64,000 nt of DNA from contig JAJYHX010000004.1 in assembly GCA_021784575.1 (NCBI GenBank), positions 778-64,777 on the forward strand, given 5' to 3'. Position numbers and translations under genes: made by a program. The notes under the pieces were generated by a model. It worked only from the letters and a program-made list of their open reading frames with translations, made no database searches and was not told the DNA's origin. How positions within the stretch are numbered: position 1 is the stretch's first letter; each line of letters opens with the position of its first letter. The DNA is from Nitrospirota bacterium (GTDB taxonomy: Bacteria; Nitrospirota; JACRHJ01). Below are positions 1-64,000 of this stretch, piece after piece.

Positions 1-1
1 T

Positions 2-970
2 CCATTTAGGCAATGACAAGATACCCCATGCAAAAATAATTAGAAGATATGAAGTTTCTTTATCCCAGGTTTTTCTAATTAGCCTTCTAAAAATTACGAA
101 GAACACTATTAGAATGATTATTATTGGTATATAGTAGTAAAACTGTTGGGCAAGATACGTATGAATACTGTTCCAGTTGATACCTGAACTTATAAAATTA
201 AAAAATGGTTTGGGGAAAATTTTCCCATATTGGACTTCGGCTCCAACTGCCCATAAAAAACACCAATACACTAAATCTCCCAAGGCATTGTGATAATAGA
301 AATAAAAAACAACTGGCAAGATTACAGCTGCTACCGGCGCAAAAAAGATCAATAGTTCCCGAATCATGCCTTCCAAGTTTATGCGCCTATAGGTATGAAT
401 TTGCCTTAAAAATATCGCGCATATTCCAAGTGCCAGCATAAAAATCCCGGTATCTTGCATAAAAAATAAGTTAAGCCCCGCAAAAACCCCTGAAAGGATC
501 AGCCATTTACACTTCCCTCTATCCAAATATATAAACAACAATGAAATTGTAGGAATACTTAAAGCGGTATAAAACACCTTGTGTGGAAATCCATTTGCAA
601 AGATATAAAGAATACACGCAAGAAATGCAAAAAAAGATGGCATTAATTTCTTTGAGAGCGGGTAAAGAAATATGACACCTACTAATTGTGCCGTGCCCCA
701 CATCAGCCTCTCAACAAGAATGTTTTGACCAAAAATTTTAAAAAGCCCCGCAAGAAGCATGTAGCGTCCGGGCGCATAAACTACTGGAATATTTTTATAG
801 AGGATATCCCCTCTGGCGATCCTTTGTGCTGCAGATAATATGCTACCCTCGTCAAAAAGGTTGAGACCGTACCTATAGGTAGACATCGTGTGTATAATTT
901 GGATGCCTGATAGCAACATTACTAAAAATAATGCATACCCTTTGAATGTTTTTTGGTGCGCCTTGTGCAT
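2..970 (-). CDS. GT-C superfamily (ArnT/PMT-like) polytopic membrane glycosyltransferase, 3'-truncated by window edge
   Basis: Hand translation from ATG 970: MHKAHQKTFKGYALFLVMLLSGIQIIHTMSTYRYGLNLFDEGS..., a TM helix followed by a DEG motif and then many hydrophobic segments. The frame appears open to the window edge, so it is absent from the ORF track. Confidence 0.65.
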   Translation of the reverse strand, partial: MHKAHQKTFKGYALFLVMLLSGIQIIHTMSTYRYGLNLFDEGSILSAAQRIARGDILYKNIPVVYAPGRYMLLAGLFKIFGQNILVERLMWGTAQLVGVIFLYPLSKKLMPSFFAFLACILYIFANGFPHKVFYTALSIPTISLLFIYLDRGKCKWLILSGVFAGLNLFFMQDTGIFMLALGICAIFLRQIHTYRRINLEGMIRELLIFFAPVAAVILPVVFYFYYHNALGDLVYWCFLWAVGAEVQYGKIFPKPFFNFISSGINWNSIHTYLAQQFYYYIPIIIILIVFFVIFRRLIRKTWDKETSYLLIIFAWGILSLPKW

Positions 971-995
971 ATTTGTTTTTTACAATTACTTCTCT

Positions 996-2456
996 CTATC
1001 CCTTTTCTCTTGCCAATATTTTAAAATATGAAATTCCAAACGACATAAGGCGCGATAAAAACCGTAATCGTGGAAAATTCTTAAATAGCGTAAACAAATA
1101 CATCGGCCTAAAATAAAATCTTCGGTATGCCTTTCCTATCGCACTGTTAATGTCTTTGGGGTATAAATCATTAACTTTCACAACTGCATTTTTCCCGTCA
1201 TTATGAAAATAATCATAACTATCCACGGTTATCATATTCTCTTTTATAGCGATACAATAAAATTCGGTTCCTGGAAAAGGTATGGCTGGATAAAATTCTA
1301 CGAAATCCGGGTTTAATTGAATTGCAAATTTGATTGTATTTGTTATGCTTTTTTTTGTTTCTCCGGGTAGACCAAATATAAAATATACAAGCGATATTAT
1401 TTTAGACTCTCTTAACAATTTTACAGTTTGAGTTATTTGATCCGGGGTAGTTCTTTTGCGCATTCTATTGAGCATATCTTCATCGCCACTTTCGCCGCCG
1501 ATCGAAAGCATTGAACATCCAGCTTCTGCCATCAAATTAAACATCTCTCTATCCAAACAATCTACCCTTGTATTGCTCCACCACGTAATATTAAGCCTGT
1601 CCTTTATTATTCCCCTACACAATTCCTTTACAAACCCTGGGTTGTATGTAAAATCGTCTGCGTAAAACCAAAAATGTCTAACATCAAATTTCTCAATATT
1701 CAATTTTATTTCCTCAATGATAGACTCAACAGAGCGGTACCGCACCTTGTAGCCATAAAATATATGGCCTACGCAAAAAATACATCTTTGCGGGCATCCG
1801 CGGCTTGTATTAATAATCAGATAAGGTTTATTAAATACCGGATGAATATAATACTTAATAGGCAAAAATTCCCATGCGGGAATTCCAAGTGAATCTAAAT
1901 TATCGCAAAAAATTGATGGATTTTTTTTTATACTTTGACTTTTTGTTGCAAGACCTGGTATGTCTGTAAAGTTTTTTGTTCCCGCAGAGGCTTCGTCAGC
2001 GATTTTAAAAGCAACTACTTCAGGCTCACCAGAAATTACTGCATCAATTGCAGGATTGTCTTTGATAATTTCATTGGGTGAGACTGAAACATGTACACCA
2101 AATGCGATCAAAAAAACTTTGGGTATTTTTTTTTTAATTTCTTCCGCAGTCTTAACATCATATGAAAAAGTAGGAGTCGACGTATTTAAAAAAATGAAGT
2201 TTGGCTTCCATTCATAAAGTTTTTCATTCAGAGCATCTACGCTTATATTCTCGGCAATACAGTCCCAGACTTTTACCTTGTACCCCCCCTTTGAAAGACC
2301 TGACGCCATATACGCCAATGTCATCTGCGGTATTGAATTTTTTCTGATCTTCTGGGAAAGCTGGCACCGTCCCTCGCGGATAAAAGGAACGGGATATGGC
2401 GGGTTGATCAAGGCAAATTTCAGCGGATTATTAGTGGCCCTTAAACTATTCATCAC
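996..2456 (-). CDS. Cobalamin-binding radical SAM protein
   Basis: N-terminal B12-binding-type domain (LINPP...REGRC); CxxxCxxC in SRGCPQRCIFC; FIFGLPGET motif. Confidence 0.9.
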   Translation of the reverse strand: MMNSLRATNNPLKFALINPPYPVPFIREGRCQLSQKIRKNSIPQMTLAYMASGLSKGGYKVKVWDCIAENISVDALNEKLYEWKPNFIFLNTSTPTFSYDVKTAEEIKKKIPKVFLIAFGVHVSVSPNEIIKDNPAIDAVISGEPEVVAFKIADEASAGTKNFTDIPGLATKSQSIKKNPSIFCDNLDSLGIPAWEFLPIKYYIHPVFNKPYLIINTSRGCPQRCIFCVGHIFYGYKVRYRSVESIIEEIKLNIEKFDVRHFWFYADDFTYNPGFVKELCRGIIKDRLNITWWSNTRVDCLDREMFNLMAEAGCSMLSIGGESGDEDMLNRMRKRTTPDQITQTVKLLRESKIISLVYFIFGLPGETKKSITNTIKFAIQLNPDFVEFYPAIPFPGTEFYCIAIKENMITVDSYDYFHNDGKNAVVKVNDLYPKDINSAIGKAYRRFYFRPMYLFTLFKNFPRLRFLSRLMSFGISYFKILAREKG

Positions 2457-2461
2457 TCGAT

Positions 2462-3199
2462 TTACTTGCCAATATTTTTAACAACAAGAACCAAGTACCC
2501 GATTATAGTTGCATAGTTATTCATTTTACTCGAACTTTCCTTGAGATCATACCGTAATATTAAAGGAACTTCTGCCACAGACGCTTTCAGGCGTATCATC
2601 TTTATTAAAATTTCCGGCGTTGCGGTAAATCCAAGACCTTTCAATTCTATAAAATTATTCTTATAAATATCAATAGCTTTTTGTATTATGTTAACCTTGT
2701 ATGCCCTATAACCACAAGAATAATCTTTAAGACCTTTAACCGGAAAACATGTTTTTGCAAGCAGGTTTGCTCCCCTACTGAAAAATCTTCTATTCCAAGA
2801 CAGACCTACTTGCTGTCCGCCTTTTGCATACCTGGATGCCACAACAATATCGTAACCCTCGTTAAGTTTATCTATCATAGCCGGGATACAACCCGGATCT
2901 TGGGTATCGTCCGCATCCATACATATAGCTACATCGCCATTAGCACCGAGCGTCGCGACTTGTTCAAACCCGTCCCTTAGCGTCTCCCCTAGCCCACGGT
3001 TCATTTTGTGAGTTATTATATTTATGGGGATAACGGCTGAGAGTCTTTCAAGGATTTGCTGTGAATCGTCCTTGCTTCCATCGTTTACGGCTATGATCGT
3101 ATATGGTAATCTGGCGGTTATTAATACGTTTTTAATCTTTGTAATCAGTGTCTCAAGTCTGGCGGCTTCATTGAAAATAGGGAGGATTATGTAAATCAT
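2462..3199 (-). CDS. GT2 glycosyltransferase, polyprenol-phosphate (DPM synthase-like) type
   Basis: LPIFNE, NDGSKD, NRGLG, MDAD, ASRY and DYSCGYRAY motifs. Start placed at ATG 3199 (ATGA overlap with the upstream stop). Confidence 0.88.
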   Translation of the reverse strand: MIYIILPIFNEAARLETLITKIKNVLITARLPYTIIAVNDGSKDDSQQILERLSAVIPINIITHKMNRGLGETLRDGFEQVATLGANGDVAICMDADDTQDPGCIPAMIDKLNEGYDIVVASRYAKGGQQVGLSWNRRFFSRGANLLAKTCFPVKGLKDYSCGYRAYKVNIIQKAIDIYKNNFIELKGLGFTATPEILIKMIRLKASVAEVPLILRYDLKESSSKMNNYATIIGYLVLVVKNIGK

Positions 3200-4038
3200 T
3201 TGATTTTTTGAATTTTTCTGAAATAGACTATCATATAAAACCCCCAATATTGATGAGTAATTTTTTCAAGCCACCATAAAAATTTTTTCATTGCATTAAA
3301 AAAAAAACATTTTCTTCGTGGTAAAAAATCTATTAAACGGCTAAAACCTGTTTGATAGCATTCAATTTTAATATCAAAATGAGAAAAGATTTTTTTTACT
3401 TCACGTTTCGAATATTTATTTAATACGGGACAGTGTAACAGCTCTAATATTGCTGTACCTTTTGTCGGGTTAAGTTCTTTTGGGGCAGAGAGTTTATATT
3501 CCCCGTAAAAACTCTTTAACGATCTAATTAATGAAACAATTGTAGATTGTATAGTATATTTGCGGTACATCATTACAGCCCCATATCCATCAGACTTTAG
3601 CACTTTGTAAATTCCTTCAAATGCTGCTGTTATATCTGGTGTATGATCTAACACTCCATAAGAATAAACAACATCTATTGAATTCTCTTTTATCGGCAGT
3701 TCTTCGGCATCAGCCAAAATTAGATCGATATTAGGACAATTGAGTCTTTTTATTTTCTCGGAAGCTAATCTTATTGAATTTTCGGTGATATCAATACCTA
3801 TAACTTTTCTTGCTTCTTTTGCTAATAGCAACGTATCAAGGCCAGGTCCACAACCTATTTCCAAAACCTTTCTATCTGATAGATTTAAATTTTTTATTAT
3901 TTGTGGAATCCACGGCTCCTTTTTATACCTCCATTCGCTCTGTTCTTCAACGGAACTCCAGGAGCCTCCACAGGGATTGCTATTCCAAAAATGTCTCGAT
4001 AAACTTTTAGCTTCCCTTTTAGATTCTTTAGATCCCAT
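3196..4038 (-). CDS. Class I SAM-dependent methyltransferase
   Basis: VLEIGCGPG motif I, GIDI, ADAEELP, YSYGVLDH. Confidence 0.88.
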   Translation of the reverse strand: MGSKESKREAKSLSRHFWNSNPCGGSWSSVEEQSEWRYKKEPWIPQIIKNLNLSDRKVLEIGCGPGLDTLLLAKEARKVIGIDITENSIRLASEKIKRLNCPNIDLILADAEELPIKENSIDVVYSYGVLDHTPDITAAFEGIYKVLKSDGYGAVMMYRKYTIQSTIVSLIRSLKSFYGEYKLSAPKELNPTKGTAILELLHCPVLNKYSKREVKKIFSHFDIKIECYQTGFSRLIDFLPRRKCFFFNAMKKFLWWLEKITHQYWGFYMIVYFRKIQKIK

Positions 4039-4084
4039 GATTTCTTATACCATCATTCTTGTTTTTTTTCAATAAAAACCATTA

Positions 4085-4118
4085 AGAAAGAAGATGCCCT
4101 CCAGTATGAAGGGCATCT
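4085..4118 (-). terminator. Intrinsic terminator after the large surface protein
   Basis: Stem AGATGCCCT(4092-4100)/AGGGCATCT(4110-4118), followed on the minus strand by TCTTTCTT. Confidence 0.65.
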
Positions 4119-4142
4119 CAAAATTTCCAATTTAGTCAATCG

Positions 4143-7100
4143 CTATGGCAGTGCCTGAACTGCCGCTGTTTCAGGCGAATAACTACTGTTCACCCCGTCC
4201 GTTGTAGCCGAAACCTTGTAATAGTAATTAACACCTGAAGTCGCAGTGGTATCGACAAATGAGCTTGTGCCAGCCGTCACTTGCCCTATCTTCGTATAGG
4301 GACCGCCATATTGGGTTGCGCGCCATATGTAATAGTATGTAACATCCATTGCGCCTTTTGGAATGCTCAATGAATTCAAAGGATCGTCATCAGACAGCAC
4401 CCAACTTACCGTTATTTGTTTCGAGGCTGGCGTTGTAGTAACGCCGTTTGGCGCGAGAGGGTGAAGCACTGCGAGGAAGGCAGTCACGGTATTAGGAGTA
4501 GTATAACCGCTTGTAATTTCCGTATAATCATAGTTAGTAGAGTACCCTTCAATAGGCAGATTGGAGGTAGCCACTGCATATCCGACGGTTCCAGTAGCAA
4601 CTCCCGCCATTTCCGGGCTGAAAGATACAAGCCCCTGAGCGGCCACTGTTTTTGTTTGAGTCAAGATCAATGAACCGCTACTGTTATACCAATTCATTGT
4701 CACGTTAACGGAAGCGCTGTTAGGATTCATGACCGTCTCCCACGTCGTAAAGCCGCTTGAAGACGTAGCGGTTGCCTGAAAATTCCCAAAATACAATATA
4801 TTACCTGAGTATATCGGGTTTTGAAAATTATACGAGGCACCTTGCCCAATGTAATTCGTTGTAAAACCAAGTAAAGATGCGGTCGGCGCTGTGATTATCG
4901 ATGTACCTTTTGTTGTCCATGTAGTTGCGGGACATGCTGGCTCAAGCGCAGTTATTCCACACAAAGCAGGCGTCCAGCTCGCCGAGCCATTTGCTGTATA
5001 ACTTTTAGTTTCTGGCCCCAAGTCGTTGCCCGATATGTCATGCCAATCTGCCGTGACATTTATCGAAGTGCTTGACGAACTTTTTAACGAATACCATGTT
5101 GACCATGTGGCATCCCAGTTACATGGATTTTGATTATAAAAGTTAGAGGTATAGTAAATCGGCACCTGATCGTTGGGAGTAAATAATTCATAGCCATCGG
5201 TCATCTGATAGATATGTGTATTAGTGTCCCAAAAATCGTAACGTATATATCCCAAAACCGGGCTTGGGCAGTCTATCTCGATATTCCCCTTTGTTGCGGT
5301 TATCCCTGCATATTTAGGCGCCCATTTAACGTTTCCATGTGCGGGAATAGTAATATTGATCGGTGTGCCGCCGGGATTTAACAGGGTATTTGTCATATCA
5401 TAAACATAAATGGAAACCGTAACCGCGCTGGCATTAGGATTTTTCAGGAAGAGATATGTAAATTCATCGCGCGAATGAGTGTCATAGTTAACCAAGTTAT
5501 CCCATAAAGGACAGTAGAGGGTCGTATAAGCTTTAGAAGCCGGAAGCATAGCCGGCCCTGATTCCTCTAACGCCGTATTGTTATTAAACACGTCCATATA
5601 TTCGTTGCCTATCAATATCCCCCCCTGCATAGCTATTTCTACACTGCCCGTGGAGGTACTATTGGGGTATGTCGAAGGATCTATCTCAATGCTCTGATGT
5701 GGTCCAAAACTAAGACCGCTTGTGTTGGTGGCATTGCCGTTCATATCGTAAATCGTCATAGTACCTGTTACGCTGTTCGTTGTAGGATTGGATACTTCAA
5801 ATCGCGTTGTCCAACTCTGATTCGGAGTGCTAACACCTTCCACCGAAGTCTCGTTGCCAAAAGCGTAATACATACCTACAAGGGTTCCGGATGGCGCCTG
5901 GCAGGTCGAGGTGTCCAACGGGTCTGTCTGTCTTAAGACTTGGGCACCATCTTTTAGCGTACAACCGTCGGTATTCGGATTGTTCGGGTTTGTATGCACA
6001 TAGTATGCGCTACCGTTATATGTCCCGGCGGCTACTCTGCCCTCTTCCTGACCGTCTGTAAGTCCGTCGCCGTCGCTGTCGGCCTTGGTCATGTCGGTAG
6101 AGGCATTATTGTAGTTATAGTTGTGCACCTGGCCGCTTATGGCGTCCGTATAGCTGCCGGAACCGTTATATGTGCCGTTGAGCTCATCCCCGTTGAGCAA
6201 GCCATCACCGTCGTAGTCGGTGTTTGAGGCGCCGTAGAGGGCATACAGGTAGTTGGTATAGTTGGGGGTATTAGCCCCGTTGGGTTCTGTCCAAGTATTC
6301 CCGTCGTAACTGGTGCCGTCGGTAATTATGCTGAACTTGCTGCTGGTGGCTGTGGCAATATTGCCCGATGCATCGGTGACGGTAGCATATATTTTCCAGT
6401 CGCCGGTAGGCTCTGGCGGAGTAATATTATACCCGCCGATATAAGCAGTCCAGTTCCAGGCAAAGGTACCGTTATAGCTCCCGCCCGCAGTGGATATGGT
6501 GGCCGTCTGTGTGGCAAGCGGCAACAACACCGACGGGGCAAGAACATTGTAATAATACAATTTTACAGTAAGATTTCCGGCGTTCGGGTCTGAAACCGTA
6601 TAACTGATAGTATACGGCGTGGCCGTCGGGACGGTGTCCGCGGCAGGAGTAAGCGACGTAATGGACGGCGGCGGGCCCTGATTAGCGACAAATACCGCTA
6701 TATTGCTGCTCTGGTTGTTTGCAACATACAACTCCTGTCCGCTGTTTCCATAGCCAAGCGCCACACCCGTCGGAGTGTTGAGGTAGCCCTGCGTGGCGCT
6801 GCCGGAATAATTGAATGCGGCATTCAGGGTGGCGCCGTTTATATCGAACTCCTGGACAACCTGCTGTAATGAATCGTCTACAAGAAGACGGTTGAAAATG
6901 CTGTCATACGCCAGGTCGCTTACACGAAGGAACTTGCCAAAACCATCGCCCTCGGCTCCCACGCTAGCTTGCCATGTCGGGGCGGTAGTTATGGCTTTGG
7001 TTGTGTCATTATAAACATAGTAAAATTCCTGCACCCTGTAGTTTCCCTGGTCGCCAACGTAAAAATACTGCGTAGTAGCGGTGCCGGAGTCACTGCTGTT

Positions 7101-7691
7101 GGCGAAAGTTATACCTGATGGGAAATAAAAATACCCGTTTGTATTACCGGAGGTGCCAAAGTATGAATTATAGCTTCCATCGGCGTTATAAATAAGTACG
7201 ACGTCGTTGTCGCCATCAGCGACAAATATCTGCCCGGAAGGAGCGATCGCAATGCTGTCCGGGAAGCTGATTACAGAAGACGGGGCGGGCGCAGCCGGTG
7301 CCGGAAGCTTATTGCCAGTAGTGCCGGGCAGGTTGGTCAAGACGCCGGTTTTGTCATATATCCATACGCATTTGTTGGTGGAATCGCCCACGAATATGTT
7401 ATTGGTATCAACGGCTACGCCGACTGGCGAACCGCTGATGGAGAATGAAAACTGGTAGTTGTAATTTTTGTCGTATTTCCTGACTGCGTAATCGCCCCCT
7501 CCGGCGTCGGTAACATAAATGTCGCCGTTTGCCGAATCAACCGCGATCTTGTCTGGCTGCAAAAGATTCCCTGAACTTATAGCAGTCGTGTATGTTCCAT
7601 ATCCCGCCGCCCAGCTCTTGGCTGGACCAATGGAAACACCGAAAACAACGACCAGCAAACCTGCAAGGCAAAATAACCCGAGCCTCCTCAT
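4143..7691 (-). CDS. Large secreted/surface protein: NHL beta-propeller, Ig-like region, DxDxDG Ca-binding repeats, four repeated beta domains, C-terminal FN3-like domain
   Basis: Signal peptide MRRLGLFCLAGLLVVVFG...SWA at ATG 7691; NHL repeats (IAVDS..GDIYVTD, IAIAPSGQIFVAD); DYDGDGL and DSDGDGL; terminal YYYKVSA; Thr/Ser/Asn-rich. Confidence 0.8.
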   Translation of the reverse strand: MRRLGLFCLAGLLVVVFGVSIGPAKSWAAGYGTYTTAISSGNLLQPDKIAVDSANGDIYVTDAGGGDYAVRKYDKNYNYQFSFSISGSPVGVAVDTNNIFVGDSTNKCVWIYDKTGVLTNLPGTTGNKLPAPAAPAPSSVISFPDSIAIAPSGQIFVADGDNDVVLIYNADGSYNSYFGTSGNTNGYFYFPSGITFANSSDSGTATTQYFYVGDQGNYRVQEFYYVYNDTTKAITTAPTWQASVGAEGDGFGKFLRVSDLAYDSIFNRLLVDDSLQQVVQEFDINGATLNAAFNYSGSATQGYLNTPTGVALGYGNSGQELYVANNQSSNIAVFVANQGPPPSITSLTPAADTVPTATPYTISYTVSDPNAGNLTVKLYYYNVLAPSVLLPLATQTATISTAGGSYNGTFAWNWTAYIGGYNITPPEPTGDWKIYATVTDASGNIATATSSKFSIITDGTSYDGNTWTEPNGANTPNYTNYLYALYGASNTDYDGDGLLNGDELNGTYNGSGSYTDAISGQVHNYNYNNASTDMTKADSDGDGLTDGQEEGRVAAGTYNGSAYYVHTNPNNPNTDGCTLKDGAQVLRQTDPLDTSTCQAPSGTLVGMYYAFGNETSVEGVSTPNQSWTTRFEVSNPTTNSVTGTMTIYDMNGNATNTSGLSFGPHQSIEIDPSTYPNSTSTGSVEIAMQGGILIGNEYMDVFNNNTALEESGPAMLPASKAYTTLYCPLWDNLVNYDTHSRDEFTYLFLKNPNASAVTVSIYVYDMTNTLLNPGGTPINITIPAHGNVKWAPKYAGITATKGNIEIDCPSPVLGYIRYDFWDTNTHIYQMTDGYELFTPNDQVPIYYTSNFYNQNPCNWDATWSTWYSLKSSSSTSINVTADWHDISGNDLGPETKSYTANGSASWTPALCGITALEPACPATTWTTKGTSIITAPTASLLGFTTNYIGQGASYNFQNPIYSGNILYFGNFQATATSSSGFTTWETVMNPNSASVNVTMNWYNSSGSLILTQTKTVAAQGLVSFSPEMAGVATGTVGYAVATSNLPIEGYSTNYDYTEITSGYTTPNTVTAFLAVLHPLAPNGVTTTPASKQITVSWVLSDDDPLNSLSIPKGAMDVTYYYIWRATQYGGPYTKIGQVTAGTSSFVDTTATSGVNYYYKVSATTDGVNSSYSPETAAVQALP

Positions 7692-7806
7692 AACCCACCG
7701 CCTTTTCTGTTTTAAATTTGAAATCTCAAAATGAATAAGTTCTGAAGTTATGCGTCTCTTCCTTAAAAACTCTATAAAATCAAAGCTATCTTCAGTATAT
7801 ATTGGA

Positions 7807-7823
7807 AGCAATAACTATGCCAA
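7807..7823 (-). promoter_or_regulatory. Sigma54 (-24/-12) promoter of the surface protein gene
   Basis: Minus strand TTGGCATAGTTATTGCT has the exact GG-N10-GC spacing, with an AT-rich tract upstream. Confidence 0.75.
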
Positions 7824-8060
7824 AGCATTAACAATCCGGCTTCTTACGGGCTGCGCAGCCCTCAATCTCCCTATTAAAAAAAGAAAAAATAATCTTGAAA
7901 GGTTTTAAATTCAAAAAACGCTCCAAAATCGCAATTTCCTCTAAATAAATCAAAAAAATCAGCAAAATCAAACTATTAAGCCATATAAACAAACGTTGGC
8001 CGCGCCTGATTAGCCGCAATGCAATCAGTATTTTCACTCAAACGGCTTGAGTGTTTTTGC

Positions 8061-9473
8061 TCAAATCTTGAATAATTTGATGCCGGCCCTGGCCTTGCTC
8101 TTCAGTTCCGAGAACGACTTTAAGCCCTTGATGCCCTTCCAGATATACCCGGGCCGGAGGTAGAAGTCCTTGTATCCCCTGTGCAGGAGTTCCACAAGTT
8201 CCTCCCTGTCAAGGTATTCATCCCATACCTTCGGGGTAAAACCGGCCTTCGGGGTCTTGGCGAATTCCCGCCAGTAGTCGTCTTTCAGGACACCCCTTTC
8301 AAACCCCATGCGGTAGAGGTCCGTCTCCGGAAAGGGCGTGGTAATGGCCAGGTGCAGGTAATCTGGGGACAACTCCCCCGCCAGACGCAGGCTTTCTTCC
8401 ATCTGCGCCCTCGTCTCGCCCGGGGAGCCTATCATAAAATACGCCAGGATGGATATTCCGGCGTCTTTTGTTTCCCTGAATGCCCGGCGCACCTGTTCTA
8501 TGGTTATCCCCTTCCTCAAAGTCTTTATCACTTCAGGGCTTCCCGCCTCAACGCCGTAATGGATCCGCTCGCAGCCGGCGTCCTTCATGGCCTTTAACAT
8601 CTCCGGGGTTATGGTATCCACCCTCGCCCGGACGTCCCAGCCAACCTTCAAGCCGCGTTCCGTTATCTCCCGGCATATCTCTGAGACACGCTCCTTTTTT
8701 ACGGTAAACGTGTCGTCGTATATCAGAAACTCCCTAATCCCCAGGCCGACGCACTGCTCCATTTCATCCACGACATTCACGGCCGGGCGCGGGCGGAAGC
8801 GCTTGCCAAGGTGCGGCCTGTCGCAAAAAAGACACCTGAAGGGGCAGCCGCGGCTGGTTATCATAGTGGTCACGGGCTGCGTTTTTGCGATGAGCGAGTA
8901 ATATTTTCTGTAGGGCGTTAGGTCCCTCGCGGGGAAGGGGAGCGAGCCTAAATCTTCGATAAGCGGCGGGTTGCCGGTATTTATAATCTCACCGTTATGC
9001 TTAAACACCAGGCCCCTTGTTTTCCTCAGCGCGGCGGGGTTGTGCAGGTTGTTAACAAGCGCGGAGAAGACCTCCTCGCCCTCCCCCAGCGCCAGGAAAT
9101 CCACGCCCGGCAGGTTTATGGTTTCCTCCGGGTAGATATACGGGTGCGGCCCGCCCATTACGACCTTTATCTCTTTGTCTATCTCCTTTACAAGCCTTGC
9201 CGTCTCGCAGGCGTCAACGAGCGTAAAGGTCGTGGCCGTAATCCCTACCACATCCGGCTTTTCAAGCGCAATGCGGCTTTTTAGCTCAGGATAACCCAGT
9301 TCCTCGACGACGGCGTCTATTACCTTTATCTCGTGCGGGGTGTTCTCGCGGGCATAGGCCGCGACATAAAGTATGCCGAGCGGCGGGTTATACCCGCGTT
9401 CCTCGTCCACGACGGACGGTATATTGTTGGTTATAAGGTTTAGCTGCGGCGGGTTTACGAGGAGGACTTTCAT
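8061..9473 (-). CDS. Cobalamin-binding radical SAM protein
   Basis: LLVNPP...PPLGILYVAA B12-binding region; SRGCPFRCLFC; YDDTF; FMIGSPGET. Confidence 0.92.
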   Translation of the reverse strand: MKVLLVNPPQLNLITNNIPSVVDEERGYNPPLGILYVAAYARENTPHEIKVIDAVVEELGYPELKSRIALEKPDVVGITATTFTLVDACETARLVKEIDKEIKVVMGGPHPYIYPEETINLPGVDFLALGEGEEVFSALVNNLHNPAALRKTRGLVFKHNGEIINTGNPPLIEDLGSLPFPARDLTPYRKYYSLIAKTQPVTTMITSRGCPFRCLFCDRPHLGKRFRPRPAVNVVDEMEQCVGLGIREFLIYDDTFTVKKERVSEICREITERGLKVGWDVRARVDTITPEMLKAMKDAGCERIHYGVEAGSPEVIKTLRKGITIEQVRRAFRETKDAGISILAYFMIGSPGETRAQMEESLRLAGELSPDYLHLAITTPFPETDLYRMGFERGVLKDDYWREFAKTPKAGFTPKVWDEYLDREELVELLHRGYKDFYLRPGYIWKGIKGLKSFSELKSKARAGIKLFKI

Positions 9474-9488
9474 TATGCCTGAAGTTTC

Positions 9489-11009
9489 TTAATCATAATT
9501 CTTCAACACCGAAAGATGCCTTTTCCCTTCGTCCCAACTTACCAAAATTGCATTCATATTTAAAGCCTTTGCTGTCTTAGCATCGGCGAGAATTTCGGCG
9601 GCCTTGGATTCTCCTGGTCCTTGACTGCTCCATATAAATTCAAGGCGATTACTTTTTTTTGTAACTGCTATAGGCCATACATGTTTGCCAGGCTTGGATA
9701 ATAATTGACCAATACTATTGAATCCCCAATAAGAAAAACGCGCTCCTTTATAAAATTTCGGTGGATCGATAATAAAAACCGCTTCGTCCCTACGTGCGTG
9801 GACAGCAATATCGTTCAAGTCATTATAGACGGTCCTCATCCTTACGGATGCTCCCACCCATGCTTTGTTGTTGTTGTATAACATAAAGCCGTAGAGACTA
9901 AAAATTATCACCGTTAAAAAAATAACCCTTGGCGAATATACCGAGGCGCCATTTACCGCACCCATCAACAGCCAGGACACAAGAATGCAAAAACCCCCGG
10001 ATGCCAGATACAAGTATCTGGAATTCCACATATCTTTCCCAATTTCAAGTATGCCAATATATGGCAAGCACGTAACCAACATCAAAAATAGAGAAAATAG
10101 CAGTATCCTATAATTTTCCCATATTTCATTTCGCCGGATAACCAGCAATAGTACTAAGGCGGCGGACGAAAACCAGAAAATATACAAGGAACCGCTTGTG
10201 AAGATTTTTCTGTCGACGGGATATATAAAATTAACCGGGTTTCTGATAAACAGCGTTTTTAAAAAATCTGTTTTGTTGGTATGTAAAATAATACCGTGAT
10301 CTCCTAATCCGCCAAACATAATAAACCGGAACATGAAATAAAATACCAATAAGATAAAGAACGGCAAGTGGGTCTTTATCCTAGTTTTTAAACCCGTATT
10401 CTTTCCCCATAGGAAATCATAAAAAAGAAGAACCACCGGCAAGACAACGCTCGCTTCAAAGGAAGCGATGGCCAGTATTATGAACAGTACAGTTGCGCCG
10501 TAATAAACGGCTTTCCCCTTCTTCAGATAACCTTCAAAGGTTATAAGACCTGCAAGGAAAAAAAAGGTGCTGAGCAGGATATTGTTGGCGCACAACCAGG
10601 AGGCCGGCTCGGCATGTAAAGGACTAAGCGCGAACAGCAAGCCCGCAAAAAAGCTCATTTGCTTATTCCCGGTGATATTTAAAACCACCCAAAAAAGGAG
10701 AATCGCATTAAGGCAGTTAAGCAATACGTTTACCAGATGCGAGAGCGCGGGCCGCATACCAAAAATAAGATACTGGATTTTCCATAAAACTTCCGCGAGG
10801 GGGTGATAGCGGACAAGATCGTTTTTCGGAACATAATTTTGAACGAAACCGGCCAACAACGGTAGATGAATACTCCTTAAAAGAAAATTAAAATCCTCGC
10901 CTAAATAAAACCCTTTGGCAATCACCTCCCAATACGGAATAATCCCAAGGGTTATTATTACGATAACATAAAAAATTATACGCCCATCTCTCTCTTTTAC
11001 CTTATCCAC
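9489..11009 (-). CDS. GT-C-like (TMTC-type) polytopic membrane protein
   Basis: GTG at 11009 with an AGGAG RBS; ED after TM1; YHPL, HLVNVLL, LFALSPLHAEPASW and RYLYL motifs; many TM segments. Confidence 0.7.
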   Translation of the reverse strand: MDKVKERDGRIIFYVIVIITLGIIPYWEVIAKGFYLGEDFNFLLRSIHLPLLAGFVQNYVPKNDLVRYHPLAEVLWKIQYLIFGMRPALSHLVNVLLNCLNAILLFWVVLNITGNKQMSFFAGLLFALSPLHAEPASWLCANNILLSTFFFLAGLITFEGYLKKGKAVYYGATVLFIILAIASFEASVVLPVVLLFYDFLWGKNTGLKTRIKTHLPFFILLVFYFMFRFIMFGGLGDHGIILHTNKTDFLKTLFIRNPVNFIYPVDRKIFTSGSLYIFWFSSAALVLLLVIRRNEIWENYRILLFSLFLMLVTCLPYIGILEIGKDMWNSRYLYLASGGFCILVSWLLMGAVNGASVYSPRVIFLTVIIFSLYGFMLYNNNKAWVGASVRMRTVYNDLNDIAVHARRDEAVFIIDPPKFYKGARFSYWGFNSIGQLLSKPGKHVWPIAVTKKSNRLEFIWSSQGPGESKAAEILADAKTAKALNMNAILVSWDEGKRHLSVLKNYD

Positions 11010-11860
11010 CGGTCTCTCCTGACCATGACATCCGTGATTAGACCGATGAAGCCTATCTGGAACCCGAGCAGGACGGCAAGCAGTCCCGCCTCCGTGACCC
11101 TGTGAAAGCGGACAAGCGTTACTATGACATGGTATATCCCTACTGCAAGAAAAAGGAGACTTGTAGGCAGGAAGACCTTCAGGGGATTGAAATAGCATAT
11201 CACCCGGATTATGAGCAGGAAGAAGTTCGAAAAGTCCTTTATCGGCCTTATCTTGGACTTGCCCCTCGCGCGGACGAGGTAGTTTATGGGTATGTATTTT
11301 ACGTTATATCCGTCGGAGAGCAGGGCGAGCGTTATGGTGGTGGTGAATGAAAAGCCGGATGGCAGAAGGTGAAAATATTTTATAGCCAGTTCTTTTCTAA
11401 ACGCCCGGAGGCCGGAGTTAAGGTCGGGTATCTTCGTCTCGGAAAGATAATCCGCAAGCTTCTTTAAGATAAATTTCGCCGGGCGGCGAAAAAGCGGGAT
11501 ATTCACGTCCCTGCCGGTCCTTGCGCCGACGACCATGTCGTAGCCTTCATCCATGCCGGATAGAAGCTCCGGTATCATCTCCGGCGGATACGTCCCGTCC
11601 GCGTCCATTATGACGATGACATCGCCCTTGGCGCTTCTTATGCCGGTCTTGAGAGACGCCCCATATCCCTTGTTCTCCGGGTGCGTGAGGATTAGCGCAC
11701 TCTGGCCCACGAGCTTCGCGGCGGTGCCGTCGGATGAACCGTCGTCCACAACGATTATCTCGTATTCAGAGCCGGATTTGGCAAGTGTTTCGTGTATCTT
11801 GCCTACGACGTCCCTTATAGACCCGGCCTCGTTGTATGCCGGTATGATTATGCTTACCAT
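10997..11860 (-). CDS. GT2 glycosyltransferase, polyprenol-phosphate type with two C-terminal TM helices
   Basis: IIPAYNE, DDGSSD, NKGYG, DADG, DLNSGLR. Confidence 0.9.
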   Translation of the reverse strand: MVSIIIPAYNEAGSIRDVVGKIHETLAKSGSEYEIIVVDDGSSDGTAAKLVGQSALILTHPENKGYGASLKTGIRSAKGDVIVIMDADGTYPPEMIPELLSGMDEGYDMVVGARTGRDVNIPLFRRPAKFILKKLADYLSETKIPDLNSGLRAFRKELAIKYFHLLPSGFSFTTTITLALLSDGYNVKYIPINYLVRARGKSKIRPIKDFSNFFLLIIRVICYFNPLKVFLPTSLLFLAVGIYHVIVTLVRFHRVTEAGLLAVLLGFQIGFIGLITDVMVRRDRWIR

Positions 11861-11880
11861 TTAAGAGCTTCCCGCTTGTA

Positions 11881-12429
11881 TTAATCTATTTTTAACCCCG
11901 CCCGGCTATGCGGCTTATCCGGCGCTGCCAGGCCTTCTTTTCTTTTTCTGTAATATTTTATACCGAAATATGCCGCGAAATAAGATATTACAGAGGCCAC
12001 AACCCCCGCGGCAGTTGTCCCGAATCCGAATGCATACGCATAGGGTTTGAACTCCCTGATAAAGCCCCTCCAGAAGGCTATTTCCCAGACCTCGTGCCTG
12101 GCTGTCCGGCCCAGGAACTGCGCCGTGATATGGCTGTAGTTCATCGGTGGAATATCGAAACCCATATTTCGCATGGCCGATACCGTAAGCCATGTCGGCA
12201 CAATATAAACGAAGGCTATCGTCCAGGGGTTGTTCACGAACGTCCCGGTAAGGGCTACAACCTTGTTCAGCCGGAATAGCCACGCCAGAGTCAGGATTAT
12301 TATCCAATGGATGCCGAGAAACGGCGAGAACGCAACAAACACGCCCACGGCGAACGACCTTGCAAGGTCGTGCGGCGTCTCATCCAGGTGCAGAATATGT
12401 CTTATGCCTTCTTTAAATTTCCCGGTCAT
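11881..12429 (-). CDS. DUF2062 family membrane protein
   Basis: TPHDLARSFAVGVF...SPFLGIH...NNPWT pattern. Confidence 0.8.
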   Translation of the reverse strand: MTGKFKEGIRHILHLDETPHDLARSFAVGVFVAFSPFLGIHWIIILTLAWLFRLNKVVALTGTFVNNPWTIAFVYIVPTWLTVSAMRNMGFDIPPMNYSHITAQFLGRTARHEVWEIAFWRGFIREFKPYAYAFGFGTTAAGVVASVISYFAAYFGIKYYRKRKEGLAAPDKPHSRAGLKID

Positions 12430-13673
12430 TCGAAATGCTTGTAACCCTTTGCCTTAAGCGTTCTTCTTTTCCCCCCGGCTGATTCTATGTATGCCGAACC
12501 CGTCTCTAGCACCTCTCCGATCTTCGTGAATGTGACTTTGGCCCTTCTCCCAAGCGCAGCCATCAGGCGTTCTGTCGGTTGCCGTCCGCGCGTCGAAACT
12601 CCCTGCGCGCCGCGCCCTGCCCGTCCGACCGCCCGGCTTGCCTCCCCCCGACCCCTTGCCGTGAACAGAAGCTCGTAGTCCTCACCCCCGGAAAGCGCAA
12701 TATCGAGCGCCCGTTCCCTGCCAGCATACGCCATGAGCTCCTCGGAAAGCGGCAATCTGTCTTCGTATATGACCGCCCCGGCGCCGGAAGCCTTCAGGAT
12801 ATGCAGCAGGTCGGAGGATATCCCGTCGCTTATGTCTATCATCGCGGTGGCGATTCCGGCCTTTCCGAGGAGCCTCCCGGCCTTGATGCGCGCCTGCGGC
12901 CTCAAGTGCCGGGAAAGGAGGTATTGTCCGGCGCCCGCGTGACGGGGGCCAAGCGACTTCATTTCAACCTTCTCCCGGCGCTTCGCTCCACCCTCCCCCG
13001 CAGCCGGCCGGCCGGCCGCGGGCGGGGAGGACAAACACATACCCGCCTTCAGAATTTCCAATCCCGCCGCGCTGTCTCCAAGCGTCCCGGTAACCCATAT
13101 CCCGTCCCCGGGCCTGGCATTCGACCTCATCACGGCTCGGCCATGTTCCACACGGCCCGTTATGGAGATATTTATGAATATCGGCCCCGGAGTATTGGAC
13201 GTATCTCCGCCCGCGAGCCTTATACCGGACTCCCGCCCGGCCTCATCCATACCCGAATACAACGCCCTGAGCTTCCGGAAGTCCATGCCTCCCGGCGCGG
13301 CTATTGAGACGAGGTAAAAAAGCGGCTCCCCGCCCATCGCGGCTATGTCGCTTAAGTTTGCCTGGAGGGCCTTGTATCCCAGGTCTTTGAGCCCGGTATA
13401 AGAAAGGTCGAAATGTATGCCTTCAACCAGCAAATCGGCGGAGGCAAGCAAATCGTATGGAGTTCCCGCACTCCCTTTTTTGCCGCCTCCCGCCTCTCCA
13501 GCACCCTTGCCGCCGCCCCATCTGAAGACCGCGGCATCGTCTCCTATGCCCGCCAGGAGCCTGAATCCCGGACGGCTCCTGCGTCCTTTTTCATCCGGAG
13601 CCCGGCCTCCGAAGGCGTCAGCTATTTTATCGATAGCCCCAAACTCGCCGAGAGTCCGTAAAGTTGGGGTCAT
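12426..13673 (-). CDS. thiL: Thiamine-monophosphate kinase (with in-frame low-complexity insertions)
   Basis: [44 protein letters not shown]. Confidence 0.93.
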
Positions 13674-16027
13674 TTCAGAAGTGCTATTTCGAGCACCTCG
13701 TCCATGTGCTCGACGAATTTTATCTCAAGGCTTTTACGGACGAGTTTCGGGATGTCTTCTATGTCCTTGGCGTTTCTTTTCGGGACTATCACCGTTTTTA
13801 TGCCCGCGCGCCTCGCGGCGAGGGTTTTCTCCTTAAGGCCGCCGATGGGTAGAACCCTGCCCCGCAGCGTAATCTCGCCGGTCATGGCGACATCCTTGCT
13901 TATCGGCCTGCCGGTAAGAGCGGAGGTAAGCGCGGTTCCCATCGTTACGCCCGCGGACGGCCCGTCTTTCGGTATGGCCCCAGCCGGGACGTGGATATGA
14001 AGGTCGGTCTTGCCGAAGACGTCTTCCTTTATGCCGAGGGAAGGAGCCTTGGAGCGGACATAGGAGAGCGCGGCCTGCGCGGACTCCTTCATAACCTCTC
14101 CCAGGTGGCCGGTCAGGGTAAGGCTGCCCTTGCCTTTCATCGTCGTGGCCTCTATGAAGAGTATATCCCCGCCCGTCTCCGTCCAGGCAAGCCCCGTCGC
14201 CACACCAACCTCGTCCTTTTCCCGCTCTTCCTCCGGCAGGAACCGTGGCGTGCCGACATACTTGTGCAGTTCCTTGGGCGTAATGTGTATCGGGCCTTTT
14301 TTGCCCTCTGCAATCTTCCTGGCCACCTTCCTGCATATGTTTGCGACCTCGCGCTCAAGGTTCCTTAAGCCGGATTCCCTTGTATACTGGGATATGAGCT
14401 GGGTTAGGGCCTGGTCGGAGATTATGATGTCTTTCTCCGTCACACCGTTCTCCTTGAGCTGACGCGGTATCAGATATTTCAGCGCGATTCCCTTTTTTTC
14501 CTCTTCCGTGTAGCCCGCGAGGTGTATGGTCTCCATCCTGTCCTTCAGGGCCGGGATTATGGGATCGGCCAGGTTCGCGGTGGTGATGAACATGACGTTG
14601 CTCAGGTCGAACGGCACAGCGAGGTAGTGGTCTACAAAAGCAAAGTTCTGCTCCGGGTCGAGGACTTCGAGCAGGGCAGCGGACGGGTCTCCCCGGAAGT
14701 CCGCTCCGACCTTGTCCACCTCGTCGAGCATGAAGACGGGGTTATTCGTGTTGCACTGCCTAATACCCTGAATAATCCTGCCCGGAAGCGCCCCGACGTA
14801 AGTCCTTCTGTGCCCGCGTATCTCGGCTTCGTCACGGATCCCGCCCAGGGACATCCTGAAGAACTCGCGCCCAAGCGCCCTGGCGATGGATTTCCCAAGG
14901 GACGTCTTGCCCACGCCCGGCGGCCCGACGAAGCAGAGTATGGGGCCTTTCAGCTTCTCTTTTAGCTTCCTGACGGAGAGGTATTCGAGTATCCTGTCTT
15001 TTACCTTCTCCAGGTCGTAGTGGTCCTCGTCGAGTATTTTCTTCGCGGCGGCAATGTCTAAGTTGTCCTGCGTGCTCCTTGCCCAGGGAAGTTCGGCCAG
15101 CGTCTCTATGTAGGAGCGTATGACGGCGGACTCGGCGGCGTCCGGGTGCATCCTCTCGAGGCGCTTGAGCTGCTTCTCCGCCTCGGCCATGACCTTCTCC
15201 GGCATCTTCGCTTCTTCCACCTTTTTTCTAAGGTCATTAAGTTCCTCGGTGCGCTCGTCCGTGTCGCCAAGCTCCTTCTGGATGGCCTTCAGCTGTTCCC
15301 GGAGGAAATACTCTCTCTGGCTCTTGTCTATCTCGCCCCTGGCCGACGCCTGTATCTTCTGCTGCATCGTCAGGACTTCGAGCTCCTTCGAGATTATCTC
15401 GTTTACTTTTGTCAGCCGCTCCCTGGAGTCCGTAATCTCAAGGACTTCCTGGGCTGTCTCGACCTTAAGACCGAGGTTCGAGGCGACAAGGTCTGCAAGC
15501 TTGCCGGGGTCATCGATGTTTTCCACTATGACCATGATGTCCGGCAGGAGCATCTTGCCAAGAGAGATCATCTTCTCAAGCTGCTCCTTGACGTTTCGCA
15601 TCAGGGCCTCAACCTCAAGCGTCAGCTTCTGCTCCTTCGGCTCCACGACCTTCTCGATGTTAACAAGGAAATAAGGTTCGGTCTGAACGTATGTGTTGAT
15701 TTTAGCCTTGGACATGCCCTGGACGAGTATCTTAACCCGCCCGTCCGGGAGCTTCAGCATGCGCATTATCATTCCTACCGTGCCGACATCATAGAGGTCT
15801 TTAGGCTCCGGGTTTTCGGTGTTCAGGTCCCTCTGCGCCACAAGCAGGATGAGCCTGTTGCCGGACAGGGCGTCGTCGATAGCCTTTATGGACATGTCCC
15901 TGCCGACAAAGAGCGGGAGTATCATGTACGGGAAGATAACGATGTCCCGTATGGGCAGAAGGGGAAGCCTGTCCGGTATCTCTACCTGCTGCTGTTCTTC
16001 CTGGAGTTGTTCGCTTTGTTCGGCCAC
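13670..16027 (-). CDS. lon: ATP-dependent Lon protease
   Basis: LON N-domain, [22 protein letters not shown] catalytic Ser, GGLKEK. Confidence 0.98.
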
Positions 16028-16051
16028 TATGCTCTGGTCTCCTTTTTGTTT

Positions 16052-16495
16052 TTATTTCCGCTCGATTTTAATCCTTATCGGTTCTCCGCGCTTTTCCTTG
16101 ACTTTCGGGAATGTTACGGTCAAAACACCCTTTTGATAGACGGCTTTTCCCTCCTTCGGGTTTATCGGGACGGCAATCCTGATTATCCTCCGAAACGGCT
16201 CGAATGACCGCTCCATGCAGAGGTAGTTCACTCTTTCGCTTTCGCAAAGCCTCTCGCGCTTAATCCCTTCGACGGTCAGGAAACCGTGGAATATGCAAAT
16301 GCCTATCAGGGACGGGTCTATGCCGGGCAGGTCGACTTCCACGACCACGCCTTCCTTTGTTTCATAGAGGTCGAGAAGCGGCCCGGATGTCTCGCCGATG
16401 CCGGAGCTTTTCTCGTCCTCTTCTATAAGCCTCAGGAGATTTTTAAATTCCTCCCCTATAACGCTGGATGGAAAACCGGCTTTCTTTACCGCCAT
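16052..16495 (-). CDS. Hsp20/alpha-crystallin small heat-shock protein
   Basis: DLYET...VEVDLPGI...ERSF..F.R...A.YQKGVL; located directly upstream of lon. Confidence 0.88.
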   Translation of the reverse strand: MAVKKAGFPSSVIGEEFKNLLRLIEEDEKSSGIGETSGPLLDLYETKEGVVVEVDLPGIDPSLIGICIFHGFLTVEGIKRERLCESERVNYLCMERSFEPFRRIIRIAVPINPKEGKAVYQKGVLTVTFPKVKEKRGEPIRIKIERK

Positions 16496-16518
16496 TTAAA
16501 CCTCCCGCACACAATCTA

Positions 16519-17400
16519 CTACAGGTTCAGTCCCTTTATATATTTTCTGAACTCGACGCCCAGGCTCTGGTCCTTGAGGGCATATTCCACCGTCGCCTTC
16601 AAAAACCCCAGCTTGTCCCCGGCATCGTAGCGCGTTCCCCTGAACCTGCATGCATAGACGGGCCGCTCCTTGATCAACCCCTGGAGCCCGTCCGTAAGCT
16701 GTATCTCTCCGCCCTTGCCGGGCTTTGTCTCCTTTAAATGGCCGAAGATATCGGGCGTCAGCACGTACCGGCCTATTATGGCAAAATTCGACGGCGCTTT
16801 TCCCACGGAAGGCTTCTCAACCATCTCCCGGACCTGATATACCCCGCGCTCCACTTCTATGGCATCTATTATGCCATAACTCGATACGGCTTCTTTCGGC
16901 ACTTCGCATATCGCCACCACCGGAGAGCGGTATTTCTCGTAGACGTCCACGAGTTGTTTCGTGGCGGGCGTTTTTGCGTCTATTATGTCGTCTGAGAGTA
17001 TAACTGCGAAGGGCTCGCCGTCGATGGAAGGCTCCGAGCACAGCACCGCGTGGCCAAGCCCCAGAGCCTTTTTCTGGCGGATATAGGAGAAATTCACCAT
17101 GTTCGATATCCTCTCCACCTCCGCCAGGAGCTTCAGTTTGTTCTTTTCCCTGAGCTCGTATTCAAGCTCGAAGGATATGTCGAAATGGTCTTCGATGGCC
17201 CGCTTTCCTCTGCCGGTGATGATGATTACCTCATCCATCCCGGAGGCAACGGCCTCCTCCACGCCATATTGTATAAGCGGCTTGTCAACGAGGGGGAGCA
17301 TCTCCTTCGGCGAGGCCTTGGTGGCCGGAAGGAACCGGGTGCCCAGGCCCGCGGCGGGGAAAACGGCCTTCCTTATCCTGCTCTTATTCTTCTCCCTCAA
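16519..17400 (-). CDS. galU: UTP--glucose-1-phosphate uridylyltransferase
   Basis: KAVFPAAGLGTRFLPATK, VEKP, GEIQLTD. Confidence 0.96.
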   Translation of the reverse strand: MREKNKSRIRKAVFPAAGLGTRFLPATKASPKEMLPLVDKPLIQYGVEEAVASGMDEVIIITGRGKRAIEDHFDISFELEYELREKNKLKLLAEVERISNMVNFSYIRQKKALGLGHAVLCSEPSIDGEPFAVILSDDIIDAKTPATKQLVDVYEKYRSPVVAICEVPKEAVSSYGIIDAIEVERGVYQVREMVEKPSVGKAPSNFAIIGRYVLTPDIFGHLKETKPGKGGEIQLTDGLQGLIKERPVYACRFRGTRYDAGDKLGFLKATVEYALKDQSLGVEFRKYIKGLNL

Positions 17401-17454
17401 GAGGCTTTACCCTCCACAATCCGCCAAGGCCATTTCAGAGCACTGTAACGCTTA

Positions 17455-17483
17455 AGTTTAAATAAAACAAGAGTAAAAGTCAA
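17455..17483 (-). promoter_or_regulatory. Sigma70-type promoter for the galU-hsp20-lon-thiL run
   Basis: Minus strand TTGACT-N17-TAAACT. Confidence 0.45.
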
Positions 17484-17497
17484 ACTTATTCAGTATA

Positions 17498-18094
17498 TTA
17501 CTCCGCCAGTTTCTGGTATATCTCCCTCGCCTGGCGGATTGCGAGCGATACGTCGCCATCATTGTCGATAATCCACGAGGCGTATTTTTTCTTCTCGTCC
17601 AGAGGCATCTGCGCCTCCACTCTCAACACCGCTTCTTCAGGCTTCAGCCGGCAGTTCTTAATCAATCTGTCCACCTGCGTCTCTTTCCTGCACCACACCA
17701 CAATCAGGCCGTCCATCCTGCGCCATACGCCCGATTCTATCAGGAGCGCGGCGTCGAATATTACAAGCGCGTCCGGTTCACTCTTCGTTATCTCATCCAT
17801 AATTTCGGCCTCGCGGCGAAACACTTCCGGATGCACCACGCCTTCCAGCCTGACTCGCTTCTCGGGGTTACGGAACACAATATCCCCCAAAGCCTTCCTG
17901 TCGATACGGCCGTCGGAGGAAAGTATTCTCCTCCCGAAGAGTTTCACGGTCGCCCGGTATGTCTCCGTCCCCGGCATAAGCGCCTCGCGCGCCAGCAAAT
18001 CGGCGTCTATTATTCTCGCGCCCATCTCGCCAAGTGCGCGGCTTATCGTGCTTTTTCCGGAGGCTATGCCCCCGGTGAGGCCGATTTTCTTCAT
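17498..18094 (-). CDS. coaE: Dephospho-CoA kinase
   Basis: IGLTGGIASGKST, IDAD, DRKALG, HP; start at MKKIG (18094). Confidence 0.95.
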   Translation of the reverse strand: MKKIGLTGGIASGKSTISRALGEMGARIIDADLLAREALMPGTETYRATVKLFGRRILSSDGRIDRKALGDIVFRNPEKRVRLEGVVHPEVFRREAEIMDEITKSEPDALVIFDAALLIESGVWRRMDGLIVVWCRKETQVDRLIKNCRLKPEEAVLRVEAQMPLDEKKKYASWIIDNDGDVSLAIRQAREIYQKLAE

Positions 18095-18232
18095 TCCCCG
18101 CCCCTCTTTTGCCGCCCCAAACAAGCCTTTTCTGCTACAATTATAACCCGATTTTATTCCCCGGTGTCAAAAATTCGGCATTGTGAAGTAGTATAATGTC
18201 TGATAAGATTCTTAAATCCTCAAGAAAGCATA

Positions 18233-19645
18233 ATGTGTAAAATCGTTTTTATATTCGCAGCCTTCATAGCCCTTTCTTCTCCGGCCCTTGCCGCGCCCTC
18301 GGTGCGCCAGAGGTTTAACCTCGGTTTCTCTCCTCCCCTGATAGCCGTCAGCCGGTTCAATTCCGGCGGCGAACTCCTTGCCGTCCAACTCTCGGCCAAT
18401 GGCAGCCAGCCCGCCCGCGTTATCGCTGTAAGCCGAAGAGGCGGGCTTAAGCTTGTCGAAGACCTCACGGACAAGAAAACCCTTACCGTCCCCGGCCCCA
18501 GGCTATGGATAGCTCGTGCCGGGCAAACCGGCGGGCCAAAAACCGGTCAACCCAAAAATAGTCTGCCGGTTGAGGCCGGTCTGCCGGCGACGCCGATCTC
18601 GAAGGAGCTTCCGGTTATCCGCCGCCGGGTATGGCTCGCCAAATCCGGCGAGTGCTATGCCGTCGCCTACTTTGCCTCCGGGGGGTGGTACGAGATCCGG
18701 TATATGGACAAGGACGGGAAACTGCTCTTTATAGCCGCGCCGAAGGACGATTACGGCCTAGCCTCCGTAATCATCTCCGACGACGGCTCACGCGTGCTCA
18801 TAGACGACGAGACTCCGCCGTACAGCATGACAAAACCCGGACAGAGGCTTTATCTCTACGATCGAAACGGCAAACTGCTTATGGACAGGGACGCGGGTGA
18901 AAACCTCGACGGCTGGCTCGATGCGCAGGACGGATTCATGGCGGCGGACGGGAGCTGTTTCGCCGCGCCGATGGGTATGGGGAAAAGGCAATGCTCCTCG
19001 ATAGTCCTCCTGGACAAAAACGGAAAACAGATGTGGAAAGAGTCCTATTTCCCACGGCATATCATAGAAGGCTGTCTGGGCGGCCTCTTCCGCGTGCGCG
19101 GGGGAAATCTCTCGTTCATAAACCTGATTGACAGGCAGGGCAACCTGAAGACTGTCGGGCGCAAAGGATACGGTTTTGAGCTTATGCTCTCAAAGGATGC
19201 AAAAAAGGCATATATGATGATGTTCAAGCCGTTCGACGTAAAAAACAGCGGCCTGACAAGGCAGATTAAGGCCATATTCCCAAAAGCGGAGGTCATTGCC
19301 GTGAACCTCCCGGAGCTTGCCGTCTCGGCCGGTAGACCGGCTTCAACCGGTAGACCGGCCTTGACCGGCGGCCGGGTTTCAGATCCCCAGCCGGCCCGGC
19401 CAAACAGCCTGGCTTCAGATATCAAGATAGCGCTTTCACCGGACGGGAAAAGCTTCATCTGCTACGCCAGCCGCGCTGCAATGGGTATGCAGGAAACCGT
19501 CATCCGGCTTTTCGGCGAAGACCAAACCTTGCTCTGGGAAAAATATTTCTTCCAGGCCGGGATTGTGCCAAAATTCACAGGCAGCCGGGATTTTCTACTG
19601 AAGTTCGGCTACCCCGTCAAAAGGCTCGCGTTCTTCTCGCCTTAG
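18233..19645 (+). CDS. Hypothetical secreted protein, probably beta-propeller-like
   Basis: Signal peptide ending ALA; repeated blade-like motifs ISDDGSRV, AADGSCF, LSKDAKK, LSPDGKSF and D.nG.LLW. Confidence 0.6.
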   Translation: MCKIVFIFAAFIALSSPALAAPSVRQRFNLGFSPPLIAVSRFNSGGELLAVQLSANGSQPARVIAVSRRGGLKLVEDLTDKKTLTVPGPRLWIARAGQTGGPKTGQPKNSLPVEAGLPATPISKELPVIRRRVWLAKSGECYAVAYFASGGWYEIRYMDKDGKLLFIAAPKDDYGLASVIISDDGSRVLIDDETPPYSMTKPGQRLYLYDRNGKLLMDRDAGENLDGWLDAQDGFMAADGSCFAAPMGMGKRQCSSIVLLDKNGKQMWKESYFPRHIIEGCLGGLFRVRGGNLSFINLIDRQGNLKTVGRKGYGFELMLSKDAKKAYMMMFKPFDVKNSGLTRQIKAIFPKAEVIAVNLPELAVSAGRPASTGRPALTGGRVSDPQPARPNSLASDIKIALSPDGKSFICYASRAAMGMQETVIRLFGEDQTLLWEKYFFQAGIVPKFTGSRDFLLKFGYPVKRLAFFSP

Positions 19646-19682
19646 CGGGTCGCAACCGGCTTGCCCACGCAATTTATTCCCC

Positions 19683-21137
19683 TTATTTCTTTGAAGAGGT
19701 AAGCTCCCCGGCCGTGGGAAGGCTTGAGGCGTCCCAGCCGCCGCCCAGCGCCTTGATAAGCAGCACGCTCGCGTTCAGGCGCCGGCCCTGTATGTCAATT
19801 GCGCTTTTCTCGTTTCCAAGCTCGGCGCTCTGGGCCGATATGACGTTCAGGTAGGCGACGGTGCCCGCCTTATACTGGTTCGTAATAATCGCGGTGGACT
19901 TCTTTGCGGCCCTTACCGCCGCGTCCTCGGTTATCGCCTCCCGCCAAAGTATCTTCAGGGCGGCCAGGTTGTCCTCGACCTCCTGAAACGCGACGAGGGT
20001 AGTCTCCCGGTATGCCGCCACGCTTGCGTCATACGCGGCCCTTGCCTCGGCGGTCTGCGCGTGTCTTAAGCCCCCGCTGAATATCGTCCAGCCCAGGGAC
20101 GGGCCGAAAGACCAGAAGCGGCTCGGCCAGGTAAGCCACTTGGATATACTCCCGCTCTGGAATCCGCCGGACGCGCTTAAGGTGATGCTTGGATAATACG
20201 CCGCTTCGGCGACGCCTATCTGGGCGTTGGCGGCGACGACGCGCCTTTCCGCCGCAGCGATGTCCGGCCTGCGCTCCAGAAGCTCCGACGGCACGCCGAC
20301 GGGTATCGCCGGGGGAGAGGCCGTTAGCGGCAGAGGGGGAATCGAGAAGCTTGACGCCGGCGTCCCGACAAGCACGGCGATGGCATGTTCAAGCTGGGCG
20401 CGTTGAACGCCGAGGTCTATATCCTGGGCCTCCGTGGTCTTGAGCAGGGTATCCGCCTGCGCAACGTCCGCCTCGGACACGACACCGGCGTTGTAGCGGT
20501 TCGTCGTGAGCTTTAGGGACTCTTTGTATAGGGAGACGGTGGAATCCAGCAGTTTTTCCTGGGCGTCGAGGGTGCGGAGCTGGAAGTAGTCCTGCGCAAG
20601 CTCAGACTGGATGCTGAGCTCCGCCGAGGCCAGGTCCGCCGCGCTCGCCTGCGCGTTAGCGCTGTTCGATTCCACGCTCCTCCTCACCTTGCCCCAGAAG
20701 TCCGGCTCCCACGACGCGTTTACCGGCAGGGAGTAATCTGACGACTCGGTACGCTGAATAAACCCGCCGAAACTTGAGACTGTCGTCGTGGAAGGACTCG
20801 ACCTGGCGAATGACACGCCTGCGCCGATGGTCGGGAAGTATGCGGCGCGTGCTGCCATGACCAGCGCGCGCGCCTGCCGGAACTGGGCCTCTGCCTGGAT
20901 AATGTTCTGGTTAGAGACGTTGACTTTTGCCTCAAGCCTGTCCAGAGTCGGGTCGTTGTATATCTTCCACCACGGCCCCCGTATGCGATTGTCCGCCGGT
21001 TGGGCGGTCTTCCAGCCGCTTATCTCCTTGAAAACCGGCGGAGTTGCCGCAGAAGGCCGGACGTAGTTCGGCCCGACGGCGCACGCCGCAAAAACCGAAA
21101 GAATCATGGCCGCGAATATAAGCCTGAATATCTTCAT
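19683..21137 (-). CDS. NodT/OprM-family efflux outer membrane lipoprotein
   Basis: Lipobox FAAC, GPNY.RP, WEPDFWG, PSELLERRPDI, LIKALGGGW; start at ATG 21137 with a GGAGG RBS. Confidence 0.93.
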   Translation of the reverse strand: MKIFRLIFAAMILSVFAACAVGPNYVRPSAATPPVFKEISGWKTAQPADNRIRGPWWKIYNDPTLDRLEAKVNVSNQNIIQAEAQFRQARALVMAARAAYFPTIGAGVSFARSSPSTTTVSSFGGFIQRTESSDYSLPVNASWEPDFWGKVRRSVESNSANAQASAADLASAELSIQSELAQDYFQLRTLDAQEKLLDSTVSLYKESLKLTTNRYNAGVVSEADVAQADTLLKTTEAQDIDLGVQRAQLEHAIAVLVGTPASSFSIPPLPLTASPPAIPVGVPSELLERRPDIAAAERRVVAANAQIGVAEAAYYPSITLSASGGFQSGSISKWLTWPSRFWSFGPSLGWTIFSGGLRHAQTAEARAAYDASVAAYRETTLVAFQEVEDNLAALKILWREAITEDAAVRAAKKSTAIITNQYKAGTVAYLNVISAQSAELGNEKSAIDIQGRRLNASVLLIKALGGGWDASSLPTAGELTSSKK

Positions 21138-21166
21138 ATCCCTCCGAGAATTACGCATAGCCGCGT

Positions 21167-24100
21167 TTAGTTGATTGCCGGATCCTTTGCATGAACCGCC
21201 CGCTTGCCCTGCACCCATAGCCTGAAGCGGTCCAGGTAGAGATACATCACCGGCGTCGTGAAAAGTGTCAGCATCTGGCTGAATATAAGCCCTCCGACGA
21301 TTGTCAGGCCGAGCGGGCGCCTTAGCTCCGAGCCTACTCCTCCGCCTATCGCCAGAGGCATCGCGCCCAGAAGCGCCGCCATGGTCGTCATCATTATCGG
21401 CCTGAACCGCAAGAGACACGCCTGATAGATGGCGTCCACGGGGTTTTTGCCGTCCTTTCGTTCCGACTCCAGGGCAAAATCCACCATCATTATACCGTTC
21501 TTTTTTACTATGCCAATCAAAAGAATTATGCCTATCATCGCTATTACGCTCAAGTCCGTCCCGGTAATCATCAGCGCAAGCGCCGCGCCTACGCCCGCGG
21601 ACGGAAGCGTGGACAGTATCGTAAGGGGATGGACGTAGCTCTCGTAGAGTATGCCGAGAACGATATAGACCGAGGCAAGCGCGGCAAGTATCAGAAGCGG
21701 CTCGTTGGCAAGCGAGGTCTGGAAGGCCTGGGCTGTGCCGGAGAAGCTCCCGAGTATGTTCGCGGGCATACCGAGTTTCCTGGCCGTATCCTCGACTGCG
21801 TTTACCGCATCTCCCAGCGCAACGCCGCGGCGGAGGTTAAATGAAATGGTGACGGAGGGATACTGCCCCTGGTGATTCACTGAGAGCGATGTGTTTTCCG
21901 GCTTGTAGCGCGTGAATGCGCTGAGAGGCGCCTGGCCGCCGCCGGACGTCGGCACGTATATGTATTTCAGGGAATCCGGACGCTGCCAGAAACGCGGCGC
22001 GACCTCCATCACTACGTGGTACTGGTTCAGTGTGGAGTAGATTATGGACACCTGCCTCTGGCCGAAGGCGTCGTAGAGGGTGTTGTCTATCGCCTGCGGC
22101 GTAATGCCGAGCCGGGCCGCAGTGGGGCGGTCTATAACGAGAGTAGCCTGAAGACCTTTGTCCTGGAGATCGCTGTTTACGTCGGTAAGCTGCGGCAGAC
22201 GGCGCATTTTCTCAAGCAGGCGCCTGGTCCAGAGGGCAAGCTCGGGCAGGTTATTGCCCTGCAGGGTGTATTGATAAAGGGCGCTGCTGAGTTTGCCGCC
22301 GACGCGGAGGTCCTGCACGGGCTGGAGGAACGTCGGCGCGCCCGGCACGGAGGCGAGCTTCTTCCTGAGCCTCGCCATTACCGCGAGGATGCTTGATTTC
22401 CGTTCGCTGAAGGGTTTCAGCGCTATGAACATCCTTGCGGTGTTGGTGGTCGAGCCGCCGCCGCCCGTGAACCCTATAACATAGTCTACTTCAGGATCTT
22501 TTTTTATTATGTCCACTACCTCTTCGAGCTTTTTCTTCATGGACTGAAACGATACGTTCTCCGCCGCCTGGATATTCCCGAAAAGACGCCCGGTGTCCTG
22601 GAGCGGGAAGAAGCCCTTGGGGACTATTGTGAAGAGGTATATGCTGAAGCCGACCGTAGCCGCAAGGAGGAGTATCATGAAGAAGTGGTGCTTGAGCGCC
22701 CACCTCAGGCTTAACTCGTAGCGCCGGTGTATAAAGTTGAATGCGTTCTCGCTTATCCTGTAGGCATGGCCGTGCCGGTAGTGGTCTCCAGGCTTGAGCA
22801 TCACGGCGCAGAGCATCGGTGTGGATGTGAGAGACGCAATAAGGGAGACGAACACCGCGGAAGAGAGCACCACGGCGAACTCCCGGAACAGGCGACCGAC
22901 AATACCGCCCATAAGCAGTATCGGCGTAAAGACGGCTATAAGCGAGAGGCTCATGGAAAGGACCGTGAAGGATATTTCGCGCGTGCCGATGATTGCCGCC
23001 TGGAATGGTTTCTCGCCCTTCTCGATATGGCGGGTAATGTTTTCGAGCACGACTATGGCGTCATCCACGACGAAACCTGTCGCGACCGTAAGCGCCATGA
23101 GCGAGAGGTTGTCCAGAGAATAGCCGAAGATATACATTATCCCGAAGGTGCCGATTATGGAAACCGTGAGGGCGACAGCCGGTATGACGGTGGCGCGCAC
23201 AGTCCTTAGGAAGGCGAAAACGACGAGTATGACGAGTATGCCGGCGATAATCAGGGTCTCCTCGACATGCAACAGGGACGCCCTTATGGGCGGCGTGCGG
23301 TCCAGCACGACTGACATGCTCACGTTTTGCGGAAGCACGGCCCTGAAATGAGGCATAAGCGCCTTGATGCTGCTCACCGTCTGGATGATGTTCGCGCCGG
23401 GCTGGCTGAATATGACCAGCATGATTGCGGGCTTCCCGTTAACAAAACCCGCGGCGCGCACATCCTCTACGGAGTTGGTGACTTTGGCCACGTCTTTTAA
23501 ACGCACCGGCGCGCCGTGCCTGTACGCGATAACAAGATTTTGATACTGCGCGGCCTTGTAGAGCTGGTCGTTGGTGTATATCTCAAGTGTCCTGCCCGTG
23601 TTCGTAATCTGTCCCTTGGGCCTGTTCGCGTTGGCGGCGGCAAGCGCGGCGCGCGCGTCCTCAAGGCTTACGCCGTAGCTTGACATGACCATGGGATCGA
23701 AATCCACGCGCACAGCCGGGAGCGAGTGCCCGCCCACAAAGACCTCTCCTACGCCCTTCACCTGCGAGAGCTGCTGCTGGATGACGTTCGAGGCTACGTC
23801 GTAGATCCTGGATTTGGGGACCGTGTTGGAAGTCAGGGCAATTATAAGAATCGGCGCGTTGGCCGGATTTACCTTGCGATAGGTCGGATTGCTCGGCAGG
23901 TTTGCCGGCAGATACCCGCGCGCAGCATTTATTGCCGCCTGCACGTCCCGCGCGGCCCCGTTGATGTCCCGGTTTAAGTCGAACTGAAGCACAATGCCGG
24001 TCTCGCCGCGTGTGCTGGTGGAGGTCATCTCCGTAACGCCGGCTATTCGCCCGAACTGCCGCTCAAGCGGCGCTGCGACGGATGTCGCCATCGTTTCCGG

Positions 24101-24265
24101 GTCCGCGCCCGGCAGGCCCGCCTCAACGGAGATCGTCGGGAAGTCCACCTGCGGCAGGGGCGATACCGGCAGCAGGCGGAACGATATTGCCCCGGCAAGG
24201 ATTATCCCTGCCGTAAGAAGTGTCGTCGCGACAGGTCTCTTTATAAATATTTCGGAGATGTTCAT
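21167..24265 (-). CDS. mdtC: RND multidrug efflux subunit MdtC-like
   Basis: [41 protein letters not shown]. Confidence 0.9.
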   Translation of the reverse strand: MNISEIFIKRPVATTLLTAGIILAGAISFRLLPVSPLPQVDFPTISVEAGLPGADPETMATSVAAPLERQFGRIAGVTEMTSTSTRGETGIVLQFDLNRDINGAARDVQAAINAARGYLPANLPSNPTYRKVNPANAPILIIALTSNTVPKSRIYDVASNVIQQQLSQVKGVGEVFVGGHSLPAVRVDFDPMVMSSYGVSLEDARAALAAANANRPKGQITNTGRTLEIYTNDQLYKAAQYQNLVIAYRHGAPVRLKDVAKVTNSVEDVRAAGFVNGKPAIMLVIFSQPGANIIQTVSSIKALMPHFRAVLPQNVSMSVVLDRTPPIRASLLHVEETLIIAGILVILVVFAFLRTVRATVIPAVALTVSIIGTFGIMYIFGYSLDNLSLMALTVATGFVVDDAIVVLENITRHIEKGEKPFQAAIIGTREISFTVLSMSLSLIAVFTPILLMGGIVGRLFREFAVVLSSAVFVSLIASLTSTPMLCAVMLKPGDHYRHGHAYRISENAFNFIHRRYELSLRWALKHHFFMILLLAATVGFSIYLFTIVPKGFFPLQDTGRLFGNIQAAENVSFQSMKKKLEEVVDIIKKDPEVDYVIGFTGGGGSTTNTARMFIALKPFSERKSSILAVMARLRKKLASVPGAPTFLQPVQDLRVGGKLSSALYQYTLQGNNLPELALWTRRLLEKMRRLPQLTDVNSDLQDKGLQATLVIDRPTAARLGITPQAIDNTLYDAFGQRQVSIIYSTLNQYHVVMEVAPRFWQRPDSLKYIYVPTSGGGQAPLSAFTRYKPENTSLSVNHQGQYPSVTISFNLRRGVALGDAVNAVEDTARKLGMPANILGSFSGTAQAFQTSLANEPLLILAALASVYIVLGILYESYVHPLTILSTLPSAGVGAALALMITGTDLSVIAMIGIILLIGIVKKNGIMMVDFALESERKDGKNPVDAIYQACLLRFRPIMMTTMAALLGAMPLAIGGGVGSELRRPLGLTIVGGLIFSQMLTLFTTPVMYLYLDRFRLWVQGKRAVHAKDPAIN

Positions 24266-24277
24266 GCTAAAATTTTT

Positions 24278-27200
24278 TCAGGCTCGCTCCGCGAGATTCT
24301 TCTTCTTGATCCTCCCCGCAATCCTGTCGAACGCGAGATATATCACCGGCGTGGTAAAAAGGGTGAGCGCCTGGCTGACTATCAGACCGCCTACAATGGA
24401 TATTCCGAGAGGGCGCCTGAGCTCCGAGCCAACACCGCGTCCGAGGGCGAGCGGAAGCGCGCCAAGAAGCGCCGCGAAGGTCGTCATGAGTATCGGGCGG
24501 AACCTCAAAAGACAGGCCTGGTATATGGCATCGGTTGGGCTTTTGCCCTCGTTTCTCTCAAGGTCGAGCGCGAAGTCGACCATCATAATGCCGTTCTTCT
24601 CCACGATGCCTATGAGAAGTATTATGCCGATTATGGCGACGACGTTTAAGTCCGAATGAAACATTATCAGGGCAAGGAGCGCGCCGACTCCAGCCGAGGG
24701 CAGGGTGGAGAGTATCGTCACGGGATGGATATAGCTTTCGTAGAGGACGCCGAGGATTATGTATACCGTAATGAGCGCGGCAAGTATCAGCAGCGGTTCG
24801 TTGCTTAAAGAGGCTATGAACGCCTGGGCCGTGCCCTGGAAGCTCGCCTGTATGCTTGCCGGAAGCCCCAGGCCCTTTACGGCCTTCTCGACCGCCGAGA
24901 CCGCGCCGCCAAGCGACGCGCCCGGCGCGAGATTGAAAGACGCTGTTACCGCCGGGAACTGCCCAAGGCGGTTTATCACGAGCGGGGCCGTCGTTTCCGA
25001 TGCCCTGGTAATTGCGCCGAGCGGAACTTCCCCGCCGCCGGAACTCCTGAAGTATATTGACTGAAGCCCCCGCGGATCCTGCTGGAACTGCGGCTTTACC
25101 GACATCACGACCCTGTACTGGTTAAGCTCCGTGAACATCGTGGATATGAGCCTCTGGCCGAACGCATCGTAGAGCGTATCGTCTATCGTCTGCGGCGTGA
25201 TGCCGAGTCTTGATGCGGTGCTCCTGTCAATGTCGAGGTTTTCCTGAAGTCCCTTATTCTGCTGGTCGCTGCTGACGTCGGCAAGTTCCGGCAGTGTTCC
25301 GAGTTTCTTTATTACGCGCGGCGCCCATAAATCAAGCTCGTCTGCGTTTGGGTCCTCCATCGTATATTGGAACTGCGTGCGGCTCTGGCGAACATCGACG
25401 GTTAGGTCCTGCACCGGCTGCATGAAAAGCCTTATGCCCCGGACTGCCGCGAGTTTCGGCTCGAGCCGCCGGATGATGGCGCTCGCGCTTATGCCGCGTT
25501 CGGAAAGCGGTTTCAGGTTTATAAGTATGCGTCCGGTGTTCAGCGTCGTGTTTGTCCCGTCCACCCCGATGAAAGACGACAGGCTTTCCACCGCCGGGTC
25601 TTTAAGGATTACATCCGCCAGTTTCTGCTGCCGCACGGCCATTGCAGGAAAGGATATGGACTGCGGGGCCTCGGATATTCCCTGTATTACCCCCGTATCC
25701 TGTATCGGGAAGAAACCCTTTGGAATAACCGTATACAAAACCACCGTCAGCACGAGCGTGCCCGCCGCGACCAGAAGCGTCGCGGTCTGATGATCGAGCA
25801 CTATGCGCAGGAGTTTTCCATACCGCGCTATTACCCTGTCGAACATTCCCTGGGACCATCGGTAAAACCTCCCTTGCCTTTCCTCCGGCGTGTGCTTTAA
25901 TAGCCTCGCGCACATCATGGGCGTAAGCGTAAGGGAGACAACCGCGGAGATAAGGATTGTAACGCCAAGGGTCAGGGCGAATTCCCTGAAGAGGCGCCCG
26001 ACGACATCGCCCATGAAAAGGAGCGGTATCAGAACCGCGATGAGCGATACGGTCAGGGACAGGATGGTAAAACCTATCTGCCTGGAACCCTTGAGCGCCG
26101 CCTCAAGAGGCGGATCTCCCTGCTCGACGAACCTTGCTATGTTTTCAATCATCACTATGGCGTCGTCCACGACAAAACCCGTGGAGATGGTAAGCGCCAT
26201 AAGCGAGAGGTTGTTCAGGCTGAACCCCATGAGATACATTACGCCGAACGTCCCGACAAGGGACAGTGGAACTGCCACGCTCGGGATGACAGTCGCGGAG
26301 AGGTTCCGAAGGAAAAGGAATATGACCATTACAACGAGCGCAATGGCAAGGAGCATCTCATACTGCACGTCCCGCACCGAGGCGCGGATGGTGGTGGTGC
26401 GGTCGGTCAGGATTGAGACGTGTATTGACGGCGGAAGGGTGCTTTCAAGCTGCGGCAGGAGCTTCTTTATGCTGTCCACGACAGCGATTACATTCGCGCC
26501 GGGCTGCCTCTGGATGTTAAGTATCACTGCGGGGGTCTCGTTCATCCAGGCCGCCTCCTGCACGTTCTCGGCCCCGTTTATAACCTCCGCCACGTTCGAA
26601 AGCCGCACGGGCGCGCCATTCTTATACGCCACGACGAGAGAGCGGTATTCCCCGCTCGAAAGCAGCTGGTCGTTCGCCCCGATAATATAAGACTGGTGCG
26701 GGCCGTCGAAGCTGCCCTTCGCCTGGTTTACATTTGAGGCGCTGATAGCCGAGCGGAGGTCTTCGAGAGTCATGCCGTAGGAAGCGAGCGCCGCCGGGTT
26801 CACGCGAACGCGCACGGCAGGTTTTTGGCCCCCGCCGATGCTCACGAGACCCACGCCCGGAACCTGGGAAATCTTCTGGGCGAACCGCGTGTCGGCGATA
26901 TCCTCCACCTGCGGCAGCGGCATGGATTTGGACGTGAGGCCGAGTGTAAGCACTGGGGCGTCCGCGGGATTGACCTTGCTGTATACGGGCGGGTTAGGCA
27001 GGTCTTTGGGCAGGAAGGTTCCCGCCGCGTTGATTGCCGCCTGGACCTCCTGCTCGGCTATGTCGAGGCTTAAATCGAGGCTGAACTGAAGCGTGATTAT
27101 GGAACTGCCGCCTGAGCTTGCCGAGGTCATCTGGGCGAGGCCCGGCATCTGCCCGAACTGCCGCTCAAGCGGCGCCGTTACGGACGAGGCCATGACGTCC

Positions 27201-27367
27201 GGACTTGCGCCCGGATAGAACGTCCGCACCTGGATGGTCGGGTATTCCACCTCCGGCAGGGCGGATACGGGAAGCTCGCGGTATGCCACGGCGCCGGCCA
27301 GGACGATGGCAATCATCAGGAGCGTCGTCGCAACCGGGCGGGTTATGAACGGCCGGGAGATGTTCAT
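24278..27367 (-). CDS. mdtB: RND multidrug efflux subunit MdtB-like
   Basis: [34 protein letters not shown]. Confidence 0.9.
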
Positions 27368-28554
27368 TATTTCCTTATTATCTCCACCGGGCTTCCGTCC
27401 TTAAGCCGCTCCATTCCGTCCGTCACGACAATCTCGCCGGGCGAGATACCGGAGGTAACCGCAATTTTGCCGCCCTCCGTCTCGCCGGTGGTAACAGGCC
27501 GCATCGAGGCTGTGTTTCCTGGCCGGACGATATACACATATTCGCCCCGGCTGCCCCTCTGAACGGCGACGGATGGTATTACCACGACGCCCCGGAGGGT
27601 CTTGACAAGCAGGGAAGCGTTTACGAACTGGTTGGGAAATAGTTCGTCCCCCGGGTTGCTGAAAATGGCCTTCACCTTTACCGTCCCGGTAGACGGGTCT
27701 ATCTGGTTATCGAGCGTAAGCATACGCCCGGATGCGATTTTGTGCCGCATCGCGCGGTCGTAGATGTCCACGAGCGGGCGTCCGCCCTTTCGGAGCCGCG
27801 CCTGGAGCTGGGGCAGGTAATCCTCCGCGATGGGGAAAACCACCGTTATCGGGTGATCCTGCGTTATCACGACAAGGCCGGTAGTATCGGTCGCATGGAC
27901 TATATTCCCGGCGTCTACAAGTCTAAGCCCGACGCGCCCGCTCACCGGCGCGGTTATGCGGGAATAAACGAGTTGGAGTTTTGCGTTGTCTATAGCCCCC
28001 TGGTCGGACTTAACCACGCCTTCGTACTGGCGCACAAGGGCCGCCTGCGTGTCAAGCTGCTGTTCCGGGATGGAGTTCTGAGACCACAAGAGCTTGTAGC
28101 GTTTCAAGTCTGCTTTCGCATTATCGAGGAACTGACTGTCCTTCGCCATCTGGCCCTGGGCCTGGATAAGCTGAACCCGAAAAGGCCGAGGGTCTATCTG
28201 CGCCAGAAGCTCTCCCTTTTTCACTTCCTGGCCTTCGCGGTAGTTCACCCGCATAAGCTCGCCGTCCACGCGGGTCTTGACCGTCACGGTATTTAGGGGG
28301 ACAACCGAGCCAAGACCTGTAATATAGACATTTATGTTGCCCTTTTTTGCCGGGACCACGGAAACGGCCGCCGGACGCTGGGCCGGTTTGGGTATTTTTT
28401 TGGCAGCCCCGGAGCGCTCCAGGGCGTATATTCCGACTGCCGTCAGGCACAATACAACCAGGAAAAAAAATGCTTTCTTCCCTGGCGAAGCGCTTCCAAT
28501 CTTTACTACTTCATCGATTTTACTTGTTTTTTCCTGTTCGGACATTGAAGTCAC
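27367..28554 (-). CDS. mdtA: Membrane fusion protein MdtA-like
   Basis: N-terminal [32 protein letters not shown]. Confidence 0.9.
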
Positions 28555-28687
28555 ACCTCACTGCTCGGTTTATCTTATATTGGGTGGATAAAATCCATTA
28601 TAACCAAAAAACCCATTGAATCTACTATTAAATTTAAAAAAGCCTATCTTATAGACGGCATAGAAAACCGGCTGGTTACAAATGGAC

Positions 28688-28810
28688 AAAAATTTGCCCG
28701 CGCCGGAGGGAGGAATCGGCGCGGGCAGAGGTGTCTTCCTTATCTCGCGGCAGGATCAGGAAGAAGAAAAATTTTCAAGGCATCTTCAGCAGACCCGGAA
28801 GTGTCATAAT
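28688..28810 (-). ncRNA. Candidate PHO-box-preceded small RNA (or mdtA leader) with two hairpins
   Basis: Stem TCTTCCT(28734-40)/AGGAAGA(28758-64); 11-bp stem 28695-28705/28717-28727 with minus-strand loop ATTCCTCCCTC, then AATTTTT. Confidence 0.4.
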
Positions 28811-28830
28811 GCAAAATTAAAGCAGAGAGT

Positions 28831-28870
28831 TGTTGCAGTTTGATTAAAGAAACATTAAGTTATGATGAAG
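28831..28870 (-). promoter_or_regulatory. PHO-box-like array, divergent from phoB
   Basis: Minus-strand heptamers CTTCATC, CTTAATG, TTTAATC, TGCAACA at 11-bp pitch, followed by N6-TGC-TTTAAT. Confidence 0.5.
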
Positions 28871-28946
28871 TTCTCTTTTTTGTTGGACGAAAAAAATGAA
28901 ATATAATAGAGTAAGACTGTAAAAAAAACGTTCTGGAGACTTAAAG

Positions 28947-29636
28947 ATGTCCGAGAATATCCTCGTGGTGGACGACGAGAAAGACCTGCTGGAGCTGGTG
29001 GAATACAACCTCGCCAAGGAAGGCTACAAGGTAACTACCGCGGAAAGCGGCGTGGACGCCCTGAAAATCGCCCGGAAAGATTCCCCGTCTCTTATTGTGC
29101 TCGATATAATGCTCCCGGGGATGCAGGGCCTGGAAGTGCTCCGAGAGCTTAAGAAAAAGCCCGACAGCCAGGACATTCCCGTAATCCTTCTGACGGCCAG
29201 GGGCGGAGAGCTCGATCGCGTGCTCGGACTGGAGCTCGGCGCGGACGATTACGTAACCAAGCCTTTTTCGCCAAGGGAACTTGTGGCAAGGGTGAAGGCG
29301 GTGCTGAGGAGGTTCTCCGCAAACGGTCATGCGCCGACAGTCATAAAGGCAGGCGGTCTGAAGATAGACTTGGACAAAAACAAGGTTTACTTGAACGATA
29401 ACCCGCTCACCCTCTCCCCCACGGAGTTCAAGCTCCTCAAATACCTGGCCCTGAACAGAGGCAGGGTCCTCCCTCGAGAAAAACTCCTCGACAATGTCTG
29501 GAAGGACGACCAGTTCGTGGAGCCCCGGACGGTGGATGTCCACATACGGCGCCTGAGGGCCAAGATCGAGGAAGACCCGGAGAACCCAGCCATCATAAAG
29601 ACCGCGCGCGGCATTGGATACGAGATGGCCGAATGA
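28947..29636 (+). CDS. phoB: Phosphate regulon response regulator (OmpR family)
   Basis: VVDDE, LDIMLP, GADDYVTKPFS, RTVDVHIRRLR; next to the pst genes. Confidence 0.9.
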   Translation: MSENILVVDDEKDLLELVEYNLAKEGYKVTTAESGVDALKIARKDSPSLIVLDIMLPGMQGLEVLRELKKKPDSQDIPVILLTARGGELDRVLGLELGADDYVTKPFSPRELVARVKAVLRRFSANGHAPTVIKAGGLKIDLDKNKVYLNDNPLTLSPTEFKLLKYLALNRGRVLPREKLLDNVWKDDQFVEPRTVDVHIRRLRAKIEEDPENPAIIKTARGIGYEMAE

Positions 29637-30943
29637 CGAATACCACGGCGGTTCTTTCCTTATTTATCGCCCTTATTATCGGTTGGTCGGTTCTGTCCCG
29701 GCTGCGGCTTGCCCGCAGGGTTGACCGTATGACAGCCTTCACCGGAAAGATAGCGGCGGGGGATTTCGGCAGCCGTATCGCCTCCGGCGGCGGGGACGAA
29801 CTCGGCATCCTCGCCGAGAACCTTAACCTCATGGCCGAGCAGCTCAAGAAAAACGTGGATGCGCTCTCGAAGGAAAAGGGCGTTCTGACTGCGGTGCTGA
29901 AAGGGATGGCGGAGGGTGTCATGATGACAGACGCCCAGGGCCGGGTGGGGCTTGTAAATCCCGCATTCCTCAGGACGTTCGGCATAAGGGAGGAGGACGC
30001 CGTAGGCAGGCCCCTTGTCGAGGTGATAAGGAATGAAGGGCTTTTAAACCTCTATAAAACCGCGCACGAACGGAAGGATTATGCGTCCGGCGAGATTGAG
30101 ACCAGCCTCCCGGAACCCATGTATTTCATTGCCGGATGCGTGCCCCTGATGATAGAGGAGGGCTTCTCCGGGATTGTCATAGTCCTGCACGACATCACAA
30201 GGATGTTTCAGCTCGAACGTGTCCGCAGGGATTTCGTGGCCAACGTGACCCATGAGCTTAAAACGCCTATCTCCGCCATACAGGGCTTCGCGGAGACACT
30301 GATGGACGGCGCGATAAACGACAAGGATAACGGCTTGAAATTTCTGGGGATAATTGAATCCAACGCCCGCAGGCTCTCCAGGCTCGTTGAGGACCTGATG
30401 ACACTTTCGAGAATCGAGCTTGGCGAGGTCAGGCTTCAGGTGAGGCCGGTCTCGCTTAAGGACGTTGCGGCTGAGGCCGCGGCGCTCCTTGAGCCGAAGA
30501 TCATGGAAAAGGGCATAAAACTGATATTTGAGTTCCCCGCCGATATGGCGTCCGCCCTGGCCGACAGGGACAGGCTCTACCAGATAATCCTGAACGTCCT
30601 CGACAATGCCGTAAAATATACCCCGCACAAAGAGAGCATCGTCGTATCCGGGGCCTGCCCGCCTGCCGCCGAGGCCGGTCAACCGGCAACGGTAGAGGTT
30701 TCCATAACCGACACCGGCCCCGGGATCCCGCAGGAGATGCTGCCCCGGCTGGGAGAGCGCTTCTTCAGGGTGGACCCGGCGCGCTCACGCGAGCTTGGAG
30801 GCACCGGCCTGGGCCTCGCAATCGTCAAGCACCTTGTAAGGCTCCACGGCGGAAGCTTCAATATCGAAAGCCCCGTCCAGACAACCCTCTCCCAAGGCTC
30901 CAGAGGGACAAAAGTCACTCTCACCTTCAAATCTTCCCTGTAA
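29633..30943 (+). CDS. phoR: Phosphate regulon sensor kinase (TM-HAMP-PAS-HisKA-HATPase)
   Basis: RRDFVANVTHELKTP, NAVKY, DTGPG, RFFRVD, GGTGLGLAIVKH. Confidence 0.92.
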   Translation: MTNTTAVLSLFIALIIGWSVLSRLRLARRVDRMTAFTGKIAAGDFGSRIASGGGDELGILAENLNLMAEQLKKNVDALSKEKGVLTAVLKGMAEGVMMTDAQGRVGLVNPAFLRTFGIREEDAVGRPLVEVIRNEGLLNLYKTAHERKDYASGEIETSLPEPMYFIAGCVPLMIEEGFSGIVIVLHDITRMFQLERVRRDFVANVTHELKTPISAIQGFAETLMDGAINDKDNGLKFLGIIESNARRLSRLVEDLMTLSRIELGEVRLQVRPVSLKDVAAEAAALLEPKIMEKGIKLIFEFPADMASALADRDRLYQIILNVLDNAVKYTPHKESIVVSGACPPAAEAGQPATVEVSITDTGPGIPQEMLPRLGERFFRVDPARSRELGGTGLGLAIVKHLVRLHGGSFNIESPVQTTLSQGSRGTKVTLTFKSSL

Positions 30944-30993
30944 TCAAAAATTAAAGTATCCTTAATAACGCTGTAACAATTACCTGCTATCCT
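30939..30993 (+). promoter_or_regulatory. PHO-box promoter of the porin-pst operon
   Basis: TGTAATC(30939), ATTAAAG(30950), CTTAATA(30961), TGTAACA(30972) at 11-bp pitch, then TGC-TATCCT as an extended -10. Confidence 0.65.
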
Positions 30994-31041
30994 TGCGCCG
31001 AAATGCTTTGAAAGGAGGTGAAAAGGCCCGGCAGTGGCGGA

Positions 31042-31081
31042 TTTAACGGACTTGTAACATAACTGTAATAATTTTGTAACA
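31042..31081 (+). promoter_or_regulatory. Second PHO-box-like array abutting the porin RBS
   Basis: TTTAACG(31042), TGTAACA(31053), TGTAATA(31064), TGTAACA(31075) at 11-bp pitch. Confidence 0.65.
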
Positions 31082-31087
31082 GAAGGG

Positions 31088-32380
31088 GTGATAACATTGA
31101 GAAAATATCTGAGCGCTGCGGTTTTTGCGTTGTTTCTTTTGTCCATAACCGCATCGGGCTGGTGCCAGACGCCGGCGCTGTGGCAGGACCCGAATACCGG
31201 GCAGGTCTTTACAAAACCGGGGAAGGGCAGAGTCCCGGTTGACCTGTCCACGCTTCAGGCGGCGCCCCAAAGCTCGCCCGCACAGGCTGCTCCGGCTCCG
31301 GCGGGGGATTACAGCAGCCAGGCGTTCAAGGACGCCGTCTTAAGCGCCGTCGGCGAGAAGAAGGCCAGGACTTACCCGAAGATAAAGATCGGCGGCCTGA
31401 TGTATGGCGAGTATTACTATAATTTCGACAAGGAAAACCCGATAGTCGAAAACGGCCACAAGGACGCCAGAAACGCCTTCGTCCTGAACAGGGGCTATTT
31501 AAACGTCTTTGCCGACCTGACCCCGCAGATAGGCGTCAGGATAACATCGGATTTAAGCCGCGTAAGCGCGCCCGGCGACAACAACAACGGGGACTATGAG
31601 TTCAGGCTGAAGTATTATTACGTGGACTTCCACAAGTTCCTTCCGTTCTATCCCGGCATGGAAGTCAAGATGGGGCAGTTCCAGACGCCGTGGCTGGACT
31701 ACGAGGAAGGGCTCTGGGAGTTCCGCGTCGTTGACAACATGCTGATAGAGAAAGAGGGTTACATAAACGCGGGCGACCTCGGCGTGGACTTCCGCGGGCC
31801 GTTCCCCAAGGGCTACGGCTCCTGGCAGGTATCCGTTGACAACGGGGAGGGCTATCACGCAGACGAGCAGAACAAGTACAAGGCGGTCGAGGCGCGGCTT
31901 ACAGTAAACCCGCTCCCGCAGATAGGCGCCCTGAAACAACTCCAGTTCTCCGGCTACGCCAAGGTTTCGCAGCAGGACTTCCTGCACAAGAACTACAGGT
32001 ATATCGCCTTCGCGGGCTACAAGTATCACGACGACGCCTTTATCGCGGGCGAGTACGACTGGACGAGCGGCAAGGACCCGGAGGGGCTGACCCATACCGG
32101 CGTGAACAACATCAAGGGCCAGGGTTTCTCCACGATGGCCTGGTACAGGATGCCTTTCTGGAAGCCCATCAGGATACTGGGTCGTTTCGACAAGTTCAGG
32201 CACGACGAAGACGCGCCGAACACCACCGTAACCAGGTGGATATACGGCGTGGCTTATGACGTCAACAAGAACGTGATGTTCGTGCTCGACAATGACAGGA
32301 CCATCACCGGCACGGCCCTGAAGAAAGTAGGCTATCTCGACAGCAACCTGGCGAAGGTGGACTTGCAGGTGCAGTTCTAA
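31088..32380 (+). CDS. Outer-membrane beta-barrel porin, probably for phosphate uptake
   Basis: Signal peptide, amphipathic beta strands, C-terminal Phe (LQVQF); first gene of the pst operon. Alternative start TTG 31097. Confidence 0.8.
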   Translation: MITLRKYLSAAVFALFLLSITASGWCQTPALWQDPNTGQVFTKPGKGRVPVDLSTLQAAPQSSPAQAAPAPAGDYSSQAFKDAVLSAVGEKKARTYPKIKIGGLMYGEYYYNFDKENPIVENGHKDARNAFVLNRGYLNVFADLTPQIGVRITSDLSRVSAPGDNNNGDYEFRLKYYYVDFHKFLPFYPGMEVKMGQFQTPWLDYEEGLWEFRVVDNMLIEKEGYINAGDLGVDFRGPFPKGYGSWQVSVDNGEGYHADEQNKYKAVEARLTVNPLPQIGALKQLQFSGYAKVSQQDFLHKNYRYIAFAGYKYHDDAFIAGEYDWTSGKDPEGLTHTGVNNIKGQGFSTMAWYRMPFWKPIRILGRFDKFRHDEDAPNTTVTRWIYGVAYDVNKNVMFVLDNDRTITGTALKKVGYLDSNLAKVDLQVQF

Positions 32381-32399
32381 TGGGGTTATTTAAAAGTTC

Positions 32400-32426
32400 C
32401 TGGATTCCCGCTTTCGCGGGAGTGAC
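32400..32426. repeat. REP-like palindromic element
   Basis: CTGGATTCCCGCTTTCGCGGGAGTGAC matches the widespread CTGGATTCCCGC-NNN-CGCGGGAATGAC type of intergenic repeat. Confidence 0.7.
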
Positions 32427-32451
32427 AGGTTGTTTAAATAGGAGATTAAAA

Positions 32452-33453
32452 ATGAAAAATGTTCTTATGATTGCAGCCGCGGCGATGCTCATTGCCGCAT
32501 CCGTCTCCACCGCCTCGGCCATGACGCTTAATGCGGCTGGCGCGACGTTCCCGTATCCGCTCTACTCGAAGTGGTTCTATTCCTATGCGAAACAGACAGG
32601 GACAAGGATAAACTATGCCGCCATAGGAAGCGGCGCCGGAATTCAGCAGATTGAGGCCAGGACGATCGATTTCGGTTGCAGCGACGCGCCGCTCCCGGGC
32701 GGTGTGCAGAGGAAAAATAACCTCTTCATGTTCCCGACCGTCGGCGGCGCCGTGGCTATGGCGTATAACCTCCCCGGCGTAAGGACGGGCCTGAAGCTTC
32801 TGCCTTCGACAATAGCCGACATATATCTCGGCAAGGTAAGGAAATGGAACGACCCGGAGATAACAAGGCTGAACCCCGGCGTGAACTTCCCCAACATGCC
32901 TGTGATAGTCGTGCACCGCTCCGACGGCTCCGGGACAACGAATATCTTCACCTGGTTCTTAAGCGACGTAAGCCCGGCATGGAGACAGCGGGTAGGCTCC
33001 GGCACGTCCGTCAACTGGCCGGTCGGCCTGGGCGGCAAGGGGAACCAGGGGGTCGCCGGAACAATACAGAAGACCCGCGGCGCGTTCGGCTATGTCGAGC
33101 TTGCCTACGTCCTCCAGAGCGGCATGACCTACGCGGCCCTGAAGAACAAGAGCGGCAACTGGGTATATCCCAGCCTTGCAAACGCCAGGGAAGCGGCCAG
33201 CCACGCGAAGATACCACCGGATTTCTATATCAAATTCACGAATTCTCCCGGCAAGAACTCGTATCCCATAGCCGGGTTCACCTTCATGCTCGTCCCGAAG
33301 AACCTTGCCCCGGCCAAGGCCGCCGCGGTAAAGAGCTATGTCAAGTGGGCCTATACGAACGGGGACAAGGACGCGTTATCGCTGGACTATGTCCCCCTGC
33401 CCGCCAGGCTCAAGACAAGAATTTTAAACGAGCTTGACAGACAGGTAAAATAA
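32452..33453 (+). CDS. pstS: Phosphate ABC transporter substrate-binding protein
   Basis: GATFPYPLY, GSGAG, RSDGSGTT, GKGN; start 32452 after a GGAG RBS. Confidence 0.96.
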   Translation: MKNVLMIAAAAMLIAASVSTASAMTLNAAGATFPYPLYSKWFYSYAKQTGTRINYAAIGSGAGIQQIEARTIDFGCSDAPLPGGVQRKNNLFMFPTVGGAVAMAYNLPGVRTGLKLLPSTIADIYLGKVRKWNDPEITRLNPGVNFPNMPVIVVHRSDGSGTTNIFTWFLSDVSPAWRQRVGSGTSVNWPVGLGGKGNQGVAGTIQKTRGAFGYVELAYVLQSGMTYAALKNKSGNWVYPSLANAREAASHAKIPPDFYIKFTNSPGKNSYPIAGFTFMLVPKNLAPAKAAAVKSYVKWAYTNGDKDALSLDYVPLPARLKTRILNELDRQVK

Positions 33454-33468
33454 AGAAGGAACGGTTTT

Positions 33469-34410
33469 TTGGCTGAGCGGCTGAGCAGAAAAAAGATAAT
33501 AAGCCCCGAAAAGATCTTTATGGGCATGACAGCTATTTTCTCCCTGTCGGTGCTGCTCATATCGGCGCTGGTGGTCTACGAGCTTTTCAGCGCCTCGGAA
33601 CCCACGTTCCACAAGTTTGGGTTTAAGTTCCTGATAACGAAGGATTGGGACCCCGTGCAGAAGGTGTACGGGGCCCTTCCTTTTATCTGGGGGACGTTCT
33701 ATACCTCCTTTATTGCCCTGCTTATCGCATTGCCCGTCAGTCTCGGCATCGCAATATTCCTCTCGGAGCTTGCGCCGGCCTGGCTGCGCAGTTCCGTGGG
33801 CTTTCTTATAGAACTGCTCGCGGCGATTCCAAGCCTGATTTTCGGCCTTTGGGGGCTTTTCGTGCTCTCGCCCCTGCTTCAGCAATATATCGAGCCGCCG
33901 CTCTCAAACCTCAGCTTCCTGCCGTTTTTCACGGGCTATCCACTGGGACTGGGATTCCTGAACGCCGGCCTTCTGCTTGCCGTTATGATAATCCCGACCA
34001 TCTCTTCCATTTCGAGGGACGTGATGTATACCGTCCCGGCCAACCAGCGCGAGGGCGGCCTGGCGCTCGGCATGACGAGGTGGGAGGTCGTCTCGAAGGT
34101 CGTCATCCCAAACAGCCGCTCCGGCATACTCGGCGCAGTCGTGCTGGGGCTTGGACGCGCACTCGGCGAGACGATGGCCGTCACGATGGTAATCGGCAAC
34201 ACGCCCCAGTTTTCGCTCTCCCTGCTCGACCCCGGCTATACCATATCGAGCGCCATAGCGAACCAGTTCACGGAGGCGTTCGACAAGCTCCAGATCTCGG
34301 CGCTCATAGAACTCGGCCTTATACTGTTCGTGATAAGCGTAATCATAAACGCGTTCGCGAAGCTTCTGATGTTCCGCATGAACCGGTTCTCCGGAGGGGC
34401 GAGGATATGA
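33469..34410 (+). CDS. pstC: Phosphate ABC transporter permease
   Basis: ELLAAIPS..FGLWG, LGRALGETMAV. Confidence 0.95.
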   Translation: MAERLSRKKIISPEKIFMGMTAIFSLSVLLISALVVYELFSASEPTFHKFGFKFLITKDWDPVQKVYGALPFIWGTFYTSFIALLIALPVSLGIAIFLSELAPAWLRSSVGFLIELLAAIPSLIFGLWGLFVLSPLLQQYIEPPLSNLSFLPFFTGYPLGLGFLNAGLLLAVMIIPTISSISRDVMYTVPANQREGGLALGMTRWEVVSKVVIPNSRSGILGAVVLGLGRALGETMAVTMVIGNTPQFSLSLLDPGYTISSAIANQFTEAFDKLQISALIELGLILFVISVIINAFAKLLMFRMNRFSGGARI

Positions 34411-35264
34411 AAACGGACTTCCGGTATATACGGCGGAAGGTGTTCGGGACGATGATGCTCGGGCTGTCTCTCCTCGCCGCTCTGGCGGCGGTATCGATGC
34501 TCTTCTGGATACTCGGCTACACGTTTGTAAAAGGAATATCAGCCGTAAATCTCGATTTCTTCACAAAGCTCCCCACTCCCGTCGGCGTCCCCGGCGGAGG
34601 TCTCGCCAACTCCATCGTCGGGAGCATCATAGTCGTCGGCATGGCGGCAATGATGGCCATCCCCGTGGGGATAGCGACGGCAATATATCTCTCGGAATAC
34701 GGCAGGGGCGCTTTCGCCTCCACCGTCCGGTTTGTCTCCGACGTCCTCGCGGGAGTCCCGGCGATAGTCGCCGGCATAGTCGCCTATGCGCTCGTTGTAA
34801 CGCGGATGCACAGGTTTTCGGCCTTCTCCGGCTCCGTCTCGCTCGCCCTTCTCATGCTGCCCATAATCATACGCTCTTCCGAGGAGATATTCAGGACAGT
34901 CCCCGACACGCTGCGCGAGGCGTCTTTCGCCCTGGGCGTCCCGAAATGGAAGACGATACTGAGCATAGTCCTGAAAACGGCAAGCGGCGGTCTTGTTACC
35001 GGCACGATACTCGCCATAGCGAGGGTCGGCGGCGAGGCGGCGCCGCTTCTCTTCACGTCGTTTTCAAACTCCTTCTGGAATTTCAACCCCGGCCAGCCGA
35101 TAGCGACACTGCCCGTGGATCTTTTCAATTATTCCATCTCGCCGTACCGGGACTGGCAGCAGAAGGCGTGGGCGGCGGCGCTCGTGCTGGTCGGTATGGT
35201 ACTTGTTCTGAATATTTCTGCCCGGCTCTATCTTGCGCGGAAAGGGTTCAAGCGAAATGGCTGA
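34407..35264 (+). CDS. pstA: Phosphate ABC transporter permease
   Basis: Start MKTDF at 34407 (ATGA overlap); [26 protein letters not shown]. Confidence 0.95.
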
Positions 35265-36015
35265 CAAGATCGCCGTAGAAGGTTTAAACGCATGGTTCGG
35301 AAAGACGCAGGCCCTGCACGACATCAACATGGCCGTCCCGGAGAACTCCATAACGGCGATAATAGGCCCGTCCGGGTGCGGCAAGTCCACTTTCATCCGG
35401 TGCATAAACCGTATGCACGAGGAGATACGCGGGGCTTATTCAGGCGGCAGGGTAGTCCTCGACGGCGAAGACGTCTACGGCAGTGGAGTTGACCCGGTGC
35501 TGATAAGACGGCGCCTTGGGATGGTATTTCAGAAGCCGAACCCGTTTCCCACCATGTCCATCAAGGAGAATGTCGTCGCGGGAATCATATTGAACAGGAG
35601 GCTTGGCAGGCACGAGATAGACGAGACGGCGGAGACATACCTGAAGCGCGCGGCGCTCTGGGACGAAGTCAAGGACCAGCTCAACAAGCCCGGGATAAGC
35701 CTCTCCGGCGGCCAGCAGCAGAGGCTCTGCATAGCCCGCGCCCTGGCCGTGGAGCCGGAAGTGCTGCTCGCGGACGAGCCGGCCTCCGCGCTCGACCCCA
35801 TATCCACGGCAAAGATAGAAGACCTCTTTACCGACCTCAAGGAACGGTATACAATAGTGGTGGTGACTCACAACATGCAGCAGGCGGCGAGGATATCCGA
35901 CAGGACCGCGTTCTTCCTCTCCGGGCGTCTGATAGAATACGGGACGACCGACAAGATCTTCACCAACCCGTCGGACAAGAGAACGGAAGATTACATAACC
36001 GGCAGGTTCGGATAA
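35257..36015 (+). CDS. pstB: Phosphate ABC transporter ATPase
   Basis: [36 protein letters not shown]. Confidence 0.97.
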
Positions 36016-36026
36016 GGAGAAAACAC

Positions 36027-36686
36027 TTGGGCAAAATACTCGAGAAAGAGCTTAGCGATTTAAAGGAGCGGCTCCTGACGATGGGTTCGGTCGTCGAGGC
36101 CCAGGTCGCGCGTTCCATCAAGTCTCTCGTTGACCGTGATAGCGACCTCGCCCGGAAGGTCATAGACGCCGACCACGAGGTAAACCGGATGGAGGTGGAG
36201 ATAGACGAGGAGTGCATAAGGCTCCTGGCGCTCAGACAGCCGGAGGCGGGAGACCTGCGCTTTATTACCACGGCCATGAAGATTGTCACGGACATAGAGA
36301 GGATAGGAGACCTCGCGGTGGACGTGTCGGAGCGCGCGATTGAGCTGAACGAGGAGCCGCTGCTGAAGCCTTACATAGACGTGCCGAGGATGGCAAAGGC
36401 CGCAAGGAACATGCTGAAGGAGGCCCTCGACGCCTTTGTAAACAGGAACTCCGAGCTCGCGTGGTCCGTCCTGGACGAGGACGACTTTGTAGACGAGCTG
36501 AACAAGCAGATATTCCGGGAGCTTCTGACGTTCATGATAGAAGACCCGCACTCCATATCCAGGGCCATAAGGATAACCTACGTATCGAAATATCTGGAGA
36601 GAATCGCCGACCACGCCACGAACATCGCCGAGATGGTTGTATACCTTGTCGAGGGCAGGCTCATAAGGCACATGGACAACCAGTAG
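36027..36686 (+). CDS. phoU: Phosphate signalling protein PhoU
   Basis: QPEAGDLR, DIERIGD, LERIADHATNIAE. Confidence 0.96.
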   Translation: MGKILEKELSDLKERLLTMGSVVEAQVARSIKSLVDRDSDLARKVIDADHEVNRMEVEIDEECIRLLALRQPEAGDLRFITTAMKIVTDIERIGDLAVDVSERAIELNEEPLLKPYIDVPRMAKAARNMLKEALDAFVNRNSELAWSVLDEDDFVDELNKQIFRELLTFMIEDPHSISRAIRITYVSKYLERIADHATNIAEMVVYLVEGRLIRHMDNQ

Positions 36687-36751
36687 CTTAGGCCCCCTCC
36701 CGGCTTCCGGAAACGAGTCTCCGGGCATCCCCGTATCGCCCGCCTAATTTC

Positions 36752-36765
36752 CTGATATCTATCAT
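36752..36765. promoter_or_regulatory. Possible Crp/Fnr-family (HcpR-type) site upstream of hcp
   Basis: CTGAT-ATCT-ATCAT resembles TTGAT-N4-ATCAA; TGCTAAAAT -10 at 36808-36816. Confidence 0.3.
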
Positions 36766-36853
36766 GTTTTTTGTTGATGCCCGCTCAGTGTATGCAGGCG
36801 CCTCCCGTGCTAAAATCTCATAAAATTAAAACCCCAACATAAGGAGACAGCGC

Positions 36854-38458
36854 ATGGGAATGTTCTGCTGGCAGTGTGAACAGGCCGCGAAAGGAACCGG
36901 CTGCACGGTCAAAGGTGTTTGCGGGAAGGACGAAAACACGGCCTTTCTCCAGGATGAGTTAATATCGGCTGTTAAAGGCATATCGCGGTATGCCTCCCGC
37001 GCCGCGAAGACGGGCAAAAGGGACGAAGAGGTAGACGTCTTCGTTACGGAGGCTCTTTTTTCCACGCTTACCAATGTAAATTTCGACCCTGCCCGCCTCG
37101 AAGACTGGCTTAAAAAGGCCGACGAGATGAGGGCAAGGGCAAAGGCGATGTGCGAGGCGGCTGGCAGGGAGCCCGAGGCGCCTGCCCTTGATGCCCTCGT
37201 GTCCATCACCGCACGGAAGGAAAAATACGGCGAGGACATAGTCTCGCTCCAGGAGCTTCTGACATACGGCGTAAAGGGCATAGCCGCTTATGCCGACCAC
37301 GCCTGTATCCTTGGGCAGACGGACGCCTCGGTCTTTCGCTTTATACACGACGCCATGAGCTATCTGGCCGAAGAAGTACAGACTATGGAGAGGCTCTTCG
37401 AGCTGGCCTTGCAGGCCGGAGCGGTAAATTTAAGGGCAATGGAGCTTCTTGACGGCGCAAATACGGGCGCGTACGGCCACCCCGTCCCGGCGAAGGTCCG
37501 GGTAACGCCCGTCAAGGGCAAGGCCATAGCAATATCCGGACACGACTTGAAAGACCTAGAAGAACTGCTTAAGCAGACCGCAGGGAAAGGGATAAACGTA
37601 TACACGCACGGAGAAATGCTCCCGGCGCACGGATACCCCGGGCTTAAGAAATACCCGCACCTGGCCGGAAATTACGGCGGGGCATGGCAGGACCAGGTGA
37701 AGGAGTTCGACGCCTTCCCCGGCGCCGTCGTAATGACGACCAACTGCATCCAGAAGCCCCGCGAAAGCTACAGGGGCAGGATATTCACGACCGGGTTGGT
37801 TGCCATGCATGGTGTTACGCACATAAAGAACAGGGATTTCTCGCCCGTAATCGAGGCTGCGCTTAATGCCCCCGGATTTGCCGAGGATGCTCCCGAACAG
37901 ACCATCCTTACGGGTTTCGCCAGGGAAACGGTTATGAGCGTCGCGGGCAAGGTCATCGATGCGGTAAAGGCCGGGAGCATCAAACACTTCTTCCTGATAG
38001 GCGGCTGCGACGGCGCAAAATCCGGCAGGAACTACTACACCGAACTGGCAATGGCCGCGCCCAAAGACTCCGTAATCCTGACGCTTGCGTGCGGAAAATA
38101 CCGTTTCAACAAGCTGGAATTCGGCGACATCGGCGGGATACCGAGGCTGCTCGACATCGGCCAGTGCAACGACGCCTATTCCGCGATAAAGATCGCCGTG
38201 GCGCTTGCCGAGGCCTTTGGAGTCGGCGTAAACGACCTGCCGCTCTCGCTCGTGCTTTCGTGGTATGAGCAGAAGGCCGTGTCGATACTCCTGACCCTGC
38301 TGCACCTCGGCATAAAGAACATCCGCATAGGGCCGTCGCTCCCGGCGTTCCTCTCGCCTAACGTCGCCGGGGCGCTGGTCGAGACATTCAATATTATGCC
38401 GATTACCACTCCGGAGGCCGACCTTAAGGCCATGCTCGGCCGGGAATCCGGGGCGTAG
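36854..38458 (+). CDS. hcp: Hybrid cluster protein (hydroxylamine/NO reductase)
   Basis: MFCWQCEQ...GC...GVCGK, SGHD, HGEMLP, TTNC, GGCDG, GQCND, WYEQKA. Confidence 0.97.
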   Translation: MGMFCWQCEQAAKGTGCTVKGVCGKDENTAFLQDELISAVKGISRYASRAAKTGKRDEEVDVFVTEALFSTLTNVNFDPARLEDWLKKADEMRARAKAMCEAAGREPEAPALDALVSITARKEKYGEDIVSLQELLTYGVKGIAAYADHACILGQTDASVFRFIHDAMSYLAEEVQTMERLFELALQAGAVNLRAMELLDGANTGAYGHPVPAKVRVTPVKGKAIAISGHDLKDLEELLKQTAGKGINVYTHGEMLPAHGYPGLKKYPHLAGNYGGAWQDQVKEFDAFPGAVVMTTNCIQKPRESYRGRIFTTGLVAMHGVTHIKNRDFSPVIEAALNAPGFAEDAPEQTILTGFARETVMSVAGKVIDAVKAGSIKHFFLIGGCDGAKSGRNYYTELAMAAPKDSVILTLACGKYRFNKLEFGDIGGIPRLLDIGQCNDAYSAIKIAVALAEAFGVGVNDLPLSLVLSWYEQKAVSILLTLLHLGIKNIRIGPSLPAFLSPNVAGALVETFNIMPITTPEADLKAMLGRESGA

Positions 38459-38494
38459 GCACAGGCTTGGTCCGGGCAAATAAGCGGCAAGGAC

Positions 38495-38530
38495 AAAAAA
38501 CCCCGCCTTAAAAAAGGCGGGGTTTTATTT
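38495..38530. terminator. Bidirectional intrinsic terminator between hcp and clpX
   Basis: AAAAAA-CCCCGCCTT-AAAA-AAGGCGGGG-TTTTATTT. Confidence 0.85.
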
Positions 38531-38580
38531 TGAGCGATAACGGGTAGCAGGGGCCATAAAATCCCCCTCGCGGACGAACC

Positions 38581-39837
38581 CTAAGAGGCCTCTTTTTCCT
38601 CTTTTTCGTAGAGGAGTATCGCCGGCTCGCGGCTGTTGATTACCTCCTCGTTTATCACGACTTCCTTGACGTTCTGCTGGGACGGCACGTCGTACATGAG
38701 GTCGAGCATGACCTCTTCGAGTATTGCCCGAAGGCCTCTGGCGCCGGTCTTCCTCTGGACGGCCTTTTTCGCGATTGCCTTCATCGCGCCGTCCGTAAAG
38801 CGGAGCTTCACGCCCTCCATCGTCATAAGCTTCTGGTATTGCTTGATAAGCGAGTTCTTCGGTTCGGTGAGGATGGCGACCAGGGCCTCCTCGTCAAGCT
38901 CAACGAGCGTGGCAATAACCGGCACCCTGCCGATGAACTCCGGTATCATGCCGAATTTCAGTAGGTCCTCCGGCTGCACCTGCGCCAGTATCTCGCCGAT
39001 TTTCCTCTCTTTTTTGGAATGCACCTCCGCGCCGAAACCCATGACCTTCTCGCCGCCCCGGTGCTCGATTATCTTGTCTAGGCCCACGAACGCGCCGCCG
39101 CAGATAAAGAGGATATTCGAGGTGTCCACCTGTATGAACTCCTGGTGCGGGTGTTTCCTGCCGCCCTGCGGCGGGACGGAGGCCACGGTGCCCTCGATAA
39201 TCTTCAGAAGCGCCTGCTGGACGCCCTCGCCGGAGACGTCGCGCGTGATGGACGGATTCTCCGACTTGCGGGAGATCTTGTCTATCTCGTCGATATAGAT
39301 GATGCCCCTCTGCGCCCGCTCGGCGTCGTAATCCGCCGCCTGGAGGAGTTTCAAGACTATGTTCTCTACATCCTCGCCGACATAACCCGCCTCGGTGAGG
39401 GTGGTTGCGTCGGCGATTGTAAAGGGCACGTCGAGCATCCGGGCAAGGGTCTGGGCCAGCAGTGTCTTGCCCACGCCTGTCGGGCCGATAAGCAGGATGT
39501 TGGATTTCTGGAGTTCCACGTCGTCGAGTTCGGTTACCGGCGTGGATATTCGCTTGTAGTGATTGTGCACGGCTACGGAAAGAATCTTCTTGGCGCGCTC
39601 CTGGCCTATGACGTATTCGTCAAGGAAACGCTTTATTTCCGCAGGCTTGGGGAGTTTGGGCTGGCCCGCGGCGCGTTCCTCGTCCCATTCCTCCGCAACA
39701 ATGTCGTTGCATAGTTCTATGCATTCGTCGCAGATAAAGACGGTGGGACCGGCTATGAGCTTCCTGACCTCGTCCTGGCTCTTTCCGCAGAAAGAACAAT
39801 GATGGACAGCCTTGTCGTTATCCGTTTTCTTCTCCAT
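38581..39837 (-). CDS. clpX: ATP-dependent Clp protease ATPase subunit
   Basis: CSFC..ICDEC zinc finger, [26 protein letters not shown]. Confidence 0.98.
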
Positions 39838-39897
39838 CTGTAAAAAACCTCCTGCTACTACATGTATCGCCGTTACTTCCTTGTCAAAGTAACAATG

Positions 39898-40497
39898 CTA
39901 TAATTTCCCCGGCCCCTCCGGCAGCCTCTCGATGACGGCGTCGATAAGGCCGTATTCCTTCGCCTGGATGCCGCTCATAAAGAAATCCCGGTCCGTGTCT
40001 ATTGCGATCTTCTGGATGTCCTGTCCGGTGGCCCTGGCGAGAACCTGGTTCAGGGCCTCCTTCATCCTAAGAATTTCCCTCGCGTGGATGTCGATATCCG
40101 TCGCCTGCCCCTGAAAACCAGCCGAGGGCTGGTGTATCATAATCCTCGAATTCGGCAGGCTGAACCGTCTGCCCTTCTCGCCCGCGGCCAGGAGAAGCGC
40201 GCCCATGCTGGCGGCCTGACCGAGGCATATAGTGGATACCGGCGCCCTGACGTAATTCATGGTGTCGAATATCGCAAGCCCGGCCGTGACCACCCCGCCG
40301 GGGCTGTTGATATACAGGTGGATTTCCTTGTCCGGGTCGTCCGCTTCAAGGAATAACAGTTGGGCGATTACGGCGTTGGCGACGTCGTCGTCGATTGCGG
40401 TTCCAAGGAAAATAATCCTGTCCTTGAGCAGCCGGGAGTAAATATCGTAGGCCCTTTCGCCCCGCACCGTCTGCTCTATGACGTACGGAATGAGCAT
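39898..40497 (-). CDS. clpP: Clp protease proteolytic subunit
   Basis: DIYSRLL, INSPGG, AASMG, MIHQP, DRD. Confidence 0.98.
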
Positions 40498-40623
40498 TAA
40501 ACCCTCCGGGAAATGGGAACTTTCAATTGGAAATAATTCCTATTGTATTTTAAACCAATTCACGCATAAAAGCAACGGCGGCCTGACTTAATTTTACCTT
40601 AAAAAAGAATTTTTGGTAAATTT

Positions 40624-41916
40624 TCAGGCGGCTTTGACCTTTTTTGACTGAGATAGCACAAGTTCGAGCGTCTTCTCCTCCCCAAGCATCCCCCTGAGCG
40701 CCTCCATTCCGCCTTCCCTCCGCGAATAGAGTTCCTTTAAATCCTTGGGGTTATGCCCCATCTGGGCCGCAAGGCGCTGTATCCCCTGCTCCAGCTCCTG
40801 GTCTGAAACCCTGACCCCTTCCTTGTCCGATATTGCGGCAAGAACAAGAGATACCTTTACCCTCTCGGAGGCCATTTTCACGGCCTCTTCCTCGAAACGC
40901 TTCATCTCGGCGCCGGCTTCTTCAGGCTTCAGCCCGGAGGATAAAAGCTCCCGGCGTTTCCTCGCCTTAAGCGAGCCTATTTCCCTGTCCACCAGGGACT
41001 GCGGCAATTCAAAATCGTGCCGCTTCCCGAGCTCTTCCATTATCTTGCCTTTCTGCATCTCGGCCTGGTTCCGGCGTTTTACGTTCAGGATGTCCTCGCG
41101 CACCTTTGCCTTCAGCTCGTCCAGGCTTTCGGCAATCCTCGTATCCTTTGCGAACTCATCGTCAAGGTCGGGGAGGATTTTCTTCTTTATGTCTTTCAGC
41201 GTTATTTTAAAGACCGCCTCCTTCCCGGCCAAGTCTGCGCTCTTGTAACCTTCCGGAAACGTTACGGTAATTTCCTTGGAATCGCCATTTTTCATCCCCA
41301 TTACCTGCTCCTCGAAGCCGGGTATGAAGCTTTCCGAGCCCAGGTTCAGGGGGTAGTTTTCGGCCTTTCCCCCGGGTATTGAGGCCCCGTTTGTGAACCC
41401 TTCAAAGTCTATCACTGCAAAATCGCCTTTTGCCGCCGGACGGTCTTCGGAGACCGCTTCCAGCGTGGAATTTACGTCCCGCAACTCAAGAAGTGCCGAG
41501 GAAAGCTCCTCCTCCGAGACGGAAAGCTCCTCTTCCGGGACTTCTATGCCGTTGTAGTCCAAGGAAATTTCCGGACGCACCTCCACTTCCGCAGTGAAGG
41601 AGACAGGCTCTCCCTTTTTAATCTTGAAATCGCTTTCGGCAAACTTCGGCTCGTCCACCGGGATAATGCCCGCATCCCGGACAGCCTGGAAGTAATTCAC
41701 CGGGATTATCCGCTCCAGGACATCGGCCTCGACGCTCTTTCCATATTTTTTTTCGAGAATCTCCCTGGGGACATGTCCAGGCCTAAAACCTTCTACTTTC
41801 ACGGACTTGTTGAGTTCCGCATAGGCCTTGTTAAGTGCGGCGCTTATGTCCTCTGAGGATATTTCGACTTTCAGGCGCTTCCTGGTCTTTGCAAGTTCTT
41901 CAATCTCGAATTTCAT
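40624..41916 (-). CDS. tig: Trigger factor
   Basis: GFRPGHVP ribosome-binding motif and FKBP domain (IDFEG, FIPGFEEQ); start MKFEI at 41916. Confidence 0.96.
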   Translation of the reverse strand: MKFEIEELAKTRKRLKVEISSEDISAALNKAYAELNKSVKVEGFRPGHVPREILEKKYGKSVEADVLERIIPVNYFQAVRDAGIIPVDEPKFAESDFKIKKGEPVSFTAEVEVRPEISLDYNGIEVPEEELSVSEEELSSALLELRDVNSTLEAVSEDRPAAKGDFAVIDFEGFTNGASIPGGKAENYPLNLGSESFIPGFEEQVMGMKNGDSKEITVTFPEGYKSADLAGKEAVFKITLKDIKKKILPDLDDEFAKDTRIAESLDELKAKVREDILNVKRRNQAEMQKGKIMEELGKRHDFELPQSLVDREIGSLKARKRRELLSSGLKPEEAGAEMKRFEEEAVKMASERVKVSLVLAAISDKEGVRVSDQELEQGIQRLAAQMGHNPKDLKELYSRREGGMEALRGMLGEEKTLELVLSQSKKVKAA

Positions 41917-41955
41917 ACGGCTATGGTCTCCTGTAGGTTCAAGTTTGGCTTTCTT

Positions 41956-42038
41956 TGGTGCGAGAGGGGGGACTTGAACCCCCATGGTTGCCCACCGGAT
42001 CCTAAGTCCGGCGCGTCTGCCAGTTCCGCCACTCTCGC
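41956..42038 (-). tRNA. tRNA-Leu(TAG)
   Basis: GCGAGAGTGGCGGAACTGGCAGACGCGCCGGACTTAGGATCCGG...GTTCAAGTCCCCCTCTCGCACCA; long variable arm; CCA encoded. Confidence 0.97.
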
Positions 42039-42202
42039 GAAACCTTAAAGTTTTAAATTTATCATAACCCGTGATTTTAATCAATATTTTTAATTCCATG
42101 TTTACCTTTCGCACGGGCCGGTTTTATATTCTTGACAACGGGATACCGATTCCAGTAGGCTTACGTAACGGACGGTTCCCGAGATTTTTTTTGCCGGAGC
42201 GG

Positions 42203-42583
42203 ATGATGTGGCAGAGGATTTTACTGATTGCGGCTGCCGGGGTGACCGGGACATTATCGCGTTACTGGCTTTCCGGGTTTGTATACCAGGCCATGGGCAC
42301 GCGGTTCGCTTACGGCACTCTGGCCGTGAATGTAATAGGCTGTCTTCTGTTCGGCGTTGTCTGGGCGCTGGCCGAGGAAAGGATGGCGATTTCCTCGCTT
42401 GCCCGCACCGTCATCCTTGTCGGGTTCATGGGCGCCTTCACAACCTTTTCCACCTTCGCGTTCGAGACCATGAACTACGTCCGGGACAGCCAGTTTACGC
42501 TTGCCTTCCTTAATGTCGCCGCGAACTGTTTCCTGGGTTTCGGGGCGATTGTTTCAGGGGTATGGATTGCAAGAATAATTTAG
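42203..42583 (+). CDS. crcB: Fluoride channel Fluc
   Basis: GTLSRY, GTLAVNVIGC, GFMGAFTTFSTF. Confidence 0.95.
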   Translation: MMWQRILLIAAAGVTGTLSRYWLSGFVYQAMGTRFAYGTLAVNVIGCLLFGVVWALAEERMAISSLARTVILVGFMGAFTTFSTFAFETMNYVRDSQFTLAFLNVAANCFLGFGAIVSGVWIARII

Positions 42584-42593
42584 AGAGGATAAC

Positions 42594-42935
42594 GTGAAGC
42601 TTCCGGAAGAAGCTGAGCTCCTAAGGATATTTATCGGCGAGTCCGACAGGTATGAAGGCAGACCGCTCTACGAGGCGATAGTCGAGGAAGCTCGCCGGCA
42701 ATGCCTCGGCGGCGCAACGGTTTTCCGCGGGCTTCTTGGCTACGGCGCGCACAGCCGTATGCACACGGCCAAGCTGCTCCGGCTCTCGGAGGACCTGCCT
42801 ATAATAATCGAGATAGTGGATTCGACCGAGAAGATTCAGGGCTTCCTCCCGGACCTCGACCGCATGATGGAAGAAGGTCTCGTAACCGTCGAGCGGGCGA
42901 AGGTGCTGGTCTACAGGCATTCCAGGGAAAAATAA
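42594..42935 (+). CDS. DUF190 (PII-like) protein
   Basis: LRIFIGESD, GATVFRG..GYG, LS.DLP..IEIVD; commonly found next to crcB. Confidence 0.88.
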   Translation: MKLPEEAELLRIFIGESDRYEGRPLYEAIVEEARRQCLGGATVFRGLLGYGAHSRMHTAKLLRLSEDLPIIIEIVDSTEKIQGFLPDLDRMMEEGLVTVERAKVLVYRHSREK

Positions 42936-42946
42936 CCGAGGGTTAA

Positions 42947-43801
42947 ATGCTCCTTAAAATACTTGTGCTTGCGGCTGTGCAGGGCGCCGCGGAGCTTCTG
43001 CCCGTTTCAAGCTCCGCGCATGTCATCATTGCAGAGAAGCTGATGGGGCTTAAGCCCACAAGCCCGTCCATGACGCTGCTTCTCGTGATGCTCCATACGG
43101 GCACGATGTTCGCGGTGATTATTTATTTCTGGAAGTCCTGGAAGAGAAGCTTCTTCTCTTCCAGACAGAGATTCATCGAGGCGGCCAAGTATATAACAAT
43201 AGCCACTTTTTTCACCGGCGTGGTGGGCCTGGCGTTGAAGTATCTCATCGAAAAATACATGCTTCGGGGTATACCGCACGCCCAGATAGAGATGATTTTC
43301 GGCAACATGACGCTTATTTCCGTGTCCCTGGCCGCAGTGGGGGTTATGATAATCATTGCGGGTCTGGCGAAGAAAAAAACGGGGGAGATCAAAAAGCTGG
43401 GGATAAGCGAATCCTCGGTTATCGGGGCCGTGCAGGGACTTTGCCTTCCGTTTCGCGGGTTTTCCCGCTCGGGAGCGACAATATCCGCCGGTCTCCTTTT
43501 GAACATGGCGAAGGACAAGTCTGAGGAGTTCAGTTTCGCGCTTGCGGTAGTCCTTACACCGCCCGTTGTCATACGGGAGGTCTGGAGGCTTCTGAAGGCC
43601 CGGGAATTGACATCCCAGGCCGGGGTAAACTTCACGATTTTCTATCCGAGCCTGCTTGGAATGGTATTCAGTTTTATCTCAGGGCTCCTCGCGCTTGTCT
43701 GGCTTTCCAGCTGGCTCGAGAAGGGCAAATGGCAGGTCTTCGGCTACTACTGCATCTTTGCATCGGCGGTCGTCTTCACGCTGCACAGGATGGGGTATTA
43801 G
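42947..43801 (+). CDS. uppP: Undecaprenyl-diphosphate phosphatase (BacA family)
   Basis: QGAAELLPVSSSAH, HTGT, GFSRSGATI, FSF. Confidence 0.92.
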   Translation: MLLKILVLAAVQGAAELLPVSSSAHVIIAEKLMGLKPTSPSMTLLLVMLHTGTMFAVIIYFWKSWKRSFFSSRQRFIEAAKYITIATFFTGVVGLALKYLIEKYMLRGIPHAQIEMIFGNMTLISVSLAAVGVMIIIAGLAKKKTGEIKKLGISESSVIGAVQGLCLPFRGFSRSGATISAGLLLNMAKDKSEEFSFALAVVLTPPVVIREVWRLLKARELTSQAGVNFTIFYPSLLGMVFSFISGLLALVWLSSWLEKGKWQVFGYYCIFASAVVFTLHRMGY

Positions 43802-43879
43802 GGCGGTCTATACGTGCGGTTAAGTATCGCTGCCGCCGGGCGGGACACCGCGTATCAGGGCGGTTTTACACGGGCGCGG

Positions 43880-44020
43880 TCAAATATCGCCGCTCTCGGC
43901 CTCCGCAAAAGGCGGCCTTTCTTCCCGTATTGCTTCGCGTCTCCTGAAAATCAGATATACAGCCGCTCCCGCCGCCATGCCAGCCGCCAACCCCAGGCCG
44001 AGCCTCATGTATCGTTTCAT
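43880..44020 (-). CDS. 46-aa single-TM small protein
   Basis: GGAGG RBS, then MKRYMRLGLGLAAGMAAGAAVYLIFRRREAIREERPPFAEAESGDI*; below the ORF-track cutoff; follows galT. Confidence 0.6.
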   Translation of the reverse strand: MKRYMRLGLGLAAGMAAGAAVYLIFRRREAIREERPPFAEAESGDI

Positions 44021-44052
44021 GGTGCGCCTCCGGAACTTTTAACCCAAGTATA

Positions 44053-45048
44053 TCATACGATGCGGAAGTCTTTCATAAAGGCCGCCGTCTCTTCCGGGAT
44101 TGTCACGTTTATGAACATCCCGGAGCCGAGCTCGAAGCCCGCAACCTGCGTAAGCCTCGGTATTATCTGAAGATGCCAGAGGTAATAGGACTTGTGTTCG
44201 TCGTCCACGGGGGCGGTGTTTACAACGACATTATAATCCGGGTTGTCGAGGCTTAGGTACATCTTCATAAGGACTTCCTTCAGGACGCGGGCAAGGTCCG
44301 TTATCTCGGCCTCGGTTATATGCCCGAACGACGGCTTGTGTTCCTTTGGCATGATCCATGTCTCAAATGGATAGTGCGAAGCGAAGGGGTGTATGACCGT
44401 AAAGTGTTTTGTCGAGGCGACAATCCTCTTGCCGTCCTCAAGCTCCGCCTGTTGGATGTCGAAGTGAAGCGAGCGGCCCGTATTGTCGTAATACTGCGTC
44501 GCAACCTCGTATTTCCTTCTGATATACGGCGGCACGATTGGAGAGGCGACTATCTGCGTATGCGGGTGTTCAAGCGACGTGCCCGCCTCACTGCCGTAGT
44601 TCTTGAAGATTATTATTACCTTCACCTTGGGGTCTTTTCTGAACGCCGCATACCTGTCCCTGTACATCTTTATCAGGTTCTCGACGTGGCCGTCCGCCAT
44701 GAACGGGATAATCTCGTTATGAAGAGGCGTCTCGACGATTATCTCGTGTCTGCCGTAACCGTGCGTCTTCCTGAAGAACTTCCATTCGGTCCTCACCATG
44801 TCCCCTTCGGGCGTGAGGGCCGGGAACTTGTTCGGCACGGCGCGTATCTTCCAGGCGCCGTCTTCGCTAAAAACGGCTGTCGTCTCCGGGGTAAGACTCT
44901 CGTTCCCGATGCAGAAAGGGCACTTCGGGTCGTGCGCGGGGACTTTTACCTGCGCGGTCTTGCGCTTGAAGTCGTCTGGGCGCTTTGCCCGTTCTTTTGC
45001 AATGATTATCCAGTCGTAGGTGGTCGCGTCCTGTCTAAGCTCGGACAT
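44053..45048 (-). CDS. galT: Galactose-1-phosphate uridylyltransferase family (HIT) nucleotidyltransferase
   Basis: ERAKRP, CPFC.GNE, NKFPAL, SLEHPHTQ, AGFELGSG. Confidence 0.88.
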   Translation of the reverse strand: MSELRQDATTYDWIIIAKERAKRPDDFKRKTAQVKVPAHDPKCPFCIGNESLTPETTAVFSEDGAWKIRAVPNKFPALTPEGDMVRTEWKFFRKTHGYGRHEIIVETPLHNEIIPFMADGHVENLIKMYRDRYAAFRKDPKVKVIIIFKNYGSEAGTSLEHPHTQIVASPIVPPYIRRKYEVATQYYDNTGRSLHFDIQQAELEDGKRIVASTKHFTVIHPFASHYPFETWIMPKEHKPSFGHITEAEITDLARVLKEVLMKMYLSLDNPDYNVVVNTAPVDDEHKSYYLWHLQIIPRLTQVAGFELGSGMFINVTIPEETAAFMKDFRIV

Positions 45049-45122
45049 AAGCCGCCCTCCCGTGATTAGTGATATTTTCCAATACTACTACCCGGCAGCC
45101 GCAAAATCAACGGATAAAGCCC

Positions 45123-46586
45123 TCACTCTTTTTCCTTCCATATTATACCCTCCGGCATTTTATATTTTATCGTCGTGGAGCCGTTCCGCACTACGCCGGA
45201 GAACCACGAGTTGTCTTCCCAGAATATCCCTTCGGGCATCAGCACCCTCACGGCGGCAAGCCGCCCCTTGCCCTGAAGCTCAACCGGCCCGGAATCGCGC
45301 GCCTTCCGCCTCGCCGGGTCGTAGCCGTAGAGCTCGGTGTCGAAGGAAACCCATGCGGGGTTTTGCGATGCGTCGTATTCGAGCGTAATCCTGTATATCC
45401 CCGGCGCCGCATGTTTTACGAAGAAAGAAGCGGTTCGCCGGCCTTCCTTCAGGTCCGTCCCGCCGGAGGCCGGAGGGGCCGAGCCGGGGTTCGGCGGACA
45501 AGGCGTCCAACTGTTTAATATCCTGTATCTGACAAGACCCTTGAAATCAAATTGCACCGCTATGTCGGCAGGGTTGTATGAAACGGATATTTCGTCTTCG
45601 GCCGTGCGGCCCTGCGGGTCGCGCACGGACGCACGGATCTTGTTTATTCCTTCTTCAAGGGTCACCTGCGCCTTGAACTTTCCATTTCTCGTCGGCACCT
45701 CCAGCAGGGACTCGCCAACCAGGACGTTTACGGAGCTTATTCCCTTCCCGATAACGGCGCCCGAAACCTCTATCGTCTTCACCGCCGCAATCCCTCCCGA
45801 TGGATAAAGTATCTTTATCTCAGGCGAAATGTCCGGCTTTAGCGGCACGCCGATTCCGGCGCCATGAGCCTTCGAGAATATCGGTTCCGAGACCGTCGTC
45901 ACGTTACCCATCCCCGAAAAATTACCCTGAGTCGGGATATTCACCGGTTCGGCGGCCAGTTCTGCGGCCGGTTCGGGCGTCGGCTCAGTGACCGGTTCAG
46001 TGGCCGAAACATCCGGCAAGGCGGATTCTGCGGGCGGCCTTGCGGTGGAATATCCGGAAAACGGCGCAGCATTATCCGTGGACATCGGCTGGAAAACAGG
46101 GCCGTTCCCCTCGTCGGATACGGGTATTACCGGCCCTGCGGAAGCCAGAACGACTTCCTTTTGAGTGCCTTTTATGACTAAAACACCTTTGGGGGCGTTA
46201 TCGGAAACGGCGCCTTCTTCGCTGTTTTTTGAGACGGGTTTACCGGTTTCATGCGTGGTTTTTATCGCGGCTGCGGCCAGAGAATGACTGTGCGGCGCCT
46301 TATGCGCGGGTGTGACCTTGCGGGCGGCTTTCTTTCGGGGGGCCTTGATATTCCGGGGGACATTGTGTTCCTCTCGAACCGGGGCGGGCGGGCGCTCTTC
46401 GGGAAGGGTTATGAGATGCACAAAAGAGAGCGTCTCCCGCACGGGATTTCCATAGACCACCGATATTTGCGTAAGGGCGATTGCCGCGCATAAATGGAAC
46501 AGCAGGGAAAACAGCGCGAATGACCGCAATATCCCCGACTTCTTCTGTTTTACTGCTATGCGTTCGCGTCCGCGGCATTTCTTCAT
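45123..46586 (-). CDS. Hypothetical protein: TonB/TolA-like TM anchor, Pro/Lys-rich linker, Ig-like and unknown C-terminal domains
   Basis: FSLLFH (SxxxH) helix; TEP/AAE repeats; VTLEEGINKI Ig-like motif. Start placed just after the DUF192 stop. Confidence 0.55.
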   Translation of the reverse strand: MKKCRGRERIAVKQKKSGILRSFALFSLLFHLCAAIALTQISVVYGNPVRETLSFVHLITLPEERPPAPVREEHNVPRNIKAPRKKAARKVTPAHKAPHSHSLAAAAIKTTHETGKPVSKNSEEGAVSDNAPKGVLVIKGTQKEVVLASAGPVIPVSDEGNGPVFQPMSTDNAAPFSGYSTARPPAESALPDVSATEPVTEPTPEPAAELAAEPVNIPTQGNFSGMGNVTTVSEPIFSKAHGAGIGVPLKPDISPEIKILYPSGGIAAVKTIEVSGAVIGKGISSVNVLVGESLLEVPTRNGKFKAQVTLEEGINKIRASVRDPQGRTAEDEISVSYNPADIAVQFDFKGLVRYRILNSWTPCPPNPGSAPPASGGTDLKEGRRTASFFVKHAAPGIYRITLEYDASQNPAWVSFDTELYGYDPARRKARDSGPVELQGKGRLAAVRVLMPEGIFWEDNSWFSGVVRNGSTTIKYKMPEGIIWKEKE

Positions 46587-46587
46587 C

Positions 46588-46947
46588 TCACTCCGTGACG
46601 GGCAACAGAACAAGCTCATCCCCCGGCCGGGCCGAACGGTCTTCGGTCGTCCCCGCCGCGACCTCGATCACGCCTGCGGCCCGCGGATGCCATGCGGATA
46701 TGCGGAGGGGCTTCATGTTCCTCGTAATGGCGATTATCCTTCCCCGCCTGTCAAAGAATATGACGTCTATCGGAAAACGCATCCCCACCGTATGGACCGA
46801 ACTGCACGGCATTATGACAAGGCCCTCGCCTTCATTCAACCTTTCCCTGCCCAGGAGGCCCTTCATCCTCGGGAAGGCCTTACGCGCGACTTCCGCATAC
46901 GCCAGGACGGCATTGTTTGACCTGTTTATTATCCTGACCTTTTCCAA
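46588..46947 (-). CDS. DUF192 family protein
   Basis: RMKGLLGR, SVHTVGMRFPIDV.F.D, VIEVAAG. Confidence 0.88.
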   Translation of the reverse strand: MEKVRIINRSNNAVLAYAEVARKAFPRMKGLLGRERLNEGEGLVIMPCSSVHTVGMRFPIDVIFFDRRGRIIAITRNMKPLRISAWHPRAAGVIEVAAGTTEDRSARPGDELVLLPVTE

Positions 46948-46963
46948 CCTTAAGGCCGTCCCT

Positions 46964-47899
46964 TCATTTGACCACGTGTCCGAATATCGCGCTGTATATC
47001 CTTATCCCCGCCGGGCCGAGCAACACAACGAACATGGCCGGGAATATGCACGTCGCCAGAGGAAATATCAGCTTGATGGACGTCTTGGCGGCGGCCTCCT
47101 CGGCCATCTGGCGTCTCCTGGTCCTTAGGGAGTCCGAATGGACCCTGAGCGCCCTCGACAGGCTCGCCCCGAGCTTGTCCGTCTGGATGAGAAGCGCCGC
47201 CAGGGACCTTATGTCCTCGACGCCGGTCCTCTCGCCCATGTCCCTGAGCGCTTCCGCCCGAGGCTTGCCGGCCCTTGTCTCCTGGCTTACAATCAGGAAC
47301 TCCGATGCCAGGACATTCTTGGAGAACAGCTTGTCCTGGACTATCCTTATAATCGCGGCGTCCAGCCCCAGGCCCGCTTCCACGCAGACGGTCATGAGGT
47401 CCAGCACGTCCGGGAGCGAATGGAATATCGCCGTCTTCCTGTTCTTAAGCTTGTGCCTTAAAAAAACATTGGGGACCAGAAGGCCGACTATGAAACCGGC
47501 TATCCCTCCAAGCAAGGCCAACTTCATGCCGGTCACAGGGTAAAGCCCCAGGGTAACGACGGCGAACAGGCCCACGCTCAATATTATCTTGATACCGCCG
47601 AATACCGCGACCGCGCCGGGGGAGCGGTACCCGGCCTGCACAAGCATCCGCCCGTAATAGGTTTTGGCGCGGGGTGACATAGGCATTACGGCGCTTATCT
47701 CTCCCACCTTCTGCGACCAGCCCGATTCGGTCTCTTTTGAGAGGATCTCGGGACGCTCGGGCGCATCGGCGGATTTCAGCTCCCGCAGCCGTTCGCCGAT
47801 GTCGGTCTTACGTAAAGCAAGCGTCCTCAGTATTAAAAATGCGGCGAAACCGATTGCAATAAACACCGAAACGGATACCAGATAAATGCTGACAGGCAT
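46964..47899 (-). CDS. tadC: Tad pilus platform protein TadC
   Basis: LPDVLDL...VEAGLGL, AEEAAAK...KL.FPL...IFP. Confidence 0.92.
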   Translation of the reverse strand: MPVSIYLVSVSVFIAIGFAAFLILRTLALRKTDIGERLRELKSADAPERPEILSKETESGWSQKVGEISAVMPMSPRAKTYYGRMLVQAGYRSPGAVAVFGGIKIILSVGLFAVVTLGLYPVTGMKLALLGGIAGFIVGLLVPNVFLRHKLKNRKTAIFHSLPDVLDLMTVCVEAGLGLDAAIIRIVQDKLFSKNVLASEFLIVSQETRAGKPRAEALRDMGERTGVEDIRSLAALLIQTDKLGASLSRALRVHSDSLRTRRRQMAEEAAAKTSIKLIFPLATCIFPAMFVVLLGPAGIRIYSAIFGHVVK

Positions 47900-47908
47900 T
47901 GCCGCCTC

Positions 47909-48880
47909 CTATACCTTTATGGCTATTATCCGTTTAATGATGAAAAAGCCTATCACCTGCAACGACAGCGCGGCTATTGCCATATAAAGACCCGTGTGCG
48001 TCTTTACAAGCGGCCTCAGATAAGCGGGGTTTATAAACATAAGCGCAAGGACGAGGAAAACGGGCAGGGCGGCAAGGATGTATCCCGACATCCTGCCCTG
48101 GGCGGTATATACCCTGAGCTGCCGGTATACCTTCAGGCGCTCCCTTATGGTAACGCCCAGCTTCTCCAGCAGCTCCGCCAGGTTTCCGCCCGCATCCTTC
48201 TGTATGTTCACCGAGGTCACGAAGAATTCCAGGTCCATGCTCGGCATCTGGGTTGTCATGTTGTCGAGCGCATCCGACAGAGGGAGCCCGAAGTTCTGCT
48301 CGTCGTATGCCGTCTTGAATAGCTTCGCAACCGGCTCGGGAGATTCCTGGGAGACTATCTGCATCGCGCTCACAAACGAATGCCCGGCCCTGAGAGACAA
48401 GGCCATCATATCCAGCGTATCCGGAAACAGCTCCGTGAATTTTCTGAGGCGCTTCTGCACCATGTTAAGCAGGAAGACATACGGTATGAACGCCAGCACA
48501 AGCCCTATCATAACACCGACGAGTAACCCCCGGTGGATAATCACGCATCCCAGAACCCCGACACAAAAAAGCAGGGCCGTTAGCAGAACCAGCGTCCCCA
48601 CGCTGAGTTTCGTATCCGAATGACTTATCAGTTTCTGCATCCTGCGCGCCGGACTGAACCGGTAAAGCATTTTGTTTAAAAAAGGCACTTCGCTTAAGAT
48701 CTGGGACTTCAATATCAATGACGTGTCCCGGGCGGCGGCATCTCCCTTCGCTATCGACTGAAGCCTGCGCCGCACCTCGCTTTTGACAGATCCCCTGGTT
48801 AACGCGATTCCATAGTATATGCCCAGAATTGCGAGGAACGTCGCCGCAAAGACGACTGTCATTATAATGAGGATGTGCAT
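47909..48880 (-). CDS. tadB: Tad pilus platform protein TadB
   Basis: FPDTLD...SLRAGHS, GGNLAE.L, TAQGRMS...L..LP. Confidence 0.92.
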   Translation of the reverse strand: MHILIIMTVVFAATFLAILGIYYGIALTRGSVKSEVRRRLQSIAKGDAAARDTSLILKSQILSEVPFLNKMLYRFSPARRMQKLISHSDTKLSVGTLVLLTALLFCVGVLGCVIIHRGLLVGVMIGLVLAFIPYVFLLNMVQKRLRKFTELFPDTLDMMALSLRAGHSFVSAMQIVSQESPEPVAKLFKTAYDEQNFGLPLSDALDNMTTQMPSMDLEFFVTSVNIQKDAGGNLAELLEKLGVTIRERLKVYRQLRVYTAQGRMSGYILAALPVFLVLALMFINPAYLRPLVKTHTGLYMAIAALSLQVIGFFIIKRIIAIKV

Positions 48881-48883
48881 AGC

Positions 48884-50254
48884 TTACGCCCTCCTTGTTT
48901 CCTCAAATATATTTACGGGAAGGTCTATCCCGGCAAGGCGGAGTTTCTCGGCGAATCTGGGCCGCACCCCGGTTGCCTTGTACTCGCCTATTACATCTCC
49001 GTCCTGGTTTATGCCTTTCTTTTCAAACAGGAAGATGTCCTGCATCACTACAACGTTGCCCTCCATGCCGGTGACCTCGGAAACCTTTATTATCTTTCTC
49101 GTGCCGTCCGAAAGGCGGGCCAGCTGCACGATGATGTTAATGGCCGAGGCTATCTGTTCCTTTATGGCCCTGTCCGGGAGGTCCATGCCGGCCATCATTA
49201 CCATTGTCTCAAGCCTGGAGAGGGCATCCCTCGTGGAATTGGCGTGGATGGTCGAGACGGAGCCGTCGTGCCCGGTGTTCATGGCCTGCAACATGTCCAG
49301 GGATTCGCCGCCTCTCACCTCGCCCAATATTATTCTGTCGGGCCGCATCCGGAGCGCGTTCCTGACAAGGTCCCTCTGCGTTATCTGGCCTGCGCCTTCG
49401 ATATTCGGCGGGCGTGTCTCCAGGCGCACAACATGTTCCTGCTTGAGCTGCAACTCAGCCGAATCCTCGATCGTCACTATGCGCTCGTCACCGGGCACGT
49501 ACTCAGAAATAATGTTTAACAGGGTGGTTTTGCCGCTCCCCGTCCCGCCTGAGATGAGCATGTTCAGACGGGCCTTTACCGCGCCCTTCAGAACCTCGGC
49601 CATGCTTTCGGTCAGCGAGCCGTTGGCCAGGATATTTTTCATCCTGAGCGGGTCCGCGCCGAACCGTCTTATCGAGAGCGCCGGGCCGTCTATCGCAAGC
49701 GGCGGTATAATCGCGTTTACACGTGAGCCGTCCGGGAGGCGCGCATCCACCATAGGACAGGACTCGTCTATCCTTCTGCCCACCTTCGAGACTATGCGGT
49801 CGATTATCTGCATGAGGTGCGCGTCGTCCCGGAAGGCGACGTCCACCTTGTGCAGCCTTCCGGATTTCTCCACGTATATGTTCCGCGAGTTGTTTACAAG
49901 TATATCCGATATGTCCGGGTCGGTCATCAGGGGCTCCAGGGGGCCGAGGCCGAACGTCTCGTGCTGGATGTCTACAATCAGGCGCTCCCTTTCTATCTGG
50001 TTCAGCGGGACGTTTTCACCGCTTATCATGTCCGTGAGGATGAGCGCTATCTCGTTTCTAAGCTGGCTTTTTTCTATGTTTTCGAGGTTGCCGAGGTCAA
50101 GCTTTTCTATAAGCCGCCTGTGTATCCTGGACTTGAGCTCCTGATAGTGGTCTTTCCGGCTTTCGATTTCCACGTCGGGCAGGGTCGTTTTCGGCGGGTC
50201 CTGCTTCTTCGCATCGCCCGGCTTTAAATTCAACAATCTCTCTTTTAAGCTCAT
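48884..50254 (-). CDS. tadA: Tad pilus assembly ATPase CpaF/TadA
   Basis: [44 protein letters not shown]. Confidence 0.96.
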
Positions 50255-51399
50255 TTCGGCCTCCCGGCAAAATAATGCTCCACTTTGGCCGCGAAATCTC
50301 TGTATGATTTGCTGATCTCAGAGTTTGGGAACAGGACCGGCAGCGGCTGCCCTCTGTTAATGGATGTTATTACGGAGTTGAAATCGTTGGGTATGTCCCA
50401 GAAACAATCGTAACCGAGTGTCTTTTCAGCGTCTTTTATGCTTATGTCTCCTCTTTTCAGATACCTGTTGACAACAAGCTTCACCTTGCCTCCCATGTCG
50501 AGCCTGCTGAACACGGTGAGCGATTTCTGGAGGCTCTTGATTGAGGGCAGGCTCATGACCCCGACTGCGACTATCAAATCGGACACGTCGAAGGCCGCGA
50601 GGTTCATTTCGTTGAACGAGCCTGCGGAGTCCACGACTACATAGCTGAACATCTTCTTCAGGAGGTTTATCACGGCCCTTGCGTCGTTGGGAGTTACGCT
50701 TATCGCTTCCTCGATTGTTTTCGGCTCTCCGAGCAGATAAATCCCCGATGCGTGTTTTGCGAGGACTCCCCTCAGGAAGACGGCGTCGAGCCTGGAGATG
50801 TTGGCCGTAACGTCCGAAATCGTATATTTCGGTTTCAGGTTCAGGAATATGCCCGCGTCCCCGCCTTCGAGGTCGAGGTCTACCAGGACCACCTGCTTGT
50901 TGGTTGCCAGGTGAAGGCTTACGGCAAGGTTGGTGGCTATGGAGGTATTCCCGGTTCCTCCCTTTGGAGAGAAACAGAGTATGGCCTTGCCGTGCGCGTT
51001 TGCTTCGCCGCCGGAGGGAGACGAGGCGAGCGACCCGATTTTCTTTAACGAATTGAAAATATCCCTCGGCTTTATCGGCCTCGGCAGAAAATCGCTCGCG
51101 CCGGAGCGCATGGCCCTAAGGATTATATCGGATGAGCTGTCCCGGGAAATGGCGAATATGGACAGCCCGGGGACCGCCTCCAGCATTTTCTCCATTACCT
51201 GAAATGCCTGCGGCAGGTCAATATCCAGGTCTATCAGCACAAGCGTCGGTTTCAGCTTGAGGATGCCTTCATACCCGGAAGAGTAGTTTTTCGCCGTTCC
51301 GGCCACCGTCATGCCAGCAAACTGGCTCAATATCTCCGTCGTCGCGCTTCTCGAATCCTCGTCTCCGTCTATGATAAATGCTGTTACGCGTTCGGTCAT
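50251..51399 (-). CDS. cpaE: CpaE/TadZ receiver + MinD-like protein
   Basis: N-terminal receiver-like domain; deviant Walker A KGGTGNT; VDLDL; IPND. Confidence 0.88.
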
Positions 51400-51419
51400 T
51401 TTTGTTCTTTCCCATGAGA

Positions 51420-52955
51420 TTAATGATTGACAAGTCCATATTTGAGGTTCGGGTCCACAAGCACTACCGCGCCCTCGGCATCGACATCATTCACAAGCTG
51501 CTGAAGTTTCTGGGTAAAACTGCAATCCGGCGCGGGGTCGCTTTGCGGCGGCTGCAGGATATATTCGTCGTCCGCCCCCAGCTGCGGCGGCAGCGGCACG
51601 GCGTGCCCGTATGCCGTCCCTCCGCCCTTGCCGTTAGGCCCTCCGGGGTCGAGCGTCGAGGGGTCTCCGTTAAAGGGGCTGTCCGAGTAGCCGTCTATCT
51701 GGATTATGCCGTAACCGACCACCGTTACCGCGTCCGCCACGCTGTTGCCTGGAGTATGCGTGCCGTCATAGACCATCACTATCAGCTTCGAGCCTTTCGG
51801 ATACTGCTGCCAGAACCTTATTCCGTTCAGGCTGTCGGTCGCCAAATAGAATTTCTTGTTGAGCGGGTTCGAGCCGCTGCTGTCGAAATAGGGAATAGTG
51901 GCGTACGGGCACTGGGACGGGTCGTTTCCGTTGGAAGTGTTATAGTTGTCGTCTGGATAATAGTTTGGAGAATACCTGATTATCTCTCTCACGGCGTTCG
52001 GCGGAATGACGTTGGACGGTATGCCGTTGAACAGATAGCTGAAGTTGAGGTCGTATTTAGTCGGGTTGACGGTGCCGGAGTTCGCCGATGGTATCTGTGA
52101 GAAGTTGCTGGGGCATGAGGGACTGCATGTGCCCGTGTTGGCATTCTGCTGGACCTCATACCACGTTCCGTTACCATTGTGATAATCCGTCCTGAGCAGG
52201 ACGTCGACGTAACCGTTCATATTGAACGAACTCTTATTGACGTTAGCCGCGGCGCCTATTATGGCGAAGGTCTTTCCTCCAAGCCCCGGAGTGAGATTGT
52301 CCGCATTCAGAGACCTCATGAAACTATCCGGGTATACCTGGTTATACGGCGACCCGGGGGTAGGGCTAGAACCTTCGTTCCAGTACTCGTTGACCGCTAT
52401 GGGCACAACGTTGACATTGTGTATCCTCGCGGCAATTGCCACCGAGGATATTCCCGTATTGAATAGCGAGAATACGCGCGAGAACCAGTTCTCGACCAGA
52501 GGCTGCGCGGGTATTGTCCCCTGGCGCCGGGCGTATACCTCGACTGCGTTGATGGGCGCAGTCCCGCCGGTGACGGCGGGCGTGAAGACGCCTTTGGCCC
52601 AGTTCCCGACGATTATATCCGCATCGGGCTGAAGCGCCACCGGTATCGGCCCCCCAACGGGCGCTCCGGGAGACGGCCCGTATGCCGGCACGTCTGAATA
52701 GGCCACGTCCGCAAAGTTCAGGGCCGCGATCCTCTGCGCCGCGTCCCTGGCGTAGGTCTGGGTGGTGTCGGTCGTGCCGTCGAGGTTCTCCGCCCCGGCG
52801 AGGGCGGCGGCGTCCGCCGCCACCTGAAGCTGGTTCTTCACCTGATACAGGTGCCCGATGTCTATGGCCATGGCGGCCATCCCCATTAGCACTACCAGAG
52901 ACAGCGCCAGCAATACCAGCGAGAACCCTTTTTCGTTTTTAACCGCTTTAAACAT
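51420..52955 (-). CDS. TadG-like pilus-associated protein
   Basis: NEKG|F prepilin-like leader; AIDIG...LQ.AADAAALAGA Tad motif; long unique C-terminal region with Cys pairs. Confidence 0.8.
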   Translation of the reverse strand: MFKAVKNEKGFSLVLLALSLVVLMGMAAMAIDIGHLYQVKNQLQVAADAAALAGAENLDGTTDTTQTYARDAAQRIAALNFADVAYSDVPAYGPSPGAPVGGPIPVALQPDADIIVGNWAKGVFTPAVTGGTAPINAVEVYARRQGTIPAQPLVENWFSRVFSLFNTGISSVAIAARIHNVNVVPIAVNEYWNEGSSPTPGSPYNQVYPDSFMRSLNADNLTPGLGGKTFAIIGAAANVNKSSFNMNGYVDVLLRTDYHNGNGTWYEVQQNANTGTCSPSCPSNFSQIPSANSGTVNPTKYDLNFSYLFNGIPSNVIPPNAVREIIRYSPNYYPDDNYNTSNGNDPSQCPYATIPYFDSSGSNPLNKKFYLATDSLNGIRFWQQYPKGSKLIVMVYDGTHTPGNSVADAVTVVGYGIIQIDGYSDSPFNGDPSTLDPGGPNGKGGGTAYGHAVPLPPQLGADDEYILQPPQSDPAPDCSFTQKLQQLVNDVDAEGAVVLVDPNLKYGLVNH

Positions 52956-52982
52956 GGCTCCCCTCTTGCGTGAACACCCCGG

Positions 52983-54467
52983 TTATTTAAGCTTCTCCGG
53001 GTCGAGAGACCTGTGCGTAGGCATAAGAGGTATCCATCTCAGGTCCTCTTTCTGCTGCTTGTTCGGCTCGTTCGCTCCGGGGAACTTAACCTTCTTGCCC
53101 GGGGCCATCGGCTGCATGAGCTTCGGCGTTATGAAGAACAGGAGCTCCTGGTCTTTTTTGTTCATGGTCTGATACCTGAAAAACGCGCCTATAATCGGGA
53201 GGTCTCCAAGCACCGGTAGCTTGGCCAGCTCCTTGCTCCAGGTATTGTTTATAAGGCCCGCTATTACGAACGACTGGCCGTCCTTCAGGTCAACCGCCGT
53301 CGAGACCCTGTTGGTAGAGAATACCGGCATGGAAAAGCCGTTGATTGACGCCTCGTTGCTGGATATGCTGCTGACCTCCGCCGGGTCTATATTAAGCCTG
53401 ATAAGCCCGGTTTCCGTAACTATCGGATTGAAATTGAGCCGCACGCCGAACTTCTTGTAATAGACGCTGACAGTCGGGGTGCCGCCGGCGTTAGCGGAGG
53501 TTACCACCGGCACAGGCACCTCGCCGCCGGCCAGGAATGTGCCCCTCGCTCCGCTCCTCACTATGAGGTTCGGCTCGGCGAGTATCTTGGCCAGCCCCTT
53601 GGAGGCAAGCGCCTGAAGCAGGTACTGGACTCCGTTATGCCAGTCCACCACGCCGAACGTGGCGCCGTTGATGTTATTGGTGGTAAGCCCGCCGCTCTGC
53701 ATCCCCTGAAGGAGCGGCCCTATAGTGGAGAGGCCGCCGGTAACCGGCGAGACGGCGGAATCCAGCGTCAGGTATTTGCCGGCATACGACCAGTTGATGC
53801 CGAGCTTGGACGACGCGTCCCTGTCTATGGAGGCGACCGTTATCTGGAGCATGACCTGCGGCGAGCCTTTCACTTCGAGGAGCATCACGAACTGAAAGCC
53901 GTTGCCCTGGCCGGCGCCGACGGGACGGACCTCTTTTACCACGCCTCCCTGGAGGACGTACAGCTCCTTCTCCGTAATGTCCCTGCCGAAACCGAGCAGG
54001 AGGTTCCGCACCTTCTGGAGCCTGTAATCCGTCGATACGGCGCCGGTAACCACCAGGGTATTGCTGTTTATCATCTTGAACTGGATGTCGTCGCCCGGGG
54101 CGATCTTTTTTACCTGCGACTTAAGCCCTGACAGGTCCACCCTGACATTCACGTCGAAGAACGTCTGGCTGCCGTTTTTCTCCCAGACTATGAGCGTTGT
54201 ATCCCCGATTTTCTTGCCGTTTATCTGGATGTCCTTCGGGTCCACAACGACGACATCCGCCACGGCCGGATCGGCAATGGAGACCGTTTTTACGGCCACC
54301 GGGATGGTAATGACGGTGGCCTTACCGACGATTACATTAATGGGTACGGCCTTGGCGGCTTCCGCGAGACCCGCCGGAAACATAATGGATATGCCAACTG
54401 CAAGCGCAAGGACAATCGACGGCATGTGCCCGGCCCTTAGCCTAAACAGTCTGTGTGCTTTGTTCAT
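52983..54467 (-). CDS. rcpA: Tad secretin RcpA/CpaC
   Basis: VSIADP.VAD, LAEPNL, FLAGGEVP, LPVLGDLPIIGAFF, ELLFFITP. Confidence 0.93.
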   Translation of the reverse strand: MNKAHRLFRLRAGHMPSIVLALAVGISIMFPAGLAEAAKAVPINVIVGKATVITIPVAVKTVSIADPAVADVVVVDPKDIQINGKKIGDTTLIVWEKNGSQTFFDVNVRVDLSGLKSQVKKIAPGDDIQFKMINSNTLVVTGAVSTDYRLQKVRNLLLGFGRDITEKELYVLQGGVVKEVRPVGAGQGNGFQFVMLLEVKGSPQVMLQITVASIDRDASSKLGINWSYAGKYLTLDSAVSPVTGGLSTIGPLLQGMQSGGLTTNNINGATFGVVDWHNGVQYLLQALASKGLAKILAEPNLIVRSGARGTFLAGGEVPVPVVTSANAGGTPTVSVYYKKFGVRLNFNPIVTETGLIRLNIDPAEVSSISSNEASINGFSMPVFSTNRVSTAVDLKDGQSFVIAGLINNTWSKELAKLPVLGDLPIIGAFFRYQTMNKKDQELLFFITPKLMQPMAPGKKVKFPGANEPNKQQKEDLRWIPLMPTHRSLDPEKLK

Positions 54468-54497
54468 TACCGCTCTCCTTTTTAAGGTCCGGGTTCT

Positions 54498-55358
54498 CTA
54501 TTTGAAAGTCTGACTGCTTATTGCGCTGCCCCTTATCACCCTTATGGAACTCATGCTCGCCTTCCTTGCGCGGGGTTTCCTTCTTATTACGCGGGCAATC
54601 CTCCGGACAGGCCTTGCGGGCGCGCTACCGAGGAGCGAATATACTGTTGCGCCGGTGGTTTTGACCTTCTGGGTGTCTCCCTCATGTTTCAGGACAAGCT
54701 GAATCCTGTTCTCGCTCGCGAGCGCGAGTTTCTCCGCCTGTTCCGGCTTTACATCCAGCGTTACCGTCGGCACCGTTACAGGCTTGCCTTCCTTCTGCTC
54801 AAGTATCTGGCCGACGGCAAGCACCTTTATGTTCTGGAGTATTATCTTGCTTATCCTCGTATTGATGCCCGCGCCCGCGGGCTGATAGGGAGAGTTGACG
54901 GTGGCGATGACATCGACAACCGCGTTCGGGAGAATAAAACCAGCCACCCCCGCCACGTCGTTTACCGCCAGCGTAATCGCCCTGTCCCCGGGCGGTATGA
55001 TAAAGCTCATCACCCCGGTGTCGGATTTGACGGGCGCGAGAGAGGATTCGAGCACCGGAGTCCCGGCGGGTATGTCGGTAACCGCGAACCTGCCCGTCGC
55101 CAGCCTGGCGTCCACGAACCCGCCCTTCGGCACGCTGCTTGCGGGCCAGGAGGCGGTTTTAAGCATGGGTGCCTGTATAATCGTGCCGAAGGGTATGTCC
55201 GACGCCGCGACGACCACCTGCCGGACCTGCGTCTTCGCCTGCATGACCTCGCGGTTCTTTGCGCTTAAATAACTGAAGACCATATACGCCGCCACGGATG
55301 CCAGCGCCAGCGCGGCAACGACAACCGTCACGGTTCTCAATCTCGTAGGTGTGGCCAT
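54498..55358 (-). CDS. cpaB: Flp pilus assembly protein CpaB/RcpC
   Basis: SAF domain VVVAASDIPFG; GVAGFILP..VDV; LQNIKVLAV; VTLDV. Confidence 0.93.
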   Translation of the reverse strand: MATPTRLRTVTVVVAALALASVAAYMVFSYLSAKNREVMQAKTQVRQVVVAASDIPFGTIIQAPMLKTASWPASSVPKGGFVDARLATGRFAVTDIPAGTPVLESSLAPVKSDTGVMSFIIPPGDRAITLAVNDVAGVAGFILPNAVVDVIATVNSPYQPAGAGINTRISKIILQNIKVLAVGQILEQKEGKPVTVPTVTLDVKPEQAEKLALASENRIQLVLKHEGDTQKVKTTGATVYSLLGSAPARPVRRIARVIRRKPRARKASMSSIRVIRGSAISSQTFK

Positions 55359-55397
55359 ATCATGCCTCCATTATTTCTCGTGGAACGGTTACGACCG

Positions 55398-55877
55398 CTA
55401 CTGTTGCGGACCCTGATACATCATGGCAGCCCGCCTTACTATGGGCACAGTCCCGTCCAGAACCGGTATTATCTCACCGCTTAAGGCACGGAAATCATAC
55501 GTTACTATAACGCTTATTGTATCGCCAGACGATATGTTATCGAAGGTCTTTGCCTGGCCGGACCGGCCCGTGGCGGAGAGATTTACGAAGACGTCTCCGC
55601 CCGGAACGGCGCCAATCTGCGCGGTTATCTGGCCGAAGGTGTAGTTTGTGACGTTGGATGTGAAGGTCTGGGCGTTTGGTTGTTTTGGTTGTTCGGATGC
55701 GAAACGCGCGCCTGCGCGCGCGCCGTTTGTCATGATATTGCCGCAATGCCAGGCCCGCGCAAACTCCGTTATCGCCAGGAGAAGCGTGACAAGGAGAAGC
55801 GCCACCAGCGCAAATTCAACAAGGGCCTGTCCCTTGACGCATCGCAGGCTGTTTTTGGCATCCGTAAGACTTATCAT
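55398..55877 (-). CDS. TadE/TadF-like pseudopilin
   Basis: KG|QALVEFAL, EFAR, ARAGARFA. Confidence 0.88.
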   Translation of the reverse strand: MISLTDAKNSLRCVKGQALVEFALVALLLVTLLLAITEFARAWHCGNIMTNGARAGARFASEQPKQPNAQTFTSNVTNYTFGQITAQIGAVPGGDVFVNLSATGRSGQAKTFDNISSGDTISVIVTYDFRALSGEIIPVLDGTVPIVRRAAMMYQGPQQ

Positions 55878-55910
55878 CGAATATAACCCTTAAGTTAATC
55901 CGTATACGCG

Positions 55911-56378
55911 CTACTCGACGAGGATGGACGCGGATCTCGTCATGGGCACAGTGCCGCTGAAATAAGACTTTTGATTACAAGATGTTACGATGCCTGGAAT
56001 AACCTCAAAATCATATACCACCGAAACTCTCAGCGTGTCGCCGTGAGTCGCGTCGCTTACCAGTTTCTGAGCATTTGTGTTCTTGTCGAACACCTGGACG
56101 CTTGGGGTGCCCTGTATCCCGTCCGGCGGGATTACGGCGCCAATCTCGCTCCTGAGATATGTTTCTATCAGCGTTTGCGAGGTGGATGAATTGCCCAGCA
56201 CCGCGCCGTACCGGGCGGCGGCCCGGACGGAATTATCGAGATTATTGGAATAAAACCAAGCTCTTCCAAATTCTATGATGCCGAAAAAAAGCGCCAGGAA
56301 AAGGGTTATTACGATGGCTGCTTCCACCATCGCCTGCCCCTTGCGGTTTTTTATGACGGTATTGCCCCCGGGCTTCAT
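55911..56378 (-). CDS. TadE/TadF-like pseudopilin
   Basis: KG|QAMVEAAI, IEFGR, RAAARYG. Confidence 0.88.
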   Translation of the reverse strand: MKPGGNTVIKNRKGQAMVEAAIVITLFLALFFGIIEFGRAWFYSNNLDNSVRAAARYGAVLGNSSTSQTLIETYLRSEIGAVIPPDGIQGTPSVQVFDKNTNAQKLVSDATHGDTLRVSVVYDFEVIPGIVTSCNQKSYFSGTVPMTRSASILVE

Positions 56379-56424
56379 GGCTGCCTCCTTTCGTCAAGGC
56401 CAAAATACTGCACCTTGCAGTCTG

Positions 56425-56453
56425 GCCCCGCCGGACATTGCATCCGGCGGGGC
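56425..56453. other. Strong stem-loop between flp and the downstream tad genes
   Basis: GCCCCGCCGGA-CATTGCA-TCCGGCGGGGC with no U-tract; probably an mRNA stabiliser or partial terminator. Confidence 0.6.
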
Positions 56454-56470
56454 AGTTCGGTTTTGCGGTC

Positions 56471-56683
56471 TTACGAGCCTATGCAGGTAGCAACTGTGTT
56501 GAGCCTGCTGGAGACATTGGTGCCGAGCGTTGAAAGCGCAACTATGGCGACTATGGCTATAAGCGCCAGGATGAGGGCGTATTCCACGAGGGCCTGCCCT
56601 TCTTCGTTTTTCAGAACGTCCTTTGCCTTCTCCATTAAATAAAAACCCTTGAACTTTCCTATCAGCCTGTTAATCATTTTCAT
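56471..56683 (-). CDS. flp: Flp family pilin
   Basis: EEG|QALVEYALILALIAIV Flp motif (G-x4-EY). Confidence 0.95.
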   Translation of the reverse strand: MKMINRLIGKFKGFYLMEKAKDVLKNEEGQALVEYALILALIAIVAIVALSTLGTNVSSRLNTVATCIGS

Positions 56684-56789
56684 CCTCCGTTTCGTTAATT
56701 AACGCCCGTTCCCTCATGCTGCTCTTAACTGCAACCCTGCCCCCGTTCGCCTCCTTTCATTAAAAGTATTAAATTTTTTTTGGAGCTTA

Positions 56790-56924
56790 AATATAACAAC
56801 TTCTTAGTATCTTGTCAATATTAATAATCTAAATAGTTGGATAATCACTTATGTTAATTATTTTCTTCTTTAGTATTGATTCGTTCTTTAAAAGAAATGT
56901 AACGAAACTCCCCGGTTTTGTCAA
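56790..56924 (-). promoter_or_regulatory. Tandem sigma70-type promoters for flp/tad
   Basis: TTGACA-N17-TATATT (56818-56790) and TTGACA-N17-TACATT (56924-56896). Confidence 0.6.
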
Positions 56925-57064
56925 AAACCTTTAATGTATTACAGGAAGTTATGCGCTCTCAAGCCGATTAGCGCCGAAATATTAAAAAAAAATAAAATAG
57001 ACAATCATAATTTGTTGTAAAAAAATTGCTCGTCTGTTATACATAGATGCAGGGGAGGTGAGAA

Positions 57065-58471
57065 ATGGGGCAGTCGCTTGGTGAAATGCTTACAAGTGCC
57101 GGAGTAATAACGGATACGGAGTTAGAAACGGCTCTCGAACGACAGAAATTATACGGAGGGCGCCTTGGCGCGAACCTGATATCCATGGGATTCATCACCA
57201 GGGAAACCCTCGACACCTTTCTTCACCACAAGCCCAAAAGACCGGCCACACTCGAAGACACCGGCCTGCCATCCGCATTTATTTCCGAGCTTGCGCTCAA
57301 GATTGCATCCTCGCTCGGGACGTTCACAATCGGCGAGGTTTCCAAAAGGATAAAGCTGCCTTCGAATATAGTTGACACAACCATACAGTCCCTCAGGCAG
57401 GACAAACTCTGCGAAGTGAAGGGCGGAGCTGGTTTTGCTCCAATAACCTATACGTTTTCCATCACGTCGGCGGGAAGGCAGCGCGCCGCCGAGCTTATCG
57501 AAAACAACCGTTATGTCGGTCCCGCACCGGTGTCGCTGGATGACTATACCAAGGCATTCGATTATCAGACGGCCAGGAACATGTTCATCCCGGAGGAAAG
57601 GCTGCGGGAGGTATTCTCTCCTTTCATATTGGACGACAGGATCTTCGAGCAATTCGGGCCGGCAGTCAATTCGGGCAAATCGATATTCATTTACGGCCCG
57701 GCCGGCAACGGCAAAACGGCCCTGGCGGAGGCCATAGGCTCGTTGATGGGCGATGAAATTTATATCCCGTACTCAATCTCGGTTGAACGGGAGATAATAA
57801 ACGTCTTCGACCCGATTAACCACAGGGAATTGCGGTCTGACGGCGAAAACAACCTGTCGTCCGACGAGAGGTGGGTCCGCTGCCGCAGGCCGATTGTGCT
57901 TGTCGGAGGAGAGCTGACCCTGAACATGCTCGACCTGGAATACAACCCGGCCTATAAATTCTACGAGGCGCCGCTTCAGCTTAAGGCGAACGGCGGAGTA
58001 TTCATAATAGACGATTTCGGAAGACAGCTTGTCAGTCCGAAGCATCTCCTTAACCGGTGGATCGTGCCGCTCGAACGCAGAACGGATTTCCTGACGCTTC
58101 ATACCGGCAAGAAGTTCGAGATACCCTTTGAACAGCTCGTGGTTTTTTCTACCAACATCGAGCCGCATGAGCTTGTGGACGAGGCTTTTTTAAGACGCAT
58201 CCGCTACAAGGTCAAGATGGATCATCCCACGAAGAAGGATTTCGCGGATATATTCCGACTGGTATGCGAGAGAAACTCCATCGAATTCAAACCCGACGTC
58301 CTCGATTACCTGCTGAAAGAGTATTACGAAAAAAAGGACGTAAAATTAAACTCCTGCCATCCCAGAGACCTGATAGACCAGATAATAGACATGGCGCATT
58401 TCCGCAATGAAAAACCGGCCCTTACGAAAGATGCCATAGACAAGGCGTGGAACAATTATTTCGTGTGCTGA
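57065..58471 (+). CDS. AAA+ ATPase with N-terminal MshEN-like (c-di-GMP-binding type) domain
   Basis: SLGEMLTSAGVI....LETALERQ-x5-RLGANLISMGFI; Walker A GPAGNGKT; Walker B FIIDDFGR; FSTN; AFLRRI. Confidence 0.8.
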   Translation: MGQSLGEMLTSAGVITDTELETALERQKLYGGRLGANLISMGFITRETLDTFLHHKPKRPATLEDTGLPSAFISELALKIASSLGTFTIGEVSKRIKLPSNIVDTTIQSLRQDKLCEVKGGAGFAPITYTFSITSAGRQRAAELIENNRYVGPAPVSLDDYTKAFDYQTARNMFIPEERLREVFSPFILDDRIFEQFGPAVNSGKSIFIYGPAGNGKTALAEAIGSLMGDEIYIPYSISVEREIINVFDPINHRELRSDGENNLSSDERWVRCRRPIVLVGGELTLNMLDLEYNPAYKFYEAPLQLKANGGVFIIDDFGRQLVSPKHLLNRWIVPLERRTDFLTLHTGKKFEIPFEQLVVFSTNIEPHELVDEAFLRRIRYKVKMDHPTKKDFADIFRLVCERNSIEFKPDVLDYLLKEYYEKKDVKLNSCHPRDLIDQIIDMAHFRNEKPALTKDAIDKAWNNYFVC

Positions 58472-58516
58472 TTCCACGCGCCGCTTCGCCCCCATGCTAA
58501 TAAGCCTCACATCTCT

Positions 58517-58591
58517 TCATACTGCTCCCCTGAGCGCGAAATGATACACCAGTTCCGGCATGTCTTCACGCCTGTCCCGAAGCGGCGGGGT
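58517..58591 (-). pseudogene. Remnant of a sigma54-dependent activator (NtrC family)
   Basis: Translates TPPLRDRREDMPELVYHFALRGAV*, matching the PPLRERxEDIPxLxxHF motif; the rest of the gene is not visible. Confidence 0.6.
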
Positions 58592-58829
58592 CGAGGCGTG
58601 AGAGTTCCCCGTTTTATCTCAAGAAACACGTGGAATGCGGATACCGACAATTAATTCAAAGAGGAATGTATGCCTAATTTCAAGGCAAATTTTTAGGGAA
58701 CCGGCGCGGGTCTTGTTCGCCCGCTCGCGCACTTTACCGGCGATTTGATATTGGAAGGAGTTAAACTGCCCCTGGGTTTTTCTGCATGTCCGGCCCGGTC
58801 CCGGTTGTTTGTGTTTGCAAAAAGCTCTG

Positions 58830-59987
58830 TTACAAATCTGTGACAGTGAGCTTGCGGCAAGCAGCGTGTTTTCCCTTTGCTACGGCTTTTTCACCCTGCC
58901 CGAAAAGGTCTTCTATCACGTCCCGGACATGCACTATTTCCCTGCAGCGGGCGGCGTTGGAACCGGAGAAGATAAGCCCCTCCTCGACATCTCCTTTATG
59001 AGCGGCCGTCAAAGCCTTTGCAATGCAGAAACCCGTCTTCTCGGTCCGGAGCGAGCAGTGCTTGAGGCAATTTATCGTGCAGCGGTGGCCCTCCGGCGGA
59101 CCCGCGCTCAACTTCTCGGAAAATGCGTTCCTAATCGCCCTGCCGGGAAGGCCCACCGGGCTCTCTACAAGGATAATATCGTCGCTTTTGGCTTCTAAAT
59201 ACATCTGTTTGAATGCGTCCGGGGCATCACACTCGAACGTGCAGACAAAGCGGGTGCCCATCTGCACCCCGCGCGCACCCATCCCGAAAGCGCGCAGTGC
59301 GTCCTCCCTGCTCCATATGCCTCCGGCGGCAAGCACGGGGATATCGACTTTCAGCTCGGCGGCCAGGAATTCCACCAGATCCGGCACCACCTTCTCCAGG
59401 GTCATCTCGCTGCTGAATACCTCTTCGGCGCGCGCTCCGAGATGCCCGCCCGCCATAGCCGGGGCCTCCACGACAATCGCGTCCGGAAGGCGGCCGTGCA
59501 GCTTATCCCACTTCTTGATTATGAGCCTTGCCGCCTTTACGGAAGAGACTATGGGGACGAGCGCGACGTCCGGAAAGTCTTTCGTATACTCCGGAAGCTG
59601 CATCGGCAGCCCCGCGCCGGATATGATGACCTGGGCGCCTTTTTCAGCGGCGGTCCTGACCATGTCTTCGTAATCGGTCAGGGCGACCATGCAGTTAACG
59701 GCGATTATGCCGTCCGGGGCGATTATTCTCGCGGCGGCAATCTCGTCCGCGAGGGCGAGCTTGTTGGACTCGAAGTAGTTTTTGCCCGTGTAGTACTTGG
59801 AGGAAAACCCCAGGCCGACCGACGCTATTGTCCCGATACCGCCTGCTTTCGCCACCGCGCCCGCCAGGCCCGATGCCGAGATTCGGACGCCCATCCCACC
59901 CTGCACAAGCGGATATGCGGGGATATATTTTCCGATTTTTAACAGTGGCAGGTTTACCGAGGTGGAGTTGGATTTTTCTTCGCGCAT
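58830..59987 (-). CDS. Nitronate-monooxygenase-family flavoprotein, FabX/FabK-like, with C-terminal Cys cluster
   Basis: QGGMGV, GAGLP, AGGHLG, AAGGI, GVQMGTRF, SPVG.P.RAI, CxxxCxxxC...FC. Confidence 0.85.
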   Translation of the reverse strand: MREEKSNSTSVNLPLLKIGKYIPAYPLVQGGMGVRISASGLAGAVAKAGGIGTIASVGLGFSSKYYTGKNYFESNKLALADEIAAARIIAPDGIIAVNCMVALTDYEDMVRTAAEKGAQVIISGAGLPMQLPEYTKDFPDVALVPIVSSVKAARLIIKKWDKLHGRLPDAIVVEAPAMAGGHLGARAEEVFSSEMTLEKVVPDLVEFLAAELKVDIPVLAAGGIWSREDALRAFGMGARGVQMGTRFVCTFECDAPDAFKQMYLEAKSDDIILVESPVGLPGRAIRNAFSEKLSAGPPEGHRCTINCLKHCSLRTEKTGFCIAKALTAAHKGDVEEGLIFSGSNAARCREIVHVRDVIEDLFGQGEKAVAKGKHAACRKLTVTDL

Positions 59988-60332
59988 TCGCCTTATGCTT
60001 TCTTTAATTTTTTCTATATCTTTGAAAGCGCGGCGTTTCGGCGTGCTTAAGAAAGGTATAGAACTTTAAGGTTCTTGCGGGTAGCATAACATACCCCGCT
60101 TCCGATAGCTATATTATTCTACGCAGTCCGGTCATTACAGATATAGCTTGTAATTCGCCTCGTTTCGTGTATAATGTAGCGAATTTGGCTATCAGGCCAA
60201 TAACCGTTCGCTTACAGTCTCGCCAGTCTTTTTCGGAAACCTCCCCTGAAAAATTACAGTGCTTGCGTCGGCGGATGAAATGCGCCGGCCATTGCCGTGC
60301 AATAATCAAGACGGTAGTTCAGAAGGAGAGAA

Positions 60333-61577
60333 ATGACTTTTAAGGAACTCAATTTATTACCCCAGATATTAAAGGCCTTGGAGGGCTGCGGGTACAAATC
60401 CCCCACGCCCATTCAGGAGAAGGCCATCCCCCGGGTCTTGGCGGGCGATGATTTGATAGGGCTCGCCCAGACCGGGACGGGCAAGACCGCGGCATTCGTG
60501 TTGCCGCTTCTTCAGAGGCTGACCCAGAGGCCCAGGGGACGCGTGCGCGTCCTGGTAATAGCTCCAACGCGTGAACTCGCGGAGCAGACGCACAAGACTT
60601 TCGGTACCCTCGGCCGGCATGTTGATTTCAGGAGCGCCGCCGTCTACGGCGGCGTCGGAATTGGCCCGCAGATCCAGAAGTTGAGGAAGGGCGCCGAAGT
60701 AATCGTCGCCTGTCCGGGAAGGCTTCTGGACCATATCGAACGGGGAACGGTGGACCTCCGGGGAGTGGAGGCCCTCGTGCTGGACGAGGCGGACAGGATG
60801 TTCGACATGGGCTTCCTGCCGGACATCAGGAAGGTCATGAAAAACCTCCCGGCCCGCAGGCAGACGCTTCTTTTTTCGGCCACAATGCCGACGGATATAA
60901 GGAAGCTCGCGCAGGAGATATTGCAGGACCCGGTGACCGTTCAGATAGACCACGAGACGCCCGCGGAAACCATATCGCATGCGCTCTACCCTGTCGAGCG
61001 TCATTTCAAGACCACATTCTTGATGGAGCTTCTCTCGCGCACTAAAACTGAATCCATCCTCGTCTTTACCAAGACCAAGCACCGGGCAAAGAAACTCGCC
61101 GAACAGCTCCAGATGGCGGGATACAAGGCTGCGTCCCTACAGGGCAACCTATCCCAGAACAAGCGCCAGGCGGCGCTGGACGGTTTCCGCAGGGGCTCGT
61201 TCAAGATACTCGTGGCCACGGACATAGCCGCCCGCGGGATAGATGTCTCAAGGATTTCGCACGTCATAAACTACGACATGCCGGACAGCTCCGAAGCCTA
61301 CACCCACAGGATAGGCCGCACCGGTCGGGCATGCAGGACCGGCGAGGCATATACCCTTGTCACCCCCGAAGACGCCGAGATGGTCGCGGCGATCGACAGG
61401 CTGCTGGGCAGGAAGACGGAAAGACGCGCCTTGCAGGGACTGGAATATACGGTACCCGAAATAGGCAGGGTATCTCCGGCGCCAGCGTCCAGGCAAGCAC
61501 CTTCACGCGGCGGATACGCGGCAAGGCGGAGCGGAAACAGGCAACCACAGTTGAGACGCCGGGCCGGAGTCAACTAG
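60333..61577 (+). CDS. DEAD-box RNA helicase (RhlE-like)
   Basis: Q motif PTPIQ, AQTGTGKT, PTRELA, DEAD, SAT, ARGID, HRIGRTGR. Confidence 0.96.
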   Translation: MTFKELNLLPQILKALEGCGYKSPTPIQEKAIPRVLAGDDLIGLAQTGTGKTAAFVLPLLQRLTQRPRGRVRVLVIAPTRELAEQTHKTFGTLGRHVDFRSAAVYGGVGIGPQIQKLRKGAEVIVACPGRLLDHIERGTVDLRGVEALVLDEADRMFDMGFLPDIRKVMKNLPARRQTLLFSATMPTDIRKLAQEILQDPVTVQIDHETPAETISHALYPVERHFKTTFLMELLSRTKTESILVFTKTKHRAKKLAEQLQMAGYKAASLQGNLSQNKRQAALDGFRRGSFKILVATDIAARGIDVSRISHVINYDMPDSSEAYTHRIGRTGRACRTGEAYTLVTPEDAEMVAAIDRLLGRKTERRALQGLEYTVPEIGRVSPAPASRQAPSRGGYAARRSGNRQPQLRRRAGVN

Positions 61578-61590
61578 CTGAAATATTTGC

Positions 61591-61634
61591 AAAAAACAAG
61601 GGGTTACGGCTTAAGCCGTAACCCCTTGTTTTTT
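61591..61634. terminator. Bidirectional intrinsic terminator (perfect palindrome)
   Basis: AAAAAACAAGGGGTTACGGCTT|AAGCCGTAACCCCTTGTTTTTT. Confidence 0.9.
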
Positions 61635-61635
61635 A

Positions 61636-61681
61636 TGCCAGGCGATACTGGGTTCGAACCAATGCCCCCTGCCGTGTGAGA
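61636..61681 (-). mobile_element. Degenerate 3' half of tRNA-Val(CAC); probable att scar
   Basis: Minus strand CTCACACGGCAGGGGGCATTGGTTCGAACCCAGTATCGCCTGGCA gives anticodon loop, variable loop, T-arm and acceptor strand; no 5' half. Confidence 0.7.
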
Positions 61682-61838
61682 CCGAATAATGCAAAATTCG
61701 TAAGTGGGCTGTTTACTTAAGAAATTCCATATTCCAATGTTTCCACCGATTCCGTCTATTTCTGTCTTTTGCGCAGGTTTTCGTTACACCCGCTACAGTG
61801 ACGACAGCCATATTTAACTGGAAGAATAAAAAGATTTT

Positions 61839-62864
61839 TCAGCAGATTCGCGGCAGCTGTTCCCCGGAGAGCATGTCTACTATCCTAGTCCCGCCGATAA
61901 TTGTTTTCATGAGGACTTTACCCGCAGGCTCTGCCAGAACCTCTCCGATTATCGCCGATTCCCTGCCGCAGGCATTTTCCCGCATTACCGCGAGCACGTC
62001 CCTGGCGCAGGATTTCGGAACCGCCACGACAAGTTTGCCCTCATTTGCGACGTAAAGGGGGTCGAGCCCCAGTATCTCGCATGCCCCACGCACAGGCTCT
62101 CTAACGGGCAAAGAAGACTCGTCTATGACAATGCAGATACCCGATTCAGCGGCGAACTCCACAAGAGTCGAGGCAAGTCCGCCCCGGGTTGGGTCCCTGA
62201 GCGCGTGGACCTCTCCTGCCGCAATAATATCGGCTACAAGTCCGTTAAGAGGCGCGGTGTCGCTTTCTATGTTCGCCTCAAAATCAAGGCCTTCCCGTCT
62301 CGAGAGCACCGCCATGCCGTGATCCCCCAGGGTGCCCGAAACCAGGAGCGCGTCTCCCGGATTAAGTCCTTTGGCCGTTATATTCAGCCCGGCTGGGACA
62401 ACGCCCACGCCTGCGGTATTTATGAAAACTCCGTCCGCCTTGCCCCGCTCCACGACCTTAGTATCGCCAGCGACTATAGCCACGGAAGCCCTGTCCGCCG
62501 CCTCTTTCATAGAAATAACTATTTTGAAGAGATCCGCGAAAAGGAACCCTTCCTCTATAACGAACCCGGCTGTGAGATAAAGAGGCTTCGCGCCGGACAT
62601 CGAGAGGTCGTTTACCGTACCGTTGACGGCGAGGTCTCCTATATTGCCGCCAGGGAAGAAAAGCGGACTGACGACGTACGTGTCCGTTGTGAGAGCGAGC
62701 CTGCCATTCGGGATTTCAGGCATTGGGAGAACCGCCGAGTCCTCAGAGCCAAGCCCGGGGTAACTTCCCTTGAGCGCGGGCAGAAAGAGCCTCTCTATAA
62801 GCTCCCGCATCATTTTACCCCCGGAGCCGTGGCCGAGCATAATCTTATCCGCCCGAAACGTCAT
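61839..62864 (-). CDS. hypE: [NiFe]-hydrogenase maturation protein HypE
   Basis: HGSGG, LAVNGTVND, GDTKVV, RDPTRGG, ANEG, C-terminal PRIC; start 62864 (ATGA overlap). Confidence 0.97.
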   Translation of the reverse strand: MTFRADKIMLGHGSGGKMMRELIERLFLPALKGSYPGLGSEDSAVLPMPEIPNGRLALTTDTYVVSPLFFPGGNIGDLAVNGTVNDLSMSGAKPLYLTAGFVIEEGFLFADLFKIVISMKEAADRASVAIVAGDTKVVERGKADGVFINTAGVGVVPAGLNITAKGLNPGDALLVSGTLGDHGMAVLSRREGLDFEANIESDTAPLNGLVADIIAAGEVHALRDPTRGGLASTLVEFAAESGICIVIDESSLPVREPVRGACEILGLDPLYVANEGKLVVAVPKSCARDVLAVMRENACGRESAIIGEVLAEPAGKVLMKTIIGGTRIVDMLSGEQLPRIC

Positions 62865-63946
62865 CTCGCACCGTATTTGTAATAGGCCGCGCAGCTGCCC
62901 TCGAAAGAGACCATGCATGCGCCGACAGGGGTCTCCGGCGTGCAGGCCTTCCCGAAAAGGGCGCACTGAGGAGGGGTCTTCAACCCCCGGAGGACAAAAC
63001 CGCAGATGCAGCCTTTTACCTCCCGGGGCTTGTTCGTTTTTATGTCGAGAGCTTTTTCAGCATCGTACGCGGCATACCCGGCCTTTAATTTCAGGCCGCT
63101 TCCGGGTATAACTCCTATGCCGCGCCAGTCGGCGTCGGACGGTTCGAAATACCTTTCCAGCACCTCTCTTGCGACCGGGTTGCCTTCTTCAGATACCGCG
63201 CGACGGTACTGTATCTCGACCGAGGGACGGCCTTCCCGGACCTGGTTTATTAACATAAGCGTAGACTGGAGTATGTCCATCGGTTCAAACCCGGAGACCA
63301 CCGCGGCGCGCCCGTACTCCTCGGCTATAAAGCGGTACGGCGCGACACCGGTTATTGTGCTGACGTGGCCGGGGCACAGGAAGCCGTCCAGCCCAAGCTC
63401 CGGCGTGTCGAGCAGGGCGCGCATCGCGCCCGGAATAGTCTTATGCACGCTGAGCACCAGAAAATTCCCCGTATTAGCCTCTATTGCCCTGCCGAGTGTA
63501 GCGGCCACGGCGGGCGAAGTGGTCTCAAAACCTGCGGCAAAAAAAACTACCTTTTGGGAAGGGTTGGACTGTGCGAGTTTGAGCGCGTCGAAGGGCGAAT
63601 ATACGACTCTTACGTCCGCCCAGTCGGACCTTGCTTCTTGAAGCGATTCCCGCGAGCCCGGCACACGGACCATGTCGCCGAAAGTCGCAAGAATGACGCC
63701 GTCCATTCGAGCGGCAAACACGGCCTTGTCGATGTCCTCGACAGACGTGACACAAACGGGGCAGCCCGGCCCTGAGATGAGACTTATATTGCCGGGCAGA
63801 AGGTCGCGGATTCCATTTCTAAAGATAGCGACCGTATGGCTGCCGCATACTTCCATGAATTTGAGCGGCCTGTCTGCGCCTCGCCTGATACCCTCGACAA
63901 GCCTGGCGGCGAGCCCTGAATCCCTGTATTCGTCTACATGCTTCAT
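62861..63946 (-). CDS. hypD: [NiFe]-hydrogenase maturation protein HypD
   Basis: MEVCGSH, GPGCPVC, GFETT, PGHVS, CMVS.EG.C. Confidence 0.97.
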   Translation of the reverse strand: MKHVDEYRDSGLAARLVEGIRRGADRPLKFMEVCGSHTVAIFRNGIRDLLPGNISLISGPGCPVCVTSVEDIDKAVFAARMDGVILATFGDMVRVPGSRESLQEARSDWADVRVVYSPFDALKLAQSNPSQKVVFFAAGFETTSPAVAATLGRAIEANTGNFLVLSVHKTIPGAMRALLDTPELGLDGFLCPGHVSTITGVAPYRFIAEEYGRAAVVSGFEPMDILQSTLMLINQVREGRPSVEIQYRRAVSEEGNPVAREVLERYFEPSDADWRGIGVIPGSGLKLKAGYAAYDAEKALDIKTNKPREVKGCICGFVLRGLKTPPQCALFGKACTPETPVGACMVSFEGSCAAYYKYGAR

Positions 63947-63955
63947 ATTAAAACC

Positions 63956-64000
63956 TTAAAAAGCCGCATCGTAGTCTTCGATGCCGCCCGTTATTTCGCG
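63956..64000 (-). CDS. 3' end of the upstream gene, possibly hypC
   Basis: ...REITGGIEDYDAAF* ends 10 nt before hypD; identity inferred only from the usual hypC-D-E order. Confidence 0.35.
   Translation of the reverse strand, partial: REITGGIEDYDAAF

What the first reader, a model, noticed from the sequence alone, without database searches (positions are those of the whole stretch)
57065..58471. MshEN-fused AAA+ ATPase divergent from flp: candidate c-di-GMP-gated second motor or regulator of Tad pili
Seen: a tandem MshEN-type motif (first copy has S instead of R; second RLG intact) fused to an AAA+ core that lacks the PilB/GspE His-box features, sharing an intergenic region with flp. Established: MshEN binds c-di-GMP on T4aP/T2SS ATPases, and characterised Tad systems use the single CpaF ATPase. 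Inference: together with DUF192 and the TonB-like protein, this forms an extended Tad system with second-messenger input. It is the strongest candidate for an undescribed system here.
Basis: partly seen in the sequence, partly recalled or inferred. Interest (0 to 1): 0.72.

Follow-up and report, generated by a model that had tools for sequence, protein, structure and literature searches.

The report
Sensor-fused accessory ATPase of Tad pili
This gene encodes a predicted ring-forming AAA+ ATPase from a large family that often travels with bacterial Tad adhesion-pilus genes, here fused to an imperfect copy of a cyclic-di-GMP-sensing domain, so it is likely a signal-controlled helper that remodels the pilus machine rather than a second pilus motor.

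Summary
It is no second CpaF/PilB-type motor (no T2SSE match, no His box); its closest solved folds are a Pyrococcus hexamer of unknown function and the archaeal Lon ATPase domain. The core family is large (822 clusters at E<=1e-30) and sits inside tad operons in 5 of 5 proteobacterial plasmid loci inspected. In this phylum 26 of 28 carriers have cpaB (51 of 401 genomes do); 12 of 14 MshEN-fused copies lie within 25 kb of cpaB. It is accessory: 25 of 51 cpaB genomes lack it, and many relatives are unlinked. c-di-GMP binding is about even odds: the domain lacks both the first Arg and the last Gln. Best reading: an optional protein remodeller of the Tad motor complex with an exchangeable sensor; the substrate is not shown. 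My nine paper searches found no functional study. This scan has already noted the family and the MshEN fusion on other genomes.

The parts
57065..58471 (+). MshEN-wHTH-AAA+ ATPase gene, 468 aa (P0001)
   Evidence: AlphaFold2 mean pLDDT 94.9, pTM 0.90
57074..57232 (+). MshEN_N-type tandem motif, residues 4-56; 10 of 12 contact positions kept, R9->S4 and Q61->K56 (V. cholerae numbering) changed
   Evidence: motif definition from PMC5013675
57245..57505 (+). winged-helix domain, residues about 61-147; recognition helix neutral or acidic across the family
   Evidence: (MarR/PadR-type fold, best Z 11.2, rmsd 1.6-2.5, 77 aligned)
57593..58468 (+). AAA+ core with an insertion after helix 1, a helix-2-insert hairpin (about 290-303), a pre-sensor-1 hairpin (about 339-355) and a helical lid with sensor-2 R434
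   Evidence: secondary structure of the model (insert names are my reading of it), conservation, fold matches
56684..57064 (.). AT-rich intergenic region shared by flp and the ATPase; near-consensus sigma-70 promoter (TTGACA-17-TATATT, 11 of 12) at 56818-56790 facing flp
   Evidence: no strict sigma-54 pattern; no Rfam family at gathering score
56471..56683 (-). flp major pilin, 70 aa, G|QALVEY processing motif
55398..56378 (-). two TadE-like minor pilins
   Evidence: PF07811
54498..55358 (-). cpaB/rcpC
   Evidence: TIGR03177 over cut-off, PF16976
52983..54467 (-). rcpA/cpaC secretin
   Evidence: PF00263 + PF13629
51420..52955 (-). tadG-like pilin
   Evidence: PF13400
50251..51399 (-). cpaE/tadZ (receiver + MinD/ParA-like ATPase)
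48884..50254 (-). cpaF/tadA motor ATPase, with His box and full-length C-terminal region
   Evidence: PF00437 E 1e-70
46964..48880 (-). tadB and tadC platform genes
   Evidence: PF00482
46588..46947 (-). DUF192 protein; recurs after tadC or after the ATPase in relatives
45123..46619 (-). 'TonB-like' protein: N-terminal hydrophobic segment, Pro-rich linker, Ig-like domain, DUF2135-like tail; homologues lie directly upstream of the ATPase in several relatives

Best explanation
The protein is an AAA+ ATPase of a Tad-associated family with an N-terminal MshEN-type domain, and it likely works as a hexameric protein remodeller that takes apart or reseats cytoplasmic parts of the Tad machine (CpaF, its TadB/TadC dock, or CpaE), likely switched by c-di-GMP in this lineage. 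Shown: the three-domain anatomy, intact catalytic motifs, genomic linkage and co-occurrence with tad, and accessory status. Predicted: fold, and ring formation by likeness to solved hexamers. Inferred: (1) a protein rather than DNA substrate, from the acidic winged-helix recognition helix and helix-2-insert loop and the Lon-type nearest folds; (2) a Tad part as substrate, from gene context only; (3) control through the N-terminal module, because the same core carries MshEN, FHA, HDOD or PAS-like domains in different members; (4) c-di-GMP as the ligand, about even odds. One concrete version: CpaF is proposed to flip over on its platform to change between extension and retraction (bioRxiv 10.64898/2026.02.24.707734), and an ATP-driven remodeller could release it on a signal.
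For: Catalytic motifs conserved in 113-134 of 134 members. Best structural matches: hexameric P. furiosus Q8U0N8 (8P49; Z 17.2, rmsd 2.8, 253 aligned) and archaeal Lon ATPase domain (4ZPX; Z 15.4, rmsd 3.9, 259 aligned). Inside tad operons, co-directional, in 5 of 5 plasmid loci inspected out of 76 matching records, at two different positions: after tadC (R. etli, S. fredii) and between prepilin peptidase and cpaB (Photobacterium, P. terrae, B. pyrrocinia). Phylum sample: 26 of 28 carriers have cpaB, against 51 of 401 genomes overall. 12 of 14 MshEN-fused copies are within 25 kb of cpaB, and the other two lie on short contigs beside tadE/tadG or the TonB-like gene. CpaF proteins of the linked systems group together across five host families (UFBoot 70; 94 with one ATPase-less CpaF), apart from ATPase-less systems of the same family f5. 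Recognition helix net positive in only 4% and helix-2-insert loop in 3% of 134 members. Modular N-termini among the 150 best representatives: 18 MshEN, 4 FHA, 1 HDOD, 1 PAS-like (only 36 of 150 were scanned with Pfam). The genome has 5 GGDEF and 10 MshEN-motif matches. Ten of twelve MshEN contact positions are kept in 114-120 of 120 homologues.
Against: No substrate is shown. 25 of 51 cpaB-positive genomes lack the gene. Only 23 of 80 metagenomic loci show a core tad gene (10 of 38 with at least 1.5 kb upstream), and 14 of 80 sit in a recurring non-tad context. All 11 family-f17 copies are unlinked to cpaB, and one intact copy (G248, 99% complete) has no cpaB or cpaF found. Kin are not independent, so the co-occurrence p-value (1.6e-24) overstates. 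The MshEN lacks the first Arg (R, K or L in 48 of 120) and the last Gln (0 of 120), whereas 8 of the 9 other MshEN copies in this genome keep that Gln. In PilF, a Ser at a motif start abolished binding of a rebuilt GSPII-A domain, and Q218E cut GSPII-B affinity 77-fold (PMC12002112, PMC11731258). The 120 homologues were ranked on the whole protein, which favours good MshEN matches. The domain is deleted or absent in two linked close relatives (G054, G061).
Confidence: 0.36

Rival explanations
1. [quoted passage not shown]
For: Both the first Arg and last Gln are changed family-wide; similar changes help explain why PilF GSPII-A does not bind; M8, H54 and H55 in this copy replace basic residues common in homologues; the domain is lost or altered in near relatives.
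Against: G6, Q27, R33, G35 and all six hydrophobic cluster positions are kept in 114-120 of 120; it scores second of 10 MshEN matches in the genome; Wang et al. state that charged-residue changes including Arg9 altered affinity no more than fivefold; 107 of 120 have K/R at 54-56, which could contact phosphate; some distant members have the canonical first Arg.
Confidence: 0.22
2. A DNA-acting protein: either a regulator of the divergent flp/tad promoter through its winged helix, or a ComM-like translocase handling DNA taken up through Tad pili.
For: The winged helix matches MarR/PadR-type regulators best; sigma-54 activators and ComM are among the top 15 fold matches (Z 13-14); divergent placement in six genomes of this family; K350 in the pre-sensor-1 hairpin is kept in 93 of 134.
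Against: No GAFTGA motif and no strict sigma-54 pattern upstream of flp, which has a near-consensus sigma-70 promoter; recognition helix acidic; in most linked loci the gene lies inside or at the end of the operon, not divergent; the genome has its own ComM-type gene and ComEC.
Confidence: 0.17
3. A general-purpose AAA+ whose link to tad is historical hitch-hiking, or which serves neighbouring envelope or glycosylation genes rather than the pilus motor.
For: 57 of 80 metagenomic loci show no core tad gene in the DNA held, many contigs being short; a recurring recJ / GT2 / ATPase / GDPD context; G248 has it without a detected tad; in G149 it lies directly upstream of a gspE-gspF cluster; GT2 and polytopic membrane genes flank it in several relatives.
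Against: It is kept in tad operons at different positions in alpha-, beta- and gamma-proteobacteria and this phylum; only 2 of 350 cpaB-negative genomes carry it, one as a broken fragment; within family f17 all 10 cpaB genomes have it and 29 of 30 others do not, even though it is unlinked.
Confidence: 0.14
4. A true second motor (for example a dedicated retraction ATPase) that drives pilin exchange at the TadB/TadC platform.
For: MshEN gates the MshE/PilB motors (PMC5013675); the gene directly follows tadC in 22 of 80 metagenomic loci.
Against: No PF00437 match while CpaF scores E 1e-70; BLASTP to CpaF E 0.08, confined to the P-loop region; His box and Asp box absent; CpaF C-terminal regions look equally complete in systems with and without the gene (by eye), so it is not filling in for a truncated CpaF.
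Confidence: 0.05

Closest known systems
MshEN_N / GSPII c-di-GMP receptors (V. cholerae MshE, PDB 5HTL; T. thermophilus PilF GSPII-A/B/C)
   Same: Tandem 24-residue motif with 5-residue spacer, four-helix bundle, Leu clusters, both Gly, first Gln, second Arg.
   Different: First Arg is Ser, last Gln is Lys; no MshEN_C subdomain; fused to a winged helix and AAA+ core instead of a T2SSE motor. My term search of the Wang et al. supplement returned one AAA fusion, MshEN_N-AAA_31 (EpsG), not this one (passages only, a figure of architectures could not be seen).
Tad/Flp (type IVc) pilus systems (Caulobacter cpa, Aggregatibacter tad)
   Same: flp, tadE x2, cpaB, rcpA, tadG, cpaE, cpaF, tadB, tadC are all present.
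   Different: Extra AAA+ gene, DUF192 and TonB-like gene; no prepilin peptidase in the cluster (one A24 peptidase elsewhere in the genome). The Tad model passage of Denise et al. names tadD, rcpB, rcpC as accessory and no such ATPase (PMC6668835, passages).
P. furiosus Q8U0N8 (PDB 8P49) and archaeal Lon (LonB) ATPase domain (4ZPX, 3K1J)
   Same: Best structural matches of the AAA+ core and lid (Z 17.2 and 15.4); Q8U0N8 is a hexamer with a flexible N-terminal domain.
   Different: 14-16% identity; no protease domain or membrane segment; Q8U0N8 itself has no known function.
sigma-54 activators (FleQ, NtrC) and ComM/YifB
   Same: AAA+ core with helix-2 and pre-sensor-1 inserts (Z 13-14); sources label many homologues 'predicted ATPase with chaperone activity', which I recall as the name of the ComM/YifB COG.
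   Different: No GAFTGA loop, no C-terminal HTH, no PF01078 match for this protein; the genome encodes a separate ComM-type protein.

Membership tests
MshEN c-di-GMP-binding domain | Tandem 24-residue motifs with 5-residue spacer, profile match over cut-off | tested here: met
   NF053729 60.8 bits vs cut-off 38; four helices at 5-53 in the model
MshEN c-di-GMP-binding domain | Hydrophobic clusters (L10/L54/L58, L25/L29/L39) and Gly11/Gly40 | tested here: met
   L5, L49, L53, L20, L24, L34, G6, G35; kept in 118-120 of 120 homologues
MshEN c-di-GMP-binding domain | [quoted passage not shown] | tested here: not met
   Motif I starts with S4, motif II ends with K56; R33 and Q27 are kept (extended consensus from PMC11731258)
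MshEN c-di-GMP-binding domain | Measured c-di-GMP binding | not testable with these tools
   needs ITC or DRaCALA
Type IV filament secretion ATPases (PilB/GspE/CpaF) | T2SSE (PF00437) profile match and sequence similarity to CpaF | tested here: not met
   No PF00437 hit at E<=0.01; BLASTP to the window's CpaF E 0.08
Type IV filament secretion ATPases (PilB/GspE/CpaF) | Asp box and His box | tested here: not met
   Patterns found in CpaF (261, 327, 335) and not in P0001 (motif patterns recalled)
Type IV filament secretion ATPases (PilB/GspE/CpaF) | Overall fold | tested here: inconclusive
   The listed rows are filled by AAA+ proteins; a family not listed is not excluded
AAA+ ATPase, helix-2-insert / pre-sensor-1-hairpin type | Walker A/B, sensor 1, arginine finger, helical lid with sensor 2, H2 and PS1 hairpins | tested here: met
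   Walker B is DD rather than DE in 134 of 134
AAA+ ATPase, helix-2-insert / pre-sensor-1-hairpin type | ATP hydrolysis and ring formation | not testable with these tools
   inferred from motifs and from the 8P49 hexamer
sigma-54 enhancer-binding proteins | GAFTGA loop | tested here: not met
ComM/YifB | PF01078 match | tested here: not met
   No hit for P0001; the genome's match is another gene at 328 bits
Tad pilus system (the neighbouring operon) | Flp, TadE/G, RcpC, RcpA, TadZ, TadA, TadB, TadC | tested here: met
Tad pilus system (the neighbouring operon) | The AAA+ protein is a physical or functional part of the machine | not testable with these tools
   gene context only; needs genetics and pull-downs

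The most novel reading that the evidence does not exclude
A family of AAA+ remodellers is the missing switch of many Tad pili: it lifts CpaF off the TadB/TadC platform so that the motor can reverse or stop, and plug-in N-terminal sensors (MshEN for c-di-GMP, FHA for phospho-Thr, PAS, HDOD) wire that switch to different signals. This copy would be a direct c-di-GMP receptor of a Tad system, using a variant MshEN that binds without the first Arg and last Gln.
Probability: 0.13. Interest if true: 0.82.

Novelty: new variant of a known kind. Interest (0 to 1): 0.5.

Why it matters
Tad pili are described as running on one ATPase, and what triggers its change between extension and retraction is left as a hypothesis in the preprint passages I read. 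A second, unrelated ATPase kept inside tad operons from Rhizobium and Burkholderiaceae to this phylum, with swappable sensor domains, is a concrete and deletable candidate for that control. The MshEN-fused form would give c-di-GMP a direct entry into Tad systems, as MshE/PilB do for type IVa pili. It would also test how far the MshEN motif can drift and still bind. If it proves to be only a passenger, the result is an annotation fix for a large family now named only by automatic labels.

Tried and rejected
Complex prediction of the ATPase with CpaE gave no answer (score 0.23, mark 0.32, controls not folded): neither support nor evidence against. Sequencing-run search: no RNA holder listed. Rfam at gathering score on the window and five loci found only tRNAs, so no c-di-GMP riboswitch was seen upstream of flp (6 sources). 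Pfam gives the protein no match over cut-off; PDB sequence searches hit only the MshEN part and the P-loop region. No secretion ATPase appeared among the rows shown by either fold search, which does not exclude the family. The single genome-contig scan, run with one protein, returned only one 91% relative, so no named cross-phylum genome survey was possible; profiling is limited to this phylum plus five plasmid loci and 80 metagenomic loci. Idea that the gene compensates for a retraction-defective CpaF: C-termini of 27 CpaF sequences looked alike with or without it (by eye). Idea that it replaces ComM: rejected. The first tree run did not finish; FastTree on 155 of 175 cores (20 partial ones dropped) placed the 30 MshEN-bearing sequences in four separate places, the window's group being 13 of 14 with support 0.999; gains versus losses were not tested. 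Paper searches that found no functional study; the library lacks most subscription journals, and bioRxiv supplements and figure images could not be seen. A look-up of earlier notes near this place showed nothing.

Full report
Observation. Window 57065-58471 (+) is one open frame of 468 aa. It faces away from a 70-aa flp at 56471-56683 across 381 bp of 33% GC. Behind flp runs a minus-strand tad cluster: two tadE, cpaB, rcpA, tadG, cpaE, cpaF, tadB, tadC, then DUF192 and a 498-aa Pro-rich protein. No prepilin peptidase lies in the cluster; the genome has one A24 peptidase elsewhere. A 91% identical relative is titled 'Nitrospirae bacterium', so I take the phylum to be Nitrospirota (inference).

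Anatomy. Residues 5-55 pass the curated cut-off of the MshE-related c-di-GMP motif and match MshEN and PilF in the PDB. An AlphaFold2 model from a 134-row alignment (pLDDT 94.9) shows a four-helix bundle, a winged helix at about 61-147, and an AAA+ core with lid. Folded alone, the winged helix matches MarR/PadR-type folds (best Z 11.2, many ties), which shows fold and not function. Walker A, Walker B (DD), sensor 1, arginine finger and sensor 2 are conserved in 113-134 of 134 rows. The best structural matches are P. furiosus Q8U0N8 (Z 17.2, rmsd 2.8, 253 aligned), the archaeal Lon ATPase domain (Z 15.4), then FleQ, MuB, Lon, ClpA/B, NtrC and ComM at Z 13-14. Q8U0N8 is an uncharacterised hexamer (bioRxiv 10.1101/2023.06.09.544317, passages). 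The protein has no T2SSE match, no His or Asp box, and no similarity to CpaF beyond the P-loop. The 'second motor' reading is therefore unlikely.

Family. The word-index search returned 8000 of 8000 scored candidates at E<=1e-10, many named 'predicted ATPase with chaperone activity'. Among 50%-identity representatives, 822 match the core at E<=1e-30. Of the best 150, 18 carry an MshEN-like N-terminus by a profile built from the 120 closest homologues. Of 36 long forms scanned, 4 have FHA, 1 HDOD and 1 a PAS-like domain. Atlas clusters place look-alikes in Pseudomonadota, Chloroflexota, Planctomycetota, Acidobacteriota and others (a lead only). A FastTree of 155 cores puts the 30 MshEN-bearing sequences in four places; the window's clade has 13 of 14 with support 0.999. 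The sensor is thus an exchangeable module on a common core.

Link to Tad. 76 plasmid records match (57 Rhizobium). All 5 inspected lie inside tad operons without MshEN: after tadC in R. etli and S. fredii, and between the peptidase and cpaB in Photobacterium, P. terrae and B. pyrrocinia. A transcriptome table for V. parahaemolyticus lists VP2426, 'Predicted ATPase with chaperone activity', at that same position (PMC7859628, passages; sequence not checked). In 401 genomes of this phylum, 28 carry the ATPase and 51 carry cpaB; 26 carry both (my count from the two lists). The exceptions are G329 (broken fragment) and G248 (intact, no cpaB or cpaF found). Fourteen copies are MshEN-fused (one, G208, broken): 12 lie 1.6-25 kb from cpaB and two are on short contigs next to tadE/tadG or the TonB-like gene. 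CpaF of the linked systems forms one group across five host families with moderate support (UFBoot 70), apart from ATPase-less CpaF of family f5. Against: 25 of 51 cpaB genomes lack the gene; 11 family-f17 copies lack MshEN and are unlinked; and of 80 metagenomic loci (best 80 of 596) only 23 show a core tad gene, 10 of 38 among those with at least 1.5 kb upstream, while 14 share a non-tad context. Relatedness inflates the co-occurrence statistic.

Does it bind c-di-GMP? Wang et al. define twelve contact positions (PMC5013675; parts 1-3 of 7 read, supplement searched). Ten are kept here and in 114-120 of 120 homologues, but the first Arg is Ser (R/K/L in 48 of 120) and the last Gln is absent in all 120. 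Eight of the nine other MshEN copies in the genome keep that Gln. Published mutants point both ways. Charged-residue changes including Arg9 altered MshE affinity at most fivefold. Lys or Leu at the first position bind tightly, while Q218E cost 77-fold (PMC11731258, passages). A Ser at the start of motif II abolished binding in rebuilt GSPII-A, where a basic residue in place of the last Gln was also among the defects (PMC12002112, passages). Basic residues at positions 8, 26 and 54-56 in most homologues could compensate. The genome has 5 GGDEF matches. The domain is deleted in G054, absent in G061 and has a Ser at motif II in three more relatives. I put binding at about even odds.

Mechanism. 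The winged-helix recognition helix and the helix-2-insert loop are net positive in only 4% and 3% of 134 members. There is no GAFTGA loop, flp has a near-consensus sigma-70 promoter, and the genome has its own ComM-type gene. These favour a protein substrate, though a conserved Lys in the pre-sensor-1 hairpin keeps DNA open. I commit to an optional remodeller of the cytoplasmic Tad motor complex, gated by its N-terminal module (0.36), with non-binding MshEN (0.22), DNA-acting (0.17), passenger (0.14) and second motor (0.05) as rivals. A preprint proposes that CpaF inverts on its platform to reverse direction (10.64898/2026.02.24.707734, abstract and passages); a remodeller fits that step, but nothing here shows contact with CpaF.

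Novelty. The Tad system and the MshEN domain are known. Nine searches found no functional study of this ATPase family. Passages from Denise et al., a Bradyrhizobium Tad paper and a Bdellovibrio Tad preprint do not mention it. Earlier notes of this scan report the same family in Tad operons and the MshEN fusion on other genomes; they are leads, not support. Verdict: a real, testable, unstudied Tad accessory ATPase in a sensor-fused form; new variant of a known kind; interest 0.5.

Noticed in passing
window 45123-46619 (-): The 'TonB-like' protein has an Ig-like domain and a DUF2135-like tail rather than TonB_C; four homologues tested have no Pfam match and recur next to the ATPase and a GT2 gene in extended tad clusters.
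   Followed up: partly
L048 (G149) 6510-12108: TonB-like, MshEN-AAA+, gspE (with MshEN) and gspF run co-directionally, so the ATPase sits between an extended tad cluster and a type II secretion cluster.
   Followed up: partly
L043 4924-7738; L044 10643-13457: Two tandem MshEN + DUF202 proteins directly follow the ATPase in L043; L044 has similar genes by N-terminal sequence only.
   Followed up: no
L181 (G228) 18026-18298: A stand-alone PilZ gene follows the MshEN-AAA+ gene within the extended tad cluster.
   Followed up: no
L046 (G054) 9227-10516: In-frame loss of most of the MshEN domain relative to the close relative G047; real deletion or assembly artefact not resolved.
   Followed up: partly
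L044 (G030) 5735-6199: An Flp-type pilin with a long tail of GGGGN repeats.
   Followed up: no
L100, L114, L122, L132, L140, L143, L148 and others: Recurring non-tad context: recJ, divergent GT2, ATPase, glycerophosphodiester phosphodiesterase, GH3-like protein; probably one lineage, taxonomy not shown.
   Followed up: partly
L139 11294-12601: A cNMP-binding + MinD-like ATPase gene directly follows an unfused family member.
   Followed up: no
window 40624-42114 (-): The longest trigger-factor ORF overlaps a tRNA at 41959-42038, so its true start is likely further downstream.
   Followed up: no
window 57065-58471 vs 45123-56683: The ATPase gene is 51.6% GC against 56.2% for the tad cluster and 56.6% for the genome; cause not examined.
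   Followed up: no
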